In this document: positions 1 to 64,000 of the stretch, in pieces | How the letters are laid out: the number at the start of each line of letters is the position of its first letter | How positions within the stretch are numbered: the stretch's first letter is position 1 | NCBI RefSeq assembly: GCF_002854065.1 | Contig: NZ_CP024147.1 | Direction: 5' to 3' (one strand) | Source of the DNA: Escherichia coli | Lineage (GTDB): Bacteria; Pseudomonadota; Gammaproteobacteria; Enterobacterales; Enterobacteriaceae | Length of the DNA: 64,000 nt | Made by a program: the position numbers and the translations under genes | Notes under the pieces: model-generated | Database searches by the model: none | Told to the model about the DNA's origin: nothing | Seen by the model: the letters and a program-made list of their open reading frames with translations, nothing else

Positions 1-2810
1 GTGAGTTTGCTTACGACGAAAACCACTGCATGACGCTGCACCGCCAGCCGGGCGGCGAAGGGTATTATTACCAGTGGGGCTGGTATGACGGTCCGGATGA
101 TGCGGCGTGGCGGGTAACGGGGCACCACACGGACAGCGGTGAACAGTACCGGCTGGCGTGGGACCTGGCGCAGCGCAGGCTGTGCGTGACGGACGGACTG
201 GGGCGCACGCGTTATCACCAGTGGGATGCGCAGAATCAGGTGACGGCGTACCAGGACGAAGCCGGACAGGTGACGACATTCCGCTGGAGCGACGAAGAAC
301 GACTGTTGCTGGGGATGACCGACCCTCAGGGCGGCAAATGGCGCTATGTGTATGACCGGCAGGGGCATATCACGGAGACGCACGACCCGCTGGGGCGGGT
401 GGCGCAGGCGCAGTGGCACCCGGTGTGGCACCAGCCGGAAACGGAGGTGGACGCGGCGGGAAACAGCTGGCGCTGTGTGTACGATGAACGCGGCAACCTT
501 CTTGCCGTGACCGACCCGCTGCAGCAGAACACCCGGTATCAGTATGACCACCACGGCCAGGTGGTGCAGATAACGGATGTCCGTGGGGGGAATAAATACC
601 TTCAGTGGAACGAAGACGGGCAGCTCATGCGGCATACGGACTGTTCCGGCTCGCAGACGGCCTGGTTCTACGACGAACGCACGCGGCTGATACGGATGAC
701 AGACGCGCAGAGCCACAGCACGCGCTACGGGTATGACGACAGCGGTCATCTGACGGAGGTGATACTGGCGGACGGCCGCACGGTGAATTACCAGTCAGAC
801 GCGGCGGGCAGGCTGGTGAAGTACACCAGCCCGATGGGGAGGATAACGCGCTGGCAGCGGGACGGGCAGGGCCGGGTGCGCAGCCGGACGGACGCGATGG
901 GGCGCAGGACGGCGTTCGGGTACGACGCTTACGGGCGTCTGGTCACGCTCACGAACGAGAACGGAGAACGCTACCGGTTCCGCCATGATGTGCTGGACCG
1001 TCTGGCGGAGCAGATAAACCCGGACGGCTGCCGCCAGTCGTACCGCTACAACGCGCTGAACGCGGTCACGGAAGTGGTGTTCACCGGGGACCGGGGCGGT
1101 GAAATCCGCCACCGGCTGGCGCGTGATGCGGCGGGCCGGCTCACGGCAAAGGAGACAGCCGATGGCCGTACGGAATACGTCCATGATGCGGCTGACCGGC
1201 TACTGGAAATCCGCCGCCGGCGGTCGGATGCCGGGGAAACGGACGCCCCGGAGATTATCCGCTTCAGCTACGACAGACTGGGGCGGATGCTGAGCGAGGA
1301 GACGGCGCAGGGCATCCTGACCCACCAGTACGATGAACTGGGCAACCGGACTGCCACCACCTTTCCGGACGGCAGAACGCAGCGCCATCTGTACTACGGC
1401 AGCGGCCATCTCCAGCAGATAAATCTGGACCGGGAAGTCATCAGCGAGTTCACGCGCGACCACCTGCACCGTGAAGTGCTCAGAAGCCAGGGGCGACTGA
1501 GCACGCGGCAGCTTTACGACCCCGGCGGGCGGCTGAAGCGCAGGGAGACATACAGCGGGATGCGCGGGGTGGTACCGGAGACGTTCACGGACCGGCAGTA
1601 CAGCTACAGTGGCGAGGATGAACTGCTGAAGACGCGGCACAGCCGGCGGGGGGAAACGGATTACTTCTACGACCCCACGGGGCGCATCACGGCGTGTCGT
1701 TCGGAGGATGAGGGGTATCTGGCGAGCTGGCAGTACGACGCGGCGGGAAACCTGCTGGGGAGGCGCGCGGGGGAAAGGGCCACGGCAGAAAACAGCGTGG
1801 TGCCGTTCAACCGGCTGATGTCTTACCGTGGTGTGCACTACCGTTATGACGAATTTGGCCGTGCGGTGGAAAAGGAGGGCCGGAGCGGAACGCAGAGTTA
1901 CCGTTATGATGCGGAACACCGGATGGTGGAAGTGACGACAGCGCGGGGGACATACCGGTATGTGTACGATGCGCTGGGGAGGCGGACGGAAAAACAGCAC
2001 ATCAGCCCTGACGGAAAACCGTACAACCGGACAAAATTTTTATGGGACGGGATGCGGCTGGCGCAGGAGAGCAGGCCGGAGGGGACAGGCAGCCTGTATA
2101 TCTACAGGGACCAGGGGAGTTATGAACCGCTGGCGCGGGTGGATAAGGCGGGGAAAGAGGGACCGAACCGGATACTGTATTTTCACACGGATGTGAACGG
2201 CGCGCCGGAAGAGATGACGGACAGTGACGGGAAAATCGTGTGGGAGACGGGGTATCAGGTCTGGGGTAACACGATACAGGAGAAGGACCACGGCAGGGTG
2301 GAGCAGAACCTGCGCTACCAGGGACAGTACCTCGACAGGGAAACGGGGCTGCACTACAATCTGCACAGGTACTATGATCCGGATGTCGGGCGGTTCATGG
2401 TAACGGATCCGATAGGGCTGCTTGGTGGATTAAACTTATACCAATATGCACCGAATCCGTTGGGGTGGATCGACCCGTTAGGTTTAAAGTGTGGGCAACC
2501 TGAATGGACAAATCATGGATACAAACATTTTCCTCCAAAAAACAAATCATGGAAGGATATAATTAAATCAACAAAATCAGGCCCGGCAAAATATTCTCCC
2601 GATATTGATATTAAAACGCTGGAATACGATGTTTTTAATACAGGCACACCTGTTACCAACGGTAAACCATGGAAAGTAAAAGATATGGGGAAAGTTATTG
2701 GGGCCAGTGAGGGTAAAGAATCTCAATGGGTTCGAGTTGAACTTAGCGGTGGGACAATACATGGACATCCCATATCACTTGATGAATTCCGAAGGCTAAC
2801 AACACCATGA
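1..2810 (+). CDS. Rhs-family protein, 5'-partial (YD-repeat core plus variable C-terminal toxin tip); ORF is open to the window edge
   Basis: Long ORF with repeated YD/RYxYD motifs; conserved core-end motif DPxGL (…NPLGWIDPLGLK) followed by a 107-aa lysine-rich tip; no in-frame stop upstream of the first ATG at 30. Confidence 0.9.
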   Translation, partial: EFAYDENHCMTLHRQPGGEGYYYQWGWYDGPDDAAWRVTGHHTDSGEQYRLAWDLAQRRLCVTDGLGRTRYHQWDAQNQVTAYQDEAGQVTTFRWSDEERLLLGMTDPQGGKWRYVYDRQGHITETHDPLGRVAQAQWHPVWHQPETEVDAAGNSWRCVYDERGNLLAVTDPLQQNTRYQYDHHGQVVQITDVRGGNKYLQWNEDGQLMRHTDCSGSQTAWFYDERTRLIRMTDAQSHSTRYGYDDSGHLTEVILADGRTVNYQSDAAGRLVKYTSPMGRITRWQRDGQGRVRSRTDAMGRRTAFGYDAYGRLVTLTNENGERYRFRHDVLDRLAEQINPDGCRQSYRYNALNAVTEVVFTGDRGGEIRHRLARDAAGRLTAKETADGRTEYVHDAADRLLEIRRRRSDAGETDAPEIIRFSYDRLGRMLSEETAQGILTHQYDELGNRTATTFPDGRTQRHLYYGSGHLQQINLDREVISEFTRDHLHREVLRSQGRLSTRQLYDPGGRLKRRETYSGMRGVVPETFTDRQYSYSGEDELLKTRHSRRGETDYFYDPTGRITACRSEDEGYLASWQYDAAGNLLGRRAGERATAENSVVPFNRLMSYRGVHYRYDEFGRAVEKEGRSGTQSYRYDAEHRMVEVTTARGTYRYVYDALGRRTEKQHISPDGKPYNRTKFLWDGMRLAQESRPEGTGSLYIYRDQGSYEPLARVDKAGKEGPNRILYFHTDVNGAPEEMTDSDGKIVWETGYQVWGNTIQEKDHGRVEQNLRYQGQYLDRETGLHYNLHRYYDPDVGRFMVTDPIGLLGGLNLYQYAPNPLGWIDPLGLKCGQPEWTNHGYKHFPPKNKSWKDIIKSTKSGPAKYSPDIDIKTLEYDVFNTGTPVTNGKPWKVKDMGKVIGASEGKESQWVRVELSGGTIHGHPISLDEFRRLTTP

Positions 2811-3100
2811 ACATTGATTTCTTAGGAAAAAAAGGGAATGTAATTTTTAATGACTTCTCCCTGAAACAAAGCATCCCTCTTAATGAACAGCGAGATGAAC
2901 TTAAGGAAGATATGCTCCAGGTTGAATATCCTGGTGGGTATCTTTTGGATGTTGGGTGGCGACCATCTTTTAATTTAAATGGGAATTTTTATATTTGTTT
3001 AATAAAGGATTTTGATTGGGATACTCCCATTTATAATGGTTCTGCGAAAGATATTGTCTCATTATTATTTGAAATTAACCAAGCTATAAATAAACTTTAA
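2807..3100 (+). CDS. Putative Rhs immunity protein (97 aa)
   Basis: Start ATG overlaps the Rhs stop (ccATGAac); AT-rich; position immediately after the Rhs tip is typical of cognate immunity genes. Confidence 0.6.
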   Translation: MNIDFLGKKGNVIFNDFSLKQSIPLNEQRDELKEDMLQVEYPGGYLLDVGWRPSFNLNGNFYICLIKDFDWDTPIYNGSAKDIVSLLFEINQAINKL

Positions 3101-3140
3101 AAAAGCCGGGAAGAAAATAACATCTTCCCGGCTTTTTTAT
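3101..3140. terminator. Bidirectional rho-independent terminator between convergent genes
   Basis: Perfect hairpin agccgggaag…cttcccggct flanked by A-run and T-run. Confidence 0.7.
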
Positions 3141-3143
3141 TAT

Positions 3144-3473
3144 TTAACTCTCGTCCAGCACACTAAACATCCCGTTCCGCATCCCCTTAACCACCTGTTT
3201 AACCTGATAAAGTTCCTCCCGCAGCTCCTGCACCTCGTCACTGTCAGCGATAATGGTCAGGCACCCCTCCGAAATCTTCACCGTGACACCCCGCCCGGTA
3301 TCAAATCCGGCCTCTTTCAGCCAGTCGCCCTTAAGGTTCAGGCAGGGGTGTCGTGAGTAGTACGTGGTCATGTAGGTTTTGCTGTTTATGTGGCGGGCTC
3401 TGACATAGCCGACTTTATAGCGGCGCTGTGTTTTGGAAATGGTGACTTCTGGCGTAATATCGTGTTCAGCCAT
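3144..3473 (-). CDS. SymE-like type I toxin (AbrB-fold endoribonuclease family)
   Basis: 109-aa ORF; segment LKGDWLKEAGFDTGRGVTVKISEGCLTIIAD aligns with the SymE core ([31 protein letters not shown]) as I remember it. Confidence 0.7.
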   Translation of the reverse strand: MAEHDITPEVTISKTQRRYKVGYVRARHINSKTYMTTYYSRHPCLNLKGDWLKEAGFDTGRGVTVKISEGCLTIIADSDEVQELREELYQVKQVVKGMRNGMFSVLDES

Positions 3474-3601
3474 GATTAACTACCTTGATGAGTTGCTTGC
3501 GGGGAGCGCGCTTTCGTAATCTTGCCCTGCTAGCGGATTAACTTCACAAAAATCATTTCCCAACGTCTACACTTACTCCTGTTAATATCTCAGGAGCAGT
3601 A

Positions 3602-4111
3602 ATGAATCAGCAACGATTTGATGACAGCACCCTAATCCGTATCTTCGCCCTTCATGAGTTACATCGACTGAAAGAACATGGCTTAACGCGCGGGGCGCTT
3701 CTCGATTATCACAGCCGCTATAAACTCGTCTTTCTGGCTCATTCCCAGCCGGAATACCGCAAACTTGGCCCGTTCGTGGCTGATATTCACCAGTGGCAAA
3801 ATCTGGATGACTATTACAACCAGTACCGCCAACGCGTAGTTGTTTTGCTTTCTCACCCCGCCAACCGACGTGACCACACCAACGTTTTGATGCACGTTCA
3901 GGGTTATTTTCGCCCGCATATTGATTCCACAGAACGCCAGCAGCTGGCTGCGCTTATCGACAGTTATCGCCGTGGCGAGCAACCACTTCTTGCGCCGCTG
4001 ATGCGTATCAAACACTATATGGCGCTTTATCCTGACGCCTGGCTTTCAGGGCAGCGTTATTTCGAACTTTGGCCGCGTGTGATTAACTTGCGCCATTCAG
4101 GAGTTTTATGA
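3602..4111 (+). CDS. ybgA: DUF1722-family protein YbgA
   Basis: 169-aa ORF immediately upstream of and overlapping phr (ATGA overlap), as in the K-12 ybgA-phr operon. Confidence 0.85.
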   Translation: MNQQRFDDSTLIRIFALHELHRLKEHGLTRGALLDYHSRYKLVFLAHSQPEYRKLGPFVADIHQWQNLDDYYNQYRQRVVVLLSHPANRRDHTNVLMHVQGYFRPHIDSTERQQLAALIDSYRRGEQPLLAPLMRIKHYMALYPDAWLSGQRYFELWPRVINLRHSGVL

Positions 4112-5526
4112 CTACCCATCTGGTCTGGTTTCGCCAGGATTTACGTCTGCATGATAATCTCGCGCTGGCTGCCGCCTGCCGCAATTCGTCTGCACGCGTG
4201 CTGGCGTTGTATATCGCTACACCACGCCAGTGGGCGGCGCATAATATGTCGCCGCGTCAGGCTGAACTTATCAATGCTCAACTGAACGGGCTACAAATCG
4301 CGCTGGCGGAAAAAGGCATTCCTTTATTGTTCCGTGAAGTGGATGACTTTGCCGCCAGCGTCGAAATAGTTAAACAGGTGTGCGCGGAAAACCGCGTTAC
4401 TCATCTTTTTTATAACTATCAGTATGAGGTGAATGAGCGGGCGCGGGATGTGGAAGTTGAAAGAGTGCTGCGTAACGTGGTGTGTGAAGGATTTGATGAC
4501 AGTGTGATCCTGCCGCCTGGCGCGGTGATGACTGGCAATCATGAGATGTACAAAGTCTTTACGCCTTTTAAGAATGCCTGGCTGAAACGGCTGCGGGAAG
4601 GGATGCCGGAGTGCGTCGCTGCACCAAAAGTTCGTAGTAGCGGATCGATAAAGCCCGCGCCATCCATTACGCTGAATTATCCTCGTCAGTCTTTCGATAC
4701 TGCGCATTTCCCGGTGGAAGAAAAAGCGGCGATTGCGCAATTACGCCAGTTTTGCCAGAACGGTGCCGGAGAATATGAGCAACAACGAGATTTTCCGGCA
4801 GTGGAAGGCACCAGTCGTTTGTCCGCCAGCCTGGCAACGGGCGGGTTATCGCCTCGCCAGTGTTTGCATCGCCTGTTGGCGGAACAGCCGCAGGCGGTGG
4901 ACGGTGGGGCCGGTAGTGTCTGGCTTAATGAGCTGATCTGGCGCGAGTTTTACCGTCACCTGATAACGTATCACCCCTCGTTGTGTAAACATTGTCCGTT
5001 TATTGCCTGGACGGATCGTGTGCAGTGGCAGAGCAATCCCGCACATTTACAGGCCTGGCAGGAAGGCAAAACGGGATACCCGATTGTCGATGCTGCCATG
5101 CGTCAGCTTAATAGCACTGGCTGGATGCATAACCGGCTGCGGATGATTACAGCCAGTTTTCTGGTGAAAGATTTATTGATCGACTGGCGCGAAGGCGAGC
5201 GGTATTTCATGTCGCAGCTGATTGATGGTGATTTGGCAGCCAATAACGGTGGCTGGCAGTGGGCGGCTTCTACGGGTACTGATGCAGCGCCGTATTTTCG
5301 TATTTTCAACCCGACAACCCAGGGCGAGAAATTTGACCGCGAAGGCGAGTTTATCCGCCAGTGGCTACCGGAACTGCGCGATGTACCGGGGAAATCGGTG
5401 CATGAGCCGTGGAAGTGGGCTGAGAAAGCAGGTGTGAAGCTGGATTATCCGCAACCGATAGTCGAGCACAAAGAGGCGAGAGTACAAACGTTGGCAGCGT
5501 ATGAGGCGGCGCGGAAGGGGAAATAA
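4108..5526 (+). CDS. phr: Deoxyribodipyrimidine photolyase
   Basis: 472-aa ORF; N-terminus MTTHLVWFRQDLRLHDN and FAD-binding C-terminal region characteristic of photolyase. Confidence 0.95.
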   Translation: MTTHLVWFRQDLRLHDNLALAAACRNSSARVLALYIATPRQWAAHNMSPRQAELINAQLNGLQIALAEKGIPLLFREVDDFAASVEIVKQVCAENRVTHLFYNYQYEVNERARDVEVERVLRNVVCEGFDDSVILPPGAVMTGNHEMYKVFTPFKNAWLKRLREGMPECVAAPKVRSSGSIKPAPSITLNYPRQSFDTAHFPVEEKAAIAQLRQFCQNGAGEYEQQRDFPAVEGTSRLSASLATGGLSPRQCLHRLLAEQPQAVDGGAGSVWLNELIWREFYRHLITYHPSLCKHCPFIAWTDRVQWQSNPAHLQAWQEGKTGYPIVDAAMRQLNSTGWMHNRLRMITASFLVKDLLIDWREGERYFMSQLIDGDLAANNGGWQWAASTGTDAAPYFRIFNPTTQGEKFDREGEFIRQWLPELRDVPGKSVHEPWKWAEKAGVKLDYPQPIVEHKEARVQTLAAYEAARKGK

Positions 5527-7340
<1,814 letters not shown>

Positions 7341-7427
7341 TTAATATGTCAAAAGATTGGCTATCGACGAACAGGCGAGGTAACGCTATGTTAACGGTGT
7401 AGCTATCAGAATACGGAAGGCGCGAAG

Positions 7428-8171
7428 ATGAAAAACACCGAACTGGAACAACTGATTAACGAAAAACTGAACAGCGCGGCGATTAGTGATTACGCGCCGA
7501 ATGGTTTGCAGGTGGAAGGCAAAGAGACGGTGCAAAAAATTGTTACCGGTGTCACTGCCAGCCAGGCTTTGCTCGATGAGGCAGTGCGTCTGGGCGCGGA
7601 TGCGGTCATTGTGCATCATGGCTACTTCTGGAAAGGCGAATCTCCGGTCATTCGCGGCATGAAGCGTAACCGTTTAAAAACGTTGCTGGCGAATGATATC
7701 AACCTGTATGGCTGGCATTTGCCGCTTGACGCACATCCTGAGCTGGGCAATAACGCACAGCTGGCGGCGTTACTGGGGATCACGGTCATGGGCGAAATTG
7801 AGCCGTTGGTGCCGTGGGGCGAACTGACCATGCCTGTGCCGGGACTGGAGCTGGCTTCCTGGATTGAAGCGCGTCTGGGACGTAAGCCGTTATGGTGTGG
7901 CGATACCGGACCTGAGGTGGTCCAGCGCGTCGCCTGGTGCACGGGCGGCGGGCAAAGTTTTATCGATAGCGCCGCGCGTTTTGGCGTGGATGCTTTTATT
8001 ACTGGCGAAGTTTCTGAACAGACCATTCATTCAGCCCGCGAGCAGGGATTGCATTTTTATGCTGCAGGTCACCATGCCACTGAACGTGGTGGTATTCGCG
8101 CATTGAGCGAGTGGCTGAATGAAAATACCGATCTTGATGTGACCTTTATTGATATTCCTAATCCTGCATAA
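7428..8171 (+). CDS. ybgI: Nif3-family metal-binding protein (GTP cyclohydrolase 1 type 2 homolog)
   Basis: 247-aa ORF; synteny upstream of pxpBCA. Confidence 0.85.
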   Translation: MKNTELEQLINEKLNSAAISDYAPNGLQVEGKETVQKIVTGVTASQALLDEAVRLGADAVIVHHGYFWKGESPVIRGMKRNRLKTLLANDINLYGWHLPLDAHPELGNNAQLAALLGITVMGEIEPLVPWGELTMPVPGLELASWIEARLGRKPLWCGDTGPEVVQRVAWCTGGGQSFIDSAARFGVDAFITGEVSEQTIHSAREQGLHFYAAGHHATERGGIRALSEWLNENTDLDVTFIDIPNPA

Positions 8172-8193
8172 CGAATAATCAGAGGGATCGAAA

Positions 8194-8850
8194 GTGCAAC
8201 GAGCGCGTTGTTATCTGATAGGTGAAACGGCGGTAGTGCTGGAACTGGAACCGCCGGTGACGCTGGCTAGCCAGAAACGGATCTGGCGACTGGCGCAGCG
8301 TCTGGTGGATATGCCGAATGTGGTTGAAGCCATTCCCGGCATGAACAATATCACGGTGATTTTGCGTAATCCTGAGTCGCTGGCGCTGGATGCCATAGAG
8401 CGTTTGCAACGCTGGTGGGAGGAGAGCGAGGCCCTGGAACCTGAGTCTCGCTTTATTGAAATTCCGGTGGTTTACGGTGGTGCAGGCGGACCGGATTTGG
8501 CGGTGGTCGCGGCGCATTGCGGGTTGAGCGAAAAACAGGTTGTTGAATTGCACTCCTCCGTGGAATACGTGGTCTGGTTTTTAGGTTTTCAACCGGGCTT
8601 CCCGTATCTCGGGAGTTTGCCGGAACAACTACACACGCCACGGCGCGCTGAACCGCGCTTGCTCGTTCCGGCAGGTTCTGTCGGGATCGGCGGGCCGCAG
8701 ACTGGTGTTTATCCGCTGGCAACGCCGGGTGGCTGGCAGTTGATTGGTCATACCTCACTCAGCCTGTTTGATCCGGCGCGTGACGAACCCATCTTATTAC
8801 GTCCGGGAGACAGCGTGCGCTTTGTACCGCAAAAGGAGGGAGTATGCTGA
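8194..8850 (+). CDS. pxpB: 5-oxoprolinase subunit B
   Basis: 218-aa ORF (ybgJ); synteny; overlaps the next gene. Confidence 0.85.
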
Positions 8851-9776
8851 AGATTATTCGTGCGGGCATGTATACCACTGTGCAAGATGGCGGTCGTCAC
8901 GGTTTTCGCCAGTCGGGTATCAGCCACTGCGGCGCACTGGATATGCCTGCGTTACGCATTGCTAACCTGCTGGTGGGTAATGACGCCAATGCCCCCGCGC
9001 TGGAGATCACGCTCGGTCAGTTAACGGTTGAGTTCGAAACTGATGGGTGGTTTGCTCTGACGGGTGCCGGTTGCGAAGCGCGGCTGGATGATAATGCCGT
9101 CTGGACCGGCTGGCGATTGCCGATGAAAGCAGGCCAGCGTTTAACGCTTAAACGCCCGCAGCACGGGATGCGCAGTTATCTGGCGGTCGCGGGTGGTATT
9201 GATGTTCCGCCGGTAATGGGGTCATGCAGCACCGATCTCAAAGTGGGGATTGGCGGGCTGGAAGGCCGTTTACTGAGGGATGGTGACCGGCTCCCGATTG
9301 GCAAAGCGAAGCGTGATTTTATGGAAGCGCAGGGCGTTAAACAGCTGCTGTGGGGCAACCGCATTCGCGCCTTGCCGGGGCCGGAATATCATGAGTTCGA
9401 TCGCGCCTCGCAGGATGCATTCTGGCGTTCGCCCTGGCAGCTTAGCTCGCAAAGTAACCGAATGGGTTATCGCTTACAGGGGCAAATTTTAAAACGCACC
9501 ACCGATCGCGAACTGTTATCTCACGGTTTGTTACCGGGTGTGGTGCAGGTGCCGCATAACGGGCAGCCCATTGTGTTGATGAACGACGCACAGACCACCG
9601 GTGGTTACCCGCGTATTGCCTGTATCATTGAGGCTGATATGTACCATCTGGCGCAAATTCCGCTCGGTCAGCCGATTCATTTTGTCCAGTGTTCACTGGA
9701 AGAGGCACTGAAAGCGCGGCAAGATCAGCAACGTTATTTCGAACAATTAGCGTGGCGGCTGCACAATGAAAATTGA
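8844..9776 (+). CDS. pxpC: 5-oxoprolinase subunit C
   Basis: 310-aa ORF (ybgK); overlapping operon arrangement. Confidence 0.85.
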
Positions 9777-10500
9777 CCTGAACGCCGATCTGGGCGAAGG
9801 CTGCACCAGCGACGCAGAGCTATTAACGCTGGTTTCCTCTGCCAATATTGCCTGTGGATTTCATGCAGGCGATGCGCAAACCATACAGGCTTGCGTGCGT
9901 GAAGCAATAAAAAATGGTGTCGCGATTGGCGCTCATCCGAGTTTTCCCGACAGGGAAAATTTTGGTCGCAGCGCTATGCAGCTGCCGCCAGAAACCGTTT
10001 ACGCCCAGACGCTGTATCAAATTGGCGCGCTGGCAACGATTACCCGTGCGCAAGGCGGTGTAATGCGTCATGTCAAACCGCACGGCATGTTATACAACCA
10101 GGCGGCGAAAGAGGCACAACTGGCAGACGCCATCGCCAGAGCGGTATACGCTTGCGATCCAGCATTGGTTCTCGTTGGGCTGGCAGGAAGCGAGCTGATT
10201 CGTGCAGGCAAGCAATATGGCCTGACAACGCGCGAGGAAGTGTTTGCCGATCGCGGTTATCAGGCTGACGGCTCGCTGGTGCCGCGAAGCCAGTCAGGCG
10301 CGCTGATTGAAGACGAAGAACAGGCGCTTGCGCAAACGTTGGAGATGGTGCAACACGGCAGAGTCAAAAGTATCACCGGCGAATGGGCAACGGTCACGGC
10401 GCAAACGGTCTGCCTGCATGGCGACGGCGAGCACGCACTGGCGTTCGCCCGCCGACTACGCTCTACCTTTGCCGAAAAGGGGATTGTTGTCGCAGCATAA
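9766..10500 (+). CDS. pxpA: 5-oxoprolinase subunit A (LamB/YcsF family)
   Basis: 244-aa ORF (ybgL); overlaps pxpC. Confidence 0.85.
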
Positions 10501-10535
10501 CCCCGATTAATAAAGAATGAAAAAAGGATATCACC

Positions 10536-11327
10536 ATGCCTGAAGGCCCGGAGATCCGCCGTGCAGCGGATAACCTGGAGGCGGCGATCAAAGGCAAACC
10601 ACTAACTGATGTCTGGTTTGCCTTCCCGCAGTTAAAAACTTATCAATCACAACTTATCGGTCAACACGTTACCCATGTGGAAACGCGTGGTAAGGCGTTG
10701 TTAACTCATTTTTCCAACGACTTAACGCTCTACAGCCATAATCAGCTTTATGGCGTCTGGCGCGTGGTTGATACCGGCGAAGAGTCGCAGACCACGCGAG
10801 TATTGCGGGTAAAACTGCAAACGGCTGACAAAACCATTCTGCTTTATAGTGCCTCGGATATTGAGATGTTGACCCCGGAACAACTGACCACGCATCCGTT
10901 TTTACAACGCGTTGGTCCCGATGTGCTGGATCCGAATCTGACGCCGGAGGTGGTAAAGGAACGATTATTGTCGCCGCGCTTTCGTAACCGTCAGTTTGCT
11001 GGATTACTGCTCGATCAGGCGTTTCTGGCAGGACTTGGCAATTATTTGCGGGTGGAGATCCTCTGGCAGGTTGGGTTGACTGGAAATCATAAAGCGAAAG
11101 ACCTCAATGCGGCGCAACTGGATGCACTCGCACACGCGTTACTGGATATTCCTCGGTTTTCTTACGCTACGCGGGGGCAGGTGGATGAGAATAAGCATCA
11201 TGGGGCGCTGTTTCGCTTTAAGGTTTTTCATCGTGATGGCGAACTGTGCGAACGCTGTGGCGGCATCATTGAGAAAACCACGCTGTCATCTCGCCCGTTT
11301 TACTGGTGTCCGGGCTGCCAGCACTAG
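10536..11327 (+). CDS. nei: Endonuclease VIII (DNA glycosylase/AP lyase)
   Basis: 263-aa ORF; N-terminal MPEGPEIRR (Fpg/Nei catalytic Pro2-Glu3) and C-terminal zinc finger CxxC…CxxC. Confidence 0.95.
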
Positions 11328-12370
11328 GCCGTACGTTTCGGCGCATAGGTTGAAATAAACCGCGCAATGGCAGGCCCTGTCAGCAAAATACTGAACAGGC
11401 GCAGGGTTTGCATCGCCATAATGAGCGCCATATTGGCATTGCTCCCTGCGGCGATGACCGCCACGGTATCAAGCCCGCCGGGGCTGGTGGCGAGGTAGGC
11501 AGTCATAAAATCAATGTGCATAAACCGGGTCAGTCCCCACGCCATACCCGCACAAATAGCCAGCAGAGCAAAAATCGACAGCAGGATTTGTGGTAGCGGG
11601 CGTAGTGCCCGCAGTAAGATTTGTTTATCGAAACCAAGACCAATCCGCCAGCCAATTGCCATATACGCCATCGCCAGCAGCCATTCCGGTAGTTCGATGG
11701 TGATGAGCTGACCAGACTGGAGCACTGCGCCCGCCAGCATCGGGATGAGCATCGTGCCGGAAGGAAGACGCAGCAAGCATCCCACTGTACCGGCAACGAC
11801 CGCGAGCAAAATAGTAAGCAGGAGATTAATGCTCACTGGCGGGAACCAGACGATATGCTGGTTAACCGCTTCAGCGTTATCGCCCAGCATCATTCGCGTG
11901 ACCAGAACTGCGGCCCCCGCGACAAACAGCACTCGCAGATACTGCATAAACGCCACCAGGCGGATATCTGCGCCGTAATCCTGCGCCATCGCGACCATTG
12001 CCGCCGCCCCGCCAGGCGAGGAGCCCCAGGCACCAGTATTTCCGGGCAGTGAGCTATAGCGCACCAGTAGCCATCCCACGATAGCGCTGGAAAGCAACGT
12101 CACCAGTAAAATAGCTAACACAATCGGCCAGTTAACCGCCAGCGTGGTCAGGATCGAGCCGGTCAAATTTTGCGCAATCATGCAGCCAAGAATGGCCTGC
12201 GCGGCGAGAAAAGCGGAGCGGGGGAGTTGCAGGGTAACCCCGCGCATACTGAAGATGATCCCGGCGATCATCGGCCCAAGTAATAATGCCGCCGGGAGAT
12301 GTACCGCGAGGAAACCAATAGAAAGGAGAAGTGATAGCACACATAACATTCCCCACTGCAAAACTGGCAT
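11324..12370 (-). CDS. abrB: AbrB-family putative membrane regulator/transporter (YbgN)
   Basis: Polytopic membrane ORF; synteny; start chosen at MPVLQWGM (the ORF track begins five codons earlier), so the exact start is uncertain. Confidence 0.8.
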
Positions 12371-12518
12371 CCTTTGCTCCCTCATTATTTACTCTTTGGT
12401 GTATCGATACAGCATAAAGAATGCCGGGCATGGAAAAAATAACGGTAATCAATAAAAGCCGGAAAATTGGCAATTAACCGAAGAAGCCCTCTCCGGCTGG
12501 AAAGGGCAATAGGCTAAA

Positions 12519-13580
12519 TCAGTTGTAGTTAATTTTGAAAAGTACCACTGTATCAAAGGGACCAACGTCGATGGGCGTACCCGGCGTGGATGACAATTCT
12601 GCCGTGTAGGTTTTTTCATACACTAACAGGTCGCTGGTAAAATCGGCATACTCACTGTATTTGTTGAAAGTATAGGGTGAGGCATTTTCATCCAACAATC
12701 GAAGCTTCAGGCCATTGCCAATGAGCAGTGATTTATCTTCGTCGATAAGGGTTTCATCGGTATAAAACGAAGAGCTGACTTTAAAACCGTCGGTACACTG
12801 GTCGTTTTGTGATTTGGTTGTAGTTATTTTAAATTGCTGCGACATCGTATGGCGACGAATATCCAGCACGTTAAATCGGCCAAAATCAACGACCTGGGTT
12901 TCAGGTGAGATAGCAAAGTTGACGCTGCAATCCAGCACGCGGATATTTTCCAGACCGGTAATGTGATATTTCAGATTCTTCGCGGTAGGGTCTTCGTTCA
13001 CGCTGCCTGCGCCATCAAACTGTACGACGATGTAATCGCTGAGTTTGCTCTGATAACCATGGGGCGGCATGGCGCGAACTTTAACGTAAAGCCGCATACG
13101 CGCCACAAACGTCCGCGATTTGTGCATAACGGTTGGATCGCCGGAGCAAAGTTTATTTTGCCAGCCCATCGCAATGATCTGCTCCGGGGTGTAAATATCA
13201 ATATTCTTACTGTCGATGCACTGATTCGTGTCGATGCGGCTTTTCCCAAGGCTTGCGTCATAGTCCACGCCTTCATAGGTTACGCCCAATTGATAATAGG
13301 GATCCTGAATACCGGGGTAAGGGTTTACCCAGGCGTAGACGTGCTCGCTTTCAAAATTACCGTTTGTGTTGTTGTCACAGTAGACCGGAATTTTTATATC
13401 GTCAGATTCCCAGATTTTATCGCCGGGTTTGGAATTGGCCGGAACGGCGAAGGGCATAATAGCTTCTGATTTTTCTACAGCGCCGTTTGCGGTACCAAAA
13501 TAGCAGTTCAGCGCCAGCGCCGCTTTTAGCGGCAAAAAAATCAGACAGATGGCGAGCAACACGCCTTTGGCGAATCTCAT
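12519..13580 (-). CDS. ybgO: Fimbrial adhesin-like protein
   Basis: 353-aa ORF with signal peptide, last gene of a chaperone-usher cluster. Confidence 0.8.
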
Positions 13581-14308
13581 TTTTTATTCTCCACCGGCTG
13601 CAGGCGGCATTGCCGCTGGCAGGAGAGCGTGTTCATACGCAATGCGCCGTAGTCGTCCATGTAGCCAAGATAAAACTGCTTGCCGCTATAGCTGCCCGTG
13701 CTGGTGGTGACCGAACTGAACGGTGCGACCATCGTGCTTTTAAAGCCAGGCAGCACGCCTTTCTCATCCCGCCCAAGATAGGCAATAGTCAGATAGTATC
13801 CGGTCGGGTTTTTCAGGGTAAGCTGGTTATTCTGCTGGCTAACCTGTAGCTGTTGCTCAACATGATCGCCCATTTTTTTGCGTAATGCGGCGGGTCGCCA
13901 GAATAGCTTAATGCGACTTTGGACGGCGACTTGCAGGATCGCATGGCCCTCGCTGCCTTCCGGGACAGGCGGAATTTCACGCAGGTTATAGTAAAAGAGA
14001 GATTCGCGATCGGTGGGTAATTTCGCGGTGGCGGCTTGTTTCATGATCCGAACCTGCGAAGCCGCTTTTGGCTCCAGTCGCTGGATAGGCGGCAGGGCGA
14101 CGAGAAATTCATCGCTTTTCTCTCCCTTTTCATTTTCTATCCATGAATAGGCGAGGTAGGGGAGTTTATCGCTGCGGTTTTCCACGCGCAGGCTGGTTGC
14201 TTTATCTTTGCTATTAAAGATGATGCGCGTGCGGTCAGGCTGCACTGCGCCGTGGCTGCACATACTGGCAACCAGAAGAATCAAAGGGAATCCTTTAACA
14301 AATGTCAT
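13577..14308 (-). CDS. ybgP: Periplasmic fimbrial chaperone (PapD-like)
   Basis: 243-aa ORF with signal peptide; overlaps ybgO; chaperone-usher synteny. Confidence 0.85.
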
Positions 14309-14322
14309 CGTCTTTTCCTTAA

Positions 14323-16782
14323 TTAATGACAGGGTAAAATCAGGCGCTTAGTCACATCTTCCAGATGTTCCGGCAGATGAATGGCACACGTTTTCTGGTC
14401 GCCCCAGTGCACGGTAAATTGTTGATTTTCATCGACCCCACTCAGCCATGCGTGACCGTTTTCGCCAACCATCCCGACGCTGACACCGCCTTCAGCCTGG
14501 CGAACATCGGCACCGAGCGGCGGGAAATGCCCGTTAGCATCGCTGATAATGACGTTGAGATCTTTCCCGGCGCGGGACGCCAGCGATTTAAAGCCGATGG
14601 CGCCTTCGGTCCAGGTTTCTTTCACCACGTTTTCGGAAACGGTAACGCCGTCAGGCAAGTCGTTCATATTGACCGCCACCGTCGTAGGCTGGTAGCTGGA
14701 AACAAACGGTACCACGGCAATACCAAAGCGGTTGGTGTAGTCAATATTGCCCTGAATCGGAATATCGCCCACGCCGTCGGTGCTGACCATCAGGCGTGGT
14801 TCATTGGTGGAACTGCGGCGATGGAATGCCGCGCCATGTTGAGTCGCGGTAAACGAGCCGCTCCAACTGGCACTGGCGGAAGTGTAATCATTGGCGGCAT
14901 AGGTTCCGGTCAAATCCCATTCCCCCGCCGAACTGAGGTGTTGGTAATTGCCGCTGACCTGCGCACCGTTATCCGGGCGATCGGATTGTATTCCAGCCGA
15001 CATTCCCCAACTGTTTCGTTCATCCAGGGTATCGTTCCACGACATGCGGTGGGTGGTAGTATTACTGTTGTTCTGCATGTCATAACCCAGTCGACCACTT
15101 TCCCCAATCGGTAAGGAGATCGAAAAGTAAATCTGGTTGTCGCGATCTTTATCTTCATAATGGGTGGTGTTGAACGAGGTCGAGACAGAAATATCTTTCC
15201 AGTCGCCAATGTCGACGTTAAAACCGGCGGTAATGTTGGCCGTGGTGGAGGTATCCGCATTCCACCAGCTCTGATGCAGGATGTTGGCGTAGAGATTAAG
15301 ATTCAGCGGAGTAATAGGCTGACCGAAGGAGAGGCTGATGGTTTGCTTTTCATCCTGCGCGTCGGCGTCATTGTATTTGTGATCAATGTAGTTAGCGTAG
15401 CTGTGAAAATGGCGATCGGAGAAGCGATAGGCTGCCAATGAGATGGTGCTGTTGGTCGCATCAACCTGTTTGCTGTAGTTAAAGCGGTAGCTGTAACCCT
15501 GCTCATCCTGTTGAGTATCAAAATGGCTGTCGGCCCAGGTCACGTCAAACGACAGCGCCCCCAGCCAGAGCATATTTTGCCCAATACCCAGCGCGCCGGA
15601 ACGATAGTCATCGCCTGCGAGAAGCATGCCGCCATATAGTGAAGTGTTGGAGAGCATCCCCCAGGAGACTTCATGGCTAATGAAGGTTTCATCCTCGGTG
15701 TGGTGCGACATAGAGGAACGCGGGCGACCGGCAGCCAGTTTATAGCGCACCTGGCCCTGACGCGTCAGGAACGGGGTAGAGGCCGCTGAAACCTGGAAGT
15801 TATTCACCCGTCCATCTTCTTCGCTCACTTTGACATCCAGTGTACCTTGCACTGACTGATTCAGGTCATCAATAATAAATGGGCCTGGCGGAACTTTTTT
15901 CTGGTAAATCACGCGACCAGAATGGCTTATCGTGACCGTGGCGTTAGTCTGTGCGATGCCGCTGATTTGCGGCGCGTAGCCGCGTAACTCCCAGGGGAGC
16001 ATTCGATCGTCGCTGGCTAACGCCGCACCGGTATAGGAGAAACCATCAAAAATGTTAGAGCTAAAATCGGTTTCGCCCAGGGTTAATCGGGAACCTATTT
16101 GCGGTAACGGGCGGAACAGGTAGGTCCGTGAAATCGCCCCGGATTGTTCACGGTTGTCGCCGCTATCGGACTGGCTAAGCTGATAATCGCTGCGCAGACG
16201 CCATGCCCCGGCGTTGAGGCCCGTGGTGCCATAGGCGTTCAGGTTGTTGCTGCTGCTGCCGCTTTGTGGGCGATAAGTGCTGGCAAACAGGTTGTAATCC
16301 ATCAGGAAGCCAGGAATACCGTTATTCCACGTTGAGGGTGGCGTCCAGTTTTCTGAATGCCACGCCAGCCATGCCTGCGGGATTGTAATATTGAGCTGTT
16401 GATTTGCCTGATCGAAAGTAAAGATGATTTCAGGGAAGACACTAAAATCGACACATTCTTTTATTGCAGGTAATTTTTTACGAAAGTCAGATTTAAGTCC
16501 GAAGAGTTCGATCAGCGATTCATTGATACAAGGAATAATTTTATCGCCAGATTTTTGCCAGCGAATTTGTTGCCCATTACTGATTTTATTATTATTAACC
16601 GTAACACTAACAAAGTAATCGCCGGGAGCTACGACGCCTTTTTGATTGAGCAACGAAATATCAACGCTATCCCGAATCGACTTATCGAGAACGTTAAGGT
16701 TAAATTCAGCTGTCAGCGCAGGAGGGGTTACCATTGCCAGACAGGAAAGAACAGAGAGTCGATAAATATTCACGGCATCCAT
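14323..16782 (-). CDS. ybgQ: Outer-membrane fimbrial usher
   Basis: 819-aa ORF, size and position typical of ushers; exact start uncertain. Confidence 0.85.
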   Translation of the reverse strand: MDAVNIYRLSVLSCLAMVTPPALTAEFNLNVLDKSIRDSVDISLLNQKGVVAPGDYFVSVTVNNNKISNGQQIRWQKSGDKIIPCINESLIELFGLKSDFRKKLPAIKECVDFSVFPEIIFTFDQANQQLNITIPQAWLAWHSENWTPPSTWNNGIPGFLMDYNLFASTYRPQSGSSSNNLNAYGTTGLNAGAWRLRSDYQLSQSDSGDNREQSGAISRTYLFRPLPQIGSRLTLGETDFSSNIFDGFSYTGAALASDDRMLPWELRGYAPQISGIAQTNATVTISHSGRVIYQKKVPPGPFIIDDLNQSVQGTLDVKVSEEDGRVNNFQVSAASTPFLTRQGQVRYKLAAGRPRSSMSHHTEDETFISHEVSWGMLSNTSLYGGMLLAGDDYRSGALGIGQNMLWLGALSFDVTWADSHFDTQQDEQGYSYRFNYSKQVDATNSTISLAAYRFSDRHFHSYANYIDHKYNDADAQDEKQTISLSFGQPITPLNLNLYANILHQSWWNADTSTTANITAGFNVDIGDWKDISVSTSFNTTHYEDKDRDNQIYFSISLPIGESGRLGYDMQNNSNTTTHRMSWNDTLDERNSWGMSAGIQSDRPDNGAQVSGNYQHLSSAGEWDLTGTYAANDYTSASASWSGSFTATQHGAAFHRRSSTNEPRLMVSTDGVGDIPIQGNIDYTNRFGIAVVPFVSSYQPTTVAVNMNDLPDGVTVSENVVKETWTEGAIGFKSLASRAGKDLNVIISDANGHFPPLGADVRQAEGGVSVGMVGENGHAWLSGVDENQQFTVHWGDQKTCAIHLPEHLEDVTKRLILPCH

Positions 16783-16831
16783 ACCTGAACAATATTCGCA
16801 AAAGGCGGCTAATCAGCCGCCTTAAAAAGGA

Positions 16832-17398
16832 TTATTGGTAATCCAGAACGTAAGTTGCGTTAGCAGTAACGGCCCCCGCGGTAACCGAAACTGCGTTATC
16901 CATCTGTTCCATCCAGGCAAAGAAGTTTAACGTTTGTTCTGTTGAACTTGCCAATAAGTCAATTGTTGGCGCTTCTGTTCCCAATACAACAAATGATTCA
17001 TCTTTGTTCATGAGACGTACGCCAACGCCGGTAGCCTCGCCAGCACTGATGTTACTAAGGAGCGGCGTTGCACCTGTCGTTTTAGCTGTGCTGTCGAAGG
17101 TCACGCCTACCTTTGAGACCACGCCACCGTTGCCATCATCCCAGCCTGCAATATCACAGTTGATTAAGCGAATATTGACAGGTTTTTTCTCGCTATGATG
17201 TTCTCGATTTATGTGGGATGTGGTTACTTCACCCAGGTCAATGTTCATATCAAGGTCATCAGGGTGAATTTCACAAGGTGCTTCAATAACTTCACCTTTA
17301 AAGTGGATTTCACCAGATCCTTCATCTGCAGCAAAAACAGGTGAAGCGAATAGTAGAGATATGGCCAGGGCGGCCAGTGTTTTTTGTCCTTTAAACAT
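16832..17398 (-). CDS. ybgD: Fimbrial major subunit
   Basis: About 188 aa with signal peptide (…LLFASPVFAA); first gene of the ybgDQPO cluster. Confidence 0.8.
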   Translation of the reverse strand: MFKGQKTLAALAISLLFASPVFAADEGSGEIHFKGEVIEAPCEIHPDDLDMNIDLGEVTTSHINREHHSEKKPVNIRLINCDIAGWDDGNGGVVSKVGVTFDSTAKTTGATPLLSNISAGEATGVGVRLMNKDESFVVLGTEAPTIDLLASSTEQTLNFFAWMEQMDNAVSVTAGAVTANATYVLDYQ

Positions 17399-17723
17399 AC
17401 ATGAATCCTTCATGGGCTATGATAAAGTATACTAATTATTCCGACAGAATAGTGGTTTTTTGTTCATGTAATAATATTAATGTTGCTACATTATGTTTGA
17501 GAGTTTCTCAAAGCTCTCGAATCATAAATAAAGTGAATTAATCCTATTACGAGTTTATTTAATTGTGGGTGCTACCCAATGTATTCTACATCGATTGGCG
17601 GGATAACGGTGGTGGTGAATGAAAAATTAGGATTTTATTTAGTTATCGGATATGTATTCTTGTAACGTGTAATTATGTATTTGTGTCCGATTACGTTTTT
17701 TTGTCGATAGACATAACTAACGA

Positions 17724-17759
17724 ACAAAAAAAAGCCCGCCAGATATTCAGGCGGGCTAA
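17724..17759 (-). terminator. Rho-independent terminator downstream of gltA
   Basis: Minus-strand hairpin gcccgcctgaatatctggcgggc followed by a T-run. Confidence 0.7.
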
Positions 17760-17784
17760 ACGATATATGGTTCAAATCAGATAA

Positions 17785-19068
17785 TTAATGTTTAACATCT
17801 GATTTAAAGTCTCGTTTTTCATAGCCGGTGTACAACTGGCGCGGACGGGCGATCTTCATGCCGTCACTGTGCATTTCGCTCCAGTGAGCGATCCAGCCAA
17901 CGGTACGGGCCATAGCGAAGATGACGGTGAACATGGAAGACGGAATACCCATCGCTTTCAGGATGATACCAGAGTAGAAATCGACGTTCGGGTACAGTTT
18001 CTTCTCGATAAAGTACGGGTCGTTCAGCGCGATGTTTTCCAGCTCCATAGCCACTTCCAGCAGGTCATCTTTGGTGCCCAGCTCTTTCAGAACTTCATGG
18101 CAGGTTTCACGCATTACGGTGGCGCGCGGGTCGTAATTTTTGTACACGCGGTGACCGAAGCCCATCAGGCGGAAAGAATCATTTTTATCTTTCGCACGAC
18201 GAACAAATTCCGGAATGTGTTTAACGGAGCTAATTTCTTCCAGCATTTTCAGCGCCGCTTCGTTAGCACCACCGTGCGCAGGTCCCCACAGTGAAGCAAT
18301 ACCTGCTGCGATACAGGCAAACGGGTTCGCACCCGAAGAGCCAGCGGTACGCACGGTGGAGGTAGAGGCGTTCTGTTCATGGTCAGCGTGCAGGATCAGA
18401 ATACGGTCCATAGCACGTTCCAGAATCGGATTAACTTCATACGGTTCGCACGGCGTGGAGAACATCATATTCAGGAAGTTACCGGCATAGGAGAGATCGT
18501 TGCGCGGATAAACAAATGGCTGACCAATGGAATACTTGTAACACATCGCTGCCATGGTCGGCATTTTCGACAGCAGGCGGAACGCGGCAATTTCACGATG
18601 ACGAGGATTGTTAACATCCAGCGAGTCGTGATAGAACGCCGCCAGCGCGCCGGTAATACCACACATGACTGCCATTGGATGTGAGTCGCGACGGAAAGCG
18701 TGGAACAGACGGGTAATCTGCTCGTGGATCATGGTATGACGGGTCACCGTAGTTTTAAATTCGTCATACTGTTCCTGAGTCGGTTTTTCACCATTCAGCA
18801 GGATGTAACAAACTTCCAGGTAGTTAGAATCGGTCGCCAGCTGATCGATCGGGAAACCGCGGTGCAGCAAAATACCTTCATCACCATCAATAAAAGTAAT
18901 TTTAGATTCGCAGGATGCGGTTGAAGTGAAGCCAGGGTCAAAGGTGAACACACCTTTTGAACCGAGAGTACGGATATCAATAACATCTTGACCCAGCGTG
19001 CCTTTCAGCACATCCAGTTCAACAGCTGTGTCCCCGTTGAGGGTGAGTTTTGCTTTTGTATCAGCCAT
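17785..19068 (-). CDS. gltA: Citrate synthase
   Basis: 427-aa ORF; N-terminus [36 protein letters not shown] matches type II citrate synthase. Confidence 0.97.
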
Positions 19069-19776
19069 TTAAGGTCTCCTTAGCGCCTTATTGCGTAAGA
19101 CTGCCGGAACTTAAATTTGCCTTCGCACATCAACCTGGCTTTACCCGTTTGTTATTTGGCTCGCCGCTCTGTGAAAGAGGGGAAAACCTGGGTACAGAGC
19201 TCTGGGCGCTTGCAGGTAAAGGATCCATTGATGACGAATAAATGGCGAATCAAGTACTTAGCAATCCGAATTATTAAACTTGTCTACCACTAATAACTGT
19301 CCCGAATGAATTGGTCAATACTTCCACACTGTTACATAAGTTAATCTTAGGTGAAATACCGACTTCATAACTTTTACGCATTATATGCTTTTCCTGGTAA
19401 TGTTTGTAACAACTTTGTTGAATGATTGTCAAATTAGATGATTAAAAATTAAATAAATGTTGTTATCGTGACCTGGATCACTGTTCAGGATAAAACCCGA
19501 CAAACTATATGTAGGTTAATTGTAATGATTTTGTGAACAGCCTATACTGCCGCCAGGTCTCCGGAACACCCTGCAATCCCGAGCCACCCAGCGTTGTAAC
19601 GTGTCGTTTTCGCATCTGGAAGCAGTGTTTTGCATGACGCGCAGTTATAGAAAGGACGCTGTCTGACCCGCAAGCAGACCGGAGGAAGGAAATCCCGACG
19701 TCTCCAGGTAACAGAAAGTTAACCTCTGTGCCCGTAGTCCCCAGGGAATAATAAGAACAGCATGTGGGCGTTATTC

Positions 19777-20166
19777 ATGATAAGAAATGTGAAAAAACAA
19801 AGACCTGTTAATCTGGACCTACAGACCATCCGGTTCCCCATCACGGCGATAGCGTCCATTCTCCATCGCGTTTCCGGTGTGATCACCTTTGTTGCAGTGG
19901 GTATCCTGCTGTGGCTTCTGGGTACCAGCCTCTCTTCCCCTGAAGGTTTCGAGCAAGCTTCCGCGATTATGGGCAGCTTCTTCGTCAAATTTATCATGTG
20001 GGGCATCCTTACCGCTCTGGCGTATCACGTCGTCGTAGGTATTCGCCACATGATGATGGATTTTGGCTATCTGGAAGAAACATTCGAAGCGGGTAAACGC
20101 TCCGCCAAAATCTCCTTTGTTATTACTGTCGTGCTTTCACTTCTCGCAGGAGTCCTCGTATGGTAA
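19777..20166 (+). CDS. sdhC: Succinate dehydrogenase cytochrome b556 subunit
   Basis: 129 aa starting [16 protein letters not shown]; first gene of sdhCDAB. Confidence 0.95.
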
Positions 20167-20507
20167 GCAACGCCTCCGCATTAGGACGCAATGGCGTACA
20201 TGATTTCATCCTCGTTCGCGCTACCGCTATCGTCCTGACGCTCTACATCATTTATATGGTCGGTTTTTTCGCCACCAGTGGCGAGCTGACATATGAAGTC
20301 TGGATCGGTTTCTTCGCCTCTGCGTTCACCAAAGTGTTCACCCTGCTGGCGCTGTTTTCTATCTTGATCCATGCCTGGATCGGCATGTGGCAGGTGTTGA
20401 CCGACTACGTTAAACCGCTGGCTTTGCGCCTGATGCTGCAACTGGTGATTGTCGTTGCACTGGTGGTTTACGTGATTTATGGATTCGTTGTGGTGTGGGG
20501 TGTGTGA
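20160..20507 (+). CDS. sdhD: Succinate dehydrogenase membrane anchor subunit
   Basis: 115-aa hydrophobic ORF overlapping sdhC and sdhA. Confidence 0.95.
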
Positions 20508-22273
20508 TGAAATTGCCAGTCAGAGAATTTGATGCAGTTGTGATTGGTGCCGGCGGCGCAGGTATGCGCGCGGCGCTGCAAATTTCCCAGAGCGGCCAGA
20601 CCTGTGCGCTGCTCTCTAAAGTCTTCCCGACCCGTTCCCATACCGTTTCTGCGCAAGGCGGCATTACCGTTGCGCTGGGTAATACCCATGAAGATAACTG
20701 GGAATGGCATATGTACGACACCGTGAAAGGGTCGGACTATATCGGTGACCAGGACGCGATTGAATATATGTGTAAAACCGGGCCGGAAGCGATTCTGGAA
20801 CTCGAACACATGGGCCTGCCGTTCTCGCGTCTCGATGATGGTCGTATCTATCAACGTCCGTTTGGCGGTCAGTCGAAAAACTTCGGCGGCGAGCAGGCGG
20901 CACGCACTGCGGCAGCGGCTGACCGTACCGGTCACGCACTGTTGCACACGCTTTATCAGCAGAACCTGAAAAACCACACCACCATTTTCTCCGAGTGGTA
21001 TGCGCTGGATCTGGTGAAAAACCAGGATGGCGCGGTGGTGGGTTGTACCGCACTGTGCATCGAAACCGGTGAAGTGGTTTATTTTAAAGCCCGCGCTACC
21101 GTGCTGGCGACTGGCGGAGCAGGGCGTATTTATCAGTCTACCACTAACGCCCACATTAACACCGGCGACGGCGTCGGCATGGCTATCCGCGCAGGCGTAC
21201 CGGTGCAGGATATGGAAATGTGGCAATTCCACCCGACCGGCATTGCCGGTGCGGGCGTACTGGTCACCGAAGGTTGCCGTGGTGAAGGCGGTTATCTGCT
21301 GAACAAACATGGCGAACGCTTTATGGAGCGTTATGCGCCGAACGCCAAAGACCTGGCGGGCCGTGATGTGGTGGCGCGTTCAATCATGATTGAAATCCGT
21401 GAAGGTCGCGGCTGTGATGGTCCGTGGGGGCCACACGCGAAACTGAAACTCGATCACCTGGGTAAAGAAGTTCTCGAATCCCGTCTGCCGGGTATCCTGG
21501 AGCTTTCCCGTACCTTCGCTCACGTTGATCCGGTGAAAGAGCCGATTCCGGTTATCCCAACCTGTCACTACATGATGGGCGGTATTCCGACCAAAGTTAC
21601 CGGTCAGGCGCTGACTGTGAATGAGAAAGGCGAAGATGTGGTTGTTCCGGGGCTGTTCGCGGTAGGTGAAATCGCCTGCGTATCGGTACACGGTGCTAAC
21701 CGTCTGGGCGGCAACTCGCTGCTGGACCTGGTGGTCTTTGGTCGCGCAGCGGGTCTGCATCTGCAAGAGTCTATCGCCGAGCAGGGCGCATTGCGCGATG
21801 CCAGCGAGTCTGATGTTGAAGCATCTCTGGATCGTCTGAACCGCTGGAACAATAATCGTAACGGTGAAGATCCGGTGGCGATTCGTAAAGCGCTGCAAGA
21901 ATGTATGCAGCATAACTTCTCGGTCTTCCGTGAAGGTGATGCGATGGCGAAAGGGCTTGAGCAGTTGAAAGTTATCCGCGAGCGTCTGAAAAATGCCCGT
22001 CTGGATGACACTTCCAGCGAGTTCAACACCCAGCGCGTTGAGTGCCTGGAACTGGATAACCTGATGGAAACGGCGTATGCAACGGCTGTTTCTGCCAACT
22101 TCCGTACCGAAAGCCGTGGCGCACATAGCCGCTTCGACTTCCCGGATCGCGATGATGAAAACTGGCTGTGCCACTCCCTGTATCTGCCAGAGTCGGAATC
22201 CATGACGCGCCGAAGCGTCAACATGGAACCGAAACTGCGCCCGGCATTCCCGCCGAAGATTCGTACTTACTAA
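20507..22273 (+). CDS. sdhA: Succinate dehydrogenase flavoprotein subunit
   Basis: 588 aa from [24 protein letters not shown] (FAD-binding GxGxxG); TGATG overlap with sdhD. Confidence 0.97.
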
Positions 22274-22288
22274 TGCGGAGACAGGAAA

Positions 22289-23005
22289 ATGAGACTCGAG
22301 TTTTCAATTTATCGTTATAACCCGGATGTTGATGATGCTCCGCGTATGCAGGATTACACCCTGGAAGCGGATGAAGGTCGCGACATGATGCTGCTGGATG
22401 CGCTTATCCAGCTGAAAGAGAAAGATCCCAGCCTGTCGTTCCGTCGCTCCTGTCGTGAAGGTGTGTGCGGTTCCGACGGTCTGAACATGAACGGCAAGAA
22501 TGGTCTGGCCTGTATTACCCCGATTTCGGCACTCAACCAGCCGGGCAAGAAGATTGTGATTCGCCCTCTGCCAGGTTTACCGGTGATCCGCGATTTGGTG
22601 GTAGACATGGGACAATTCTATGCGCAATATGAGAAAATTAAGCCTTACCTGTTGAATAATGAACAAAATCCGCCAGCTCGCGAGCATTTACAGATGCCAG
22701 AGCAGCGCGAAAAACTCGACGGGCTGTATGAATGTATTCTCTGCGCATGTTGTTCAACCTCTTGTCCGTCTTTCTGGTGGAATCCCGATAAGTTTATCGG
22801 CCCGGCAGGCTTGTTAGCGGCATATCGTTTCCTGATCGATAGCCGTGATACCGAGACTGACAGCCGCCTCGACGGTTTGAGCGATGCATTCAGTGTATTC
22901 CGCTGTCACAGCATCATGAACTGCGTCAGTGTATGTCCGAAGGGGCTGAACCCGACGCGCGCCATCGGTCATATCAAGTCGATGTTGTTGCAACGTAATG
23001 CGTAA
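22289..23005 (+). CDS. sdhB: Succinate dehydrogenase iron-sulfur subunit
   Basis: 238-aa ORF with cysteine clusters for 2Fe-2S/4Fe-4S/3Fe-4S centres. Confidence 0.97.
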   Translation: MRLEFSIYRYNPDVDDAPRMQDYTLEADEGRDMMLLDALIQLKEKDPSLSFRRSCREGVCGSDGLNMNGKNGLACITPISALNQPGKKIVIRPLPGLPVIRDLVVDMGQFYAQYEKIKPYLLNNEQNPPAREHLQMPEQREKLDGLYECILCACCSTSCPSFWWNPDKFIGPAGLLAAYRFLIDSRDTETDSRLDGLSDAFSVFRCHSIMNCVSVCPKGLNPTRAIGHIKSMLLQRNA

Positions 23006-23009
23006 ACCG

Positions 23010-23150
23010 TAGGCCTGATAAGACGCGCAAGCGTCGCATCAGGCAACCAGTGCCGGATGCGGCGTGAACGCCTTATCCGGCCTACAAGTCATTACCCGTA
23101 GGCCTGATAAGCGCAGCGCATCAGGCGTAACAAAGAAATGCAGGAAATCT
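23010..23150. repeat. REP/BIME elements between sdhB and sucA
   Basis: Repeated gtaggcctgataagacgcg…cgcatcaggc and gccggatgcggcgtgaacgccttatccggcctac units. Confidence 0.8.
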
Positions 23151-23305
23151 TTAAAAACTGCCCCTGACACTAAGACAGTTTTTAAAGGTTCCTTCGCGAG
23201 CCACTACGTAGACAAGAGCTCGCAAGTGAACCCCGGCACGCACATCACTGTGCGTGGTAGTATCCACGGCGAAGTAAGCATAAAAAAGATGCTTAAGGGA
23301 TCACG

Positions 23306-26107
23306 ATGCAGAACAGCGCTTTGAAAGCCTGGTTGGACTCTTCTTACCTCTCTGGCGCAAACCAGAGCTGGATAGAACAGCTCTATGAAGACTTCTTAAC
23401 CGATCCTGACTCGGTTGACGCTAACTGGCGTTCGACGTTCCAGCAGTTACCTGGTACGGGAGTCAAACCGGATCAATTCCACTCTCAAACGCGTGAATAT
23501 TTCCGCCGCCTGGCGAAAGACGCTTCACGTTACTCTTCAACGATCTCCGACCCTGACACCAATGTGAAGCAGGTTAAAGTCCTGCAGCTCATTAACGCAT
23601 ACCGCTTCCGTGGTCACCAGCATGCGAATCTCGATCCGCTGGGACTGTGGCAGCAAGATAAAGTGGCCGATCTGGATCCGTCTTTCCACGATCTGACCGA
23701 AGCAGACTTCCAGGAGACCTTCAACGTCGGTTCATTTGCCAGCGGCAAAGAAACCATGAAACTCGGCGAACTGCTGGAAGCCCTCAAGCAAACCTACTGC
23801 GGCCCGATTGGTGCCGAGTATATGCACATTACCAGCACCGAAGAAAAACGCTGGATCCAACAGCGTATCGAGTCTGGTCGCGCGACTTTCAATAGCGAAG
23901 AGAAAAAACGCTTCTTAAGCGAACTGACCGCCGCTGAAGGTCTTGAACGTTACCTCGGCGCAAAATTCCCTGGCGCGAAACGCTTCTCGCTGGAAGGCGG
24001 TGACGCGTTAATCCCGATGCTTAAAGAGATGATCCGCCATGCCGGCAACAGCGGCACCCGGGAAGTGGTTCTCGGGATGGCGCACCGTGGTCGTCTGAAC
24101 GTGCTGGTGAACGTGCTGGGTAAAAAACCGCAAGACTTGTTCGACGAGTTTGCCGGTAAACATAAAGAACACCTCGGCACGGGTGACGTGAAATACCACA
24201 TGGGCTTCTCGTCTGACTTCCAGACCGATGGCGGCCTGGTGCACCTGGCGCTGGCGTTTAACCCGTCTCACCTTGAGATTGTAAGCCCGGTAGTTATCGG
24301 CTCTGTTCGTGCCCGTCTGGACAGACTTGATGAGCCGAGCAGCAACAAAGTGCTGCCAATCACCATCCACGGTGACGCCGCAGTGACCGGGCAGGGCGTG
24401 GTTCAGGAAACCCTGAACATGTCGAAAGCGCGTGGTTATGAAGTTGGCGGTACGGTACGTATCGTTATCAACAACCAGGTTGGTTTCACCACCTCTAATC
24501 CGCTGGATGCCCGTTCTACACCGTACTGTACTGATATCGGTAAGATGGTTCAGGCACCGATTTTCCACGTTAACGCGGATGATCCGGAAGCCGTTGCCTT
24601 TGTGACCCGTCTGGCGCTCGATTTCCGTAACACCTTTAAACGTGATGTCTTCATCGACCTGGTGTGCTACCGCCGTCACGGCCACAACGAAGCCGACGAG
24701 CCGAGCGCAACCCAGCCGCTGATGTATCAGAAAATCAAAAAACATCCGACGCCGCGCAAAATCTATGCTGACAAGCTGGAGCAGGAAAAAGTGGCGACGC
24801 TGGAAGATGCCACCGAGATGGTTAACCTGTACCGCGATGCGCTGGATGCTGGCGATTGCGTAGTGGCAGAGTGGCGTCCGATGAACATGCACTCTTTCAC
24901 CTGGTCGCCGTACCTCAACCACGAATGGGACGAAGAGTACCCGAATAAAGTTGAGATGAAGCGCCTGCAGGAGCTGGCGAAACGCATCAGCACGGTGCCG
25001 GAAGCGGTTGAAATGCAGTCTCGCGTTGCCAAAATTTATGGCGATCGCCAGGCGATGGCTGCCGGTGAGAAACTGTTCGACTGGGGCGGCGCGGAAAACC
25101 TCGCTTACGCCACGCTGGTTGACGAAGGCATTCCGGTTCGCCTGTCGGGTGAAGACTCCGGTCGCGGTACCTTCTTCCACCGCCACGCGGTGATCCACAA
25201 CCAGTCTAACGGTTCCACTTACACGCCGCTGCAACACATCCATAACGGGCAGGGCGCGTTCCGCGTCTGGGACTCCGTACTGTCTGAAGAAGCCGTGCTG
25301 GCGTTTGAATACGGTTATGCCACCGCAGAACCACGCACTCTGACCATCTGGGAAGCGCAGTTCGGTGACTTCGCCAACGGTGCGCAGGTGGTTATCGACC
25401 AGTTCATCTCCTCTGGCGAACAGAAATGGGGCCGGATGTGTGGTCTGGTGATGTTGCTGCCGCACGGTTACGAAGGGCAGGGGCCGGAGCACTCCTCCGC
25501 GCGTCTGGAACGTTATCTGCAACTTTGTGCTGAGCAAAACATGCAGGTGTGCGTACCGTCTACCCCGGCACAGGTTTACCACATGCTGCGTCGTCAGGCG
25601 CTGCGCGGGATGCGTCGTCCGCTGGTCGTGATGTCGCCGAAATCCCTGCTGCGTCATCCGCTGGCGGTTTCCAGCCTCGAAGAACTGGCGAACGGCACCT
25701 TCCTGCCAGCCATCGGTGAAATCGACGAGCTTGATCCGAAGGGCGTGAAGCGCGTAGTGATGTGTTCTGGTAAGGTTTATTACGACCTGCTGGAACAACG
25801 TCGTAAGAACAATCAACACGATGTCGCCATTGTGCGTATCGAGCAACTCTACCCGTTCCCGCATAAAGCGATGCAGGAAGTGTTGCAGCAGTTTGCTCAC
25901 GTCAAGGATTTTGTCTGGTGCCAGGAAGAGCCGCTCAACCAGGGCGCATGGTACTGCAGCCAGCATCATTTCCGTGAAGTGATTCCGTTTGGGGCTTCTC
26001 TGCGTTATGCAGGCCGCCCGGCCTCCGCCTCTCCGGCGGTAGGGTATATGTCCGTTCACCAGAAACAGCAACAAGATCTGGTTAATGACGCGCTGAACGT
26101 CGAATAA
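23306..26107 (+). CDS. sucA: 2-oxoglutarate dehydrogenase E1 component
   Basis: 933-aa ORF; N-terminus [38 protein letters not shown]. Confidence 0.97.
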
Positions 26108-26121
26108 ATAAAGGATACACA

Positions 26122-27339
26122 ATGAGTAGCGTAGATATTCTGGTCCCTGACCTGCCTGAATCCGTAGCCGATGCCACCGTCGCAACCTGGCATAAAAAAC
26201 CCGGCGACGCAGTCGTACGTGATGAAGTGCTGGTAGAAATCGAAACTGACAAAGTGGTACTGGAAGTACCGGCATCAGCAGACGGCATTCTGGATGCGGT
26301 TCTGGAAGATGAAGGTACAACGGTAACGTCTCGTCAGATCCTTGGTCGCCTGCGTGAAGGCAACAGCGCCGGTAAAGAAACCAGCGCCAAATCTGAAGAG
26401 AAAGCGTCCACTCCGGCGCAACGCCAGCAGGCGTCTCTGGAAGAGCAAAACAACGATGCGTTAAGCCCGGCGATCCGTCGCCTGCTGGCTGAACACAACC
26501 TCGACGCCAGCGCCATTAAAGGCACCGGTGTGGGTGGTCGTCTGACTCGTGAAGATGTGGAAAAACATCTGGCGAAAGCCCCGGCGAAAGAGTCTGCTCC
26601 GGCAGCGACTGCTTCGGCAGCGCAACCGGCTCTGGCTGCACGTAGTGAAAAACGTGTCCCGATGACTCGCCTGCGTAAGCGTGTGGCAGAGCGTCTGCTG
26701 GAAGCGAAAAACTCCACCGCCATGCTGACCACGTTCAACGAAGTCAACATGAAGCCGATTATGGATCTGCGTAAGCAGTACGGTGAAGCGTTTGAAAAAC
26801 GCCACGGCATCCGTCTGGGCTTTATGTCCTTCTACGTGAAAGCGGTGGTTGAAGCCCTGAAACGTTACCCGGAAGTGAATGCTTCTATCGACGGCGATGA
26901 CGTGGTTTACCACAACTATTTCGACGTCAGCATGGCGGTTTCTACGCCGCGCGGCCTGGTGACGCCGGTTCTGCGTGATGTCGATACCCTCGGCATGGCA
27001 GACATCGAGAAGAAAATCAAAGAGCTGGCAGTCAAAGGCCGTGATGGCAAGCTGACGGTTGAAGATCTGACCGGTGGTAACTTCACCATCACCAACGGTG
27101 GTGTGTTCGGTTCCCTGATGTCTACGCCGATCATCAACCCGCCGCAGAGCGCAATTCTGGGTATGCACGCTATCAAAGATCGTCCGATGGCGGTGAATGG
27201 TCAGGTTGAGATCCTGCCGATGATGTACCTGGCGCTGTCCTACGATCACCGTCTGATCGATGGTCGCGAATCCGTGGGCTTCCTGGTAACGATCAAAGAG
27301 TTGCTGGAAGATCCGACGCGTCTGCTGCTGGACGTGTAG
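26122..27339 (+). CDS. sucB: Dihydrolipoyllysine-residue succinyltransferase E2 component
   Basis: 405-aa ORF with lipoyl domain ([11 protein letters not shown]) and Ala/Pro-rich linker. Confidence 0.97.
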
Positions 27340-27344
27340 TAGTT

Positions 27345-27545
27345 TAAGTTTCACCTGCACTGTAGACCGGATAAGACATTATCGCCTTCTCCGGCAATTG
27401 AAGCCTGATGCGACGCTGAACGCGTCTTATCAGGCCTACGGGAAGCACCGATGTAGGTCGGATAAGGCGCTCGCGCCGCATCCGACAAGCGATGCCAGAT
27501 GCGACGCTTGCGCGTCTTATCAGGCCTACGGGTGACCGACAATAC
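27345..27545. repeat. REP/BIME elements between sucB and sucC
   Basis: Multiple copies of the gcctgatgcgacgc / gtaggcctgataagacgcg palindromic unit. Confidence 0.8.
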
Positions 27546-27614
27546 CCGGGAGCGATACGAAATATTCGGTCTACGGTTTAAAAGATAACGATTACTGAAG
27601 GATGGACAGAACAC

Positions 27615-28781
27615 ATGAACTTACATGAATATCAGGCAAAACAACTTTTTGCCCGCTATGGCTTACCAGCACCGGTGGGTTATGCCTGTACTACTCCGCG
27701 CGAAGCAGAAGAAGCCGCTTCAAAAATCGGTGCCGGTCCGTGGGTAGTGAAATGTCAGGTTCACGCTGGTGGCCGCGGTAAAGCGGGCGGTGTGAAAGTT
27801 GTAAACAGTAAAGAAGACATCCGTGCTTTTGCAGAAAACTGGCTGGGCAAGCGTCTGGTAACGTATCAAACAGATGCCAATGGCCAACCGGTTAACCAGA
27901 TTCTGGTTGAAGCGGCGACCGATATCGCTAAAGAGCTGTATCTCGGTGCCGTTGTTGACCGTAGTTCACGTCGCGTGGTCTTTATGGCCTCCACCGAAGG
28001 CGGCGTGGAAATCGAAAAAGTGGCGGAAGAAACTCCGCACCTGATCCATAAAGTTGCGCTTGATCCGCTGACTGGCCCGATGCCGTATCAAGGACGCGAG
28101 CTGGCGTTCAAACTGGGTCTGGAAGGTAAACTGGTTCAGCAGTTCACCAAAATCTTCATGGGCCTGGCGACCATTTTCCTGGAGCGCGACCTGGCGCTGA
28201 TCGAAATCAACCCGCTGGTTATTACCAAACAGGGCGATCTGGTCTGCCTCGACGGCAAACTGGGCGCTGATGGCAACGCACTGTTCCGCCAGCCTGATCT
28301 GCGCGAAATGCGCGACCAGTCGCAGGAAGATCCGCGTGAAGCACAGGCTGCACAGTGGGAACTGAACTACGTTGCGCTGGACGGTAACATCGGTTGTATG
28401 GTTAACGGCGCAGGTCTGGCGATGGGTACGATGGACATCGTTAAACTGCACGGCGGAGAACCGGCTAACTTCCTGGACGTTGGCGGCGGCGCAACCAAAG
28501 AACGTGTAACCGAAGCGTTCAAAATCATCCTCTCTGACGACAAAGTGAAAGCCGTTCTGGTTAACATCTTCGGCGGTATCGTTCGTTGCGATCTGATCGC
28601 TGACGGTATCATCGGCGCGGTAGCGGAAGTGGGTGTTAACGTACCGGTCGTGGTACGTCTGGAAGGTAACAACGCCGAACTCGGCGCGAAGAAACTGGCT
28701 GACAGCGGCCTGAATATTATTGCAGCAAAAGGTCTGACGGATGCAGCTCAGCAGGTTGTTGCCGCAGTGGAGGGGAAATAA
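27615..28781 (+). CDS. sucC: Succinyl-CoA synthetase beta subunit
   Basis: 388-aa ORF; N-terminus [18 protein letters not shown] (ATP-grasp). Confidence 0.97.
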
Positions 28782-29650
28782 TGTCCATTTTAATTGATAA
28801 AAACACCAAGGTTATCTGCCAGGGCTTTACCGGTAGCCAGGGGACTTTCCACTCTGAACAGGCCATTGCATACGGCACCAAAATGGTTGGTGGCGTAACT
28901 CCAGGTAAAGGCGGTACTACCCACCTCGGCCTGCCGGTGTTCAACACCGTGCGTGAAGCTGTTGCTGCTACTGGCGCTACCGCTTCTGTTATCTACGTAC
29001 CAGCACCGTTCTGCAAAGACTCCATTCTGGAAGCCATCGACGCAGGCATCAAACTGATTATCACCATCACTGAAGGCATCCCGACGCTGGATATGCTGAC
29101 CGTGAAAGTGAAGCTGGATGAAGCAGGCGTTCGTATGATCGGCCCGAACTGCCCAGGCGTTATCACTCCGGGTGAATGCAAAATCGGTATCCAGCCTGGT
29201 CACATTCACAAACCGGGTAAAGTGGGTATCGTTTCCCGTTCCGGTACACTGACCTATGAAGCGGTTAAACAGACCACGGATTACGGTTTCGGTCAGTCGA
29301 CCTGTGTCGGTATCGGCGGTGACCCGATCCCTGGCTCTAACTTTATCGACATTCTCGAAATGTTCGAAAAAGATCCGCAGACCGAAGCGATCGTGATGAT
29401 CGGTGAGATCGGCGGTAGCGCTGAAGAAGAAGCAGCTGCGTACATCAAAGAGCACGTTACCAAGCCAGTTGTGGGTTACATCGCTGGTGTGACTGCGCCG
29501 AAAGGCAAACGTATGGGCCACGCGGGTGCCATCATTGCCGGTGGGAAAGGGACTGCGGATGAGAAATTCGCTGCTCTGGAAGCCGCAGGCGTGAAAACCG
29601 TTCGCAGCCTGGCGGATATCGGTGAAGCACTGAAAACTGTTCTGAAATAA
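28781..29650 (+). CDS. sucD: Succinyl-CoA synthetase alpha subunit
   Basis: 289-aa ORF; N-terminus [45 protein letters not shown]. Confidence 0.97.
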
Positions 29651-29750
29651 ATATCTGTAATAAGAAATAGCCCTCGCCGCTTCCCTCTACAGGAATGGCG
29701 AAGGGCTGTCGGTTTCGACATGGTTGGCCATCGTATGATGGCCTTTTTTA
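29651..29750 (+). ncRNA. sdhX: Candidate SdhX (RybD)-type 3'UTR-derived sRNA ending at the sucD terminator
   Basis: Sequence shows two hairpins after the sucD stop, the second (ggccatcgtatgatggcc + T-run) a rho-independent terminator; SdhX is known to derive from the sucD 3'UTR in E. coli; the sRNA sequence itself is not verified from memory. Confidence 0.45.
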
Positions 29751-30316
29751 TGCCTTAAACGGTTAACCACGGTCGAAATCTGACTGCAGGCTTGACTGCA
29801 TGACCACAGCCACTGTGGATTGCCGCAACCGACCGCAAGCCACGAATAAGAACGACGGCGAATTTCGAATCGTTACCTGATGCACTGGCTTCCCAGCGTT
29901 TGACCGTAGCGTTAAGTAAATCAACAAAAGCGATGTTCACCGCTTTTCGTCAAGTCGTGCCATTTGTCAGCCAGGATCGGGTCTTTACCCCGGATATTGC
30001 AGCATCGCAAAAATTCTTAGAGGGATATGCTATAAATCAAAAATAAAATCTTTGTTGATTGTTTATCATAATATCCACAGATATGATAAATGATATCAAT
30101 TTAATAATTTTCACTTAATGTGATTCCGGATAATTCGAAAGGCGCTGTGCTTTTCGGATTATTATTATCTGATTAAGATATTTGTCACGCCAGGCTTACT
30201 GGTTTATAAATGTCAATCATGATTCTTATAAATTATTTATTGCTGCTTTGGTTACCATTACTTCGTAATAAGTAATGTATTTTTGATTGTTTAAACTATT
30301 TTTAAGGGACGGCATT

Positions 30317-30418
30317 ATGCGAGGGAAAATACCTAAAACGGAACTGCTGGTGACTTTTGAGGTCGTCGCACGTCATGAAAGTTATACCAGAGCGGCAGAG
30401 GAGTTAGCGTTAACCCGG
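30317..30418 (+). pseudogene. LysR-type transcriptional regulator, N-terminal 34 codons only, truncated by IS1
   Basis: MRGKIPKTELLVTFEVVARHESYTRAAEELALTR resembles the LysR winged-HTH start; the reading frame runs into the IS1 terminus and stops on IS1 sequence. Confidence 0.6.
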
Positions 30419-30431
30419 TAATGACTCCAAC

Positions 30432-30935
30432 TTATTGATAGTGTTTTATGTTCAGATAATGCCCGATGACTTTGTCATGCAGCTCCACCGATTTTGAGAA
30501 CGACAGCGACTTCCGTCCCAGCCGTGCCAGGTGCTGCCTCAGATTCAGGTTATGCCGCTCAATTCGCTGCGTATATCGCTTGCTGATTACGTGCAGCTTT
30601 CCCTTCAGGCGGGATTCATACAGCGGCCAGCCATCCGTCATCCATATCACCACGTCAAAGGGTGACAGCAGGCTCATAAGACGCCCCAGCGTCGCCATAG
30701 TGCGTTCACCGAATACGTGCGCAACAACCGTCTTCCGGAGCCTGTCATACGCGTAAAACAGCCAGCGCTGGCGCGATTTAGCCCCGACGTATCCCCACTG
30801 TTCGTCCATTTCCGCGCAGACGATGACGTCACTGCCCGGCTGTATGCGCGAGGTTACCGACTGCGGCCTGAGTTTTTTAAATGGCGGAAAATCGTGTTGA
30901 GGCCAACGCCCATAATGCGGGCGGTTGCCCGGCAT
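30432..30935 (-). CDS. insB: IS1 InsB (C-terminal transposase domain, expressed as InsAB' by -1 frameshift)
   Basis: 167-aa ORF …[47 protein letters not shown]… matches IS1 InsB. Confidence 0.95.
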
Positions 30936-31129
30936 CCAACGCCATTCATGGCCATATCAATGATTTTCTGGTGCGTACCGGGTTGAGAAGCGGTGTAAGT
31001 GAACTGCAGTTGCCATGTTTTACGGCAGTGAGAGCAGAGATAGCGCTGATGTCCGGCAGTGCTTTTGCCGTTACGCACCACCCCGTCAGTAGCTGAACAG
31101 GAGGGACAGCTGATAGAAACAGAAGCCAC
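30854..31129 (-). CDS. insA: IS1 InsA (transposition inhibitor / N-terminal part of the InsAB' transposase)
   Basis: 91-aa [46 protein letters not shown]… matches IS1 InsA. Confidence 0.95.
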
Positions 31130-31184
31130 TGGAGCACCTCAAAAACACCATCATACACTAAATCAGTAAGTTGGCAGCATCACC

Positions 31185-31655
31185 CACCACGATTTGCAAA
31201 ATTTCATTGTGCGCCATGGCATCGACAATGCTGGTGGGGAAAGCATGCGAAATAAATACTTTTAGCGTAAAGGGTTCTGCCGCGACCACTCCGGTGGTTT
31301 CGGCACCGTGTGCAACAAAATTAATTCCTGTACCTGGCATGAAGAAATTTACCGTTATCAAGCCTAAGGCAATTGACAGCAATGAGGCGCAAATAAATAA
31401 AAAGAGTGTTTTAGAAAAAATACGACCAAGGGCTTTGGCATCGCCCATTTTAGCAATACCTACCACCAGGGTAGAGACCACTAACGGAGCGATAATCATT
31501 TTTATCAGTCGTAAGAAAATCGTCGTGAATATCGATATTTCTTGCGCATAGAGTTTTGCGGTTTCCGGTGAAGCAGTGTTATTGAGCACTACGCCGATAA
31601 TCATTCCAAGTACCAGCGCCAAAAGAATCATCGTGGTTAAACTTATTTTCTTCAT
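31185..31655 (-). pseudogene. Glutamate/dicarboxylate:cation symporter (DAACS family, GltP/DctA-like), N-terminal ~157 codons, 3'-truncated by IS1
   Basis: IFLRLIKMIIAPLVVSTLVVGIAKMGDAKALGRIFSKTL… aligns with the GltP N-terminal region; GGAGG RBS before ATG at 31655; the ORF continues into IS1, where it terminates. Confidence 0.8.
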
Positions 31656-31815
31656 TTTTTCCTCCATCAGGTGCACGGCGATAAATCAGAATCAGGAGAA
31701 GTAGATGCCTGAATAGAGATTCAGGCATCTACCTGCTATTACAACCTTACAAATAGCTGAAGTGTTGAACTGCAATAAGTGACGGGATGTCAGTTGGCTA
31801 AAAGTATTCGGATTT

Positions 31816-32133
31816 TTACAAATCGAAACTCATATTTAATAAAGGTGCATGTTGCTGTGCACCATAGACATCATTGTCACCTACATTCCCGGAGATAATA
31901 TCTCGTGGCATGACGATTTTTACTGCGTTAGAAGGATCAAACCAGACAATACGATGAATAAAGTCAGGTTCAACATGATATAAGCGCGCAATCAGTTCTG
32001 GGGTTAATTGCCCTGATGATTTAACTCGCTCATAGTTTTCTTTCGTTTTAAATAAAATATCTAAAACCAGTTCGTAAGGTCCGGCATTTTTCGAACGAAT
32101 GACTTGCGCCAGTGAGACAATTGACTGTTTCAT
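31816..32133 (-). CDS. DUF4387-family protein (105 aa), function unknown
   Basis: Small ORF translationally coupled (ATGA overlap) to the upstream DUF1446 gene; family assignment is from memory of the AtuA-partner family. Confidence 0.6.
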   Translation of the reverse strand: MKQSIVSLAQVIRSKNAGPYELVLDILFKTKENYERVKSSGQLTPELIARLYHVEPDFIHRIVWFDPSNAVKIVMPRDIISGNVGDNDVYGAQQHAPLLNMSFDL

Positions 32134-33500
32134 GCCTGAACTCCTTCTGGCGTCACCTGTTCAATATGGAAATCAAAACGCAGAGCGTCGTTGGCTTCAA
32201 TCAGGTGATATATGGAAAATTCGTATACCGGCCCGCCCTGGATATCAGAAGGGGAGAACGGGAACGCCAGGTTGCCTGCGGTAGCGATGCGGTTTTCATA
32301 GCCGTAGTGCAGCATGGTAGAGCGCACCAGCGAGCAAACGCTATTGGCAATTTCCTGGGTCGGTGCAACTACATCAAGGACAATCCCCAGCTCATGCCCG
32401 GCAGTTTGCATCGGTTCATGGTCGCCCATCACCCCGTTTTTACCGTACAGGTGGAAAATGATGCGAATGCTGTCATCGTCTAACGACAGGTTACGCGAAA
32501 CGCTGGTTTTGACTTCATCGATGATTTTATCGATCCCGGCGATCATGATCGGGTCGCGCGTTCCGGCGATGGTCAGACAGCGGAAGCCCACCCGTCGCGC
32601 ACCTTCCAGTTTCAGGGCATACGGCGTTTCTTCATGCTTAGAACCGCTGACGTACACTTCGCCGTCATTGACTGCTTTAAATGTGCAGCCTTTCAGGTTC
32701 AACACGCCGCCAGGTCCTGGCAGGAAGTAGGGATCGGATTTCTCATACAGTGTGTGTGCAGCTGCTGACGTTTCGGTAAATTTACGCTTCGGATTAAATG
32801 TCTTCAGCGTAAAGCCGTTGTCATCAATGATGCCCATCGCACAGTCAGAGCCTGAGCCGGGCGTTGCGGCGATTGCTGCGCACTCAAGGATTTTCCCACA
32901 ATGCAGCGCCAGACCTTCATCAAAGCCTTGCATGATCGGTAGCGCAGCAAAGCAGGCCGGGTCGTAAGCGCGCCCACCCAGCACCACTTGCGCGCCTTCT
33001 TTCAGCGCCCGCTGGAAGGGTTCGATGCCCATTTGCGCGACGATATACGTACTTTCGTCAATCGCGTCGTGGGTTAACGGCGGGACAAAATCCAGCGCCG
33101 TGATTTTGCCGTTATCCAGCGCCTGGTGGACGATGGCTTTGTCAACGTCTGCCGGGATCAACGCCATCGAGAACGAGAGGTGCTCTTCCTGGGCAATCTC
33201 ATGAATTATTTCTCGGCACCACTCCAGGTGTGGTGCGGCACCAGAACCGCCAGCCGTTCCGATCACCACCGGTATATTATTTTGCACGCCTGCGGTGATC
33301 ATATAGCGCAGATCGCGCTTGACCCCTGCGCGATCGGTAAACGGTTTGCCTGCCCCGAGGTAGTGGGGGCCTGGATCGGAAGAGCCTGCATCAACGGCGA
33401 TCAGATCGGGCGATTCTGCCATCGCTTTACGGAAGCTCTCTTCCGGGAATCCATACCCGAGGATTGCCGTTGGCGATAAGACTTTAAAAGAACGAGCCAT
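32130..33500 (-). CDS. DUF1446 / AtuA-like protein (456 aa), function unknown
   Basis: ORF immediately downstream of the methylaspartase gene (3-nt gap); AtuA-like assignment from sequence recollection, not a search. Confidence 0.6.
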   Translation of the reverse strand: MARSFKVLSPTAILGYGFPEESFRKAMAESPDLIAVDAGSSDPGPHYLGAGKPFTDRAGVKRDLRYMITAGVQNNIPVVIGTAGGSGAAPHLEWCREIIHEIAQEEHLSFSMALIPADVDKAIVHQALDNGKITALDFVPPLTHDAIDESTYIVAQMGIEPFQRALKEGAQVVLGGRAYDPACFAALPIMQGFDEGLALHCGKILECAAIAATPGSGSDCAMGIIDDNGFTLKTFNPKRKFTETSAAAHTLYEKSDPYFLPGPGGVLNLKGCTFKAVNDGEVYVSGSKHEETPYALKLEGARRVGFRCLTIAGTRDPIMIAGIDKIIDEVKTSVSRNLSLDDDSIRIIFHLYGKNGVMGDHEPMQTAGHELGIVLDVVAPTQEIANSVCSLVRSTMLHYGYENRIATAGNLAFPFSPSDIQGGPVYEFSIYHLIEANDALRFDFHIEQVTPEGVQA

Positions 33501-33503
33501 TTG

Positions 33504-34745
33504 TTAATCCTTAGCCTGCAACAGCGCGATAGTACGATTCATTTCGTTGAAGACGATATCGAGGCCTTCGTCAAAACCCATCCCTGGTTTTACCAGCATA
33601 CGCATAGGGCGAGCGGCAAGGGCGACGTGGACACAGGTGCGGGCACTAACATCAGTTTCATTGCAGGTGCCGCCCTGGTACGCTTCCATGCTGTGGCTGT
33701 TGCAGTAAAGAACCGCATCGACGATGTTGTGAATACTTCCAAGATCCGGGGTTTTGATTTGCACCATGTGACAACTGGCGGCATCAGTGAAATCAACAAT
33801 ATCCTGGTAGGTGTTACACCATTCATCGGCCACAATTTTCACGCCGGAACCGAGGCGCGTCAGCTCTTTGGTAATCGCGGTCAGCAGGCGAATTTGGTCG
33901 GGCTTGTTACCGGCATCGACCGGCCCTTCAATGTAGAGCGGCAGGCCTTGCGCTTCTTTTTCCAGGCTGGCGATGTATTGCGCACAGCGAAGCGGATCCA
34001 TATCGAAGATCAGACCGATAGTGCCGTATACATCGATGTGCAGGGTAGGGTGGTAGCGTGCGCTGGTGCGCTTGCTCAGAATGCGATCCGACAGCCAGCG
34101 GACATATTCGCGCAGTTTTTCACCTTTAAAGCCCAGCTTCTCTTCGACGTTATTAATCAGCGCATGGGGCAGCACGTCGATGCCCTTAAGGATCATCTTA
34201 TCGACGGCGATATATCGATCGTCGCCGCTCTGGCCAAATAATGGAATGGATTCCGCCACGTGTGGCAACTGCCATTCATCACAGACCACTTCAGTTTTCA
34301 GACGGCCGGTTGCCAGCGCAGTAGCATCAAGCAGCGCCTGTGATAATCCGTAGCGCACGGCGGTATGCAGCAAGTTGCCGTCAATACGCAGTTTGTCGAA
34401 GAAACGGGCATTCGGCAGGAAAGCATCCACATCGCGGCCTACCAGTAATGGCTTGATATGGTCGTTGAGGAACGGAATAAAGTGCTCTGCGAGGAACAGT
34501 GGATCGCGACCACCTGCCCCGGAATACTGTACGGCAGCACAGTCACCTACAGCGACCGCGCCGTTTTCCAGAATCAACTGTACCGATACGCACTCCCCGG
34601 CCTGACGAACGGCGTTAAACCCCTGTGTTACCGGCTCCCCGGTATAAAAAAAGCCGTCATGACCCGCTCCGTTTTTTATCGCCTGCTGGTCATCGAAATA
34701 GAATGAGGAGTAGCCAGCGGTGAACAGAGCCTGTTTTATTTTCAT
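33504..34745 (-). CDS. mal: 3-methylaspartate ammonia-lyase (methylaspartase, enolase superfamily)
   Basis: 413-aa ORF; strong similarity to clostridial methylaspartase as I remember it (…FYFDDQ.AIK.GAGHDGF.YTG…CAAVQYSGAGGRDPLFLA…HMVQIKTPDLG…). Confidence 0.9.
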   Translation of the reverse strand: MKIKQALFTAGYSSFYFDDQQAIKNGAGHDGFFYTGEPVTQGFNAVRQAGECVSVQLILENGAVAVGDCAAVQYSGAGGRDPLFLAEHFIPFLNDHIKPLLVGRDVDAFLPNARFFDKLRIDGNLLHTAVRYGLSQALLDATALATGRLKTEVVCDEWQLPHVAESIPLFGQSGDDRYIAVDKMILKGIDVLPHALINNVEEKLGFKGEKLREYVRWLSDRILSKRTSARYHPTLHIDVYGTIGLIFDMDPLRCAQYIASLEKEAQGLPLYIEGPVDAGNKPDQIRLLTAITKELTRLGSGVKIVADEWCNTYQDIVDFTDAASCHMVQIKTPDLGSIHNIVDAVLYCNSHSMEAYQGGTCNETDVSARTCVHVALAARPMRMLVKPGMGFDEGLDIVFNEMNRTIALLQAKD

Positions 34746-36190
34746 TATGGTCTTTCTATTAATTTACTGTGGGATACAGCATTGATGTCATCTACAACCA
34801 TCTGGAATGTCGGTTGGCGTCCTTCAAAGCGTGCGCGTTCCGCGACGTAATCGTGGTGGAGGTCGAGAATATCTTTTGGCAATGGAACGGCTCCGGCTTC
34901 CAGTACGCGTATCGCGCCGGTGTTGTCACGGACCGGAAGAATATTGCCCGCGTTGCAGGCGGCTGGCGCAAACGGCACATCCAGTACGCCCGCTTCAAAT
35001 GCCAGCACCGTACCGCGCGCAATATCACCATTACCCAGTTCGAACACTTTATTCAGTACCGCGCGAACCTCGCTCTTAATCAGTTCAATTTCCAGTTCAA
35101 CCGCAGGGCACGGCGGGAATTTCTGCTCATTGACCATGTTGAGCATCTGGCGGGAGGCTTTCAGCCCCTGAATGTTGGCAGCGGCAGTCGGGATACCCCA
35201 GGCTTCGTGCGGACTTTTGGTGATGACTTTGGTGGCACCAGACATCCCCGCGACGGCTGCGCCCCAGGAGATAATAGCGAACGCTTTCGATTCGTCTTCC
35301 GGAAAGCCGCCCATCCACTGGTGAAACACGGTACTCAATTCATAGTCGGTATAGCCATAGCTCTGAAAGTATTCGTGTGCAAGTTCACGCAGAGACTGGA
35401 TCGCCGCAACATCCTGCGTCAGGCTGCCGACCTGGCCATAACCAACGGTGATAGATTTCACACCCTGTTCCAGTGCCAGCAAGCCTTCGATTATCGCGAT
35501 AGAGTGCGAGATAAACGGCGGGATCAGCGTACCCGTTAGTGGGCCAAACGGTTCGCGGTTGATGCGGATCCCGTGTTCTTCATACATCCCCATTAAACGG
35601 TCGCAGTACTGCCAGTCGCGGATCGATTTTTCCAGCGTTACGCGTTTGGCATACGGAATGTTGTAGGAAATGCCACCGCCTTCATAACTGGTAAAGCCGC
35701 TGGCCATTGAGATTTCAGCCAGCAGACGCGCATCTGGCGTGCCGTGGCGGATCTGTAGCGGTTTTTGCAGGGTTTCGGTGAGGCGACGGCAAGCTGCGAC
35801 ACCATGGTTAACTACCGGTAAACCGTTCAGTTTAGAGGTTCCGGCTTCGATGGATTTTTTAATCCCTACAGCCGCTTCTTCGTACCGATTCAGACGGGTA
35901 TATGCATCGATGGTGCTTGGCAGCAGATCGCACTCTTCTTGTAGTGTTTTCAGCAGTTCGATGTGTTCGTCCATCAGCGCCACACCTGCGCGCGGTTGGC
36001 TAAGGGTTTTACCTTCCTTGTCTGCTTTCAGCAGCGCAAGAGAGAAGCGTTTATGCTCAGGGATGGTTTGTTGGTATTTAACGCCATCTTCAAAGATTTC
36101 AACATCCTTGCCGGTTTCCCAGGTTTTCAGTACCTGTTGCCGCTCGGTCATGAATTCGTCATGGGTTAATTTCTTATTTCGAAGTTCCAT
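34745..36190 (-). CDS. glmE: Glutamate mutase E subunit (methylaspartate mutase epsilon chain)
   Basis: 481-aa ORF, 1-nt stop/start overlap with mal; size and position match GlmE/MutE. Confidence 0.85.
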   Translation of the reverse strand: MELRNKKLTHDEFMTERQQVLKTWETGKDVEIFEDGVKYQQTIPEHKRFSLALLKADKEGKTLSQPRAGVALMDEHIELLKTLQEECDLLPSTIDAYTRLNRYEEAAVGIKKSIEAGTSKLNGLPVVNHGVAACRRLTETLQKPLQIRHGTPDARLLAEISMASGFTSYEGGGISYNIPYAKRVTLEKSIRDWQYCDRLMGMYEEHGIRINREPFGPLTGTLIPPFISHSIAIIEGLLALEQGVKSITVGYGQVGSLTQDVAAIQSLRELAHEYFQSYGYTDYELSTVFHQWMGGFPEDESKAFAIISWGAAVAGMSGATKVITKSPHEAWGIPTAAANIQGLKASRQMLNMVNEQKFPPCPAVELEIELIKSEVRAVLNKVFELGNGDIARGTVLAFEAGVLDVPFAPAACNAGNILPVRDNTGAIRVLEAGAVPLPKDILDLHHDYVAERARFEGRQPTFQMVVDDINAVSHSKLIERP

Positions 36191-36208
36191 TGATTGCAGC
36201 CTTAATTG

Positions 36209-37597
36209 TTATAGGGTTAAGCATTGAATACTGGTGCGCGCGGCGGCCAGCGGATCGACTCTGGCGACGTTTGCCAGCAGTGGTAATAGCCCCCGGGAAT
36301 CGCGGTAATATTCAAATTCGGTCGGTAAGAGAATGCGTTTACCGTCGTCGTTTAACTCGCGGTATTTCAACCAGTGATGCATATCGAACTGACTGGCACG
36401 CGAGAGCCATCCGCCGGATCCGACGACTTTACGCACGGTTGTCAGGTCACGTCCCATCTGTAAATCGACATTGCCGACGCAGGTGCAGACCTCTTTTTTG
36501 GTGCCCGCATGTCTTTCGGTGGCATAACCCACACACAGTCCGGCCAGGACGGTATCGAAATATTTCTCTTCTGCATTTGCGGGTAAGTAGTCGGGATGAG
36601 CGACTAGATGACGGAGGTAATGATAAAAAGCGTCCAGCTGTGCGGGTTGCTGAGCAAAATTCACATTGACTAACTCTTTCGCACTTTCACCAACCACCAC
36701 TGCCGAGACGCGCATTCCCAGATCGCCTTCCACCGTCCGTTTTACGAAGGGTTCCGGTACGCCGTGTAAAACGGTGTCGGGCGAGAGCGTGTTGGCACAG
36801 GCGGAATAAACATCGGTGGTTGCGCCGCCCATGTCGATCAGCATGAACTCTTTCCAGCTGTGATCGACGTTACTGATTGCCTTGACCAGTTCAAAGACCG
36901 TCCATGGTGTCGGCATTGGTTCTTCGCCTGTTTTATCAACAATGACATCCAGCCCTTTCCCTTTAACGATGCGTTTAAGGAATATGTCGCAAATAGCCTG
37001 GCGTGCGGCTAAAGGGTTCGGATGGTCAAGATCGGGCAGAACATTGTCGACGATGGTCAGGTCTTTATGCCCGAGGATCTCCTGCACCTCGTCCTGAATA
37101 TCCCGGTTTCCGGCATAAATAATGGCGCAGTCGAGTTTGGATTCTGCCAGCACACGGGCGTTATTCAGTCCGTAGCTTTCTTCTCCGCCGTCGGTGCCGC
37201 CGGTGAACAAGAGAATATCGGGCTGCGTTTCTTCCAGTGCCTGGATATCACGGCGGTTCAGCTTGTAGGCGTAATATTGCGCAATTTTAGCACCCGCAGA
37301 GTGAGCGGTTACTTTCGCGGTTTCCAGGGTGATAGAAGGCACCAATCCCATTGCGGCAACCGCCAGCCCACCTTTGGCAGAGGAGGAATACTTCAATGCA
37401 ACCTCACCGCTGTTTAACAGGGGGAGGGCATTATCTACGTTTAACACCTGGTTCAGGCTGGAGAAAAACCCCTTCGCCAGATGATGGGTGGTGGTTGGGG
37501 TCAGTACGTGGTTAACCAACGTTAACGCGTCCCCCTCCCGGGTGAAGAGGGCTGCTTTGGTCCACGTCGATCCAATATCGACAGAGACGATTTGCAT
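36209..37597 (-). CDS. glmL: Glutamate mutase-associated protein GlmL/MutL (ASKHA-fold ATPase-like)
   Basis: 462-aa ORF between glmS and glmE, as in clostridial glutamate mutase operons. Confidence 0.8.
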   Translation of the reverse strand: MQIVSVDIGSTWTKAALFTREGDALTLVNHVLTPTTTHHLAKGFFSSLNQVLNVDNALPLLNSGEVALKYSSSAKGGLAVAAMGLVPSITLETAKVTAHSAGAKIAQYYAYKLNRRDIQALEETQPDILLFTGGTDGGEESYGLNNARVLAESKLDCAIIYAGNRDIQDEVQEILGHKDLTIVDNVLPDLDHPNPLAARQAICDIFLKRIVKGKGLDVIVDKTGEEPMPTPWTVFELVKAISNVDHSWKEFMLIDMGGATTDVYSACANTLSPDTVLHGVPEPFVKRTVEGDLGMRVSAVVVGESAKELVNVNFAQQPAQLDAFYHYLRHLVAHPDYLPANAEEKYFDTVLAGLCVGYATERHAGTKKEVCTCVGNVDLQMGRDLTTVRKVVGSGGWLSRASQFDMHHWLKYRELNDDGKRILLPTEFEYYRDSRGLLPLLANVARVDPLAAARTSIQCLTL

Positions 37598-38046
37598 CAG
37601 ATAGCCTCTTCAAGAATACGAGTATCAACGTCATGACGTTGGTTGATATCGTGGGCCATCAGCTGACAAACATCTTCTAAGTCATGACTTGGGGCAAAGA
37701 CGCGATCAAATCCCATCTCTTTGAATTTGGTTTCCACGTCAGCGAAGTCATGTTTTCCGACCACCAGGTTACCGCCCACATAGAGCAGGATGTCCCCCAG
37801 TCCACGCTCGATGCAGCGTTCGCGCATGCCCAGACAGTCGATATCGCCATGCCCATAGATAGAGGAGACGACAATCGCGTCAGCGCCAGTTTCAATGGCC
37901 GCATCAATATATTCGTCCTGGCTGACCATTACGCCCAGATTAATGACTCTGAAGTCGTGGTTGCTAAAAACGCGGTCCAGAACTTTATTGCCTACTGCAT
38001 GGCAGTCCGCGCCAATAACGCCAATCACAAGTGTTGCTTTCTTCAT
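37597..38046 (-). CDS. glmS: Glutamate mutase S subunit (B12-binding sigma chain)
   Basis: About 149 aa from [24 protein letters not shown]…; cobalamin-binding DxHxxG motif (ADCHAVG); TGATG overlap with glmL. Confidence 0.9.
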
Positions 38047-38592
38047 GGGTAATCCTTTGTAAGACAGAGAGTAAAATAAGTTACACACGTCGTATTTATG
38101 GCCGTTCATAACGGCACAGGTTTAATATCACAGGAGTGTCTTTATCTGACCGTAATGTTGCAATTGATCTATTTTCAAAATGTCTTTCGGGAAATGATTG
38201 TTTAAAGTGTGTTTTTAAATTCCCATGTTAATTCAGTATGTTATGTCAACTAATGTCATGAATGTTAAATTTTTAAAATTAACTTGATTTAATGTATTGA
38301 GATAATTGTGATCTACTTCTAATTTGCATTTTAGTGATATGGGTTTAGCCATGAGTAAATGCATTTCATAAAATTTAAGTCGAATTTCACTGCAATTCAT
38401 CTCTGCTTAATGTAAAAATAATGTTGAAAATAACAAATGGTTAATGATTCATGCGAATTATGACGTTAGTTAGCTCTTTTGATTTTTCGTAAAAAAGAGA
38501 GGTACATGAAGGTGCTACCAGTATGAGTAACGTTAATCAAAGGTTTTATTACGTCTGGCAATAACGCAGGCCATTTTCGCGACTGGGTGGAT

Positions 38593-39015
38593 TTAATCAG
38601 TATAATCCTCATACAATATTTCAGGATTAACTGAACCGTTAACCGGGTTTTGGTGTTGAAATTTAGAAATGGCGGAGTCAATCAATGAAGACAGTATCGA
38701 AAAAATAACTGTGTCAGAACTAATTTCAATTAATCCTTCTCGTTGTTGACCAAAAAAGATATTTATCTTGATTTCATTTGTACTACGGCAATCAATATGT
38801 AGTAATTTTTGATCGCTGAGATTTTCTGTTTCATAAATGTTTTTGGCGATAGTCGGATGTATTGATGCCAGACATCTGCTCAGATAAGCCAGATCCTTTA
38901 GGGAACACCCCGCTGAGTAGAGGATGTCAGAGAATTTTTGTGTGTCAACTGTTGTCTCTGAAGCGTATGTTGCATTGACAGGAAGGGTGTTGAAAGAGAT
39001 TTGAGATGGGATCAT
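38593..39015 (-). CDS. Hypothetical acidic protein (140 aa) in AT-rich segment
   Basis: ORF in a strongly AT-rich region; no recognisable motif. Confidence 0.5.
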   Translation of the reverse strand: MIPSQISFNTLPVNATYASETTVDTQKFSDILYSAGCSLKDLAYLSRCLASIHPTIAKNIYETENLSDQKLLHIDCRSTNEIKINIFFGQQREGLIEISSDTVIFSILSSLIDSAISKFQHQNPVNGSVNPEILYEDYTD

Positions 39016-39096
39016 TATTTAAATCTTTCCGTGAGTAATAAAAATTAATCCCCAGGCATTGTTTAACAATATTTGCCATAGGGGATATATAGAAAA

Positions 39097-40041
39097 TTAA
39101 AGTATTTTATTGGCTTCGGTTAACTGATCTATAACCAGTGCCAGATTGGTAAACATTTTGAAAAAGCGATACTGGCTCGGAATATCTCTTTCAAAGACGA
39201 AACATTCAAGGTCATTGTTTGAAAAATAAAGGACTAGTGTTGCTGATTCGTCAGGGAAAACATGGAAATGTATCTGGTTACCAGAAGGAGGATAGTCCAG
39301 AAGAAGGGTATCTTTGCCCGTCACATACCTGTTGTTGTCGTGGACGCTACGCTCACACTTCATCAGAGGTGTCAGGATACTCATGTATTCATCTGATGTT
39401 AATTTATTAAAATCATCATTCATTTTAAAGAAACGATAAAGTAACAGTACATCCTCTTGCGTAACCGGTTCGTTTGTTTTTAGAGGGAAATAAGCGGGAA
39501 CCAGAAGATGAGGTTCTAATCTATTTTGTTGAGCGCTATAACTGAATTTGAACATAAATTCCGGATCGCTCATCAATTGAGCGACATAATTATGCCTGGC
39601 TTCGAAAATTTTAATTTTTATCAGGTTAAATAAGTCTGTTTCGTCATCCTGTATTAAAAGACATTGGCCATAGCAGCCAGGCTTTTTTTCATTATAAGCA
39701 GAAACGGTTATTCTGTCAGAGGTGTCAACGTTATATTCAAAAGCCAGATAGTGACCTTCTTCATCGCGATTTGTTTCCAGGTTATTTAAATTCATCACAT
39801 GAAGTGTTTGCAATGCTGATTCAATGAGCTGTTGACTCTCTGAGGTAAATGTTTCGCGCTGCGTTGTATAAAGTGTATCAATTCCAACGACTATCCGATG
39901 TGGGTCAAGGATGGCGGCAATCATCTTTATTACCTGCACAGTCACGGGTGATGTCATTGATTCTTTATCTGTTTTTAGAGAATCATTAGATGGCCAACCT
40001 GAGAAGCGATTGACAGCCGAACCGATATTATCAGGACTCAT
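39097..40041 (-). CDS. Hypothetical protein (314 aa) in AT-rich segment
   Basis: ORF with Ser/Asn/Pro-rich N-terminus, no transmembrane segments, no recognisable catalytic motif; co-directional with the 140-aa ORF. Confidence 0.55.
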   Translation of the reverse strand: MSPDNIGSAVNRFSGWPSNDSLKTDKESMTSPVTVQVIKMIAAILDPHRIVVGIDTLYTTQRETFTSESQQLIESALQTLHVMNLNNLETNRDEEGHYLAFEYNVDTSDRITVSAYNEKKPGCYGQCLLIQDDETDLFNLIKIKIFEARHNYVAQLMSDPEFMFKFSYSAQQNRLEPHLLVPAYFPLKTNEPVTQEDVLLLYRFFKMNDDFNKLTSDEYMSILTPLMKCERSVHDNNRYVTGKDTLLLDYPPSGNQIHFHVFPDESATLVLYFSNNDLECFVFERDIPSQYRFFKMFTNLALVIDQLTEANKIL

Positions 40042-40547
40042 AGCAGCAACCTCATTGTAATCAAGCGAGGCGCTGAGCGTACTCGGCTATAGAAAAACTA
40101 ACTTGCAAAAATCGCTCATTTTTCATTTATCAGGCGAAAGTGGTCTCTGTACACTCAGAAACAATCACTCCCGCTAAGTCATACCTGTTTCATCGATACA
40201 TTTAAGTGATTATTACTAATGAAACAATAACATAACGGGCTTACGGTCGGTGCTCATAAAGGCAACAATCAATTAACTTTGATAAAAATATGTTATGTAA
40301 AATAGCAACAAATTGGCTACTCTAATCAATTGGTATTATAAAAAGTGGATAAGGCGGTTCTGTTAAATAAAATACTGGTTTTTTATCTATACCTTTTCAT
40401 TGTAATAATTGTGTTGCATAAATATTTCACAATAAATTAACAATAAAATCACCAATGATCTATGGTTTATACATAATTAACATATTTGGTTGGTTTTGAT
40501 ATAAATCAATTTTTAATTCTTGAAAAAAATCTGCAAAACACGATAAA

Positions 40548-40561
40548 TTGTCGTAGATCAA
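40548..40561. promoter_or_regulatory. Putative FNR/CRP-family site in the cydA upstream region
   Basis: ttgtcgtagatcaa matches TTGAT-N4-ATCAA with one mismatch; cydAB is known to be FNR/ArcA-regulated. Confidence 0.3.
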
Positions 40562-40846
40562 ATTGATGAGATCGTGACAATTTCGCTATAAATTGATCAC
40601 TGTCGAAAAATGCAAATTTGCTCAATAAAAACCTGTTTATTGTAAGGATTTTGCGGCGTAATATAATTACGGGATCAATTTGGTTTATTCATTAACATAT
40701 TTGTAACTTTTTTATCATTGTCTTTTCCTCTTTTGATGAAATGGCAACGATAGGGGCGAGCAAATAATTTTGTATTGGGGCATGCGTGTGACCCTTTCTA
40801 ACGGGGTTCACTCTCGGAGTCTTCATGCGATGAGCAAGGAGTCATG

Positions 40847-42415
40847 ATGTTAGATATAGTCGAACTGTCGCGCTTACAGTTTGCCTTGACCGCGATGTAC
40901 CACTTCCTTTTTGTGCCACTGACGCTCGGTATGGCGTTCCTGCTGGCCATTATGGAAACGGTCTACGTCCTTTCCGGCAAACAGATTTATAAAGATATGA
41001 CCAAGTTCTGGGGCAAGTTGTTTGGTATCAACTTCGCTCTGGGTGTGGCTACCGGTCTGACCATGGAGTTCCAGTTCGGGACTAACTGGTCTTACTATTC
41101 CCACTATGTAGGGGATATCTTCGGTGCGCCGCTGGCAATCGAAGGTCTGATGGCCTTCTTCCTCGAATCCACCTTTGTAGGTCTGTTCTTCTTCGGTTGG
41201 GATCGTCTGGGTAAAGTTCAGCATATGTGTGTCACCTGGCTGGTGGCGCTCGGTTCAAACCTGTCCGCGCTGTGGATTCTGGTTGCAAACGGCTGGATGC
41301 AAAACCCAATCGCGTCCGATTTCAACTTTGAAACTATGCGTATGGAGATGGTGAGCTTCTCCGAGCTGGTGCTTAACCCGGTTGCTCAGGTGAAATTCGT
41401 TCACACTGTAGCGTCTGGTTATGTGACTGGCGCGATGTTCATCCTCGGTATCAGCGCATGGTATATGCTGAAAGGTCGTGACTTCGCCTTCGCTAAACGC
41501 TCCTTTGCTATCGCTGCCAGCTTCGGTATGGCTGCCGTTCTGTCTGTTATTGTTCTGGGTGATGAATCCGGCTACGAAATGGGCGACGTGCAGAAAACCA
41601 AACTGGCTGCTATTGAAGCTGAGTGGGAAACGCAACCTGCGCCTGCTGCCTTTACTCTGTTCGGCATTCCTGATCAGGAAGAGGAGACGAACAAATTTGC
41701 GATCCAGATCCCTTACGCGCTGGGCATCATTGCAACGCGTTCCGTGGATACTCCAGTTATCGGCCTGAAAGAACTGATGGTGCAGCATGAAGAACGCATT
41801 CGTAACGGGATGAAGGCGTACTCTCTGCTCGAGCAACTGCGTTCTGGTTCTACCGACCAGGCGGTTCGTGACCAGTTCAACAGCATGAAGAAAGACCTCG
41901 GTTACGGTCTGCTGCTGAAACGCTATACGCCAAACGTGGCTGATGCGACTGAAGCGCAGATTCAACAGGCAACCAAAGACTCCATTCCGCGTGTAGCGCC
42001 GCTGTACTTCGCGTTCCGTATCATGGTGGCGTGTGGCTTCCTGCTGCTGGCAATCATCGCGCTCTCTTTCTGGAGTGTCATCCGCAACCGCATTGGCGAG
42101 AAAAAATGGCTCCTGCGCGCCGCGCTGTACGGTATTCCGCTGCCGTGGATTGCTGTAGAAGCGGGCTGGTTCGTGGCTGAATATGGCCGCCAACCGTGGG
42201 CTATCGGTGAAGTGCTGCCGACAGCTGTGGCGAACTCGTCACTGACCGCAGGCGATCTCATCTTCTCAATGGTGCTGATTTGCGGCCTGTATACCCTGTT
42301 CCTGGTGGCAGAATTGTTCTTAATGTTCAAGTTTGCACGCCTCGGCCCAAGCAGCCTGAAAACCGGTCGCTATCACTTTGAGCAGTCTTCCACGACTACT
42401 CAGCCGGCACGCTAA
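40847..42415 (+). CDS. cydA: Cytochrome bd-I ubiquinol oxidase subunit I
   Basis: 522 aa from [28 protein letters not shown]. Confidence 0.97.
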
Positions 42416-42430
42416 GACAGGAGTCGTCAA

Positions 42431-43570
42431 ATGATCGATTATGAAGTATTGCGTTTTATCTGGTGGCTGCTGGTTGGCGTTCTGCTGATTGGTTTTGCAG
42501 TCACTGACGGTTTCGACATGGGGGTGGGCATGCTCACCCGTTTCCTCGGTCGTAACGACACCGAGCGTCGAATTATGATTAACTCCATCGCACCACACTG
42601 GGACGGTAACCAGGTTTGGCTGATCACCGCAGGCGGCGCACTGTTTGCTGCCTGGCCGATGGTCTATGCCGCTGCGTTTTCCGGCTTCTATGTGGCGATG
42701 ATCCTCGTGCTGGCGTCTTTGTTCTTCCGTCCGGTCGGTTTTGACTACCGCTCCAAGATTGAAGAAACCCGCTGGCGTAACATGTGGGACTGGGGCATCT
42801 TCATTGGTAGCTTCGTTCCGCCGCTGGTGATTGGTGTAGCGTTCGGTAACCTGTTGCAGGGCGTACCGTTCAACGTTGATGAATATCTGCGTCTGTACTA
42901 CACCGGTAACTTCTTCCAGTTGCTTAACCCGTTCGGCCTGCTGGCAGGCGTGGTGAGCGTAGGGATGATCATTACTCAGGGCGCGACTTATCTGCAGATG
43001 CGTACCGTGGGCGAACTGCACCTGCGTACCCGTGCAACGGCTCAGGTGGCGGCACTGGTGACACTGGTCTGCTTCGCACTAGCTGGCGTATGGGTGATGT
43101 ACGGTATCGATGGTTATGTCGTGAAATCGACAATGGACCATTACGCAGCCTCTAACCCGCTGAATAAAGAAGTGGTTCGTGAAGCTGGCGCATGGCTGGT
43201 TAACTTCAACAACACGCCAATTCTGTGGGCTATTCCGGCACTGGGTGTGGTTCTGCCGCTGCTGACCATCCTGACTGCACGTATGGATAAAGCCGCGTGG
43301 GCGTTTGTGTTCTCCTCCCTGACGCTGGCCTGCATCATCCTGACTGCCGGTATCGCAATGTTCCCGTTTGTGATGCCGTCCAGCACCATGATGAACGCAA
43401 GTCTGACAATGTGGGATGCAACTTCCAGCCAGCTGACACTTAACGTCATGACTTGGGTTGCGGTGGTTCTGGTACCGATCATTCTGCTCTACACCGCCTG
43501 GTGTTACTGGAAAATGTTCGGTCGTATCACCAAAGAAGATATTGAACGTAACACCCACTCTCTGTACTAA
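42431..43570 (+). CDS. cydB: Cytochrome bd-I ubiquinol oxidase subunit II
   Basis: 379-aa hydrophobic ORF immediately after cydA. Confidence 0.97.
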   Translation: MIDYEVLRFIWWLLVGVLLIGFAVTDGFDMGVGMLTRFLGRNDTERRIMINSIAPHWDGNQVWLITAGGALFAAWPMVYAAAFSGFYVAMILVLASLFFRPVGFDYRSKIEETRWRNMWDWGIFIGSFVPPLVIGVAFGNLLQGVPFNVDEYLRLYYTGNFFQLLNPFGLLAGVVSVGMIITQGATYLQMRTVGELHLRTRATAQVAALVTLVCFALAGVWVMYGIDGYVVKSTMDHYAASNPLNKEVVREAGAWLVNFNNTPILWAIPALGVVLPLLTILTARMDKAAWAFVFSSLTLACIILTAGIAMFPFVMPSSTMMNASLTMWDATSSQLTLNVMTWVAVVLVPIILLYTAWCYWKMFGRITKEDIERNTHSLY

Positions 43571-43584
43571 GTAAGGAGCTAAAA

Positions 43585-43698
43585 ATGTGGTATTTCGCAT
43601 GGATTCTGGGAACGCTTCTTGCCTGTTCGTTTGGGGTAATCACCGCGCTGGCGCTTGAGCACGTCGAATCAGGCAAAGCCGGTCAAGAAGACATCTGA
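43585..43698 (+). CDS. cydX: Cytochrome bd-I small subunit CydX (37 aa)
   Basis: Short ORF MWYFAWILGTLLACSFGVITALALEHVESGKAGQEDI with RBS aaggag; not in the ORF track because under 60 aa. Confidence 0.9.
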   Translation: MWYFAWILGTLLACSFGVITALALEHVESGKAGQEDI

Positions 43699-43991
43699 TG
43701 AGTAAGATTATCGCAACCTTGTATGCGGTAATGGACAAGCGCCCCCTGCGGGCGCTTTCCTTCGTGATGGCGCTTCTGTTAGCAGGATGTATGTTTTGGG
43801 ACCCATCTCGTTTTGCCGCGAAGACCAGTGAACTGGAAATCTGGCATGGTTTATTGCTGATGTGGGCCGTCTGTGCTGGTGTGATTCACGGCGTGGGCTT
43901 TCGTCCGCAGAAGGTTCTTTGGCAAGGGATTTTTTGCCCATTGCTTGCCGATATTGTTCTCATTGTCGGGCTGATTTTCTTCTTCTTTTAA
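43698..43991 (+). CDS. ybgE: Inner membrane protein YbgE
   Basis: 97-aa hydrophobic ORF overlapping the cydX stop. Confidence 0.85.
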   Translation: MSKIIATLYAVMDKRPLRALSFVMALLLAGCMFWDPSRFAAKTSELEIWHGLLLMWAVCAGVIHGVGFRPQKVLWQGIFCPLLADIVLIVGLIFFFF

Positions 43992-44007
43992 ATCAGAATT
44001 CTCTTTA

Positions 44008-44040
44008 AAAAATTATGGGCCGCTCCAGGCCCATAAATTT
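44008..44040 (+). terminator. Rho-independent terminator after ybgE
   Basis: Hairpin ttatgggccgctccaggcccataa followed by a T-run. Confidence 0.6.
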
Positions 44041-44140
44041 TTACGCTCCCTTAACTTGCCCTCATTCCCAAACCTCAATCGCGCGCGTATAGTAGCAGCG
44101 TTTAAAAGCTCTAACTTTTGTTGCATTACCGGGATGTAAA

Positions 44141-45234
<1,094 letters not shown>

Positions 45235-45237
45235 GCC

Positions 45238-45666
45238 ATGGCCAGAGCGCGTGGACGAGGTCGTCGCGATCTCAAGTCCGAAATCAACATTGTACCGTTG
45301 CTGGACGTACTGCTGGTGCTGTTGCTGATCTTTATGGCGACAGCGCCCATCATCACCCAGAGCGTGGAGGTCGATCTGCCAGACGCTACTGAATCACAGG
45401 CGGTGAGCAGTAACGATAATCCGCCAGTGATTGTTGAAGTGTCTGGTATTGGTCAGTACACCGTGGTGGTTGAGAAAGATCGCCTGGAGCGTTTACCACC
45501 AGAGCAGGTGGTGGCGGAAGTGTCCAGCCGTTTCAAGGCCAACCCGAAAACGGTCTTTCTGATCGGTGGCGCAAAAGATGTGCCTTACGATGAAATAATT
45601 AAAGCACTGAACTTGTTACATAGTGCGGGTGTGAAATCGGTTGGTTTAATGACGCAGCCTATCTAA
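45238..45666 (+). CDS. tolR: Tol-Pal system protein TolR
   Basis: 142-aa ORF (ExbD family). Confidence 0.95.
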   Translation: MARARGRGRRDLKSEINIVPLLDVLLVLLLIFMATAPIITQSVEVDLPDATESQAVSSNDNPPVIVEVSGIGQYTVVVEKDRLERLPPEQVVAEVSSRFKANPKTVFLIGGAKDVPYDEIIKALNLLHSAGVKSVGLMTQPI

Positions 45667-45730
45667 ACATCTGCGTTTCCCTTGCTTGAAAGAGAGCGGG
45701 TAACAGGCGAACAGTTTTTGGAAACCGAGA

Positions 45731-47026
45731 GTGTCAAAGGCAACCGAACAAAACGACAAGCTCAAGCGGGCGATAATTATTTCAGCAGTGCTGCATGTCA
45801 TCTTATTTGCGGCGCTGATCTGGAGTTCGTTCGATGAGAATATAGAAGCTTCAGCTGGAGGCGGCGGTGGTTCGTCCATCGACGCTGTCATGGTTGATTC
45901 AGGTGCGGTAGTTGAGCAGTACAAACGCATGCAAAGCCAGGAATCAAGCGCGAAGCGTTCTGATGAGCAGCGCAAGATGAAGGAACAGCAGGCTGCTGAA
46001 GAACTGCGTGAGAAACAAGCGGCTGAACAGGAACGCCTGAAGCAACTTGAGAAAGAGCGGTTAGCTGCTCAGGAACAGAAAAAGCAGGCTGAAGAAGCCG
46101 CAAAACAGGCCGAGTTAAAGCAGAAGCAAGCGGAAGAGGCGGCAGCGAAAGCGGCGGCAGATGCTAAAGCGAAGGCCGAAGCGGATGCTAAAGCTGCGGA
46201 AGATGCAGCGAAGAAAGCGGCTGCAGATGCGAAGAAAAAAGCAGAAGCAGAAGCCGCCAAAGCCGCAGCCGAAGCGCAGAAAAAAACCGAGGCAGCAGCT
46301 GCGGCGCTGAAGAAGAAAGCGGAAGCGGCAGAAGCAGCTGCAGCTGAAGCAAGAAAGAAAGCGGCAACTGAAGCTGCTGAAAAAGCCAAGGCAGAAGCTG
46401 AGAAGAAAGCGGCTGCTGAAAAGGCTGCAGCTGATAAGAAAGCGGCAGCAGAGAAAGCTGCAGCCGACAAAAAAGCAGCAGAAAAAGCGGCTGCAGAAAA
46501 GGCAGCAGCTGATAAGAAAGCAGCGGCAGAAAAAGCCGCCGCAGACAAAAAAGCGGCAGCTGCAAAAGCAGCAGCTGCAAAAGCAGCAGCTGCAAAAGCA
46601 GCAGCTGAAAAAGCCGCTGCAGCAAAAGCTGCCGCAGAGGCAGATGATATTTTCGGTGAGCTAAGCTCTGGTAAGAATGCACCGAAAACGGGGGGAGGGG
46701 CGAAAGGGAACAATGCTTCGCCTGCCGGGAGTGGTAATACTAAAAACAATGGCGCATCAGGGGCCGATATCAATAACTATGCCGGGCAGATTAAATCTGC
46801 TATCGAAAGTAAGTTCTATGACGCATCGTCCTATGCAGGCAAAACCTGTACGCTGCGCATAAAACTGGCACCCGATGGTATGTTACTGGATATCAAACCT
46901 GAAGGTGGCGATCCCGCACTTTGTCAGGCTGCGTTGGCAGCAGCTAAACTTGCGAAGATCCCGAAACCACCAAGCCAGGCAGTATATGAAGTGTTCAAAA
47001 ACGCGCCATTGGACTTCAAACCGTAA
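45731..47026 (+). CDS. tolA: Tol-Pal system protein TolA (GTG start)
   Basis: 431-aa ORF; N-terminal anchor, long Ala/Lys/Glu-rich helical repeat domain, C-terminal domain. Confidence 0.95.
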   Translation: MSKATEQNDKLKRAIIISAVLHVILFAALIWSSFDENIEASAGGGGGSSIDAVMVDSGAVVEQYKRMQSQESSAKRSDEQRKMKEQQAAEELREKQAAEQERLKQLEKERLAAQEQKKQAEEAAKQAELKQKQAEEAAAKAAADAKAKAEADAKAAEDAAKKAAADAKKKAEAEAAKAAAEAQKKTEAAAAALKKKAEAAEAAAAEARKKAATEAAEKAKAEAEKKAAAEKAAADKKAAAEKAAADKKAAEKAAAEKAAADKKAAAEKAAADKKAAAAKAAAAKAAAAKAAAEKAAAAKAAAEADDIFGELSSGKNAPKTGGGAKGNNASPAGSGNTKNNGASGADINNYAGQIKSAIESKFYDASSYAGKTCTLRIKLAPDGMLLDIKPEGGDPALCQAALAAAKLAKIPKPPSQAVYEVFKNAPLDFKP

Positions 47027-47158
47027 TCGCGATGCTGACTGTTCCGACGGTCAACATCAGGCACCGGTTGCCACGGGGTTCTGGTAGTTTTGTGTATTTT
47101 AGTTTGTTAACATTCTGCTAAATTATCGTGGGCCATCGGTCCAGATAAGGGAGATATG

Positions 47159-48451
47159 ATGAAGCAGGCATTACGAGTAGCATTTGGTTTTCTCATATTG
47201 TGGGCATCAGTTCTTCATGCTGAAGTCCGCATTGTGATCGACAGCGGTGTAGATTCCGGTCGTCCTATTGGAGTTGTTCCTTTCCAGTGGGCGGGCCCTG
47301 GTGCGGCACCTGAAGATATTGGCGGCATCGTTGCTGCCGACTTGCGTAACAGCGGTAAATTTAATCCGTTAGATCGCGCTCGTCTGCCACAGCAGCCGGG
47401 TAGTGCGCAGGAAGTACAACCAGCTGCATGGTCCGCGCTGGGTATTGACGCTGTAGTTGTCGGTCAGGTCACTCCGAATCCGGATGGTTCTTACAATGTT
47501 GCTTATCAACTTGTTGACACTGGCGGCGCACCGGGTACTGTACTTGCTCAGAACTCGTACAAAGTGAACAAGCAGTGGCTGCGTTATGCTGGTCATACCG
47601 CCAGTGATGAAGTGTTTGAAAAACTGACCGGTATTAAAGGTGCGTTCCGTACCCGTATTGCCTACGTTGTTCAGACCAACGGCGGTCAGTTCCCGTATGA
47701 ACTGCGCGTATCTGACTATGACGGTTACAACCAGTTTGTCGTTCACCGTTCACCACAGCCGCTGATGTCCCCGGCGTGGTCACCAGACGGTTCTAAACTG
47801 GCTTATGTGACCTTCGAAAGCGGTCGTTCCGCGCTGGTTATCCAAACGCTGGCAAACGGCGCTGTACGTCAGGTGGCTTCATTCCCGCGTCACAACGGTG
47901 CGCCTGCATTCTCGCCAGACGGCAGCAAACTGGCATTCGCCTTGTCGAAAACCGGTAGCCTGAACCTGTACGTAATGGATTTGGCTTCTGGTCAGATCCG
48001 CCAGGTGACTGATGGTCGCAGTAACAATACCGAACCGACCTGGTTCCCGGACAGCCAGAACCTGGCATTTACTTCTGACCAGGCCGGTCGTCCACAGGTT
48101 TATAAAGTGAATATCAACGGCGGTGCGCCACAACGTATTACCTGGGAAGGTTCGCAGAACCAGGATGCGGATGTCAGCAGCGACGGTAAATTTATGGTAA
48201 TGGTCAGCTCCAACGGTGGGCAGCAGCACATTGCCAAACAAGATCTGGCAACGGGAGGCGTACAAGTTCTGTCGTCCACGTTCCTGGATGAAACGCCAAG
48301 TCTGGCACCTAACGGCACTATGGTAATCTACAGCTCTTCTCAGGGGATGGGATCCGTGCTGAATTTGGTTTCTACAGATGGGCGTTTCAAAGCGCGTCTT
48401 CCGGCAACTGATGGACAGGTCAAATTCCCTGCCTGGTCGCCGTATCTGTGA
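47159..48451 (+). CDS. tolB: Tol-Pal system periplasmic protein TolB
   Basis: 430 aa from [21 protein letters not shown] (signal peptide); beta-propeller protein. Confidence 0.95.
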
Positions 48452-48461
48452 TAATAATTAA

Positions 48462-49007
<546 letters not shown>

Positions 49008-49016
49008 GAGAATTGC

Positions 49017-49808
49017 ATGAGCAGTAACTTCAGACATCAACTATTGAGTCTGTCGTTACTGGTTGGTATAGCGGCCCCCTGGGCCGCTTTTGCTCAGGCA
49101 CCAATCAGTAGTGTCGGCTCAGGCTCGGTCGAAGACCGCGTCACTCAACTTGAGCGTATTTCTAATGCTCACAGCCAGCTTTTAACCCAACTCCAGCAAC
49201 AACTCTCTGATAATCAATCCGATATTGATTCCCTGCGTGGTCAGATTCAGGAAAATCAGTATCAACTGAATCAGGTCGTGGAGCGGCAAAAGCAGATCCT
49301 GTTGCAGATCGACAGCCTCAGCAGCGGTGGTGCAGCGGCGCAATCAACCAGCGGTGATCAAAGCGGTGCGGCGGCATCAACGACGCCGACAGCTGATGCT
49401 GGTACTGCGAATGCTGGCGCGCCGGTGAAAAGCGGTGATGCAAACACGGATTACAATGCAGCTATTGCGCTGGTGCAGGATAAATCCCGCCAGGATGACG
49501 CAATGGTGGCATTTCAGAATTTCATCAAAAATTACCCTGATTCAACTTACCTGCCAAACGCCAATTATTGGCTGGGTCAGTTAAACTACAACAAGGGTAA
49601 AAAAGATGATGCGGCGTACTATTTTGCTTCGGTAGTGAAAAACTATCCGAAGTCACCAAAGGCTGCAGATGCGATGTTTAAAGTCGGTGTCATCATGCAG
49701 GACAAAGGTGACACCGCAAAAGCGAAAGCCGTATACCAGCAGGTTATCAGTAAATACCCTGGTACTGATGGCGCTAAACAGGCACAAAAACGTCTGAACG
49801 CGATGTAA
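49017..49808 (+). CDS. cpoB: Cell division coordinator CpoB (YbgF; TPR protein)
   Basis: 263-aa ORF with signal peptide, coiled coil and TPR region; last gene of the tol-pal cluster. Confidence 0.95.
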   Translation: MSSNFRHQLLSLSLLVGIAAPWAAFAQAPISSVGSGSVEDRVTQLERISNAHSQLLTQLQQQLSDNQSDIDSLRGQIQENQYQLNQVVERQKQILLQIDSLSSGGAAAQSTSGDQSGAAASTTPTADAGTANAGAPVKSGDANTDYNAAIALVQDKSRQDDAMVAFQNFIKNYPDSTYLPNANYWLGQLNYNKGKKDDAAYYFASVVKNYPKSPKAADAMFKVGVIMQDKGDTAKAKAVYQQVISKYPGTDGAKQAQKRLNAM

Positions 49809-49817
49809 TGCATAACA

Positions 49818-49852
49818 CACGACCAGAAGTCGCATTATTTCTGGTCGTGTCG
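49818..49852 (+). terminator. Rho-independent terminator after cpoB
   Basis: Hairpin cacgaccagaa…ttctggtcgtg. Confidence 0.6.
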
Positions 49853-49972
49853 TGCGAATCATAAGCAGTTGAGTGATCTACATCGAAATTTTTGTTGCGC
49901 TCAAGTCTGAAATCAGTAATATATGCCGCCGTTGCCACGGGATATCAAACAAACCGAAAGCAACGAAAAAGT

Positions 49973-50048
49973 GGGTCGTTAGCTCAGTTGGTAGAGCAGT
50001 TGACTTTTAATCAATTGGTCGCAGGTTCGAATCCTGCACGACCCACCA
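49973..50048 (+). tRNA. lysT: tRNA-Lys (anticodon UUU)
   Basis: 76-nt GGGTCGTTAGCTCAGTTGGTAGAGC…CTTTTAATC…GGTTCGAATCCTGCACGACCCACCA. Confidence 0.97.
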
Positions 50049-50083
50049 CTAACCTAGTTAGTTGTAGTATCCAGCGTAGTATC

Positions 50084-50159
50084 GGGTGATTAGCTCAGCT
50101 GGGAGAGCACCTCCCTTACAAGGAGGGGGTCGGCGGTTCGATCCCGTCATCACCCACCA
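50084..50159 (+). tRNA. valT: tRNA-Val (anticodon UAC)
   Basis: 76-nt GGGTGATTAGCTCAGCTGGGAGAGC…CCTTACAAGG…GGTTCGATCCCGTCATCACCCACCA. Confidence 0.97.
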
Positions 50160-50161
50160 CC

Positions 50162-50237
50162 GGGTCGTTAGCTCAGTTGGTAGAGCAGTTGACTTTTAAT
50201 CAATTGGTCGCAGGTTCGAATCCTGCACGACCCACCA
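50162..50237 (+). tRNA. lysW: tRNA-Lys (anticodon UUU)
   Basis: Identical to the first tRNA-Lys copy. Confidence 0.97.
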
Positions 50238-50288
50238 CTAATTACGGTGGGTTCGGTGGAAGTAGTTTGTAGTATCCAGCGCAGTATC

Positions 50289-50364
50289 GGGTGATTAGCT
50301 CAGCTGGGAGAGCACCTCCCTTACAAGGAGGGGGTCGGCGGTTCGAACCCGTCATCACCCACCA
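50289..50364 (+). tRNA. valZ: tRNA-Val (anticodon UAC)
   Basis: As valT, with a T-arm variant (GGTTCGAACCC). Confidence 0.97.
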
Positions 50365-50367
50365 CTC

Positions 50368-50443
50368 GGGTCGTTAGCTCAGTTGGTAGAGCAGTTGACT
50401 TTTAATCAATTGGTCGCAGGTTCGAATCCTGCACGACCCACCA
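50368..50443 (+). tRNA. lysY: tRNA-Lys (anticodon UUU)
   Basis: Identical tRNA-Lys copy. Confidence 0.97.
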
Positions 50444-50589
50444 GTTTTAACATCAAACTCAGATGTTAAGCGTGAAGGATAACGTTGCGCCAGCAACGGC
50501 CCGTAGGGCGAGCGAAGCGAGTCATCCTGCACGACCCACCAATCTTAAAGATTGGCCCCGAGTAAAAATCTTTCAGGTAACACCCGTAT

Positions 50590-50665
50590 GGGTCGTTAGC
50601 TCAGTTGGTAGAGCAGTTGACTTTTAATCAATTGGTCGCAGGTTCGAATCCTGCACGACCCACCA
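50590..50665 (+). tRNA. lysZ: tRNA-Lys (anticodon UUU)
   Basis: Identical tRNA-Lys copy. Confidence 0.97.
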
Positions 50666-50698
50666 TCCTGAATGATTAAAGCAGCATAATCCCGCAAG

Positions 50699-50774
50699 GG
50701 GTCGTTAGCTCAGTTGGTAGAGCAGTTGACTTTTAATCAATTGGTCGCAGGTTCGAATCCTGCACGACCCACCA
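50699..50774 (+). tRNA. lysQ: tRNA-Lys (anticodon UUU)
   Basis: Identical tRNA-Lys copy, followed by a terminator. Confidence 0.97.
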
Positions 50775-50778
50775 ATGT

Positions 50779-50808
50779 AAAAAAGCGCCCTAAAGGCGCT
50801 TTTTTGCT
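50779..50808 (+). terminator. Rho-independent terminator of the tRNA operon
   Basis: aaaaaagcgccctaaaggcgcttttttgct; a second copy lies at 50935–50965. Confidence 0.8.
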
Positions 50809-51117
50809 ATCTGCGATACTCAAAGATTCGAACCTGCAGCAGGTTTGAGTTGAGCGTAGCGAAACAACGGAGCCGCTCGCGGCGACGGCCCGAAGGGCGA
50901 GCGAAGCGAGTCATCCTGCACGACCCACCAATGTAAAAAAGCGCCCTAAAGGCGCTTTTTTGCTATTCAGGCATCTCTCAATTTCAATTCTTGACCCTGA
51001 TGACATACTTCGCGCTTGCTGCGTAAACAACTTTACGTCGGAGGAATAAGACGCAAAGTGTGGCATTCGGCATCTCATACGTAATTCGAGTGACTTTTCC
51101 CCACCATTCGACTATCT

Positions 51118-51135
51118 TGTTTAGCATATAAAACA
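51118..51135. promoter_or_regulatory. Putative NadR operator upstream of nadA
   Basis: Palindrome tgtttagcatataaaaca (TGTTTA-N6-TAAACA type). Confidence 0.5.
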
Positions 51136-51207
51136 AATTACACCGATAACAGCGAATATCACGCTAATGTCGGTTTTAACGTTAAGCTTGTAAAACGAGA
51201 TGGTAAG

Positions 51208-52251
51208 ATGAGCGTGATGTTTGATCCAGACACGGCGATTTATCCTTTCCCCCCGAAGCCGACGCCGTTAAGCATTGATGAAAAAGCGTATTACCGCGAG
51301 AAGATAAAACGTCTGCTAAAAGAACGTAATGCGGTGATGGTTGCCCACTACTATACCGATCCCGAAATTCAACAACTGGCAGAAGAAACCGGTGGTTGTA
51401 TTTCTGATTCTCTGGAAATGGCGCGCTTCGGTGCAAAGCATCCCGCTTCTACGTTGTTAGTCGCTGGGGTGAGATTTATGGGAGAAACCGCCAAAATTCT
51501 CAGTCCGGAAAAAACAATTCTGATGCCGACACTTCAGGCTGAGTGTTCACTGGATCTCGGCTGCCCTGTTGAAGAATTTAACGCATTTTGCGATGCCCAT
51601 CCCGATCGTACTGTCGTCGTCTACGCCAACACTTCTGCTGCGGTAAAAGCGCGCGCAGATTGGGTGGTAACTTCAAGCGTTGCCGTCGAACTTATTGATC
51701 ATCTTGATAGTTTGGGTGAAAAAATCATCTGGGCACCCGACAAACATCTGGGGCGTTACGTGCAAAAACAGACGGGCGCAGACATTTTATGCTGGCAGGG
51801 TGCTTGCATTGTGCATGATGAATTTAAGACTCAGGCGTTAACCCGCTTGCAAGAAGAATACCCGGATGCTGCCATACTGGTGCATCCAGAATCACCACAA
51901 GCTATTGTAGATATGGCTGATGCGGTCGGTTCCACCAGTCAACTGATCGCTGCTGCAAAAACATTGCCACATCAGCGGCTTATCGTGGCAACCGATCGGG
52001 GCATTTTCTACAAAATGCAGCAGGCGGTGCCAGATAAAGAGTTACTGGAAGCACCAACCGCGGGTGAGGGCGCAACCTGCCGCAGCTGCGCGCATTGTCC
52101 GTGGATGGCCATGAATGGCCTTCAGGCTATCGCTGAGGCATTAGAACAGGAAGGAAGTAATCACGAGGTTCATGTTGATGAGAGGCTGCGAGAGAGGGCG
52201 CTGGTGCCGCTCAATCGTATGCTGGATTTTGCGGCTACACTACGTGGATAA
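51208..52251 (+). CDS. nadA: Quinolinate synthase A
   Basis: 347-aa ORF; N-terminus [18 protein letters not shown]; synteny with pnuC. Confidence 0.95.
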
Positions 52252-52288
52252 CGAATAATAAGGCGTAACGTTACGCTTTGGGGGAAAG

Positions 52289-53008
52289 ATGGATTTTTTT
52301 AGTGTGCAGAATATCCTGGTACATATACCAATAGGGGCAGGCGGTTATGATCTCTCATGGATCGAAGCGGTAGGCACGATCGCCGGGTTGCTGTGTATTG
52401 GCCTTGCCAGTCTGGAGAAGATCAGCAACTACTTCTTTGGCCTGATCAACGTCACCTTGTTTGGCATTATTTTCTTTCAGATTCAGCTGTATGCCAGCCT
52501 GCTATTACAGGTGTTTTTCTTTGCCGCGAATATTTACGGTTGGTATGCGTGGTCGCGACAAACCAGTCAGAACGAGGCGGAGTTGAAAATTCGCTGGTTA
52601 CCATTGCCGAAGGCATTAACCTGGCTGGCGGTTTGTGTCATTGCTATTGGTCTGATGACGGTATTTATCAATCCGGTGTTTGCATTTTTGACCCGCGTGG
52701 CAGTCATCATCATGCAAGCATTAGGATTACAGGTTGCGATGCCTGAACTACAACCGGACGCTTTCCCGTTCTGGGATTCTTGCATGATGGTGTTATCTAT
52801 CGTGGCAATGATTCTGATGACGCGTAAATATGTGGAAAACTGGCTGTTGTGGGTGATTATTAACGTGATTAGCGTCGTTATTTTTGCACTTCAGGGCGTT
52901 TACGCCATGTCTCTGGAGTACATCATCCTGACCTTTATTGCGCTCAACGGCAGCCGGATGTGGATCAACAGCGCACGCGAAAGAGGCTCACGCGCGCTGT
53001 CCCATTAA
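52289..53008 (+). CDS. pnuC: Nicotinamide riboside transporter PnuC
   Basis: 239-aa membrane ORF downstream of nadA. Confidence 0.95.
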
Positions 53009-53946
53009 TGGTGATGATGTGAATGGCCAGACACCCCTTCATTCAGGTGGCAGTCTGGCCCATGACAAGGTTGATATTCCATCTGAATGGTGGCGTGCTC
53101 AATCTGATAGTGATCCATCAGGTAGTGTTGGATCTGATCCAACAAGGCATCGTGATCGTGTGGCGGGATCACCTGCACATGCAACGTCATCACCGGCTTC
53201 TCGCCTACCATCCATACATGCACATGGTGCACATTGCGGACTTCCGGGATTTCCCGGCACATACGACGCTTCAGTTCAGCGATATCCAGCGATACCGGTG
53301 CACCTTCAAGTAATTCATTCACGCTATCTTTCAACAGTCGCCACGCGCTACGCAGAACCAGAAGCGACACCAGTATCGAGAGAATGGGGTCAGCAGGTGT
53401 CCAGCCGGTCCAGATAATAATCAACGCGGCAATAATAGCCCCAACCGAACCCAGCAGGTCCCCGAGCACATGCAGTGCCGCTGCTCGTACGTTGAGGTTT
53501 TTCTCTTCGCTGCCGTGATGAAGTAACCAGAAAGAAAGTATATTTGCCAGCAACCCAGCCACGGCAATTGCCATCATCATGCCGCCCTCGACCGGACGCG
53601 GCGTGCGGAAGCGTTCTATCGCCTCCCAGACAATCAAAATGGTAATTACCACCAGGGCGATGGCATTCACAAACGCCGCGAGCGTGGTCAGTCTTAGCCA
53701 ACCGAAAGTGTGGCGAATGGTGGGAGGACGACGTGAAAATTGCACGGCGAGTAGGGCGAAAAGCAGGGCGGCAGTATCGGTCAACATATGACCCGCATCG
53801 GCCAGCAAAGCCAGAGAACCAGAAAGAAAACCACCAACGACTTCTACCAGCATAAACCCGGCAGTCACGCCGAAAGCATACAACAAGCGACGAGCATTAT
53901 TATCTTCTGGCAGGTGTGAGGACGTGTGTGAGTGTGAGTGCGCCAT
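53005..53946 (-). CDS. zitB: Zinc efflux transporter ZitB (cation diffusion facilitator)
   Basis: 313-aa ORF with His-rich termini ([11 protein letters not shown]… …SGHSHHHH) and CDF membrane core. Confidence 0.95.
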
Positions 53947-54059
53947 GACGAGTCATCCCTTAATTATTCTCACTTAACTTTATGACATCATACTGCTTTT
54001 AGAAGTGAAAAATTAAAAGGGAGAGACTCCGCTCTCCCATTATTGGCTATTTTGCAGGG

Positions 54060-54440
54060 TTACTGCGTGGTACCGTCGGTTTTGGTATCGACATCATTAT
54101 TGATGCCATCACCGGTTTGTACCTTTTTATTGATATCCGGACAGCGACCATCTTTGCACATGGTGTTCTTGTGCTCTTCATCTTTAGTCATTCCGTCATT
54201 GTTCATTGAAGAACCATCCGGATGCAGCATTGTGCCGCCAGAACCGTTATTTACCCCGTTATTGTCGACGTTATTTGGCGCGACATTTTCACGGGCGTCA
54301 GGGGCTACCTGGCCCGCATCAGCTGCGGCGTTTGCCTGGCCGTTATTAGTTTGCGCTCCGCTATCGGCAGCCAGTGCGGCACCGCTGGCAAGGCTTAGAG
54401 TGGCAGTCAGAAATAGTGTGGCCAGTTTTGTCATTTTCAT
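54060..54440 (-). CDS. ybgS: Secreted Gly/Asn/Asp-rich protein YbgS
   Basis: 126-aa ORF with signal peptide and low-complexity N/G/D-rich body. Confidence 0.85.
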
Positions 54441-54667
54441 AGGATGCTCCTGTTATGGTCGTTATGTCGGATAACCTCTTCCAACAGTGCATTTGCAGGT
54501 GAATATAAGACATTGGTTTAAGATTTCAGCCAGGCAAAGAAATCCAGCAGAGAATCTTGAAATAATTAACAAACAAAGGAGTTACAGTTAGAAATTGTAG
54601 GAGAGATCTCGTTTTTCGCGACAATCTGGCGTTTTTCTTGCTAATTCCAGGATTAATCCGTTCATAG

Positions 54668-54685
54668 TGTAAAACCCCGTTTACA
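54668..54685. promoter_or_regulatory. TyrR box upstream of aroG
   Basis: tgtaaaaccccgtttaca fits the TGTAAA-N6-TTTACA consensus. Confidence 0.7.
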
Positions 54686-54755
54686 CATTCTGACGGAAGA
54701 TATAGATTGGAAGTATTGCATTCACTAAGATAAGTATGGCAACACTGGAACAGAC

Positions 54756-55808
54756 ATGAATTATCAGAACGACGATTTACGCATCAAAGAAATCAAAGAG
54801 TTACTTCCTCCTGTCGCATTGCTGGAAAAATTCCCCGCTACTGAAAATGCCGCTAATACGGTTGCCCATGCCCGAAAAGCGATCCATAAAATCCTGAAAG
54901 GGAATGATGATCGCCTGTTAGTGGTGATTGGTCCGTGCTCAATTCATGATCCTGTAGCGGCTAAAGAGTACGCAACTCGCTTGTTGGCGCTGCGTGAAGA
55001 GCTGAAAGATGAGCTGGAAATCGTAATGCGCGTCTATTTTGAAAAGCCGCGCACCACGGTGGGCTGGAAAGGGCTGATTAACGATCCGCATATGGACAAT
55101 AGCTTCCAGATCAACGACGGTTTGCGTATTGCCCGTAAATTGCTGCTTGATATTAACGACAGCGGTCTGCCAGCGGCGGGTGAGTTTCTCGATATGATCA
55201 CCCCACAATATCTCGCTGACCTGATGAGCTGGGGCGCAATTGGCGCACGTACCACCGAATCGCAGGTGCACCGCGAACTGGCATCAGGGCTTTCTTGTCC
55301 GGTCGGCTTCAAAAATGGCACCGACGGTACGATTAAAGTGGCTATCGATGCCATTAATGCCGCCGGTGCGCCGCACTGCTTCCTGTCCGTAACGAAATGG
55401 GGGCATTCGGCGATTGTGAATACCAGCGGTAACGGTGATTGCCATATCATTCTGCGCGGCGGTAAAGAGCCTAACTACAGCGCGAAGCACGTTGCTGAAG
55501 TGAAAGAAGGGCTGAACAAAGCAGGCCTGCCAGCACAGATGATGATCGATTTCAGCCATGCTAACTCGTCAAAACAATTCAAAAAGCAGATGGATGTTTG
55601 TGCTGACGTTTGCCAGCAGATTGCCGGTGGCGAAAAGGCCATTATCGGTGTGATGGTGGAAAGTCATCTGGTTGAAGGCAATCAGAGCCTGGAGAGCGGG
55701 GAGCCGCTGGCCTATGGTAAGAGCATCACCGATGCCTGCATTGGCTGGGAAGATACCGATGCTCTGTTACGTCAACTGGCGAATGCAGTAAAAGCGCGTC
55801 GCGGGTAA
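54756..55808 (+). CDS. aroG: Phe-sensitive 3-deoxy-7-phosphoheptulonate (DAHP) synthase
   Basis: 350-aa ORF; N-terminus MNYQNDDLRIKEIKELLPPVALLEKFPATENAANTV. Confidence 0.97.
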   Translation: MNYQNDDLRIKEIKELLPPVALLEKFPATENAANTVAHARKAIHKILKGNDDRLLVVIGPCSIHDPVAAKEYATRLLALREELKDELEIVMRVYFEKPRTTVGWKGLINDPHMDNSFQINDGLRIARKLLLDINDSGLPAAGEFLDMITPQYLADLMSWGAIGARTTESQVHRELASGLSCPVGFKNGTDGTIKVAIDAINAAGAPHCFLSVTKWGHSAIVNTSGNGDCHIILRGGKEPNYSAKHVAEVKEGLNKAGLPAQMMIDFSHANSSKQFKKQMDVCADVCQQIAGGEKAIIGVMVESHLVEGNQSLESGEPLAYGKSITDACIGWEDTDALLRQLANAVKARRG

Positions 55809-55827
55809 TTTATAGTCGAATCGCCAT

Positions 55828-55870
55828 GACTGTACGTTTGTAGCCCTGATAAGACGCGCAGCGTCGCATC
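55828..55870. repeat. REP element
   Basis: gtagccctgataagacgcgcagcgtcgcatcaggc. Confidence 0.7.
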
Positions 55871-55904
55871 AGGCAATGTGCTCCATTGGTAGCAACGACA
55901 AACA

Positions 55905-55940
55905 AAAAAGCCGACTCACTTGCAGTCGGCTTTCTCATTT
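55905..55940. terminator. Bidirectional terminator between aroG and gpmA
   Basis: Hairpin agccgactcacttgcagtcggct flanked by A-run and T-run. Confidence 0.7.
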
Positions 55941-55955
55941 TTAAACGAATAACGT

Positions 55956-56708
55956 TTACTTCGCTTTACCCTGATTAGCAACCGCCGCTGCTTTCGCCGC
56001 GATCTCGTCAGCATTACCCAGATAATAGCGTTTCAGCGGTTTGAAATTCTCGTCGAACTCATACACCAGCGGCACGCCTGTCGGGATATTCAGCTCAAGA
56101 ATCTCTTCTTCGCTCATATTATCGAGATATTTCACCAACGCACGCAGAGAGTTACCGTGTGCAGCGATGATCACGCGCTCACCGCTCTTCATACGCGGCA
56201 GAATGGTTTCATTCCAGTAAGGGATCACGCGGTCAATGGTCAGCGCCAGGCTTTCCGTCAGCGGCAGCTCTTTCTCGCTCAGTTTCGCGTAACGCGGATC
56301 GTGACCCGGATAACGCTCATCATCTTTAGTCAGTTCCGGCGGAGTCACTGCAAAACCACGACGCCACTGTTTCACCTGCTCGTCGCCATACTTTTCAGCA
56401 GTTTCCGCTTTGTTCAGACCCTGCAACGCACCGTAGTGACGTTCGTTCAGTTTCCAGGATTTCTCTACGGGCAGCCATGCCTGATCCAGTTCGTCCAGCA
56501 CATTCCACAGGGTATGGATAGCGCGTTTCAGCACAGAGGTGTAAGCAAAGTCAAAGCTGTAACCTTCCTCTTTCAGCAGCTTACCTGCTGCTTTTGCTTC
56601 GCTTACGCCTTTCTCAGACAGATCCACGTCGTACCAACCGGTGAAACGGTTTTCTTTGTTCCACTGACTTTCGCCATGACGAACCAGAACCAGCTTAGTT
56701 ACAGCCAT
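55956..56708 (-). CDS. gpmA: 2,3-bisphosphoglycerate-dependent phosphoglycerate mutase
   Basis: 250 aa from [17 protein letters not shown] (RHG catalytic motif). Confidence 0.97.
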
Positions 56709-56909
56709 ATACTTACTCCTCAAATCATCTTTTAATGATAATAATTCTCATTATATTGCCGTGACGAAGCAACAGCAATGCTTACGCATAACCATAGCGA
56801 AAATAGTGGCGCAGTGTAAGGTTGTTGTGAATATTGAGTTGCAAATATGTCGGCGTTTGCTGGTGATTTGAACAATATGAGATAAAGCCCTCATGACGAG
56901 GGCTTAACA

Positions 56910-57950
56910 TTACTCAGCAATAAACTGATATTCCGTCAGGCTGGAATACTCTTCGCCAGGACGCAGGAAGCAGTCCGGTTGCGGCCATTCAGGGTGGTTC
57001 GGGCTGTCCGGCAGAAACTCGCTTTCCAACGCCAGCCCTTGCCAGTCGGCGTAAGGTTCGGTTCCCCGCGACGGTGTGCCGCCGAGGAAGTTGCCGGAGT
57101 AGAATTGCAGAGCCGGAGCGGTGGTGTAGACCTTCAGCTGCAATTTTTCATCTGCTGACCAGACATGCGCCGCCACTTTCTTGCCATCGCCTTTGGCCTG
57201 TAACAAGAACGCGTGATCGTAACCTTTCACTTTGCGCTGATCGTCGTCGGCAAGAAACTCACTGGCGATGATTTTGGCGCTGCGGAAATCAAAAGACGTT
57301 CCGGCGACAGATTTCAGGCCGTCGTGCGGAATGCCGCCTTCATCAACCGGCAGATATTCGTCCGCCAGAATCTGCAACTTGTGATTGCGCACGTCAGACT
57401 GCTCGCCGTCAAGATTGAAATAGACGTGATTAGTCATATTCACCGGGCAAGGTTTATCAACTGTGGCGCGATAAGTAATGGAGATACGGTTATCGTCGGT
57501 CAGACGATATTGCACCGTCGCGCCGAGATTACCCGGGAAGCCCTGATCGCCATCATCTGAACTCAGGGCAAACAGCACCTGACGATCGTTCTGGTTCACA
57601 ATCTGCCAGCGACGTTTGTCGAACCCTTCCGGGCCGCCGTGCAGCTGGTTAACGCCCTGACTTGGCGAAAGCGTCACGGTTTCACCGTCAAAGGTATAAC
57701 GGCTATTGGCGATGCGGTTGGCATAACGACCAATAGAGGCCCCCAGAAACGCGGCCTGATCCTGATAGCATTCCGGGCTGGCACAGCCGAGCAGCGCCTC
57801 GCGGACGCTGCCATCGGAAAGCGGAATACGGGCTGAAAGTAAAGTCGCACCCCAGTCCATCAGCGTGACTACCATCCCTGCGTTGTTACGCAAAGTTAAC
57901 AGTCGGTACGGCTGACCATCGGGTGCCAGTGCGGGAGTTTCGTTCAGCAC
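56910..57950 (-). CDS. galM: Aldose 1-epimerase (galactose mutarotase)
   Basis: 346-aa ORF; last gene of the gal operon. Confidence 0.95.
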
Positions 57951-59092
57951 TGTCCTGCTCCTTGTGATGGTTTACAAACGTAAAAAGTCTCTTTAATACC
58001 TGTTTTTGCTTCATATTGTTCAGCGACAGCTTGCTGTACGGCAGGCACCAGCTCTTCCGGAATAAGCGCGACGATACAGCCGCCAAATCCGCCGCCGGTC
58101 ATGCGTACGCCACCTTTGTCGCCAATCACAGCTTTGACGATTTCTACCAGAGTGTCAATTTGCGGCACGGTGATTTCGAAATCATCGCGCATAGAGGCAT
58201 GAGACTCCGCCATCAACTCGCCCATACGTTTCAGGTCGCCTTGCTCCAGCGCGCTGGCAGCTTCAACGGTGCGGGCGTTTTCAGTCAGGATATGACGCAC
58301 GCGTTTCGCCACGATTGGGTCCAGCTCATGTGCAACAGCGTTGAACTCTTCAATGGTGACATCGCGCAGAGCTGGCTGCTGGAAGAAACGCGCACCGGTT
58401 TCGCACTGTTCACGACGGGTGTTGTATTCGCTGCCAACCAGGGTACGTTTGAAGTTACTGTTGATGATGACGACAGCCACACCTTTCGGCATGGAAACTG
58501 CTTTGGTCCCCAGTGAGCGACAGTCAATCAGCAAGGCATGATCTTTCTTGCCGAGTGCGGAAATTAGCTGATCCATGATCCCGCAGTTACAGCCAACAAA
58601 CTGGTTTTCTGCTTCCTGACCGTTAAGCGCGATTTGTGCGCCGTCCAGCGGCAGATGATAAAGCTGCTGCAATACGGTTCCGACCGCGACTTCCAGTGAA
58701 GCGGAAGAACTTAACCCGGCACCCTGCGGCACATTGCCGCTGATCACCATGTCCACACCGCCGAAGCTGTTGTTACGCAGTTGCAGATGTTTCACCACGC
58801 CACGAACGTAGTTCGCCCATTGATAGTTTTCATGCGCGACAATGGGCGCATCGAGGGAAAACTCGTCGAGCTGATTTTCATAATCGGCTGCCATTACGCG
58901 AACTTTACGGTCATCGCGTGGCGCACAACTGATCACGGTTTGATAATCAATCGCGCAGGGCAGAACGAAACCGTCGTTGTAGTCGGTGTGTTCACCAATC
59001 AAATTCACGCGGCCAGGCGCCTGAATGGTGTGAGTGGCAGGGTAGCCAAATGCGTTGGCAAACAGAGATTGCGTTTTTTCTTTCAGACTCAT
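57944..59092 (-). CDS. galK: Galactokinase
   Basis: 382-aa ORF; GHMP kinase motifs (PxGxGLSSSA). Confidence 0.97.
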
Positions 59093-59095
59093 TTC

Positions 59096-60142
59096 TTACA
59101 CTCCGGATTCGCGAAAATGGATATCGCTGACTGCGCGCAAACGCTCTGCTGCCTGTTCTGCGGTCAGGTCTCGCTGGGTCTCTGCCAGCATTTCATAACC
59201 AACCATAAATTTACGTACGGTGGCGGAGCGCAACAGAGGCGGATAAAAGTGCGCGTGCAGCTGCCAGTGTTGATTCTCTTCGCCATTAAATGGCGCGCCG
59301 TGCCAGCCCATAGAGTAGGGGAAGGAGCACTGGAAGAGGTTGTCATAACGACTGGTCAGCTTTTTCAACGCCAGCGCCAGATCGCTGCGCTGGGCGTCGG
59401 TCAAATCGGTGATCCGTAAAACGTGGGCTTTGGGCATAAGTAGCGTTTCGAACGGCCAGGCAGCCCAGTAAGGCACAACTGCTAACCAGTGTTCGGTTTC
59501 GACAACGGTACGGCTACCGTCTGCCAGCTCGCGCTGAACATAATCCACCAGCATTGGTGATTTCTGCTCGGCAAAAAATTCTTTTTGCAGGCGGTCTTCG
59601 CGCTCAGCTTCGTTAGGCAGGAAGCTATTTGCCCAAACCTGTCCGTGCGGATGCGGGTTAGAGCAGCCCATCGCCGCGCCTTTGTTTTCAAAGACCTGCA
59701 CCCATGGGTACGTTTTCCCCAGTTCTGCGGTTTGCTCCTGCCAGGTTTTGACGATTTCCGTCAATGCCGCAACACTGAGCTCTGGCAGCGTTTTACTGTG
59801 ATCCGGTGAAAAGCAGATCACCCGGCTGGTACCGCGCGCGCTCTGGCAACGCATCAGCGGATCGTTGCTTTCTGGCGCATCTGGCGTGTCAGACATCAAG
59901 GCCGCAAAGTCATTAGTGAAAACGTAAGTCCCGGTGTAATCGGGGTTTTTATCGCCTGTCACCCGCACATTACCTGCGCAGAGGAAGCAATCTGGATCGT
60001 GCGCAGGTAACACCTGTTTGGCTGGCGTTTCCTGCGCCCCCTGCCAGGGGCGCTTAGCGCGGTGCGGTGAAACCAGAATCCATTGCCCGGTGAGCGGGTT
60101 GTAGCGGCGATGTGGATGATCAACGGGATTAAATTGCGTCAT
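59096..60142 (-). CDS. galT: Galactose-1-phosphate uridylyltransferase
   Basis: 348-aa ORF with HPH active-site motif (…[11 protein letters not shown]…). Confidence 0.97.
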
Positions 60143-60151
60143 GGTTGTTCC

Positions 60152-61168
60152 TTAATCGGGATATCCCTGTGGATGGCGTGACTGCCAGTGCCAGGTGTCC
60201 TGCGCCATTTCATCGAGTGTGCGCGTTACGCGCCAGTTCAGTTCACGGTCAGCTTTGCTGGCGTCCGCCCAGTAGGCCGGAAGGTCGCCCTCGCGACGCG
60301 GTGCAAAATGATAGTTAACCGGTTTGCCGCAGGCTTTGCTGAAGGCATTAACCACGTCCAGCACGCTGCTGCCTACGCCAGCACCGAGGTTGTAGATGTG
60401 TACGCCTGGCTTGTTCGCCAGTTTTTCCATCGCCACGACGTGACCGTCCGCCAGATCCATTACGTGGATGTAATCGCGTACGCCAGTACCGTCTTCGGTC
60501 GGATAATCGTTACCAAAAATCGCCAGCGAGTCGCGACGGCCTACAGCAACCTGGGCGATGTATGGCATCAGGTTATTCGGAATGCCTTGCGGATCTTCGC
60601 CCATATCGCCCGACGGATGCGCGCCAACCGGGTTGAAGTAGCGCAGCAGGGCAATGCTCCAGTCCGGCTGGGCTTTTTGCAGATCGGTGAGGATCTGTTC
60701 CACCATCAGCTTGCTTTTGCCGTAAGGGCTTTGCGGTGTGCCGGTCGGGAAGCTTTCAACGTATGGAATTTTGGGCTGATCGCCATAAACGGTGGCGGAG
60801 GAGCTAAAAATAAAGTTTTTGACGTTAGCGGCGCGCATGGCGCTAATCAGGCGCAGAGTACCGTTGACATTGTTGTCGTAATATTCCAGCGGTTTTTGTA
60901 CCGATTCGCCAACGGCTTTCAGCCCGGCGAAGTGGATCACGGTGTCGATAGCGTGATCGTGCAGGATCTCGGTCATCAACGCTTCGTTACGGATATCGCC
61001 TTCAACAAACGTTGGATGTTTGCCGCCTAAACGCTCGATAACAGGCAGTACGCTGCGCTTACTGTTACAGAGGTTATCAAGAATGATGACATCATGACCG
61101 TTTTGCAGTAATTGCACACAGGTATGACTTCCAATGTAACCGCTACCACCGGTGACCAGAACTCTCAT
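60152..61168 (-). CDS. galE: UDP-glucose 4-epimerase
   Basis: 338 aa from MRVLVTGGSGYIGSHTC (NAD-binding Rossmann GxxGxxG). Confidence 0.97.
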   Translation of the reverse strand: MRVLVTGGSGYIGSHTCVQLLQNGHDVIILDNLCNSKRSVLPVIERLGGKHPTFVEGDIRNEALMTEILHDHAIDTVIHFAGLKAVGESVQKPLEYYDNNVNGTLRLISAMRAANVKNFIFSSSATVYGDQPKIPYVESFPTGTPQSPYGKSKLMVEQILTDLQKAQPDWSIALLRYFNPVGAHPSGDMGEDPQGIPNNLMPYIAQVAVGRRDSLAIFGNDYPTEDGTGVRDYIHVMDLADGHVVAMEKLANKPGVHIYNLGAGVGSSVLDVVNAFSKACGKPVNYHFAPRREGDLPAYWADASKADRELNWRVTRTLDEMAQDTWHWQSRHPQGYPD

Positions 61169-61179
61169 AATTCGCTCCA

Positions 61180-61290
61180 TTAGGCTTATGGTATGAAATA
61201 ACCATAGCATAACAAAGATGCGAAAAGTGTGACATGGAATAAATTAGTGGAATCGTTTACACAAGAGTTTTGCCATTTTTTATGTGCGAT
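61180..61290 (-). promoter_or_regulatory. gal operon promoter region (P1/P2, CRP site, GalR operator OE)
   Basis: Minus strand reads …tgtgtaaacgattccac… (OE, 61248–61263), ttattccatgtcacactttt (CRP site) and tatgctatggttatttcatacc (overlapping -10 elements). Confidence 0.8.
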
Positions 61291-61429
61291 TAAGTGATTA
61301 TAAAACAGAGGGTTTATGAATGATTGCGCTTTTTATCTGAAAAAAAGACGCGGTTTCATGCCTGCATGTGTCGAACCGTTGGCCGGAGAGGGCGCTTAGG
61401 CCGCCTCCGGCAAGGTCAGCACTACCGAC

Positions 61430-62902
61430 TCAATATATTTTTGTCAGCACATAGCGATAGAGTCCACCGTCCGGCACGAACTCAAGACGATGGGTAATAC
61501 AGGCAGGCGCATCTTCAGCGTGGTGCGAAACAAACAACAATTGCGTTTCACCTTCGCTAATCAGCACATCAACAAAACGGCGGATAAGCTGGCGATTCAG
61601 CGGATCAAGCCCCTGTAGTGGTTCATCGAGAATAAGCAACGTCGGATGTTTCACCAGTGCGCGGACAATCAGCGCCAGACGCTGCTGTCCCCAGGAAAGA
61701 CTATGGAACGGAGCGTCAGCCGTGCGTTTATCAATGCCGAGAATATCCAGCCACTGCTGCACCAGTTTTTGCTGGCGATCCGAAACGGCCTGATAAATGC
61801 CAATCGAATCGAAATAGCCAGAAAGAATCACATTACGCACCGTGGTGCTGACCCGGTAATCCAGATGCAAACTACTGCTGACGTAACCGATATGCTTTTT
61901 GATGTCCCAGATGGTTTCGCCGCTGCCGCGACGTCGGCCGAAAAGCGTCAAATCGTTGCTGTAACCTTGCGGATGATCGCCAGTAATCAGGCTTAATAAC
62001 GTCGATTTTCCCGCACCATTTGGCCCGACAATTTGCCAGTGCTCGCCAGGATTCACCTGCCAGCTAAGGTTATTAAGAATGGGGCGATCATTATAAGAAA
62101 CCACGCCATTATTCAGCACAATGCGCGGTTCGTTGGTGGGTAAGGCGTGACGTGCTGAAGGTTCATCCGGCTCCGGCAGTTGCACACCTACAAGCTGTTC
62201 GCTATGCGCCAGTTGCGCGACGAGTGCTTGCTGGAGCAGTTCCTCTTTAGCGCCAGTTTCCGCTAAAGTACAATCCGCCAGCACGCCAGCAAACTGGACA
62301 AATTCCGGGATCTCATCGAAGCGATTGAGCACCAGTACCAGAGTAATACCGGACTGATGTAACGAGGCGAGTCGCTCAGCCAGCTGCTGACGTGAGGCAA
62401 CATCAAGGCCATCGAACGGCTCATCAAGAATCAACAAGTCAGGCTCCGACATCAGAGCCTGACACAGCAGGGTTTTTCGCGTCTCGCCAGTGGAAAGGTA
62501 TTTAAAGCGTCGGTCGAGGAGGGCGGTAATACCGAACTGCTGTGCCAGTTGCATGCAGCGCGGTGCATCCTTTACTTCATCCTGAATAATCTCAGCCGTA
62601 GAGCGTCCGGTGTCATCTTCGCCAGGGCCGAGCATATCGGTGTTATTCCGCTGCCATTCGTCGCTGACGAGCTTTTGCAATTGCTCGAAGGAGAGACGAG
62701 TGATGTGGGAAAACTGGCTTTGCCGTTCACCTTTCAAAAGCGGAAGTTCCCCCGCCAGCGCGCGGGCCAGGGCCGATTTCCCGCTTCCATTCGAACCGAC
62801 AAACGCCCAACTATCCCCCGCGTTTAACGTTAGCTGAGGCAATTGCAGCGTTTTTGTGTCGCCAAGACGAAACGTGCCTTGCAAGATTTGCAATGATGAC
62901 AT
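61430..62902 (-). CDS. modF: ABC-type ATPase ModF (two ABC domains)
   Basis: 490 aa from MSSLQILQGTFRLGDTKTLQLPQL…; two Walker A motifs (GSNGSGKS, GPNGAGKS). Confidence 0.9.
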   Translation of the reverse strand: MSSLQILQGTFRLGDTKTLQLPQLTLNAGDSWAFVGSNGSGKSALARALAGELPLLKGERQSQFSHITRLSFEQLQKLVSDEWQRNNTDMLGPGEDDTGRSTAEIIQDEVKDAPRCMQLAQQFGITALLDRRFKYLSTGETRKTLLCQALMSEPDLLILDEPFDGLDVASRQQLAERLASLHQSGITLVLVLNRFDEIPEFVQFAGVLADCTLAETGAKEELLQQALVAQLAHSEQLVGVQLPEPDEPSARHALPTNEPRIVLNNGVVSYNDRPILNNLSWQVNPGEHWQIVGPNGAGKSTLLSLITGDHPQGYSNDLTLFGRRRGSGETIWDIKKHIGYVSSSLHLDYRVSTTVRNVILSGYFDSIGIYQAVSDRQQKLVQQWLDILGIDKRTADAPFHSLSWGQQRLALIVRALVKHPTLLILDEPLQGLDPLNRQLIRRFVDVLISEGETQLLFVSHHAEDAPACITHRLEFVPDGGLYRYVLTKIY

Positions 62903-62969
62903 TTTATATCCCATTTTGTGCAGCGATTACTGACAGGGATACGTGTTTCATAACAAATTGTCAACACGC

Positions 62970-63758
62970 TTAGCACAGCGTGGCGATAATCACGCTGTCG
63001 GCATTAAAGTAGGCCGTGACATTCTGTCCTTGCTGAAGAGAAGTCGCTTCATTTACCGGCACTGTGGCGCACAGTGTTTGCCCGTCCGGTAGCGCCATTA
63101 ATACTTCGCACTGCTCTGCGCCGCGCTCAATATGACTAATAATACCCGGTAATTGGTTGTCAGCGTTTTGCGCGACCGCTTCGTCCTGAGTAATGCCTAC
63201 CCACGGCGCTTTTAGCAATATCAACACTTCTTTGCCTTCATCCAGCCCCAGACGCGCGCCGCTTTGTGCGGTAATTGCGACTTTCAGGCGTGTTTTTCCA
63301 TCAGCCAGTAAGACATCAACATGCTGTTGAACGTCATCATGATCGCGGGCGGTGATGGTACCGAACCACTGGTTACGGGCGCTGGTTTGCAGTGAAAAAC
63401 GTGAGATCGCGGCCAGCAGGCTGTTCAGCGGCAGGGCGTCATCGTCACTTAACACATCAAAGGCTTTTTGCTGGATTTGCGCCAGTAAGTCATAGAGCTG
63501 AATCAGTCGCTGACCATAGCGGGTCAGTACTGCGCCGCCGCCACCTTTACCGCCTGTTGCACGCTCGACCAGAATATGCTCACTTAACTGATTCATCTCG
63601 TTAATGGCATCCCAGGCGCTTTTATAGCTGATACCGGCATCTTTCGCTCCCTGGCTAATGGAACCGGAAAGCGCAATGTGTTTTAGTAGCGAAATGCGGC
63701 GCGGGTCGGCGAATAATTTTTGTTGGAGCTTAAGGGTGAGAAGGATTTCGGCCTGCAT
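62970..63758 (-). CDS. modE: Molybdate-responsive transcriptional regulator ModE
   Basis: 262-aa ORF with N-terminal HTH and tandem Mop domains; synteny. Confidence 0.95.
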   Translation of the reverse strand: MQAEILLTLKLQQKLFADPRRISLLKHIALSGSISQGAKDAGISYKSAWDAINEMNQLSEHILVERATGGKGGGGAVLTRYGQRLIQLYDLLAQIQQKAFDVLSDDDALPLNSLLAAISRFSLQTSARNQWFGTITARDHDDVQQHVDVLLADGKTRLKVAITAQSGARLGLDEGKEVLILLKAPWVGITQDEAVAQNADNQLPGIISHIERGAEQCEVLMALPDGQTLCATVPVNEATSLQQGQNVTAYFNADSVIIATLC

Positions 63759-63868
63759 AACAATGTCCTGGCAAAAGTCTTATTGTGACGGAAAACGAAC
63801 GCCACGCAAAGCTGACCGCACAAAAGGGGAGTGCTTTTCTGTGCTTAGCGGTTAGAATAGTCTCATGA

Positions 63869-64000
<132 letters not shown>

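Follow-up and report, generated by a model that had tools for sequence, protein, structure and literature searches.

The window analysed here, a stretch of 64,000 nucleotides of Escherichia coli DNA (contig NZ_CP024147.1), begins within an rhs gene whose reading frame is open at the left window edge and stops at a TGA (2808-2810). As originally predicted, the Rhs core ends with a DPLGL motif at 2472-2486 (...NPLGWIDPLGL, ending at 2486), which is followed by an AT-rich and lysine-rich tip of 107 amino acids (2487-2807, K1 being codon 2487-2489, with 14 lysines or 13%) and by an open reading frame (ORF) of 97 codons placed on the stop codon of the tip. Since this ORF starts with the ATG at 2807-2809, an ATGA is common to the tip's stop and the ORF's start; it ends with a TAA at 3098-3100. 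The overlap suggests that the two genes may be translationally coupled. The G + C content falls from 62.8% in the core (1-2486) to 39.6% in the tip and is lowest, at 31.6%, in the 97-aa ORF. A hairpin that begins at the stop codon of this ORF sits on the 3' boundary of the toxin-immunity cassette and looks like a bidirectional intrinsic terminator, which would end both the rhs-immunity operon and a convergent symE-like gene. The features are compiled in Table 1.

Table 1. Features at the 3' end of the rhs gene (window coordinates).
Feature	Position	Strand	Remarks
Rhs core, C-terminal 828 codons of a 1544-aa PAAR-Rhs effector	1..2486	+	gene start outside the window; Rhs-associated core/autoprotease region, ends with DPLGL
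107-aa C-terminal toxin domain (Rhs-CT) with stop codon	2487..2810	+	predicted RNase, RNase A-like/BECR fold
Candidate catalytic codons in the toxin	K13-H14 2523-2528; K35-Y36 2589-2594; R83 2733-2735	+	
Candidate catalytic codons in the toxin	E85 2739-2741; H92 2760-2762; H94 2766-2768	+	
97-aa cognate immunity gene	2807..3100	+	start overlaps toxin stop; homologues; linkage to toxin
Exchangeable toxin-immunity cassette	2484..3101	+	homology to strain with another tip lost; G + C drop from 0.63 to 0.32-0.40
Hairpin with 17-bp stem between A-runs and T-runs	3098..3139	.	terminator scan, found on both strands

Of the checks proposed originally, the one against Rhs tips of other strains was made with OkiPb01678, which has a different tip at this locus. 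In a blastn alignment, positions 1-2483 of the window match this strain at 97.2% and positions 3102-5000 at 95.6%, with no alignment in between. Given that homology is lost at 2483/2484 and found again from 3102 on, the interval 2487-3100 is therefore a discrete exchangeable cassette. That the tip might be the core-proximal region of a longer Rhs protein with the true tip elsewhere was ruled out, because the ORF ends at 2810, because the domain is C-terminal in representative relatives and because the allele break falls exactly at DPLGL; the reading as a polymorphic Rhs tip, i.e., a true C-terminal toxin domain, is thus upheld. Among the representative clusters (the best 150 out of about 600), the toxin domain generally ends a few residues, and at most about 16, from the C-terminus of the protein. 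Of the distinct homologous loci, 28 out of 64 carry a DPxG[LWIVMF]-type motif not more than 45 residues upstream of the domain.

The full-length gene could be read in the 100% identical record of E. coli CUWW06, where it codes for a 1544-aa PAAR-Rhs effector at the ybfA-ybgA, rhsC-type locus. NCBIfam models find YD_repeat in 11 stretches (229 bits), Rhs_assc_core at residues 1360-1437 (97 bits, cutoff 32.5) and RHS_core with 324 bits, the latter being below its equivalog cutoff of 2000 bits. Pfam locates DUF6531 at residues 395-473 and a PAAR_motif at residues 291-321 (E = 2.1e-5), with a second weak piece at 97-118. A prePAAR-type motif, AARQGDALLH, can be found at residues 7-16, and the Pfam prePAAR_I model gives no significant match to the protein (E = 0.91). 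With a YD-repeat shell and Rhs_assc_core, a PxxxxDPxGL demarcation and an N-terminal PAAR, the predicted protein combines three of the features that define PAAR-Rhs polymorphic toxins. Directly upstream lies a gene for a 150-aa protein labelled 'DcrB-related' in RefSeq, which, going by this label, is chaperone-like and might be of the Eag/DUF1795 type; NCBIfam models yield no meaningful match to it, and CUWW06 has no annotated vgrG in the interval from ybfA to this gene.

The cassette is present in 15 of 5426 complete E. coli genomes. In strain SCU-111 the same tip is carried by a vgrG-linked Rhs, and in strain PapRG-06-5 the same cassette forms an orphan fragment that follows a different, full-length rhs. 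It is hence rare in the species and moves between rhs loci as well as between full-length and orphan positions. Comparison of two E. coli alleles of the toxin revealed two synonymous and no nonsynonymous changes and, by this measure, the sequence is under purifying selection.

Homologues of the tip comprise 94 proteins (E down to 2e-59) and those of the 97-aa ORF 51 (E down to 7.5e-59). The toxin family amounts to about 600 representative clusters in many phyla, where it is borne by Rhs, PT-HINT and unidentified carrier proteins, and the range of toxin and immunity gene extends over Enterobacterales, Clostridia, Bacteroidota, Myxococcales and the amoeba-associated Dependentiae. PT-HINT, found in Paenibacillus, is the one non-Rhs carrier type that could be identified, and Pfam detects no domains in P0250 (971 aa) and P0174 (518 aa), two carriers other than Rhs. 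In agreement with the original prediction, profile searches of the tip against Pfam, NCBIfam, PHROGs and PADLOC gave no match to a known toxin domain, and with Pfam this held up to E = 10 and likewise for 35 diverse members of the family; the same four libraries gave no match to the 97-aa ORF. Short PDB sequence matches to Tad2/ModTad2 (E = 0.09) and carboxynorspermidine decarboxylase (E = 0.69) were not significant and absent from the fold searches, and were dismissed as noise. At the sequence level, the allele break, the many homologues of both ORFs and their adjacency across phyla show that the tip and the 97-aa ORF are more than a chance feature.

Out of 93 toxin matches, 92 are followed directly by a homologue of the immunity gene, the sole exception being located at a contig end. 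This linkage spans Enterobacterales to Clostridia and Dependentiae and is kept on Rhs, PT-HINT, orphan and unidentified carriers; toxin stop and immunity start overlap by 4 nt or by 1 nt in 31 out of 64 distinct pairs. Pairwise identities of toxins and immunity proteins are correlated (r = 0.78, a value reached in none of 2000 permutations), which is in part due to common phylogeny and does not prove co-evolution. The net charges are opposite (+5 in the toxin versus -5 in the 97-aa protein, with family medians of +6 and -8), and G10, E34, D35, Q38, D48, W51, F61, W71 and P74 of the immunity protein are at least 95% conserved. Its predicted secondary structure is beta-alpha-beta4-alpha; SMI1_KNR4 and SUKH profiles do not match the immunity family, although some of its members are so labelled in UniRef. 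An AF2 model of toxin and immunity protein fused via a linker reached a pTM of 0.80 with both domains above a pLDDT of 90, and this pTM implies that the modelled partners would dock in a defined manner. Strict linkage across phyla, co-divergence and opposite charge, together with the co-expression requirement in Salmonella bongori described below, bear out the assignment of the 97-aa ORF as cognate immunity gene. As judged from the sequences, tip and ORF are therefore a genuine toxin/immunity pair in which neutralisation is predicted.

The closest relative with structural data is the Rhs toxin of S. bongori N268-08 (PDB 8QJC), to which the tip is 88% identical over 104 residues, corresponding to 12-13 substitutions. 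According to Kielkopf et al. (bioRxiv 10.1101/2024.02.26.582050), this toxin is a predicted RNase, cleaves itself from the Rhs core and is not visible in the crystal, and the Rhs+toxin construct reportedly required that the immunity gene downstream be co-expressed. In the E. coli tip, H14, K35, H92 and H94 are the counterparts of H1437, K1458, H1515 and H1517, the residues proposed to be catalytic in S. bongori. In both systems the junction reads DPLGL/KCG, start and stop overlap by 4 nt and a symE-like gene follows shortly downstream. They differ in species and chromosomal locus, the E. coli cassette residing in the ybfA-ybgA rhsC-type locus, and the downstream 97-aa ORFs are 70% identical (about 30% divergence). 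Judging from strain name and accession order, S5MXF1/A464_2173 of the preprint is likely to be this S. bongori ORF. The proposal of an uncharacterised toxin/immunity specificity thus holds only in part: the family has no name in the domain libraries, but a toxin 88% identical to the tip was already treated in the 2024 preprint.

The tip is a putative RNase, with a predicted fold of the RNase A-like/BECR type. Its nearest structural neighbour is YxiD. In sequence, the tip shares only about 16% identity with its structural neighbours, namely the Ntox50 domain (PF15542) as represented by MafB2-CT of Neisseria (PDB 8HHJ) and YxiD-CTD of Bacillus subtilis 6633 (PDB 9V8I), and a search of the PDB with the toxin-family profile found 8QJC alone and missed 8HHJ and 9V8I. 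The C-terminal histidines of MafB2 and YxiD are seven residues apart, in contrast to two in the E. coli tip (H92-G-H94), whose family has in addition conserved K35-Y36 and R83-x-E85. Moreover, the Ntox50 immunity proteins, MafI2 and the Sm-like YxxD, are unrelated to the beta-alpha-beta4-alpha protein found here, and Ntox50 is carried by MafB and LXG/T7SS proteins rather than by Rhs/T6SS. The CdiA-CT of Yersinia kristensenii (PDB 5E3E), belonging to the bacterial RNase A superfamily, is a weaker structural match (13% identity) with Thr and Tyr instead of His as acid-side residues, delivery by CDI (type V secretion) and an all-helical immunity protein. With less than even confidence, it is proposed that the toxin and its 97-aa partner form a separate RNase toxin/immunity family that is widely mobile and has no name. 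Its constellation K-H...K-Y...R-x-E...H-G-H is unlike that of Ntox50 and RNase A; for this reason, the family may have an RNA target of its own (e.g., a particular site in a tRNA or rRNA) and a novel way of conferring immunity.

Taken together, positions 2487-3100 are probably a toxin-immunity cassette belonging to a PAAR-Rhs effector of type VI secretion with an RNase tip, whereby chemistry, substrate, occlusion by the immunity protein and delivery via T6SS are inferred. The YD-repeat shell would enclose the 107-aa C-terminal domain, and cleavage after DPLGL by the Rhs aspartyl autoprotease would set the tip free inside the shell. The PAAR domain would seat the effector, whose gene has a putative Eag-type chaperone gene immediately upstream, on a VgrG spike for firing into neighbouring bacteria. 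In the cytoplasm of the target cell, the basic tip might then act as an RNase by metal-independent or metal-assisted transphosphorylation, in which base and acid would be provided by H14 and the H92-G-H94 pair, with K13, K35, R83 and E85 aiding RNA binding and stabilising the transition state; by analogy with YxiD, the substrate could be tRNA. The co-translated acidic 97-aa protein would bind the toxin 1:1 and cover its RNA-binding face, thereby shielding the producer and its kin.

Three other explanations of the locus have to be weighed against this one. The pair might be genuine without the toxin being an RNase, the RelE/ParE/RNase A-like scaffold serving for ParE-like poisoning of gyrase, for DNA cleavage or for another phosphotransfer reaction. 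None of the sequence profiles links the tip to Ntox50 or any RNase family, which counts against the RNase reading. Such a different activity is considered quite unlikely. Rather unlikely, too, is a genuine cassette that is not a T6SS weapon in CUWW06, being instead a silent or reserve module, a provider of immunity or an intracellular toxin-antitoxin-like pair. Such a role would be in line with the missing vgrG annotation beside the CUWW06 rhs and with the orphan position in PapRG-06-5. However, VgrG partners of T6SS effectors are often encoded elsewhere in the genome, the CUWW06 tip is in frame with an intact 1544-aa Rhs with PAAR motif and a 'DcrB-related' gene directly upstream, and the toxin is under purifying selection without any nonsynonymous change between alleles. 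In favour of the non-weapon role is also a published report (PMC7043789) of Rhs elements in Salmonella that can behave like type II TA modules.

Finally, the 97-aa ORF might not code for an immunity protein but have arisen by chance in AT-rich DNA, or its product might be an accessory factor that serves the tip as chaperone or adaptor. It does lack a family annotation, as this explanation would have it; the explanation is regarded as very improbable, and the T6SS effector with a cognate immunity protein is the reading retained here.

Amongst known E. coli systems, the Rhs-CT1 to CT10 modules (Ma et al. 2017, summarised in PMC6730261) share with the locus the N-terminal PAAR, Rhs core and variable CT as well as the downstream immunity gene and the upstream eagR/DUF1795-type gene. 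The tip matches none of the Pfam toxin families on which their classification draws, and no open-access text was found that maps it onto the scheme.

In contact-dependent competition between bacteria, Rhs tips are the ammunition, and a new toxin/immunity specificity sets who can kill whom. In this respect the cassette is a real but ordinary module of bacterial warfare with a close Salmonella relative that has already been partly studied, and showing activity of the tip would not change the understanding of Rhs systems. The toxin family, however, is large, crosses phyla and has no name in current domain libraries. If its activity were shown, the toxin that the 8QJC crystal structure failed to resolve would be given a function, and if both activity and RNA target were shown, annotation resources would gain a named family of RNase toxins with a fixed immunity partner.

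The Rhs tip and the small ORF behind it form what is almost certainly the toxin/immunity cassette of a PAAR-Rhs effector. The Rhs reading frame enters the window from the left, and its last conserved residues (...YAPNPLGWIDPLGL) are followed by a tip of 107 codons (KCGQPEWTNHGYKHF...HGHPISLDEFRRLTTP) containing 14 lysines and by an ORF of 97 codons, the stop of the tip and the start of the ORF sharing an ATGA. From core to tip to small ORF, the G + C content falls from 62.8% through 39.6% to 31.6%. By reading frame and G + C content, the original prediction of a core ending at DPLGL, a lysine- and AT-rich tip of 107 aa and a 97-aa ORF on ATGA was thus correct in all its elements.

Features of the rhs cassette, its 3' flank and the encoded Rhs protein
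Feature	Position	Strand	Remarks
DPLGL core end	2472-2486 (window)		
Toxin tip	2487-2807 (window)		
rhs stop codon	2808-2810 (window)		TGA
Immunity ORF	2807-3100 (window)		ATG at 2807
Hairpin	3098-3139 (window)		17-bp, T-runs on both strands; after the small ORF
symE-like ORF	3144-3473 (window)	-	109 aa
isrA match	3274-3402 (window)	+	RF01385
prePAAR-type motif	N-terminal (Rhs protein)		AARQGDALLH
PAAR motif	residues 291-321 (Rhs protein)		
DUF6531	residues 395-473 (Rhs protein)		
Rhs-associated core domain	residues 1360-1437 (Rhs protein)		
YD-repeat	full 1544-aa Rhs protein		11 matches

Over its first 5000 nt (1-5000), the window matches the E. coli CUWW06 chromosome with 100% identity; this strain was isolated from wastewater in Thailand. 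There, rhs lies between ybfA and ybgA-phrB, codes for a protein of 1544 aa annotated as 'RHS repeat-associated core domain-containing', is directly preceded by a 150-aa gene annotated as 'DcrB-related', and has the 97-aa ORF behind it, with a symE-like gene in convergent orientation beyond. Its YD repeats, Rhs core domain, PAAR motif, DUF6531 and prePAAR-type motif mark the protein as a PAAR-Rhs effector, a class exported by type VI secretion systems. The CUWW06 annotation shows no vgrG adjacent to rhs. Just left of the window, 785 bp between ybfA and the chaperone-like gene carry no annotated gene (5920-6705 of the CUWW06 locus L003), and the corresponding position is filled by vgrG at the locus of strain SCU-111 that carries the same tip.

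With respect to the boundaries of the cassette, strain OkiPb01678, whose rhs at this locus carries another tip, is homologous to window positions 1-2483 (97.2%) and 3102-5000 (95.6%), with no homology between 2483 and 3102. The swapped unit is therefore discrete and comprises 2484-3101, almost exactly the interval of the original prediction (2487-3100). Of 5426 complete E. coli genomes, 15 carry the cassette, and its setting takes at least three forms: it is the tip of the main rhs gene at the ybfA-ybgA locus (CUWW06 and a few others), an orphan fragment that trails a different, full-length rhs (PapRG-06-5), or part of a vgrG-linked rhs at another locus (SCU-111 and relatives). Between the CUWW06 and SCU-111 alleles there are two synonymous and no nonsynonymous differences in the toxin, as compared to four of each in the immunity gene. 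In PapRG-06-5 the orphan cassette (L001, 10819-12701) has no more than about 1.3 kb of rhs core ahead of it, corresponding to the window from 1217 onward; RefSeq lists this core fragment as a pseudogene and leaves the tip unannotated, and the full-length rhs ahead of it has a different tip and immunity gene. Directly 3' of the rhs-immunity-symE module of SCU-111 (L002, 12745-24663) are two tandem units, each with a symE-like gene, an HTH protein, a CHC2 zinc-finger/primase protein and XerC, whose arrangement resembles a stack of integrative elements at the rhs locus; an rhs 3'-end remnant and two small ORFs between them may be a second orphan cassette.

The symE-like ORF lies tail-to-tail with the immunity gene and scores 50.7 bits with the NCBIfam SymE model, below the cutoff. 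Within its coding sequence, on the opposite strand, Rfam finds isrA with 112.9 bits (gathering score 51), an arrangement suggestive of a type I toxin/antisense-RNA pair. Behind different rhs tips, in E. coli as well as in S. bongori, the immunity gene is followed by this same symE-like gene, which appears to move together with the conserved 3' flank of the rhs cassettes.

As to the identity of the toxin, neither the tip (Pfam, NCBIfam, PHROGs and PADLOC) nor 35 diverse members of its family (Pfam toxin families) gave any match, in agreement with the statement that the tip could not be assigned to a known toxin domain. Its one real sequence relative in the PDB is 8QJC_A, the 'T6SS-associated Rhs core and toxin domain' of Salmonella bongori N268-08 (E 2e-62), of which residues 1426-1529 align to tip residues 3-106 with 88% identity. 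This PAAR-Rhs toxin is reported to be cleaved from the core and to show no ordered density inside the Rhs shell, and the Rhs-toxin construct could reportedly be produced only with the immunity protein co-expressed (Kielkopf et al. 2024, bioRxiv 10.1101/2024.02.26.582050). The E. coli cassette thus has a previously deposited and described orthologue in S. bongori, and the specificity suggested to be uncharacterised is not wholly so; its family is unnamed in domain libraries. By the alignment offset to 8QJC_A, the catalytic residues proposed in the preprint correspond to H14, K35, H92 and H94 of the tip. Among 35 aligned homologues H14, K35, Y36, R83, E85, H94 and P95 are invariant and K13 and H92 conserved in at least 90%; in a second, independent set from genome contigs H14, H92 and H94 are invariant and K13, K35, R83 and E85 conserved in at least 90%.

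The AlphaFold2 model of the tip, built from an alignment of homologues, is confident (pLDDT 94.6, pTM 0.85) and shows two helices at the N-terminus, an antiparallel sheet of five strands and one helix at the C-terminus. Foldseek agrees on its structural neighbours MafB2-CT (8HHJ) and YxiD-CTD (9V8I), with probabilities of 1.00 and 0.97, and returned no significant match to the model beyond these two. MafB2-CT is an RNase requiring H335, H402 and H409 for toxicity (PMC9970974), and YxiD-CTD, assigned by its authors to Pfam Ntox50, is a tRNase that depends on metal and on H447, H521 and H528 as well as K446 and K524 (PMC12700104). The layout of the tip is the same, with K13-H14 near its N-terminus and two histidines some 78-80 residues further on; however, these are 2 rather than 7 residues apart, and its family additionally conserves K35-Y36 and R83-x-E85. 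Moreover, no sequence profile link to Ntox50 was found, either with the family profile against the PDB or with the 35 members against Pfam. Shared layout, differences and absent profile link together lead us to regard the tip as distantly related in structure to Ntox50 and RNase A-like toxins and as one that would work in their manner, and not as a demonstrated Ntox50 member. Judging by fold and conservation, the toxin is probably an RNase using H14 and H92/H94, and tRNA might be its substrate.

The small ORF has 51 homologues, mostly of 97 aa, in Enterobacterales and Pseudomonas. In S. bongori N268-08, the strain used for 8QJC, the ORF following the toxin is 70% identical to it and overlaps the toxin stop in the same way. 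In Avibacterium and Paenibacillus, the ORFs after an orphan toxin and after a PT-HINT toxin, respectively, also match the immunity protein (BLASTP, E 3e-22 and 2e-24), so that the pairing reaches well beyond enterics. Across all loci analysed, an immunity homologue lies immediately downstream in 92 of 93 toxin matches, the single exception being at a contig end, and 31 of 64 distinct pairs overlap at start and stop by 4 nt or 1 nt. Pairwise identities of toxin and immunity protein are correlated (r = 0.78, reached in none of 2000 permutations), in part by shared phylogeny, and the immunity protein diverges faster (mean identity 37% versus 57%). The 'SMI1/KNR4' label given to it by one source is without Pfam support. 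It is acidic (net charge -5) and the toxin basic (+5), and its few columns with at least 95% conservation include E34, D35 and D48. A model of both proteins fused by a flexible linker, based on 47 paired sequences, reached a pTM of 0.80 with pLDDT above 90 in both halves and below 50 in the linker, a value that would be hard to obtain without a defined docking of the halves. The charge complementarity and the analogy to MafI2 and YxxD suggest that the acidic immunity protein would occlude the RNA-binding face of the toxin.

Scanning one genome per species gave 80 loci, which belong to Enterobacterales, Snodgrassella, Pseudomonas, Chitinophaga, Pedobacter, Clostridia, Paenibacillus, Veillonella, Myxococcales and Candidatus Dependentiae, and the toxin profile found 600 proteins at E <= 0.001 (135 at E <= 1e-30) among 1.84 billion cluster representatives. 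In the best 150 of these 600, carriers range from about 100 to 3340 aa and the toxin domain generally ends within a few residues of the C-terminus, at most about 16. Rhs proteins make up five of eight sampled carriers of at least 322 aa, some Gram-positive copies come after a PT-HINT domain, and other copies have carriers without a recognisable domain; a DPxGL-type motif lies just upstream of the toxin in 28 of 64 distinct loci. Polymorphic-toxin modules usually behave in this way. In Candidatus Dependentiae/Babeliales MAGs (L051, L068, L073, L082), the genomes of intracellular bacteria associated with amoebae, toxin-immunity pairs occur with the toxin fused to upstream regions of about 80 to over 670 aa lacking the Rhs junction motif. 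In Avibacterium paragallinarum (L005, 1-8369) small ORFs form an array behind an Rhs gene, with the orphan toxin and immunity gene at its end, and since genes for a TraI relaxase and a DncV-like (CBASS-type) nucleotidyltransferase adjoin this pair, the array is probably on a mobile element. In Pseudomonas, a Pro/Gly/Cys-rich linker of 35-45 aa joins DPLGL to the toxin at L027, L031 and L034-L042, and the short orphan copies at L046, L047, L054, L058 and L063 all start after a conserved '...AETTWMLVPATPEEI'.

The architecture of the cassette is textbook Rhs; its toxin family is unnamed in domain libraries, and the immunity partner is unusually constant across phyla.

Follow-up and report, generated by a model that had tools for sequence, protein, structure and literature searches.

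A SymE-family gene beside an Rhs locus of Escherichia coli: a probably degraded paralogue with a conserved, predicted SymR-type antisense promoter

Among the described systems closest to the locus analyzed here is the type I toxin-antitoxin pair symE/SymR of Escherichia coli K-12 (Kawano et al., 2007, PMC1891008), in which the antisense promoter lies within the N-terminal codons of symE. The "toxin/endoribonuclease" label of K-12 SymE is now disputed, the protein reportedly having been reclassified as a nucleoid-condensing DNA-binding protein and not an RNase; for the Salmonella homologue IasE, there is a claim of RNA cleavage. SymE-family genes in operons with Cro/cI-type helix-turn-helix (HTH) genes, near RHS/haemagglutinin genes, have already been drawn (Kawano et al., 2007, Fig. 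7, PMC1891008). In Salmonella, the 423-nt RNA IsrA is cis-antisense to STM0294.1n, and the two are expressed inversely (Padalon-Brauch et al., 2008, PMC2330248); STM0294.1n was later renamed iasE and is reported to be repressed by IsrA and induced in the SOS response (Acuna et al., 2020, PMID 32253028). As for Ssr1 of Shigella flexneri, it is encoded in the interval separating an Rhs-family gene from the following ORF; its authors regard it as a trans-acting sRNA of intergenic origin and do not describe it as antisense to a SymE gene (Wang et al., 2016, PMC4782007).

The locus compared with these systems lies near the beginning of the window, by which we mean the whole stretch of 64,000 nucleotides of E. 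coli DNA that was analyzed (contig NZ_CP024147.1). In our opinion it probably (with a probability of about 0.62) represents a degraded SymE paralogue of the iasE type, which has kept its antisense promoter and lost the terminator of the antisense RNA, the sense promoter/LexA region and the HTH gene. The features discussed below, in window positions, are the following:

30–2810, plus strand: ORF encoding an Rhs core and toxin.
2807–3100, plus strand: ORF of 97 aa from the ORF list, in ATGA overlap with the Rhs stop codon.
3098–3139, both strands: bidirectional intrinsic terminator with a 17-bp stem and T-runs on both strands.
3144–3473, minus strand: SymE-family ORF from the ORF list, 109 aa plus stop, intact from ATG to stop codon.
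3274–3402, plus strand: match to the Rfam isrA model (RF01385), antisense to codons 24–67 of the SymE-like ORF; 112.9 bits against a gathering score of 51.
3433–3460, plus strand: predicted SymR-type antisense promoter, within codons 5–14 of the SymE-like ORF.
3468–3520, plus strand: predicted truncated SymR-like antisense RNA, homologous over its first ~30–40 nt, with the terminator hairpin missing.
3474–3495, minus strand: what remains of the native 5' UTR of the symE-like gene, with its Shine-Dalgarno sequence AAGGTAG (3486–3480).
3496–3529: residual right end (inverted repeat) of an ISAs1-family/H-repeat element, fused to the symE-like UTR.
3576–3581 and 3591–3596, plus strand: inverted repeat CTCCTG-N9-CAGGAG, covering the ybgA Shine-Dalgarno sequence AGGAG.
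3602–4111: ybgA, followed by phrB and then by dtpD.

A preliminary description of this DNA had pointed to a 109-aa SymE-like ORF, and its coordinates and length proved exact. The ORF matches PF08845 (SymE_toxin, Pfam) over residues 16–75 and model positions 1–53 of 54 (E 2e-19, 69.9 bits), and in BLASTP it is 42% identical to K-12 SymE over 72 aa (E 1e-16). With 50.7 bits it does not reach the curated cut-off of 132 of the NCBIfam SymE equivalog NF010128, which argues for a member of the family that is no orthologue of K-12 SymE; on these sequence grounds we take the ORF to be a paralogue of K-12 symE, and it belongs to the subfamily of Salmonella iasE/STM0294.1n. It shares with K-12 the PF08845 domain, the position of the predicted antisense promoter in the N-terminal codons and the predicted 5' end of the RNA at position +6 of the ORF, but it differs in its context (an Rhs locus versus hsd/mcr), in the core of the protein, only 42% of which is identical, and in having no LexA box. 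With STM0294.1n it has in common the subfamily, the position convergent to the last Rhs/immunity cassette and the Rfam isrA match. DNA identical to positions 2700–3700 (1,001 bases compared) is found in E. coli PapRG-06-5 and CUWW06, and the product of these identical copies is named "SymE family type I addiction module toxin" by PGAP. A protein search yielded 371 homologues, which are called SymE family wherever they are named at all and which come from Escherichia, Shigella, Salmonella, Citrobacter, Kosakonia, Erwinia, Pectobacterium, Xenorhabdus, and Yersinia; pairwise dN/dS between the gene and other full-length copies was 0.25–0.6. The protein, if made, would be expected to act in a SymE-like manner, which in the case of K-12 SymE means nucleoid condensation via DNA binding.

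As to the neighborhood, the statement that the symE-like gene follows an Rhs immunity gene holds for the arrangement, the gene being adjacent and convergent to the 97-aa ORF, whereas the designation "immunity" is given by position only: the 97-aa product falls into no NCBIfam or PADLOC family and is a "hypothetical protein" for PGAP. PADLOC assigned no defence-system family to either the SymE-like or the immunity-like protein. The terminator at 3098–3139 is common to the two convergent genes. At the end of the immunity-like ORF there is a plus-strand sigma-70-like site (TTGAAA-16-TAAACT, 3069–3096, 9/12 consensus positions), transcripts from which would start at about 3103, i.e., just inside the bidirectional terminator and at the point where the Rfam Ssr1 alignment considered below begins.

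The preliminary description had further supposed, by analogy with SymR, a short plus-strand RNA at approximately 3440–3530, and had proposed to look for its promoter at about 3400–3450. A candidate promoter was indeed found there, with a -35 element TTGGAA at 3433–3438, a 16-nt spacer and a -10 element TAATAT at 3455–3460, and the start predicted from it, at about A3468, corresponds to position +6 of the ORF, as in K-12 SymR (the antisense 5' end reads AGCCAT in the window versus AGTCAT in K-12). The arrangement TTGGAA-16-TAATAT-7-AGCCAT is kept in 14 distinct copies across genera, its geometry being that of the annotated K-12 symR, and the -10 element stays TAATAT or TAGAAT even in copies whose encoded residues differ. 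Near the ORF start it is the sole sigma-70-like match of at least 8/12; no more than 8 of its 12 positions agree with the consensus, and it lies below the default threshold of the promoter scan. Synonymous codon identity among 13 related sequences amounts to 0.85 in codons 1–18 versus 0.71 elsewhere, the highest value of any 18-codon window, an excess that could also reflect constraint on translation initiation or gene conversion. We conclude from these sequence comparisons that the cis-antisense promoter predicted in the first codons is conserved, and that an RNA begun there would overlap both the start codon and the Shine-Dalgarno sequence.

The RNA expected from this promoter is truncated, so that of the proposed transcript the promoter and the start survive scrutiny whereas the terminator hairpin has been deleted. 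Our own covariance model of SymR-like RNAs (R1, the E-values of which are rough) gives the window 26.2 bits, with 28 model positions, those of the terminator, deleted, against 94–101 bits for intact copies. Comparison with SymR gave a divided result: some 30–40 nt are homologous, but the Rfam symR model finds no match in the window at E up to 10, compared with 95.3 bits for K-12 and 48.9 bits for the comparison locus L052 (such loci are designated below by L and a number). The window RNA gives no fold signal (z +0.29 and +0.55), no plus-strand intrinsic terminator was found at 3140–3750, and the complete SymR-like RNA, composed of a 5' stem-loop and a terminator hairpin, is not present in the window, which distinguishes it from K-12 SymR. 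The antisense prediction was therefore correct in outline, the element being of a known kind and degraded.

Better-preserved copies of the gene carry what the comparisons identify as a previously unannotated SymR homologue of ~81 nt with its 5' end at ORF +6. In L052, the Rfam symR model matches the antisense strand at 2932–3006 (48.9 bits, E 5.5e-8) with the 5' end at +6 of the ORF, and K-12 SymR likewise begins at +6 of symE. As this does not reach the gathering score of 61 bits, standard annotation would miss these homologues. RNAalifold, applied to K-12 SymR together with six SymR-like RNAs, yields two hairpins, the 5' stem-loop and a 15-bp terminator hairpin. Compensatory changes are seen in 12 pairs, the covariation term being -4.6, and for the L052 RNA the folding energy is -37.3 kcal/mol (z -6.8). 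Thus the RNA of the better-preserved copies is homologous to K-12 SymR both in sequence and in its two-hairpin structure. Among loci of different contexts, DNA homology starts only ~15 nt upstream of the symE-like ATG, and copies with an upstream region of their own have a long spacer hairpin with many compensatory changes. The homologues are located at L052 2926–3006, L047 2926–3006, L035 4926–5006, L057 4326–4410 and in L043, L045, and L014, in each case between the HTH gene (or its remnant) and the symE-like gene.

Most of the better-preserved copies are situated downstream of a Cro/cI-type HTH gene, and in many full-length copies the symE-like gene follows it on the same strand at ~80 nt; beyond the HTH gene there is a divergent primase-helicase gene, with an integrase gene nearby. 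An integrase, a primase-helicase, an HTH gene, and SymE beside polymorphic-toxin cassettes are also what Fig. 7 of Kawano et al. (2007) depicts. In that work each gene is proposed to have either a protein regulator or an sRNA, whereas the better-preserved copies have both the HTH gene and the SymR homologue; K-12 symE, unlike most of these copies, has no upstream HTH gene, and the window, in contrast to the Fig. 7 architecture, has lost it. A block consisting of an integrase, C-terminal/immunity cassettes of polymorphic toxins, symE, HTH, and a divergent DnaG-primase/helicase recurs in L035–L040, L045–L046, and L052–L056 and looks like an integrative island abutting Rhs loci; its HTH protein matches the PADLOC capH and control-protein models. 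The order Rhs gene, immunity gene, and convergent symE-like gene is recurrent in Salmonella and E. coli, and a gene of the iasE type faces the final Rhs toxin/immunity cassette, in convergent orientation, in E. coli, Salmonella, Citrobacter, Erwinia, and relatives. Degraded relatives occur as well: L014 and L015 are frameshifted, L007, L027, L031, and L059 are 5'-truncated, and L017 and L025 contain several symE-like 3' fragments each. In arrays found in L017 and L025 (Enterobacteriaceae MAG UBA5654), in L010, and in L043–L044 there are up to six symE-like 3' fragments per 12 kb, each following a toxin/immunity cassette, and it would seem that orphan Rhs modules carry the 3' half of symE and the terminator along with them.

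The 5' UTR of the window gene aligns with those of intact copies (L047, L052, L035, and L043) only to about -26/-30. Sequences matching the adjoining segment 3496–3529 are found at the 3' ends of both ybfL and ybfD of K-12 and, in three copies, in L024, and the terminal motif of the segment, CAGGGCAAGAT, occurs in L059 as well, at an ISAs1 left end. Read on the minus strand, the breakpoint is CAGGGCAAGATTACGAAAGCGCGCTCCCCGCAAG / CAACTCATCAAGGTAGTTAATCATG, the left part of which is the right-end inverted repeat with the last codons of the ISAs1/H-repeat element. A homology to K-12 that seemed to reach the symE start codon was rejected, as it is actually the C-terminal coding end of the ISAs1 transposase. 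This coding end resembles the native UTR around AGT(T/C)(G/C)CTTG, and this short similarity is the probable deletion junction. In E. coli L047, which has a different symE allele at the same rhs-ybgA locus, a SymR-like RNA, an HTH gene remnant, and an insertion-sequence 3'-end fragment are still present before ybgA, and the window would most likely be a deletion derivative, roughly 300 bp shorter, of an L047-like ancestor. Among 5,426 complete E. coli genomes, up to 100 have 80% or more of positions 3144–3601 in common with the window; one of these was checked directly, and in it the junction is identical and the ORF, though only 91% identical, is intact (dN/dS 0.44). The intactness of the ORF despite this divergence may reflect expression from an unrecognised promoter. 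K-12 has an insertion sequence (ybfD) where the window has the symE-like gene.

ISAs1-family elements or their ends were also observed near or inside the 5' ends of other symE-like genes, namely at L003 9939–9974 and 10893–10930, at L024 2558–2591, 3186–3219, and 3277–3307, at L057 4571–5121, and at L059 2695–3975; in L059 the ISAs1 left end breaks the symE-like ORF at about codon 27. The hosts are E. coli K-12, other E. coli, an Escherichia sp., and Salmonella, and the symE-like 5' end may be a recurrent hotspot of insertion or recombination.

As to the sense strand, the absence of a canonical LexA box upstream, already remarked on in the preliminary description, was confirmed: there is no CTG-N10-CAG core in 3474–3947, and a LexA 20-mer scan of 3400–3760 was empty, although the K-12 symE box, used as a positive control, was found. 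No sigma-70-like site that lies upstream of the ORF and is directed towards it reaches 8/12. Weak CTG-N10-CAG cores do occur in L047 and L057, directly adjoining the SymR-like hairpin at the place that the box has in K-12, and the equivalent position is deleted in the window. Across the whole window such cores number 27, versus 13.9 expected from shuffles, with none near the symE-like gene; this excess is probably due to codon usage.

The reading that we prefer may be put as the following sequence of events. In the intact form, the antisense RNA transcribed from the promoter in codons 5–14 would cover the start codon and the Shine-Dalgarno sequence and would end at the covarying hairpin. A deletion of roughly 300 bp would then have fused the ISAs1 right end to the 5' UTR ~26–30 nt upstream of the ATG, removing the RNA terminator, the HTH gene remnant, and the site of the K-12-type promoter and LexA box. 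As a result, the sense gene should be essentially silent and not SOS-inducible, and the antisense promoter should still fire, its transcript pairing with any sense mRNA at the site where translation begins and, without a terminator, running on towards ybgA-phrB; Rho-dependent termination before ybgA is possible. Read-through from the rhs-immunity operon may add a long antisense RNA resembling IsrA or Ssr1. The most likely present state would thus be a silent ORF with an active antisense promoter reading towards ybgA-phrB.

An unlikely alternative is that the locus is a fully functional pair of the IsrA/IasE type, in which a long antisense RNA starts at the 3' end of the ORF, beyond it, or at 3274, and the SymR-like remnant is irrelevant. 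The isrA match at 3274–3402 scores 112.9 bits, IsrA is 423 nt long and expressed inversely to STM0294.1n (PMC2330248), and Ssr1 of Shigella maps to the same kind of locus. The Salmonella copy matching the Rfam isrA consensus (L027 2534–2797) adds to this: on its antisense strand, the distance between the end of the single predicted terminator and a point 2 nt beyond the stop codon is exactly 423 nt, and IsrA would therefore probably span the whole ORF from the convergent terminator, as a transcript distinct from the SymR-like RNA. This mapping of the IsrA ends is, however, indirect, being made through L027, which encodes an N-terminally rearranged protein of 87 aa, carries a 4-aa deletion in its core and is without the SymR-type promoter region, in all of which the window differs from it. 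Moreover, no conserved promoter was found for an RNA starting at 3274, which is position 1 of the isrA model; GATAAT at 3249–3254, 20 nt from this point, is not conserved. The isrA model itself matches the antisense strand of nearly every SymE-like copy, fragments included (12 loci), and the conservation is of the coding type: in RNAalifold of 12 copies the covariation term is -0.37, compensatory changes affect 2 of 32 pairs, and a conserved RNA secondary structure was not found in the isrA region. Matches to every copy together with near-zero covariation indicate that the model mostly recognises the reverse complement of conserved coding sequence. Finally, the window has neither a sense promoter nor a LexA box, while iasE is reported to be SOS-induced.

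As for Ssr1, the Rfam model (RF02627) aligns to the window only in part, antisense to the symE-like ORF (3103–3443, plus strand), with 91.2 bits against a gathering score of 820 and with a 364-nt segment of the model absent. Thus, what the window shares with Ssr1 is the Rhs-adjacent position and this antisense alignment, in contrast to the description of Ssr1 by its authors. Antisense control of this SymE type, suggested in the preliminary description, is supported in outline, but it is not new, IsrA/iasE of Salmonella and Ssr1 of Shigella having been published.

The 4-aa deletion mentioned above affects the most conserved motif of the SymE core (SLHLKGDW) and is present in L027 2534–2797 and in the Shigella proteins P0021 and P0025; its carriers are thus the Salmonella copy of the iasE type and the common Shigella flexneri copy. 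The SymE homologues that were studied experimentally may therefore be atypical or defective proteins.

Rather improbable, in our judgment, is the view that the gene is inert, a remnant decaying into a pseudogene with neither strand active, and that the apparent conservation results from recent common ancestry and from gene conversion between paralogues of Rhs arrays. It agrees with the many relatives that are 5'-truncated, frameshifted or fragmentary, with the complete loss of the gene in K-12 and with the deletion of the regulatory region in the window. But the ORF is intact both in the window and in the junction-sharing genome, at only 91% identity and dN/dS of 0.44, and the -10 sequence TAATAT/TAGAAT is kept across genera although the residues differ. 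The literal form of the initial model, i.e., an SOS-inducible symE orthologue under LexA with a short SymR, accords with the membership of the gene in the SymE family and with the SOS induction of the Salmonella homologue, so called by Acuna et al. (2020), but is highly improbable in view of the equivalog score of 50.7 against a cut-off of 132, of the absence of a LexA core within 470 nt upstream in a scan that detected the K-12 control, and of the deletion of the position equivalent to the K-12 box.

Concerning the region before ybgA, a perfect inverted repeat had been noted at approximately 3570–3590. It exists and overlaps the ybgA ribosome-binding site, but its true position is 3576–3596, ~6 nt to the right. 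It folds at -8.8 kcal/mol (z -2.66), and its arms are identical in K-12 and L058, the loops being different. Since K-12 has these arms and no symE-like gene at this place, the repeat is assigned to the leader of ybgA and not to the symE-like gene. Its interpretation as a LexA operator was ruled out by the N9 rather than N10 spacing and by its conservation upstream of K-12 ybgA. Further downstream, the interval between phrB and dtpD (5508–5711) contains a cluster of REP-like repeats, with a full-score match to Rfam ES036/CssrF at 5589–5631 (75 bits) and sub-threshold matches to naRNA4/CssrE on both strands.

More broadly, and only tentatively, we propose that RNAs of the SymR type are general and unannotated in the SymE paralogues linked to polymorphic toxins, that most of these paralogues have dual regulators, the HTH protein and the RNA, that SymR, IsrA and Ssr1 belong to one antisense system, and that in this lineage the loss of the terminator has made the orphaned antitoxin promoter an upstream promoter of the ybgA-phrB operon, phrB encoding photolyase. 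The main value of the analysis is for annotation: it relates SymR, IsrA, and Ssr1, RNAs that each bear a name of their own, to a single protein family, it shows that what the Rfam isrA model picks up is mostly the opposite strand of conserved coding sequence, and it identifies SymR homologues that escape Rfam at the gathering threshold. For the SymE-like gene of this genome, neither SOS-inducibility nor a complete toxin-antitoxin pair should be assumed. If it is true that the promoter without a terminator reads into ybgA-phrB, this would be a small case of regulatory exaptation following an insertion-sequence-associated deletion.

Follow-up and report, generated by a model that had tools for sequence, protein, structure and literature searches.

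A methylaspartate-pathway gene cluster between sucD and cydA in Escherichia coli: very probably a long-standing occupant of a modular locus, with an IS1-bounded deletion

What occupies the interval between sucD and cydA in this Escherichia coli strain, and did it arrive there recently? In K-12 the sucD terminator is followed by mngR-mngA-mngB and then cydA; a sequence-only reading of the 64,000-nucleotide stretch analysed here (the window) had proposed that about 10.5 kb of different content forms a strain-specific insertion at this position. BLAST comparison with MG1655 (L003) agreed with that gene order. With sucD at 28781-29650 and cydA at 40844-42415 (both + strand), homology ended at 29753 and restarted at 40471 with no alignment between, delimiting a non-K-12 block of 10,717 bp (29754-40470) where the K-12 counterpart, mngRAB, measures 5,932 bp. 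The claim of different content also held across the whole window, as blastn and tblastn searches with K-12 mngR, mngA and mngB returned nothing but one 64-nt stray match (5553-5616). The left boundary lies, as suggested (about 29750), at the sucD 3' UTR and intrinsic terminator (29651-29753, + strand), the position of SdhX in K-12, where no Rfam family was detected at gathering score; this shared core is identical to K-12 up to 29749, and all five alleles compared agree to the end of the terminator T-run (29749) and have diverged by 29754. The right boundary, left unplaced upstream of cydA by the earlier reading, fell at 40470/40471 relative to K-12, 373 bp upstream of cydA, and at 40205/40206 relative to an allele carrying a TPR gene and to sister Escherichia species, which share with the window a segment of 27% GC (40206-40470) absent from K-12. 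The cydA upstream regulatory region (40471-40843, + strand) was common to all alleles and genera and contained a conserved TTGATATAAATCAAT box, and 40471-41200 was only 89% identical to K-12. Every component that had been listed (LysR fragment, IS1, symporter fragment, DUF pair, mal-glmELS and an AT-rich two-gene module) was recovered where it had been placed or nearby. The observation of a non-K-12 block between sucD and cydA is confirmed; its first interpretation is partly supported.

The central part of the block consists of six genes on the minus strand, four of which (glmS, glmL, glmE and mal) were named by NCBIfam equivalogs scoring above curated cut-offs. These are glmS (37597-38046), encoding the B12-binding subunit S of glutamate mutase (NF002612 and TIGR01501; start as in the annotated 149-aa form, the same as in L001 and L088); glmL (mutL, 36209-37597), for the glutamate mutase accessory/reactivating protein (NF040745, 510 bits, cut-off 475); glmE (34745-36190), for glutamate (methylaspartate) mutase subunit E (TIGR01503, 862 bits, cut-off 390); and mal (33504-34745), for methylaspartate ammonia-lyase (TIGR01502, 544 bits, cut-off 286). 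The pair directly downstream, previously described as DUF proteins, would encode citramalate lyase CmlAB: the large subunit CmlA (32130-33500; Pfam AtuA, AtuA/DUF1446 family) matched PDB 9ERQ_A 'Citramalate lyase, subunit A (cmlA)' over 456/456 residues (E=5e-293, 92.5% identity), and the small subunit CmlB (31816-32133; Pfam DUF4387, E=3e-39) gave a full-length match to PDB 9ERQ_B/9EVF 'Citramalate lyase, subunit B (cmlB)' (E=5e-57). A block, TTTTGAAAATAGATCAATTGC (38160-38180, minus strand), situated 114-134 nt upstream of glmS, was near-invariant in E. coli, E. whittamii, Citrobacter, Salmonella arizonae, Klebsiella and Pseudescherichia, where neighbouring sequence was not alignable, which makes it a candidate operator or promoter element of the glm operon. 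In its intact form, found in the sister strain CUWW06, O157:H7 and others, the cluster is one minus-strand operon, glmS-glmL-glmE-mal-cmlA-cmlB-symporter-fumD-cobO, with a convergent LysR regulator.

In the established biochemistry of these families, the adenosylcobalamin-dependent glutamate mutase GlmSE, reactivated by GlmL, converts glutamate to (2S,3S)-3-methylaspartate, from which MAL forms mesaconate and NH3; FumD hydrates mesaconate to (S)-citramalate, which CmlAB cleaves to pyruvate and acetate. Cleavage of citramalate into pyruvate and acetate by CmlAB, and conversion of mesaconate by endogenous FumA, have been reported (bioRxiv 10.64898/2026.01.16.699985). The cluster and FumD were described in 2015 by Kronen & Berg (PMC4682846), and the cluster is therefore real but ordinary; in O157:H7 the intact version was not induced under any tested condition (PMC4682846). 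We consider it very probable that the block represents the cluster by which enterobacteria catabolise glutamate through the methylaspartate (mesaconate) pathway, a long-standing accessory occupant of a modular locus, recently degraded in this strain.

The degradation is seen to the left of cmlB. An AT-rich region upstream of the LysR gene (29991-30316, 29% GC), an IS1 target in sister strains, is followed by a 5' fragment of the LysR-type regulator gene (30317-30416, + strand; 33 of 301 codons; collinear with 2818-2917 of the intact-island reference L001), cut by IS1 at 30417. The IS1 (30417-31184, minus strand, 768 bp; transposase E=6e-42 in NCBIfam) has canonical ends (GGTAATGACTCC...GGCAGCATCACC) and intact insA/insB reading frames, and is the only copy in the window. 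Beyond it lies an N-terminal fragment of a GltP-like dicarboxylate/amino acid:cation symporter gene (31185-31655, minus strand; 157 of 426 codons; collinear with L001 6939-7409; NCBIfam GltP/DctA N-terminal match), whose reading frame continues into IS1 and terminates at 31158. Relative to L001, collinearity is broken only at L001 2918-6938 (4,021 bp), in whose place IS1 stands. Gone with this segment are codons 34 onwards of LysR, the adenosyltransferase gene cobO, the mesaconase gene fumD and 269 of the 426 symporter codons. The 9-bp target duplication is missing, the flanking 9-mers CGTTAACCC and CACCACGAT being different. A full 768-bp element with intact ends, one- or two-sided loss of flanking DNA and no 9-bp duplication resembles the outcome of classical IS1-mediated adjacent deletion or of recombination between two IS1 copies, and the loss would have arisen by either route, the two being indistinguishable here from the sequence. 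Over the roughly 15 kb that it shares with the window, strain CUWW06 showed 0 mismatches yet retains the full island, indicating that the deletion is recent. The IS1 of CUWW06 occupies a different site, upstream of the LysR gene, with a normal 9-bp duplication (TATCCACAG, window 30072-30080), and so is not the precursor of the one in the window. It is this IS1-bounded 4,021-bp loss that is the strain- or lineage-specific part of the locus.

Could the deletion instead be an assembly artefact, in which an IS1 copy in LysR and another, in direct orientation, in the symporter gene were collapsed together with the segment between them? Such a collapse would yield exactly these junctions without a target duplication, and no complete RefSeq genome was found with both deletion junctions on one IS1. 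The 165-aa symporter-IS1 chimeric product had exact matches in at least four independent sequencing runs; the short-read contigs end inside IS1, covering the right junction only, and fit both cases. However, the chimeric gene is also present on a 4.64-Mb, chromosome-scale contig, presumably from a long-read assembly, and the closed chromosome of an independent strain, EC2641, has a different but comparable IS1-bounded deletion removing the same four genes. Adjacent deletions mediated by IS1 are, moreover, classical and frequent events. We regard an artefact as highly unlikely and treat the loss as a genuine deletion.

As to the consequences of this deletion, BtuR would be a back-up for the lost cobO, as GltP and GltS would be for the symporter. 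FumA and FumB hydrate mesaconate and could stand in for fumD (for FumA, bioRxiv 10.64898/2026.01.16.699985), so that all three lost enzymatic or transport functions seem to have housekeeping back-ups. The LysR regulator appears to have none, and for this reason the remaining intact genes are most likely non-inducible and heading towards decay. One might argue that the loss was adaptive remodelling and not neutral decay, GlmSE, MAL and CmlAB being kept while redundant or costly functions, or a repressor, were shed: two independent lineages, the window strain and EC2641, lost the same four genes by different deletions, the lost functions are backed up, and the retained genes are all intact. Yet that intactness is uninformative after so recent a deletion (0 SNPs relative to CUWW06), the segment is kept in 1,127 of the 1,135 carriers among complete genomes (missing in only about 8), and in other strains IS1 has struck many different points of the island (within LysR, upstream of LysR, as also in strain MEW, and within fumD). 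In other strains, too, mal, glmL and cmlA carry frameshift flags, which fits relaxed selection on the whole cluster. Adaptive loss is accordingly unlikely, and degradation of an accessory cluster is the reading we retain.

Other parts of the block differ in origin from the glm core. An AT-rich insertion (38453-40205, minus strand, 38% GC; left edge anywhere in 38344-38453) carries two orphan genes. It is missing in E. whittamii, Escherichia sp. E1V33 and every other genus, whose clusters are otherwise syntenic: E. whittamii (L071) aligns up to 38452 and again from 40201, with just 321 bp between the two aligned stretches, and E1V33 (L010) up to 38343 and again from 40206. The first gene (38593-39015, minus strand) encodes a 140-aa acidic protein (pI 4.7) with homologues in E. 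coli and Shigella only, no Pfam, NCBIfam, PADLOC or PHROGs family, a dN/dS of 0.31 against a divergent allele and an unusable AF2 model (pLDDT 40). The second (39097-40041, minus strand) encodes a 314-aa acidic protein (pI 4.8; dN/dS 0.35; AF2 pLDDT 47) without a Pfam, PDB, PADLOC or PHROGs match, which fell into five clusters among 5.8 billion proteins and matched only fragments of the same family among 1.84 billion representatives. Both genes evolve fast, with purifying selection acting only weakly on them, and horizontal transfer probably brought them in. As an insertion of its own, about 1.75 kb long and confined to Escherichia, the module supports the earlier proposal, drawn from mosaic composition, of at least two events. 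The left end of the block is marked by a decayed remnant of an rtcB-family gene (29754-29990, minus strand, normal GC of 51%), which blastn aligned with the 3' part of the RtcB gene that strain E200086 has in intact form (L007 979-2376); tblastn with RtcB recovered residues 375-398 and 451-462 at 29761-29851. Both the AT-rich insertion and the rtcB-family gene would be later additions on the Escherichia side.

It remains to ask whether the block as a whole is a recent insertion specific to this strain, brought in by at least two acquisitions that displaced mngRAB. Its content is wholly unlike K-12, it contains an IS1, it is patchy in E. coli (about 21%) and its GC content is mosaic, with three AT-rich stretches at 29-38% against 53% for the glm core. 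The core, however, is backbone-like in GC, and the block is no mobile island of the classical kind: searches there found no tRNA, integrase or boundary/att repeats. What the IS1 marks is a deletion and not the arrival of an island, since CUWW06 has the whole island in identical sequence. The AT-rich module alone looks like an insertion, yet it is present at 80% or more coverage in 1,134 of 5,426 complete E. coli genomes. The glm core occurs in 1,135 of these genomes across many lineages, and the cluster occupies the same site in at least five other genera; cydA and/or sucD flank it in Citrobacter, Klebsiella (the K. oxytoca group), Salmonella arizonae/diarizonae and Pseudescherichia, as well as in other Escherichia. 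In comparisons with other genera, nucleotide identity was 77–84% for the island and 86–89% for the sucD/cydA flanks, the island having diverged no less than these core genes. On synteny, CUWW06, the number of carriers and divergence, a recent strain-specific insertion is largely refuted and very improbable. Being widespread in E. coli, found at the same site in other genera and as divergent as the core, the cluster is better seen as one of the alternative contents of a modular variable locus, long resident there and not inserted in this strain, and synteny and divergence point to its ancestral presence there. Repeated inter-lineage replacement by homologous recombination in the conserved flanks would be expected to leave the same picture. 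The E. coli copy may not be strictly vertical, because relative to sister Escherichia species the island genes (87–91%) are more diverged than the flanks (96–97%).

Among known systems the closest is the methylaspartate cluster of O157:H7 and other Enterobacteriaceae (PMC4682846), which has glmS, mutL/glmL, glmE, mal and the DUF1446 gene in the same order at the same chromosomal site, with 98-99% nucleotide identity between O157:H7 and the window. The window differs in lacking fumD, cobA/cobO and most of the gltP-like transporter and LTTR genes; as fumD was co-localised 'in all these cases' (PMC4682846), the window is a degraded exception. The CmlAB of Raoultella planticola (PDB 9ERQ/9EVF), the enzyme used in bioRxiv 10.64898/2026.01.16.699985, matches over its full length and is likewise encoded directly downstream of mal, whereas the E. 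coli orthologues are predicted by sequence and gene context. The Clostridium tetanomorphum/C. tetani operon (mutS-mutL-mutE-mal) shares the first two enzymes and the pathway logic, but in clostridial clusters the mesaconase has two subunits (MesAB) and the citramalate lyase is of the CitDEF type, in contrast to the single-chain FumD and unrelated CmlAB of enterobacteria. In the Desulfosporosinus-type loci inspected, the place of CmlAB after mal is taken by a double-cubane-like protein and an acyl-CoA dehydratase activase. With mngRAB of K-12 the cluster shares its interval but, the stray match aside, no sequence or protein similarity. Among complete E. coli genomes mngRAB was found in 3,887 and the TPR gene in 1,114 of 5,426, in arrangements with mngRAB alone, the TPR gene alone or both, and the coexistence of the two at the locus in ST131 indicates that the locus is modular.

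The interval between sucD (28781-29650) and cydA (40844-42415) spans about 11.2 kb and, according to the ORF listing and base composition, holds minus-strand genes and three AT-rich stretches. A BLAST comparison of window positions 27001-44000 with the corresponding locus of E. coli MG1655 resulted in alignment limited to 27511-29753 and 40471-43000. In an alignment of five alleles, the T-run of the sucD terminator was identical up to 29749 and divergence was complete from 29754. Since homology ends at 29753 and resumes at 40471, the non-K-12 block is 29754-40470 (10,717 bp); its K-12 counterpart is 5,932 bp in size and contains mngR, mngA and mngB. No DNA or protein similarity to these three genes was detected in the whole window by blastn and tblastn. 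The alignment, the ORFs and the mng search thus bear out what the sequence-only reading had proposed for content different from K-12 at this position, the list of components and the left boundary; the right boundary, which it had left unplaced, is now set at 40470/40471 relative to K-12 by BLAST. An Rfam scan of 29000-41500 at gathering thresholds returned no family; identity to the K-12 3' UTR is the single line of support for SdhX. Unlike an integrase-type genomic island, the block has no tRNA/att site, flanking direct repeats or integrase: no tRNA was found in 27000-44000, no integrase among the ORFs of the block (ORF listing, NCBIfam), and direct or inverted repeats at the island ends amounted to short chance-level matches. 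Further upstream, the sucB(odhB)-sucC spacer (27340-27614, 275 bp) contains two REP-like units, each about 82-90 nt long (GCCTGATGCGACGCT...); it is only 94 bp long in E. coli O145 RM9467, an indel polymorphism of about 196 bp within the suc operon.

The genes glmS, glmL, glmE and mal of the block were identified by NCBIfam equivalog models, each scoring above the curated cut-off. GlmS (TIGR01501 and NF002612) and GlmE (TIGR01503) lay far over their cut-offs, mal, encoding methylaspartate ammonia-lyase directly after glmE, matched TIGR01502 with 544 bits (cut-off 286), and the mutase reactivase GlmL/MutL matched NF040745 with 510 bits (cut-off 475). The glmS and glmE ORFs are intact and the same as the annotated CDS of the sister strain CUWW06. 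An IS1 transposase and an N-terminal fragment of a GltP/DctA-like symporter were also found among the block ORFs (NCBIfam). In the intact island of O145 RM9467 and CUWW06, a LysR gene on the plus strand is followed by minus-strand genes for CobO, a class I fumarate hydratase, a dicarboxylate/amino acid symporter, a DUF4387 protein, an AtuA-family protein, Mal, GlmE, GlmL, GlmS and two hypothetical proteins.

Two of these genes, previously noted as a pair of DUF proteins, are present as described and can now be given a function. They are tandem, overlapping ORFs encoding an AtuA/DUF1446-family large subunit (32130-33500, Pfam AtuA) and a DUF4387 small subunit (31816-32133, Pfam DUF4387). The large subunit has 92.5% identity to 9ERQ_A over 456/456 residues, and the small subunit matches 9ERQ_B over residues 1-104 (E=5e-57); the chains of PDB entries 9ERQ and 9EVF are deposited as 'Citramalate lyase, subunit A (cmlA)' and 'subunit B (cmlB)'. 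As both proteins match these chains over their full length, the pair most probably is citramalate lyase CmlAB, closing a gap left by Kronen & Berg 2015 (PMC4682846), who did not find the citramalate-cleaving enzyme. Raoultella CmlAB is reported to cleave (S)-citramalate to pyruvate and acetate (bioRxiv 10.64898/2026.01.16.699985). On this homology, putative citramalate lyase CmlAB is the annotation warranted for 'DUF4387/AtuA' pairs in E. coli genomes. The spacer between cmlB and the symporter fragment contains a perfect 14-nt inverted repeat with a 4-nt loop at 31701-31732 (GTAGATGCCTGAAT ... ATTCAGGCATCTAC), which could be an internal terminator, an attenuator or a binding site. CmlAB also follows mal in loci of Acidobacteria, Aminicenantes and Halanaerobiales. 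Clusters of the Desulfosporosinus and Acididesulfobacillus type (loci L079, 12161-14090, and L081, 11281-13269) are without CmlAB and have a double-cubane-cluster-like protein and an acyl-CoA dehydratase activase after mal, with a two-subunit mesaconase after the activase gene. Such arrangements point to alternative solutions downstream of methylaspartase.

The window is collinear with the O145 RM9467 locus (L001) apart from L001 2918-6938 (4,021 bp), which is replaced by a 768-bp IS1 at 30417-31184 with canonical terminal inverted repeats and intact insA/insB frames. Lost with this segment are LysR from codon 34 on, the entire cobO and fumD genes and 269 of 426 symporter codons. A simple insertion would be expected to carry a 9-bp target-site duplication; none is present, and because the flanking 9-mers differ (CGTTAACCC versus CACCACGAT) the element is not a simple insertion. 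Differing flanks are what an adjacent deletion mediated by IS1, or a recombination event between two copies of the element, would leave, and the IS1 marks one or the other. CUWW06 has 100% identity to the window over all shared bases (about 15 kb, 0 mismatches) and retains the full island; the deletion is therefore very recent, and the intactness of the remaining genes is uninformative on selection. CUWW06 carries another IS1, 99.2% identical to that of the window, at window positions 30072-30080 with a normal duplication (TATCCACAG). The IS1 copies of CUWW06 and of strain 2018-05-2CC were considered as precursors and rejected, as their sites differ and, for CUWW06, by its own target duplication. 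A Shigella origin, suspected from the IS1, was likewise dismissed in view of the identity to E. coli CUWW06.

The junction pair of the deletion occurred in 0 of 5,426 complete E. coli genomes. Exact matches to the chimeric symporter-IS1 product were found in at least four independent sequencing runs and in a 4.64-Mb contig, and the right IS1 junction, at least, is genuine and in circulation. Only about 8 of the 1,135 carriers of the glm core are without the deleted segment; among these, EC2641 lost the same four genes in a separate deletion that IS1 likewise bounds. Island lesions were surveyed in loci L001, L002, L005, L006, L007 and L088. Across E. coli islands, IS1 was present at no fewer than five sites (in LysR, twice upstream of LysR, in fumD, and bounding two deletions), and frameshift flags were seen in mal, glmL, cmlA and the gene for a 140-aa protein in some RefSeq genomes, though some of these flags may be sequencing errors. 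Taken together, the recurrent IS1 hits, deletions and frameshift flags are consistent with a relaxation of selection on this cluster within E. coli.

The island had been taken for a strain-specific insertion. This did not hold: the glm core is carried by 1,135 of the 5,426 complete E. coli genomes, and the cluster occupies the same site in other genera with deep divergence. In the same genomes, mngRAB was found in 3,887, a TPR-protein gene in 1,114 and the AT-rich module, at a coverage of at least 80%, in 1,134; from these counts, at least 710 genomes have both the TPR gene and mngRAB. K-12 has mngRAB, strain Q5 the TPR gene only (L004 2391-3533), O25b:H4 ST131 mngRAB followed by the TPR-protein gene (L090 2859-9708), and E200086 an intact RtcB gene adjoining the glm cluster. 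The sucD-cydA interval is modular. No paper joining mngA with methylaspartate was found in the literature. The region upstream of cydA and its 5' end (40471-41200) has about 89% identity to K-12 and 93-94% to the TPR-allele strain and sister Escherichia. Because this region is closer to the latter than to K-12, the cydAB control region is tied to whichever module lies upstream, and its alleles may differ functionally.

In a cross-species scan, with a single genome taken for each species, cydA and/or sucD flanked the cluster in many Citrobacter species, in Klebsiella grimontii, K. oxytoca, K. michiganensis and K. spallanzanii, in Salmonella enterica subsp. arizonae and diarizonae, and in Pseudescherichia vulneris, E. 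whittamii and unnamed Escherichia species; Yersinia, Hafnia and Morganella carry it at other sites. Island genes have 77-84% nucleotide identity to those of Salmonella, Citrobacter and Klebsiella, compared with 86-89% for sucD/cydA, and no recent transfer between genera took place. Relative to sister Escherichia (E1V33, MOD1-EC7003 and E. whittamii), island genes are 86-91% identical and the flanking sucD/cydA 96-97%; the island alleles coalesce deeper than the surrounding core genome. The best reading is that the island is a long-standing occupant of the site, subject to repeated loss or replacement, and that it was not inserted in this strain; the greater divergence of island genes than of flanks from sister Escherichia is a caveat to it.

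At the left end, what is left of a decayed RtcB-family (RNA ligase-like) gene takes up about 240 bp beside the sucD terminator (29754-29990). Among the loci examined, this gene is intact (465 aa; L007 979-2376) only in E200086, and the syntenic clusters of other genera lack it. A 21-nt block, TTTTGAAAATAGATCAATTGC, on the minus strand at 38160-38180, lies 114-134 nt upstream of glmS. It hardly varies among Escherichia, Citrobacter, Salmonella arizonae, Klebsiella and Pseudescherichia, although the remaining intergenic sequence is unalignable, and it is a candidate operator/promoter element of the glm operon. The adjacent 10-mer TGATTGTTTA is present three times in the 64-kb window, against 0.17 expected, each time in island promoter regions, twice upstream of the LysR gene (30056 and 30284) and once upstream of glmS (38195). 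Other genera do not conserve the exact motif, and for this reason it was rejected as an operator in favour of the 21-nt block.

The earlier proposal of at least two acquisition events finds support, in one specific form, in the AT-rich segment, which is missing from E. whittamii and E1V33 although both have the cluster. E. whittamii aligns with the window to 38452 and again from 40201, E1V33 to 38343 and again from 40206, so that 321 bp in E. whittamii stand against about 1.75 kb in the window. This segment has 38% GC and holds ORFs of 140 and 314 aa (38593-40041), located between the candidate operator of the glm operon and the control region of cydA. Both proteins are restricted to E. coli and Shigella, apart from a decayed copy in a single cryptic Escherichia clade. 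In Escherichia sp. MOD1-EC7003 (L011 4860-5830) a short repeated element (translation ...HTSSCMC.DCVRSP.SL.YVSS.GF..LP.SCNSNYL.Y.), present in two copies, splits the 314-aa gene into fragments and looks like a small interspersed repeat insertion. Searches of PADLOC, PHROGs, NCBIfam, Pfam and PDB gave no family, defence-system, phage or structural match for either protein (best E=0.045-0.3, chance level), an exhaustive HMMER search with the 314-aa protein against 1.84 billion representatives yielded nothing beyond fragments of its own family, and profile-profile comparison showed no relationship between the two. AlphaFold2 models from shallow alignments had pLDDT of 47 (314 aa) and 40 (140 aa) and are meaningless. 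No mention of the genes under O157 locus tags was found in the literature. Both are full-length down to 64% identity, with dN/dS of 0.31-0.35 against a 91%-identical allele (glmS, 0.03), and are real, fast-evolving orphan genes. Their near one-to-one occurrence with the glm cluster (1,134 versus 1,135 genomes), full-length state, dN/dS of about 0.3 and position between control regions could be read as the mark of a new module that serves the glutamate/B12 pathway or cydAB control, its fold and function belonging to no current family, rather than of hitch-hiking cargo, an idea that we regard as improbable.

In the proposed pathway, GlmSE with GlmL would convert glutamate to methylaspartate, MAL would act next and CmlAB last. 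The enzymes for steps 1, 2 and 4 are encoded intact; step 3, the mesaconase, is lost, with FumA/FumB able to supply mesaconate hydration. For adenosylation and glutamate uptake E. coli has the housekeeping equivalents BtuR and GltP/GltS. The LysR regulator is not known to have a substitute; most LysR-type regulators of catabolic operons are activators, and if this one were too, the remaining genes would be silent, with decay ahead. The back-up at step 3 is proposed because FumA/FumB act on mesaconate, with about 10% of the catalytic efficiency for fumarate (Kronen & Berg, PMC4682846), and because endogenous FumA was relied on for this step with Raoultella planticola CmlAB (bioRxiv 10.64898/2026.01.16.699985). 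The natural deletion of fumD, cobO, transporter and regulator, together with the isogenic intact sister CUWW06, provides a pair usable for studying the FumA/FumB back-up and the role of LysR. Beyond annotation the importance is low, the locus being a textbook modular variable region between two core operons; exact boundaries are now given for the block and its sub-modules, and two orphan genes widespread in E. coli are marked as real but uncharacterised.

In the literature the pathway is enzymatically complete, with GlmSE/GlmL, MAL, FumD and CmlAB. Kronen & Berg 2015 (PMC4682846) showed the extra fumarase FumD to be a mesaconase and reported that 26.5% of E. coli and 90.6% of O157:H7 carry the cluster genes; they did not obtain induction of the intact O157:H7 cluster under the conditions tested. 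The cluster itself had therefore been described before, and what is new in this strain is an ordinary IS1 deletion. Compared with the cluster described by these authors, the window has GlmS/GlmE, MAL beside the mutase genes and GlmL, whereas the co-localised FumD, which lies in the deleted segment, and cobO are absent, and 157 of 426 transporter codons and 33 of 301 regulator codons are left. As the 100%-identical sister CUWW06 keeps fumD, its absence here is a secondary loss, and the window cluster is a degraded member of the Kronen & Berg family.

Follow-up and report, generated by a model that had tools for sequence, protein, structure and literature searches.

The DNA directly behind the sucD stop codon of this E. 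coli strain raises two questions: do the two stem-loops found there belong to SdhX, an sRNA cut from the mRNA of its parent operon, and how does that RNA relate to the variable DNA that begins just past its 3′ end? We addressed both within the window, by which we mean the whole 64,000-nucleotide stretch of DNA that was analysed.

The element after sucD

The ORF that ends where the element begins is named sucD after annotated E. coli records that match it at 99-100% identity, and homology to annotated records places sdhA/B-sucA/B/C upstream of it, the parent operon being sdhCDAB-sucABCD, of which sucD is the last gene. The stretch 29651..29749, which begins after the stop codon and closes with the T-run, is identical to the sucD 3′UTR of E. 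coli K-12 MG1655 at 99 of 99 positions, and the first mismatch falls at 29750, where the window has an A and K-12 a G. When numbering starts at 29651, C34 is the C at 29684 and G62 the G at 29712, in agreement with the positions of published mutants, and at the published processing site (G62/UUU) the surrounding sequence does not differ from K-12. A short form of 38 nt that ends with the U-run would have its 5′ end at that same site, G62/UUU, as reported for SdhX2 (PMC6393394). The original prediction had described two stem-loops after the sucD stop and had named SdhX as a candidate. Both stem-loops are present where it placed them; the element lies in the sucD 3′UTR and on the same strand, as SdhX does; it contains all of the published parts, being identical to K-12 SdhX at every base that was aligned; and the seed UUCGACAUGGU, on whose conservation the assignment hinged, is unchanged at 29714..29724. 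Judged by its sequence, 29651..29749 is an exact copy of the well-studied sRNA SdhX at its known place, and in that sense it is already known.

Table 1. Features of the sucD-cydA region, in window coordinates.
Feature	Position	Strand	Basis
sucD (succinyl-CoA synthetase alpha subunit)	28781..29650	+	ORF, 289 aa; TAA at 29648..29650
SdhX (RybD), long form, ~100 nt	29651..29749	+	K-12 identity; approximate 5′ end
Hairpin 1 (upstream; variable, E. coli-specific part)	29669..29708	+	MFE and centroid folds
Putative short form SdhX2, 38 nt, seed plus terminator	29712..29749	+	38 nt counted back from the U-run end
Seed UUCGACAUGGU, core CGACAU	29714..29724	+	exact match to published seed (PMC6393394)
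Rho-independent terminator stem-loop, 7 bp, 4-nt loop GUAU	29726..29743	+	terminator scan
U6 tail, 3′ end of operon transcript, expected Hfq-binding end	29744..29749	+	sequence, terminator scan
Breakpoint zone, where four E. coli cassette types diverge	29750..29757		alignment of four types
Variable segment in place of K-12 mngRAB	29758..40470		blastn vs K-12, strain 117 and W4; annotated records
RtcB-family gene, convergent, two pseudogene fragments	29758..29849	-	blastn to intact W4 rtcB
hutH (histidine ammonia-lyase) remnants	29853..30046	+	blastn to W4 hutH, 87-89% identity
IS1, complete, 768 bp, typical inverted ends	30417..31184
DUF4387, AtuA-like, methylaspartate ammonia-lyase, glutamate mutase E, GlmL, GlmS	31816..38046	-	annotated records
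Two AT-rich hypothetical ORFs	38593..39015 and 39097..40041	-

Examination of the predicted secondary structure shows an upstream hairpin, a seed and a terminator. Hairpin 1 is formed by the arms AGCCCTCGCC (29669..29678) and GGCGAAGGGCT (29698..29708), with 10 pairs, one bulged A and an additional inner 4-bp stem; CUUCCCUCU, which surrounds C34, falls in its loop and 3′ side and is, according to published work, the part that pairs with the Shine-Dalgarno sequence of katG (PMC6393394). The seed stretch, of which 8 of 12 nucleotides are unpaired in the fold, is a short linker just upstream of the terminator (GGCCATC-GTAT-GATGGCC). The 101-nt stretch as a whole folds at -41.3 kcal/mol, compared with -25 +/- 3.5 for dinucleotide shuffles (z = -4.7), and none of the 200 shuffles did as well. 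The terminator scan taken alone is at chance level (2 sites against 1.5 expected in 1.6 kb), and the decisive evidence is the identity with K-12 together with the presence of the element in 5425 of 5426 complete E. coli genomes.

A search of 29651..29749 against Rfam had no match at the gathering score. Relaxing the threshold to E<=10 brought up chance-level matches only (isrD at 17 bits, tmRNA at 7 bits), none of them to a family called SdhX or RybD. The absent match is evidence neither for nor against the identity of the element as SdhX. It does have a practical consequence: because SdhX has no Rfam match and is unannotated in the RefSeq/PGAP E. coli records inspected, a copy such as this one would go unlabelled, and its annotation is the main importance of the present assignment.

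Other parts of the window gave Rfam matches above the gathering score. An isrA match (113 bits), an ES036/CssrF match (75 bits) and two naRNA4/CssrE REP-type elements lie at 3274..3402, 5589..5631, 23012..23082 and 27456..27526; one REP-type element sits between sucB and sucC, at a place where strain 117 lacks ~180 nt that are present in both the window and K-12. Hairpin 1 was considered as a REP element and rejected, the REP-like naRNA4 matches lying elsewhere (from 23012 and 27456). Further along, a CpoB/ybgF thermometer (Rfam, 142 bits), a seven-gene tRNA array and two RtT elements occupy 48908..49046 and 49973..50930; the tRNA array is Lys/Val in the matching K-12 annotation, and the order is that of the K-12 tol-pal-cpoB-lysT operon.

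Some sRNAs have their own promoter inside a gene, as MicL does in cutC, and SdhX might likewise be transcribed independently from within the 3′ end of sucD rather than arise as a processing product. We regard this as extremely unlikely. There is a weak promoter-like site at 29205..29232 with 9 of 12 matches, but such sites occur at chance level (3 against 2.9 expected), and although SdhX and SucD levels are not always in step (Miyakoshi et al., PMC6393394), the published data contain neither a transcription start site nor a conserved promoter, and both RNA species are lost in an rne-ts mutant (PMC6393394).

Conservation of the element and pairing with ackA

Within E. coli, the search behind the near-universal count used a 113-nt query that spans the element and includes 8 bases of the variable zone; nearly all hits are at 95% identity or more. 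Across the four cassette types that occur downstream, the element is unchanged except for one loop base and one extra T in W4. The genome of FDAARGOS_944 departs from this pattern: an IS1 (at about 2579..3390 of its locus sequence) lies inside SdhX, at the equivalent of window position 29723, and parts the seed from the terminator. This is, by sequence, a natural sdhX disruption, the sole clear case among the 5426 genomes.

Other genera were scanned with one genome per species and the pattern TTTCGACATGGT-N14-26-TTTTTT. There were at least 120 matches and, among the matches listed, 25 lie 29-80 nt downstream of a sucD orthologue. These come from 25 species in at least 11 enterobacterial genera, and include Escherichia albertii, Citrobacter, Enterobacter, Kluyvera, Superficieibacter, Siccibacter, Mangrovibacter, Pseudocitrobacter, Pluralibacter, Phytobacter and Lelliottia; the other 95 listed matches fall in unrelated taxa or phyla, which fits our estimate of roughly 100 matches by chance. 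All 25 listed sucD-associated sequences fold as a variable upstream hairpin, a seed and a terminator, the upstream hairpin having the same place and a different sequence in each of the other species, and the U-run measuring T6 to T8, of which T6 was demanded by the pattern. When 18 distinct sequences from other genera are aligned, 97.6% of the cells of the terminator stem are paired, and three of its seven pairs change on both sides, values that none of 500 shuffles reached. The seed and T6 were conditions of the pattern itself, and the set is therefore evidence for the layout and for its link to sucD but gives no measure of seed conservation.

These data bear on another reading, in which the hairpin pair serves solely as a cis-acting 3′ end (a terminator and an mRNA-stabilising stem-loop) with no trans role in this strain. 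[quoted passage not shown] A purely cis-acting 3′ end is nevertheless very improbable in view of the exact seed that stands between the hairpins after sucD in at least 11 genera while the flanks diverge freely, the 10-bp complementarity of that seed to the ackA start region, and the identity of the element to an RNA whose action on ackA, katG and fdoG has been proved with compensatory mutations (PMC6393394).

In published work, SdhX, formerly called RybD, is cut by RNase E from the ~10-kb sdhCDAB-sucABCD mRNA, exists in forms of ~101 nt and ~38 nt, binds Hfq and represses ackA through the seed UUCGACAUGGU (core CGACAU) just 5′ of the terminator (PMC6393394, PMC9438474). E. coli SdhX also represses fdoG, which involves G62, and katG, which involves C34 in the variable upstream part; compensatory mutations back the regulation of ackA, katG and fdoG, and Hfq-dependent repression has been established in this way in K-12 and in Salmonella (PMC6393394).

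Since ackA lies outside the window, we took its start region from O157:H7 strain PV15-279, in which SdhX and the junction are 100% identical to the window. Of 5424 E. coli records, 5406 agree at 99% identity or more over the first 150 nt of the ackA coding sequence. Using this ackA sequence, the seed is complementary to the start codon and the second codon: UUCGACAUGG pairs with CCAUGUCGAG over 10 bp that cover the AUG and the UCG codon. The duplex between the linker and ackA has a predicted energy of -16.7 kcal/mol, and 9 of 1000 shuffled linkers do as well. An 81-aa antisense ORF (29476..29721) was rejected as a gene; it overlaps sucD and is annotated in no inspected record. The ATG of this ORF is the reverse complement of the CAU in the seed, a consequence of the seed mimicking the complement of the ackA start.

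We conclude that 29651..29749 is very probably the sdhX gene, the sucD 3′UTR giving rise to a processed, trans-acting sRNA that represses ackA; for this strain, its transcription, processing by RNase E, binding to Hfq and repression of targets are expected by analogy with the published K-12 and Salmonella experiments. The sdhCDAB-sucABCD transcript of roughly 10 kb would end at the hairpin and U6 (29726..29749), and RNase E would cut off the 3′ end near the sucD stop codon and cut again just 5′ of the seed, yielding Hfq-bound RNAs of about 100 nt and 38 nt. Through the single-stranded seed these RNAs would then pair with the start codon region of the ackA mRNA and lower the synthesis of acetate kinase, so that expression of the TCA-cycle operon would be coupled to acetate metabolism; the upstream part would, as published for E. 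coli, also repress katG, and the G62 region fdoG. This regulatory link between the TCA cycle and acetate appears to be intact in a strain whose neighbouring DNA was replaced and then eroded.

A short hairpin made of part of the seed and an upstream copy of its complement can form in most genera (29708..29719 in the window), as GUCG...CGAC in E. coli and as AUGUC...GACAU in Enterobacter, Pluralibacter, Kluyvera and Lelliottia. The predicted SdhX2 cleavage site lies in the loop of this seed-sequestering hairpin, and processing would therefore free the seed. Published data indicate that both SdhX forms are about equally active.

The variable segment and the sucD-cydA site

K-12 homology extends from 17803 to 29757 (with the end between 29749 and 29757) and starts again at 40471, which is 375 nt upstream of cydA (ORF 40844..42415), so that 10.7 kb in the window replace the 5.9-kb mngRAB of K-12. 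Megablast end points fall at 29751 and 29757, and the sequence that can be aligned to K-12 ends by 29757; the convergent rtcB remnant has its stop codon at 29755..29757 (TTA). The original prediction had set the start of the acquired DNA directly after SdhX, and the boundary agrees, variable DNA beginning 1-8 nt past the U-run; the sRNA and the operon terminator are thus untouched by any downstream cassette. Its further statement, that insertion of an island had preserved the terminator, stands as far as the terminator goes, which is intact, but insertion is too simple a description for what is a multi-allelic site.

By homology to annotated records, the variable segment is a decayed form of the known methylaspartate (glutamate-fermentation, FumD) cluster, which occurs in O157:H7 and in about a quarter of E. 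coli strains (Kronen and Berg, PMC4682846). The fullest form, that of W4, reads sucD, SdhX, convergent rtcB, hutU, a permease, hutD-I-G-H, LysR, cobO and fumD, followed by a glutamate/dicarboxylate symporter, DUF4387, AtuA-like, methylaspartate ammonia-lyase, glutamate mutase E, GlmL, GlmS, two hypothetical genes and cydA. In the window, the rtcB fragments at 29758..29790 and 29793..29849 match two separate pieces within W4 rtcB, and the hutH remnants consist of an internal piece and the 3′ end. The DNA abutting SdhX is no working island gene but the dead remnant of a convergent rtcB, and then a hutH remnant. A 61-aa minus-strand ORF at 29755..29940 was rejected both as a C-terminal remnant of the MngR/HutC family, its translation being unlike MngR, and as a gene, blastn showing it to be made of rtcB and hutH fragments; it stops where K-12 mngR stops.

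The IS1 at 30417..31184 has no target-site duplication (its flanks are GTTAACCC and CACCACGA), and at this point roughly 4 kb of strain 117 are missing, comprising cobO and fumD together with the 3′ parts of the LysR and glutamate/dicarboxylate symporter genes. This looks like an IS1-mediated adjacent deletion, which would have left the cluster without its mesaconase, B12 adenosyltransferase and regulator. None of the complete E. coli genomes in the collection has both IS1 junctions together; the left one occurs in two, EC2641 and MEW, apparently at an identical position. At the right end of the variable segment lies an AT-rich block (38000..40999 of the window, GC 0.35-0.37 against 0.50-0.55 in its neighbours). 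A relative of the larger AT-rich ORF (39097..40041) is also found between sucD and cydA in E. albertii.

The segment does not have the look of an integrase-borne island at an RNA gene. The annotated homologous clusters contain no integrase, the left junction shares no word of 8 nt or more with either right junction that could be an att-like repeat, and no duplicated 3′ end of an RNA gene was found at the variable segment; the GC content of the enzyme genes (0.50-0.55) is like that of the flanks. The segment more likely came in by exchange through sucD and cydA, the conserved genes on either side, than by site-specific integration.

Among complete E. coli genomes, SdhX is followed by mngR (the mngRAB type) in 3884 of 5426, by the window's junction with the decayed methylaspartate cluster in 835, by intact rtcB (the full rtcB-hut-methylaspartate form) in 291 and by a TPR-protein segment (at least 90% identity) in about 550, these being counts from separate searches that overlap slightly. 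All four types diverge within the same 1-8 nt past the U-run. In other genera the site may be empty, with cydA ~600-800 nt past the terminator (Enterobacter sp. Bisph1, E. asburiae, Siccibacter, Mangrovibacter, Pluralibacter and Phytobacter), or may carry an mngR whose end is no more than 8 nt from the U-run (Kluyvera, Pseudocitrobacter and an Enterobacter MAG), and in three Citrobacter species the LysR gene of the cluster lies ~2.2 kb downstream. With at least four contents in E. coli and empty sites in other genera, the mngRAB of K-12 is as much cargo as the island of the window. From these alignments, sucD-cydA is more accurately described as a multi-allelic cargo site that has the SdhX 3′ end as its left edge and mngRAB as one of its alleles. 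The position of the boundary just past the U-run, in E. coli and in other genera, fits selection that keeps the sRNA and the terminator amid turnover; the recurrence of this boundary across cassettes and genera is the only, mildly new point.

Could the exchange of the downstream DNA have altered the output of SdhX, through termination efficiency or a loss of antisense transcription, leaving its structure intact and its quantity unlike that in K-12? The base after the U-run is A in the window and G in K-12. In K-12 the convergent mngR stops 4 nt past the U-run; as no T-run follows the hairpin on the minus strand, mngR transcripts could read antisense through SdhX. The convergent gene of the window is a dead rtcB fragment. 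Against this, the hairpin and U6 are unchanged, neither background offers evidence of antisense transcription, and the junction is common to 835 genomes, O157:H7 among them; we consider an altered output improbable. An extension of this idea, about which we are equally doubtful, is that across the Enterobacteriaceae a recurrent, multi-allelic cargo site between sucD and cydA has its left edge fixed at the SdhX terminator and that the state of the site (empty, mngRAB, rtcB-hut-methylaspartate or TPR) could tune the level or activity of SdhX. A convergent mngR or rtcB that stops within 8 nt of the U-run and has no terminator of its own would send transcripts antisense across the SdhX seed; if so, this antisense input would have been lost in the window, where the convergent gene is a dead fragment.

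Relation to known systems

Cargo hot spots are known beside small-RNA or tRNA genes, for example at the ryeA/ryeB locus in Salmonella. The sucD-cydA site resembles them in that variable DNA starts immediately past a conserved, intact RNA gene, and differs from them in that the window has no integrase, att-like repeat or duplicated RNA 3′ end.

K-12 SdhX shares with the element its sequence, its place at the end of sdhCDAB-sucABCD, the seed, the hairpins and the terminator. The differences are confined to the downstream side, where K-12 has a G and then the mngR stop codon 4 nt past the U-run, whereas the window has an A followed by the rtcB remnant and the methylaspartate cluster. Salmonella enterica SdhX, compared by its published description (SdhX1 of 87 nt and SdhX2 of 38 nt), is likewise 3′ end-derived, processed by RNase E and dependent on Hfq, and has the core seed and ackA as a conserved target; it differs in its upstream region, which lacks a katG-pairing region, and in having a U at position 62, and its targets are fumB and yfbV rather than katG or fdoG (PMC6393394). 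CpxQ, NarS, SroC, GlnZ and MalH follow the same plan of a terminator, RNase E cleavage and a seed just 5′ of the terminator (PMC9438474). Their parent operons and targets are different, and SdhX is unusual in how little it conserves beyond its seed and U-run.

Follow-up and report, generated by a model that had tools for sequence, protein, structure and literature searches.

Insertion sequences of the IS1 family are about 768 bp long and end in imperfect terminal inverted repeats of about 23 bp (GGTRATG...CCAACTTA). The adjacent deletions that IS1 promotes in E. coli are known from the classical deletions of the gal region, which arise by replicative intramolecular transposition. A simple IS1 insertion is flanked by a target-site duplication of 8-9 bp (PMC12428005). 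A missing duplication is attributed either to adjacent deletion or to recombination between IS copies, and in the long-term evolution experiment (LTEE) all of the IS-associated deletions, 14 of 14, consisted of an insertion followed by an adjacent deletion (PMC11708052). The gene cluster concerned here was described by Kronen and Berg in 2015 for E. coli O157:H7, where it encodes GlmS, MutL/GlmL, GlmE, Mal, DUF1446, GltP, FumD, CobA, and an LTTR (PMC4682846). FumD is a mesaconase/fumarase, FumA and FumB show mesaconase activity at ~10% of their catalytic efficiency with fumarate, and no conditions were found for expression of the cluster in O157:H7 (PMC4682846).

The window, a stretch of 64,000 nucleotides from E. 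coli contig NZ_CP024147.1, shares with this O157:H7 glutamate mutase/methylaspartase/FumD cluster its genes, their order, and their place in the sucD-cydA interval, with ~99% nucleotide identity over the retained part, but it lacks the LTTR (except for 100 nt), CobA/CobO, FumD, and 63% of GltP. The order in O157:H7 PV15-279 is sucD, LysR (+), cobO (-), class I fumarate hydratase (-), symporter (-), DUF4387, and AtuA, followed by methylaspartate ammonia-lyase, glmE, glmL, glmS, two hypothetical genes, and cydA. The window aligns with this locus up to its position 4979 on the left and again from 9001 on the right, leaving 4,021 bp absent. The same flanks are also 4,021 bp apart in the close relative CUWW06, and against both genomes the end points of the gap fall exactly at the two ends of an IS1 element. 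The lost DNA takes in cobO and the class I fumarase/mesaconase gene fumD entirely, together with 806 nt from the 3' end of the LysR gene and 810 nt from that of the symporter gene, so that two whole genes were removed besides the two that were truncated. No copy of the 4-kb segment is present elsewhere within the 64-kb window. A sequence-only reading had proposed that DNA was deleted between the LysR and symporter genes, and the reference loci bear this out: neither in O157:H7 PV15-279 nor in CUWW06 do the two genes abut. That reading had also mentioned a mesaconase-type fumarase clustered with glutamate mutase and methylaspartase genes in some E. coli, correctly according to PMC4682846, and had noted that the window has no such gene; fumD lies inside the deleted segment.

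The element at the junction is a complete, IS1B-like IS1 of 768 bp on the minus strand (30417..31184), with IRR at 30417 and IRL at 31184, and is the only IS1 copy in the 64 kb. Its terminal repeats, GGTAATGACTCCAACTTATTGAT and GGTGATGCTGCCAACTTACTGAT, are identical at 18 of 23 positions. Also on the minus strand, insA is an intact ORF of 91 codons (30854..31129, read from 31129 to 30854), the insB' reading frame forms a 167-codon ORF (30432..30935), and the frameshift motif TTAAAAAACTC (A6C, -1; 30870..30880) joins insA to insB', giving a modelled InsAB' fusion of 232 aa without interruption. In size, ends, and insA/insB' frameshift fusion the element agrees with the IS1 family. PF03400 (DDE_Tnp_IS1) is on record for the 167-aa and 232-aa products from related loci. 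A copy in CUWW06, annotated as an IS1B family transposase with programmed frameshift, matches the window element at 768 of 768 positions, and that copy does carry a 9-bp duplication. The window copy has none: the 9 bp on its left, CGTTAACCC (30408..30416), and on its right, CACCACGAT (31185..31193), differ, and reading both junctions at nearby offsets revealed no match between the flanks. Thus both the intact element, with inverted repeats and insA/insB motif, and the unlike flanking 9-mers were correctly described from the letters alone. Absence of the duplication is expected if the IS1 copy bounds a deletion, and leaves the identity of the element unaffected.

On the left, the LysR-type regulator gene is reduced to the first 100 of its 906 nt (30317..30416, plus strand), which align to PV15-279 4880..4979 and to CUWW06. 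The ORF starts at 30317 and runs to 30421, where a TAA inside the IS1 end stops it after 34 codons, the length first read; the 34-aa product gives a weak match to Pfam HTH_1. On the right, the truncated gene for a GltP-like dicarboxylate/amino acid:cation symporter (31158..31655, minus strand; native part aligned to PV15-279 9001..9471) starts at 31655 and keeps 471 native nt (31185..31655), or 157 of 426 codons, followed by 8 IS1 codons and a stop. The resulting 165-aa fusion product matches PF00375 (SDF). The symporter had been taken to lose its C-terminal half; it is indeed truncated, but the loss amounts to 63% of the protein. Nor is it the terminal gene of the operon, as had been supposed, because fumD and cobO lie beyond it on the same strand in intact loci. 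The earlier picture of two truncated convergent genes likewise needs amendment, in that both are truncated but the native partner of LysR in convergence is cobO. The remainder of the cluster, consisting of DUF4387, AtuA/DUF1446, methylaspartate ammonia-lyase, glmE, glmL, and glmS, is intact as full-length ORFs on the minus strand (31816..38046), and over 31185..50810 the window differs from CUWW06 by one mismatch and one gap. The core by which a methylaspartate cluster is recognized (glmS, glmL, glmE, and mal) is therefore complete, and the Pfam domains B12-binding, MutL, Met_asp_mut_E, and MAAL are on record for contigs identical to the window, while the co-located genes for the FumD mesaconase, CobA/CobO, GltP, and the LTTR are deleted or truncated.

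Contiguous loss with breaks exactly at the IS ends, relative to a close relative, is what marks an adjacent deletion. We favor, with a probability of roughly 55%, an IS1-mediated deletion in which a simple insertion at one site was followed by intramolecular transposition into the other. From the ancestral order sucD - LysR (+) - cobO (-) - fumD (-) - symporter (-) - DUF4387 - AtuA - mal - glmE - glmL - glmS, the first event would have been a simple insertion, either into CACCACGAT in the symporter gene or into CGTTAACCC in the regulator gene, both of them preferred targets. The transposase would then have carried the far end of IS1 to the second of these targets, on the same chromosome, by intramolecular replicative transposition, and the 4,021 bp between the targets would have left with the second IS1 copy, one IS1 staying behind between two different 9-mers. 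Both the order of these steps and a single transposition step as the maker of the deletion are what we infer. The event resembles the classical IS1 adjacent deletions in that a single IS, intact and active in the lineage, stands at the junction without a duplication and next to a contiguous loss; it departs from them in that IS1 can be shown to hit both end points recurrently in natural isolates, and the ancestral single insertion is one that we infer. The kind of event is well known, an ordinary textbook IS-mediated deletion, and what it modestly adds is that IS1 has reused both end points to the exact nucleotide.

That reuse is seen at each site. At the LysR site, the look-up of the 34-aa product found a variant IS1 end (GGTAATGGTGCC..., IRL) joined at the same nucleotide in 13 contigs. 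Because the joined end is IRL, this IS1 lies in the orientation opposite to that in the window; the contigs carry a full hut operon upstream, and their background matches ST648-like genomes. For the symporter site, the 271-aa ORF predicted to remain downstream of an insertion was used in an exact-protein look-up. The contigs so obtained start with an IS1 end joined to ATCGTGGTG and the remaining gene, and since they run from the IS1 end into the remaining gene, they retain the 4-kb segment. The end is IRR, giving the window orientation, in SRR18212315, from a divergent lineage (98.8% identity), and in the CUWW06-like pair SRR23696841 and SRR27389660, with one SNP in common. It is IRL, giving the opposite orientation, in ERZ18534393, SRR29490147, and ERZ28588267, which have another SNP in common, and in ERR10960881. 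Apart from the window, then, the symporter target CACCACGAT has been used independently at least three times, in both orientations, and the LysR target CGTTAACCC once. Both end points are thus bona fide IS1 targets, which argues that IS1 transposase made both junctions in the window. The same finding weighs against a deletion unrelated to IS1, with IS1 entering the scar afterward, and late insertion would moreover have left a 9-bp duplication where none is present. An assembly artefact or rearrangement fares no better, given that both flanks are collinear with the reference and that independent short-read contigs, matching the window at 100% identity, show each junction. We found no positive support for any of these accounts and regard them as very improbable indeed.

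Simple insertion at the symporter site, in the window orientation and with the 4-kb segment retained, is present in samples of the CUWW06-like lineage, although these are probably not direct ancestors. The case for SRR23696841 as an ancestor of the window is weakened by the fact that its contig stops at window-equivalent position 30080, where CUWW06 has its own IS1 copy with a 9-bp duplication, a private site that carries no IS1 in the window; the sample therefore probably belongs to the CUWW06 branch. No direct ancestor of the window allele was demonstrated among the sampled genomes, and with two hot sites, the window event may be independent of all the insertions that relatives have at the same places. 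That no single-insertion ancestor is proven for the window clone would suit a one-step event, in which an IS1 arriving from a distant donor joined its ends to two targets 4 kb apart, no earlier insertion having taken place; duplication-free moves of such a kind have been proposed for IS5 and IS481 (PMC11708052). We consider this improbable: in the LTEE, the one large data set that the paper examined, every IS-associated deletion had an earlier insertion (PMC11708052), and a simple insertion at the same site and in the same orientation does exist in a closely related lineage.

Proof that both sites are independently used by IS1 also lends itself to another explanation, namely two direct IS1 insertions, at CGTTAACCC in the regulator gene and at CACCACGAT in the symporter gene, followed by RecA-dependent homologous recombination with loss of one copy and 4 kb. 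The end product would be identical to that observed, the lineage is rich in IS1 (at least 40 matches in CUWW06), and in the literature such recombination stands beside adjacent deletion as a usual reason for a missing duplication (PMC11708052); three events are needed, however, against two for insertion followed by adjacent deletion, and we regard this explanation as possible but rather doubtful. The junctions that the two sites can yield are outer LysR / IRR, IRL / symporter 5' part, IRR / ATCGTGGTGTTCTC, and IRL end / CGTTAACCCAAAGTG. Scans of JGI metagenome contigs gave no matches to the last of these, the inner LysR junction, and none to the known outer junction used as a control, and because even the known junction is missing there, the scan is uninformative on the inner one. 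A 214-aa ORF downstream in LysR was tried as another route to the inner junction and rejected, being swamped by unrelated nonsense or frameshift alleles among the matches listed.

Other IS1 copies in the locus show how consistently simple insertions are marked. All four simple insertions in other strains carry an 8-9-bp duplication: upstream of LysR in MEW (30308, 9 bp) and in CUWW06 (30080, 9 bp), in fumD in E200086 (9 bp), and in DUF4387 in ETEC4077 (8 bp). The IS1 copies without a duplication are those of the window and of strain EC2641 (NZ_JALDNN010000001.1), and both coincide with missing DNA. EC2641 resembles the window in having an IS1B in the same orientation, without duplication, that connects what is left of the LysR gene to what is left of the symporter gene, cobO and fumD being absent. 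Its end points differ from those of the window, 411 nt of LysR and 273 nt of the symporter gene being kept. Because each of the two genomes retains DNA absent in the other, and their backgrounds differ (98.8% identity), the two deletions are independent.

Further insertions were seen nearby. In GCA_000457475.1 (KE699742.1), an insert of ~2.8 kb interrupts the symporter gene 23 bp from the window site. It contains a DDE_Tnp_1-type transposase gene and two IS1 copies, the second of them more divergent, and the overlap of its flanks at reference 9024..9032 implies that a composite, transposon-like element went in with a 9-bp duplication. An IS1 also lies within LysR in AP027877.1, near nt 252. 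Two contigs with an IS1 end at the symporter site terminate inside the AT-rich sucD-LysR spacer, SRR29490147 at ~30237 and SRR23696841 at ~30080 (window-equivalent positions). This suggests further repeat or IS junctions in that spacer, where the IS1 copies of MEW (30308) and CUWW06 (30080) also lie.

Why the same nucleotides should be chosen repeatedly invites a tentative proposal, which we think rather less likely than not: that IS1 recognizes each end point as a hot spot specific in sequence or structure, and that the regulator/transporter end of a cryptic cluster is recurrently inactivated, whether by selection or by a local DNA feature, such as a bound nucleoid protein, that directs IS1. 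The proposal draws on reuse of the 9-mers in both orientations, by IS1 variants and in unrelated lineages, on the EC2641 deletion, and on a nonsense allele of the symporter gene and several pseudogene alleles of LysR. AT-richness was rejected as the cause of the hot spots, local AT content being only 50-60%. The nonsense allele, found in ERR10177410, GCA_918388435.1, and SRR8387654, is a CAA-to-TAA change at symporter codon 154 (window ~31194..31196) and adjoins the IS1 target 9-mer. The 214-aa downstream LysR fragment occurs in 70 index blocks, and among the matches listed it is preceded by upstream ORFs of 29, 62, 68, 71, 74, and 80 aa, representing several different premature stops or frameshifts. 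From these sequences the LysR-type regulator appears often to be inactivated. Some loci with the 214-aa fragment also have split neighboring genes and may reflect assembly errors.

CUWW06, isolated from wastewater in Thailand, keeps the whole 4-kb segment yet differs from the window by only four mismatches over the rest of the 64 kb, and on this sequence comparison the deletion is a recent event in an IS1-rich lineage. An apparent difference between the two in the tRNA array proved to be a repeat artefact of alignment, seven tRNA genes being present in both. The cluster core is contained in 1,131 complete E. coli genomes (about a fifth of 5,426) and the 4-kb segment in 1,127, while neither window junction occurs in any of the 5,426, whether queried with IS1 included or as flanks joined without IS1; EC2641 alone has the flanks brought together. 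Exact-protein look-up placed the 165-aa symporter fusion on six contigs, and the 34-aa LysR remnant with the window junction on four contigs of public runs and one NCBI assembly; the alternative-start products, a 172-aa symporter fusion and a 44-aa LysR remnant, had no record in such look-ups. Of the eight junction contigs listed, all of which end inside IS1, seven are 100% identical to the window and one has two mismatches. Junction contigs identical to the window indicate that the allele circulates as a clone. The highest numbers of IS1 matches were seen in small chromosomes: at least 40 in 4.65 Mb for CUWW06, 39 in 4.62 Mb for XJ5.2, and 25 in 4.74 Mb for EC2641, a pattern that hints at IS1-driven genome reduction in these IS1-rich strains. 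The deleted 4-kb segment has a match in one plasmid record, and the mal-glmE core likewise has one; the cluster is plasmid-borne, at least in part, in at least one case.

Deprived of putative regulator, mesaconase, transporter, and a corrinoid adenosyltransferase of its own, the cluster would seem to be a decaying remnant, and the window strain should not be scored as having a complete methylaspartate pathway. The loss may represent neutral decay of a cryptic cluster, since the one study that tried found no inducing conditions in O157:H7 (PMC4682846) and FumA and FumB have mesaconase activity. The locus shows a route of decay for an accessory metabolic cluster carried by roughly one complete E. 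coli genome in five, and provides two natural, nucleotide-exact IS1 target hot spots usable for the study of IS1 target choice.

The sucD-side border of the island is itself variable. On the plus strand at window 29900..30046 lies a 48-codon ORF that is annotated 'histidine ammonia-lyase' in EC2641 and has the appearance of a leftover from the 3' end of hutH. In ST648-like E. coli, hutI, hutG, and hutH form a complete hut operon immediately upstream of the same LysR gene, and other strains have there an RtcB-family gene beside a Glyco_hydro_38 (alpha-mannosidase-type) gene. The border therefore exists in at least three forms. Farther upstream, the sucB-sucC spacer (window 27370..27565) is 196 bp longer than in O157:H7, with extra DNA that is common to CUWW06 and EC2641 and that we take, from its ORF translations, to resemble REP/BIME-type palindromic units.

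Follow-up and report, generated by a model that had tools for sequence, protein, structure and literature searches.

A gene pair downstream of the methylaspartase gene of Escherichia coli very probably encodes the two subunits of the citramalate lyase CmlAB

The closest described system to the locus considered here is the citramalate lyase CmlAB of Raoultella planticola, credited to the laboratory of I. Berg (preprint 10.64898/2026.01.16.699985). Cleavage of (S)-citramalate into pyruvate and acetate appears to be known for that orthologue only, from ligand complexes deposited in the PDB and from in vivo complementation. In 2015 one step of the glutamate fermentation cluster was still unaccounted for, namely what becomes of citramalate, and this is the step that CmlAB fills: Kronen & Berg considered that fate unclear, found no explanation in citrate lyase, isocitrate lyase or methylisocitrate lyase, and pointed to a DUF1446 gene downstream of mal in Enterobacteriaceae (PMC4682846). 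The same authors recorded no citramalate lyase activity in extracts of E. coli O157 and no expression of the cluster under any condition tried; their extract assay mixture lists neither nucleotide nor Mg2+ (PMC4682846), so that an enzyme dependent on a nucleotide would have escaped detection there even with the cluster expressed. Two PDB entries released in October 2025, 9ERQ and 9EVF, bear the names "Citramalate lyase subunit A (cmlA) / subunit B (cmlB)", one having AMPPNP and citramalate bound, the other ADP and pyruvate. The preprint of January 2026 then employed cmlAB, obtained as a gift, as a citramalate lyase in vivo: an evolved acetyl-CoA auxotroph of E. coli exhibited mesaconate-dependent growth only with the plasmid, label from mesaconate was found in acetyl-CoA, and both Acs and FumA were upregulated in the evolved strains (10.64898/2026.01.16.699985). 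A full-text literature search turned up this preprint and the 2015 paper, and did not find the primary CmlAB paper.

The window, by which is meant the whole 64,000-nucleotide stretch of E. coli DNA that was analysed, contains the features collected in Table 1. An earlier note made from the letters of this DNA had described a 456-aa and a 105-aa ORF placed 3 nt behind mal and overlapping each other by ATGA; all of these elements were present on reading the sequence, and they lie on the minus strand, for which the note gave nothing. The stop codon of mal (TAA, 33506..33504) is separated from the ATG of cmlA at 33500 by the three nucleotides CAA, while cmlA and cmlB share the four bases 32133..32130. 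A Shine-Dalgarno sequence stands at the ideal distance from each start codon: cmlA has AAGGA-N7-AUG, cmlB has AAGGAG-N7-AUG. Because the 3-nt gap recurs in 37 loci of the survey reported below and the 4-nt overlap in 42, the arrangement is conserved rather than a product of chance. Co-transcription of cmlAB with the glm and mal genes is likely, as the earlier note had proposed. A scan for promoter and terminator consensus sequences inside the cluster yielded nothing above shuffle expectation, counts being at or below that level, and an Rfam search over 29600-40900 gave no match, with no cobalamin riboswitch upstream of glmS.

Table 1. Positions in the window of the cml, mal and glm genes and of the features bordering them
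Feature	Position	Strand	Basis
LysR-family regulator gene, first 100 nt, divergent, cut by IS1	30317..30416	+	L001 alignment
IS1 element, 768 bp	30417..31184		blastn of window vs L001
GltP-like dicarboxylate/amino acid:cation symporter, 5' remnant, 157 codons	31185..31655	-	NCBIfam GltP/DctA partial match
Perfect 15-bp stem, 4-nt loop, between cmlB and symporter gene	31700..31733	-	fold of 31815..31677
cmlB, citramalate lyase small subunit (very probable), 105 aa	31816..32133	-	Pfam DUF4387
cmlA, citramalate lyase large subunit (very probable), 456 aa	32130..33500	-	Pfam AtuA/DUF1446
mal, methylaspartate ammonia-lyase, 413 aa	33504..34745	-	NCBIfam TIGR01502, 544 bits vs cutoff 286
glmE, glutamate (methylaspartate) mutase subunit E	34745..36190	-	NCBIfam TIGR01503, 862 bits
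glmL, mutase accessory (reactivating) protein	36209..37597	-	NCBIfam NF040745, 510 bits vs cutoff 475
glmS, B12-binding mutase subunit S	37597..38046	-	NCBIfam NF002612, 253 bits, residues 22-168

At the upstream end of the cluster, the longest glmS ORF starts at 38109 and would code for 170 aa, as against the 149 aa of the RefSeq gene starting at 38046, a difference of 21 codons; the shorter start is supported because the NCBIfam match begins at residue 22. The 149-aa annotation is that of RefSeq for strain CUWW06, the sequence of which is identical here. Between glmS and cydA lie two further minus-strand ORFs of 140 and 314 aa (38593-40041), labelled hypothetical by RefSeq, in a stretch with a GC content of 35-37% compared with about 53% in the cluster. 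Neither had an NCBIfam match, and a Pfam search conducted on the 314-aa ORF gave none.

Pfam profile searches upheld the DUF1446 (AtuA) and DUF4387 assignments previously proposed for the pair: the cmlA product matched AtuA (PF07287) across residues 63-392 with E 2.8e-18 and a modest 66 bits, and the cmlB product matched DUF4387 (PF14330) with E 2.9e-39. No NCBIfam family, TIGR01502 methylaspartase included, was matched by either protein. Comparison with the PDB aligned CmlA with chain A of 9ERQ/9EVF over its full length (residues 1-456 on 1-456) at 92.5% identity (422/456; phmmer E 4.8e-293), and CmlB with chain B at 84.6% identity (88/104; E 5e-57); the fold predicted for the E. coli pair is the same as that of solved CmlAB. 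The locus combines full-length CmlA homology, a downstream DUF4387 subunit and a location in a glm/mal cluster, three features of a CmlAB-type pair. Because sequence and fold match CmlAB, the operon position is conserved, and the Raoultella orthologue functions as a citramalate lyase in vivo, the two ORFs are very probably E. coli cmlA and cmlB, the former coding for the large and the latter for the small subunit of an (S)-citramalate lyase of heteromeric type. They are plain orthologues in the same conserved operon, and the function is one already described rather than new.

Two opinions of the earlier note are consequently superseded. Its statement that neither family has an assigned function is outdated, since 9ERQ and 9EVF name near-identical proteins CmlA and CmlB and the preprint uses them; and what it ranked as the strongest candidate in the window for an undescribed function had been described by the PDB entries of October 2025 and the preprint of January 2026. 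For E. coli, the functional assignment derives from the names and titles of those entries and from the one preprint using the genes. Among the pathway roles then suggested, citramalate cleavage stands, whereas mesaconate hydration falls to FumD (or FumA/FumB) and mutase maintenance to GlmL; no CoA esters appear to be involved.

Conservation of the pair was surveyed with one genome per species and with search patterns derived from the query, a design that covers the Cml clade as distinct from the whole AtuA family. This species-level scan returned 61 loci with CmlA relatives at 49-99% identity. By tblastn with the cluster proteins, mal was adjacent to cmlA in 58 of the 60 loci that were informative, GlmE was present in 58/59, and CmlB lay directly downstream of CmlA in 58/59, the exception being a split cmlA in Yersinia aldovae. 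The clusters range beyond Enterobacterales into Aromatoleum/Azoarcus, Telmatospirillum, several Bacillota and Dictyoglomaceae. Within the species itself, 1125 of the 5426 complete E. coli genomes contained cmlAB and 1135 contained the glmS-mal segment; when at least 80% of the query was required, both counts became 1121/5426, so that the two distributions are near-identical and the co-conservation with glm and mal that the earlier note had wished to see surveyed is evident at both scales. The glutamate fermentation cluster is carried by about a fifth of E. coli genomes, most O157:H7 strains included.

Gene order varies in the more remote clusters. In a Bacillota MAG (L056) it reads glmS-glmL-glmE-cmlA-cmlB-mal-fumarate hydratase alpha, and in Desulfotomaculum copahuensis (L062, 907-4444) glm-mal-cmlAB comes after genes for the conversion of histidine to glutamate (hutI, ftcD; imidazolonepropionase, glutamate formimidoyltransferase and a cyclohydrolase), with a sigma-54 PrdR-like regulator following the cluster; the latter arrangement suggests that histidine is funnelled through the methylaspartate pathway in this organism. 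No CitDEF-type lyase was present among the flanking ORFs scanned in these two loci. The loci with no glm or mal nearby numbered two, one on a 3.8-kb contig (L055) and the other in a deltaproteobacterial MAG (L057). Around the cmlAB homologues of this MAG (4661-6381; 55% and 54% identity), the 4.6 kb upstream and the 3.4 kb downstream contain no glm/mal genes; the neighbours are Fe-S/flavoprotein genes, one ORF being polyferredoxin-like and the other a flavodoxin-like reductase. There may here be another source of citramalate, or another substrate. On contigs assigned to a 'Citrobacter sp.' MAG (L003) and a 'Collinsella sp.' MAG (L004), the proteins of the cluster are 98-100% identical to the E. 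coli proteins of the window; these contigs are probably misbinned E. coli DNA.

It was against these domains and neighbours that other identities for the pair were weighed. AtuA has been tentatively assigned as an acyclic terpene utilisation lyase (PMC4847356), and the Pfam AtuA match, taken with an analogous chemistry in which acetate is released from a tertiary beta-hydroxy acid, could be read as making the E. coli pair a lyase of that type. This is scarcely credible: the Pfam match is modest, the neighbours are glm and mal genes with no atu genes nearby, and the solved near-identical protein holds citramalate and pyruvate. In addition, the fused relatives P0227 (621 aa) and P0258 (608 aa), which possess a CmlA-like N-terminus and a DUF4387 C-terminus, share only 37-40% identity with CmlA, and the fused AtuA-type proteins do not conserve the ATPGSGSDC loop (residues 212-220) that never varies within the Cml clade. 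The window proteins are members of the Pfam families to which AtuA belongs, but they are not AtuA proper.

Operon position taken by itself would be equally compatible with a mesaconate hydratase, a glutamate mutase maintenance factor or a second methylaspartase, and some NCBI records of homologues are indeed named '3-methylaspartate ammonia-lyase'. That any of these is correct is nevertheless extremely improbable. Mesaconase is FumD, a biochemically characterised class I fumarase of 550 aa coded for by a separate gene in intact clusters, and neither Pfam nor NCBIfam detected an Fe-S fumarate hydratase domain in the pair; reactivation of the mutase is the task of GlmL; and the true Mal is the product of the upstream gene, which has the TIGR01502 match that the pair lacks. 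The methylaspartase name given to homologues was itself flagged as unexplained by Kronen & Berg (PMC4682846). All four alternatives (AtuA terpene lyase, mesaconase, mutase chaperone, methylaspartase) were accordingly rejected, and the identification as CmlAB was retained.

In the methylaspartate pathway, GlmSE (with GlmL) converts glutamate into methylaspartate, Mal yields mesaconate and the class I fumarase FumD (or FumA/FumB) forms (S)-citramalate; on that identification, CmlAB would accomplish the final step, cleavage into pyruvate and acetate, with neither CoA nor an acyl carrier protein. The AMPPNP/citramalate and ADP/pyruvate crystals would place a nucleotide at or near the active site. 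Its most likely role would be the transient phosphoryl activation of the C4 carboxylate of citramalate to an acyl phosphate, so that the acetate moiety could depart as a viable carbanion; with the phosphoryl group handed back to ADP afterwards, the net reaction would need no ATP. Phosphoryl activation is suggested because direct cleavage would expel the carbanion of free acetate, because classical lyases use a thioester, and because complexes with AMPPNP and ADP exist; a catalytic nucleotide with no net use of ATP is favoured because the preprint treats the reaction as reversible and acetate-sensitive, with free acetate entering via Acs. An allosteric or a structural role for the nucleotide is also conceivable, as is consumption of ATP.

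Consumption of ATP would take the form either of a cleavage to pyruvate, acetyl phosphate and ADP, with acetate kinase/Pta recovering the energy, or of plain ATP hydrolysis. AMPPNP in the substrate complex and ADP plus pyruvate in the product complex are what would be expected if the gamma-phosphate left with the acetate moiety, and acetyl phosphate is a possible released product; consumption is nonetheless considered unlikely, because the preprint gives pyruvate and acetate as the products, with Acs upregulated, and because its concern that acetate would thermodynamically disfavour cleavage makes no sense for an ATP-hydrolysing reaction (10.64898/2026.01.16.699985). The favoured reading thus remains a nucleotide that is regenerated within the catalytic cycle.

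CmlB (DUF4387) is probably an obligate partner domain and not a carrier protein: it co-crystallises with CmlA, and its counterpart is fused to the C-terminus in AtuA-type relatives. Across a set of 26 homologues, CmlA exhibits the glycine-rich and acidic invariant motifs D37-x-G-S-x-D-P-G-P, G84-G-x-G and G176-R-x-Y-D-P, together with H200-x-G-K-I-L-E-C, H249-x-x-Y-E-K and T407-A-G-N, and every position invariant in that set is present in the CmlA of the window. To judge from this conservation, the motifs are candidate nucleotide, metal and substrate sites. That the nucleotide is a true mechanistic participant, with C-C cleavage proceeding via an acyl phosphate, possibly with release of acetyl phosphate and perhaps throughout the superfamily, is advanced as a tentative and still rather doubtful proposition. 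The extent of that superfamily is indicated by 6595 CmlA relatives at E<=1e-5 among 8000 scored candidates, and by 1162 CmlB-matching clusters at 50% identity. Were the acyl-phosphate chemistry to hold superfamily-wide, a new class of nucleotide-dependent, acetate-releasing lyases would be defined and the long-tentative role of AtuA settled.

The cluster in this strain is a recently truncated version. In strain CUWW06 and in O145 strains, cmlB is followed by the gene for a GltP-like symporter, fumD, cobO and a divergent LysR regulator gene, whereas in the window an IS1 element replaces 4021 bp, a segment in which related strains have cobO, fumD (mesaconase), most of lysR and the 3'-terminal two thirds of the symporter gene. 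On the left, window bases 30072-30416 correspond to 5120-5464 of the locus L001, in which the LysR coding sequence starts at 5365; on the right, the symporter remnant aligns with L001 9486-9956, the L001 gene having 426 codons. The right junction, IS1-symporter, was found in none of the 5426 complete E. coli genomes, and in the same genomes the left junction gave two full-coverage matches, both of them joined pieces and not the same junction. All six genes from glmS to cmlB are intact, and over bases 31185-40000 the window shows 100% identity with CUWW06, a strain in which the cluster is complete; the deletion is therefore considered recent. The intergenic sequence 31815..31677, within which the hairpin of Table 1 is located, folds at -38.5 kcal/mol (z -4.7 versus shuffles), and no classic T-run follows the hairpin; the latter is possibly a partial terminator or a stabiliser of the mRNA 3' end.

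Having lost regulation, uptake and a dedicated means of adenosylating cobalamin, the pathway may be idle in this strain, although mesaconase activity could come from FumA/FumB. A more extreme interpretation, that the genes are here functionless remnants of a decaying island, draws on what IS1 has removed (regulator, cobO, fumD, most of the transporter gene), on the absence of the junction from the complete E. coli genomes searched, and on events elsewhere in the species, mal and glmL being frameshifted in O145 strains and expression of the O157 cluster never having been observed (PMC4682846). It is a possible but disfavoured interpretation, given that glmS-cmlB is intact and identical to CUWW06 and that FumA/FumB can supply mesaconase; moreover, it concerns the physiology of one strain and not what the genes encode, for which the assignment as cmlAB is unaffected. 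For E. coli O145 RM9872 (L002, 11805-15904), the annotation lists mal and glmL as pseudogenes with frameshifts, but cmlA, cmlB, glmE and glmS as intact. Some lineages have a decaying cluster.

Public annotation lags behind these developments and is correctable. RefSeq labels are still 'AtuA family protein' and DUF4387, and the name "citramalate lyase" occurred nowhere among the best 120 matches listed. The NCBI records P0002, P0059 and P0072 attach the name '3-methylaspartate ammonia-lyase' to CmlA homologues, a misannotation noted by Kronen & Berg in 2015. The residual value of the locus accordingly lies in correcting its annotation and in the mechanistic question of the role of the nucleotide.

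Set beside the known systems, the pair shares with the classical CitDEF lyase of Clostridium tetanomorphum (with CitC/X/G; Buckel & Bobi 1976) both its net reaction and its position in the pathway, but has no kinship with it in sequence or fold, no acyl carrier subunit, no genes for making a prosthetic group and no acetyl-thioester cycle, a nucleotide being bound instead. No CitE/CitF homology, CitD acyl carrier protein or citC/citX/citG was matched by NCBIfam, none is annotated in the 22-kb region, and the CmlB fold is not ACP-like: CmlAB, with a fold otherwise unrepresented in the PDB, is a non-orthologous replacement of the CitDEF-type, ACP-dependent clostridial complex. With ATP-citrate lyase and succinyl-CoA synthetase it may have in common, to judge from the AMPPNP and ADP complexes, the use of ATP to activate a carboxylate ahead of C-C cleavage. 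AtuA-type proteins resemble it in their Pfam families (AtuA plus DUF4387) and in the analogous acetate-releasing C-C cleavage of a tertiary hydroxy acid proposed for them, but consist of one fused chain of about 600-620 aa, have a CoA ester as substrate and belong to an atu-cluster context with geranyl-CoA carboxylase genes, whereas the window pair is split and in a glm/mal context. R. planticola CmlAB agrees with the E. coli pair in having two genes of 456 and 105 aa, in predicted fold and in position after mal in a glmS-glmL-glmE-mal cluster, and differs in that the host here is E. coli and that the flanking fumD, cobO, lysR and symporter genes have been deleted from the window via IS1.
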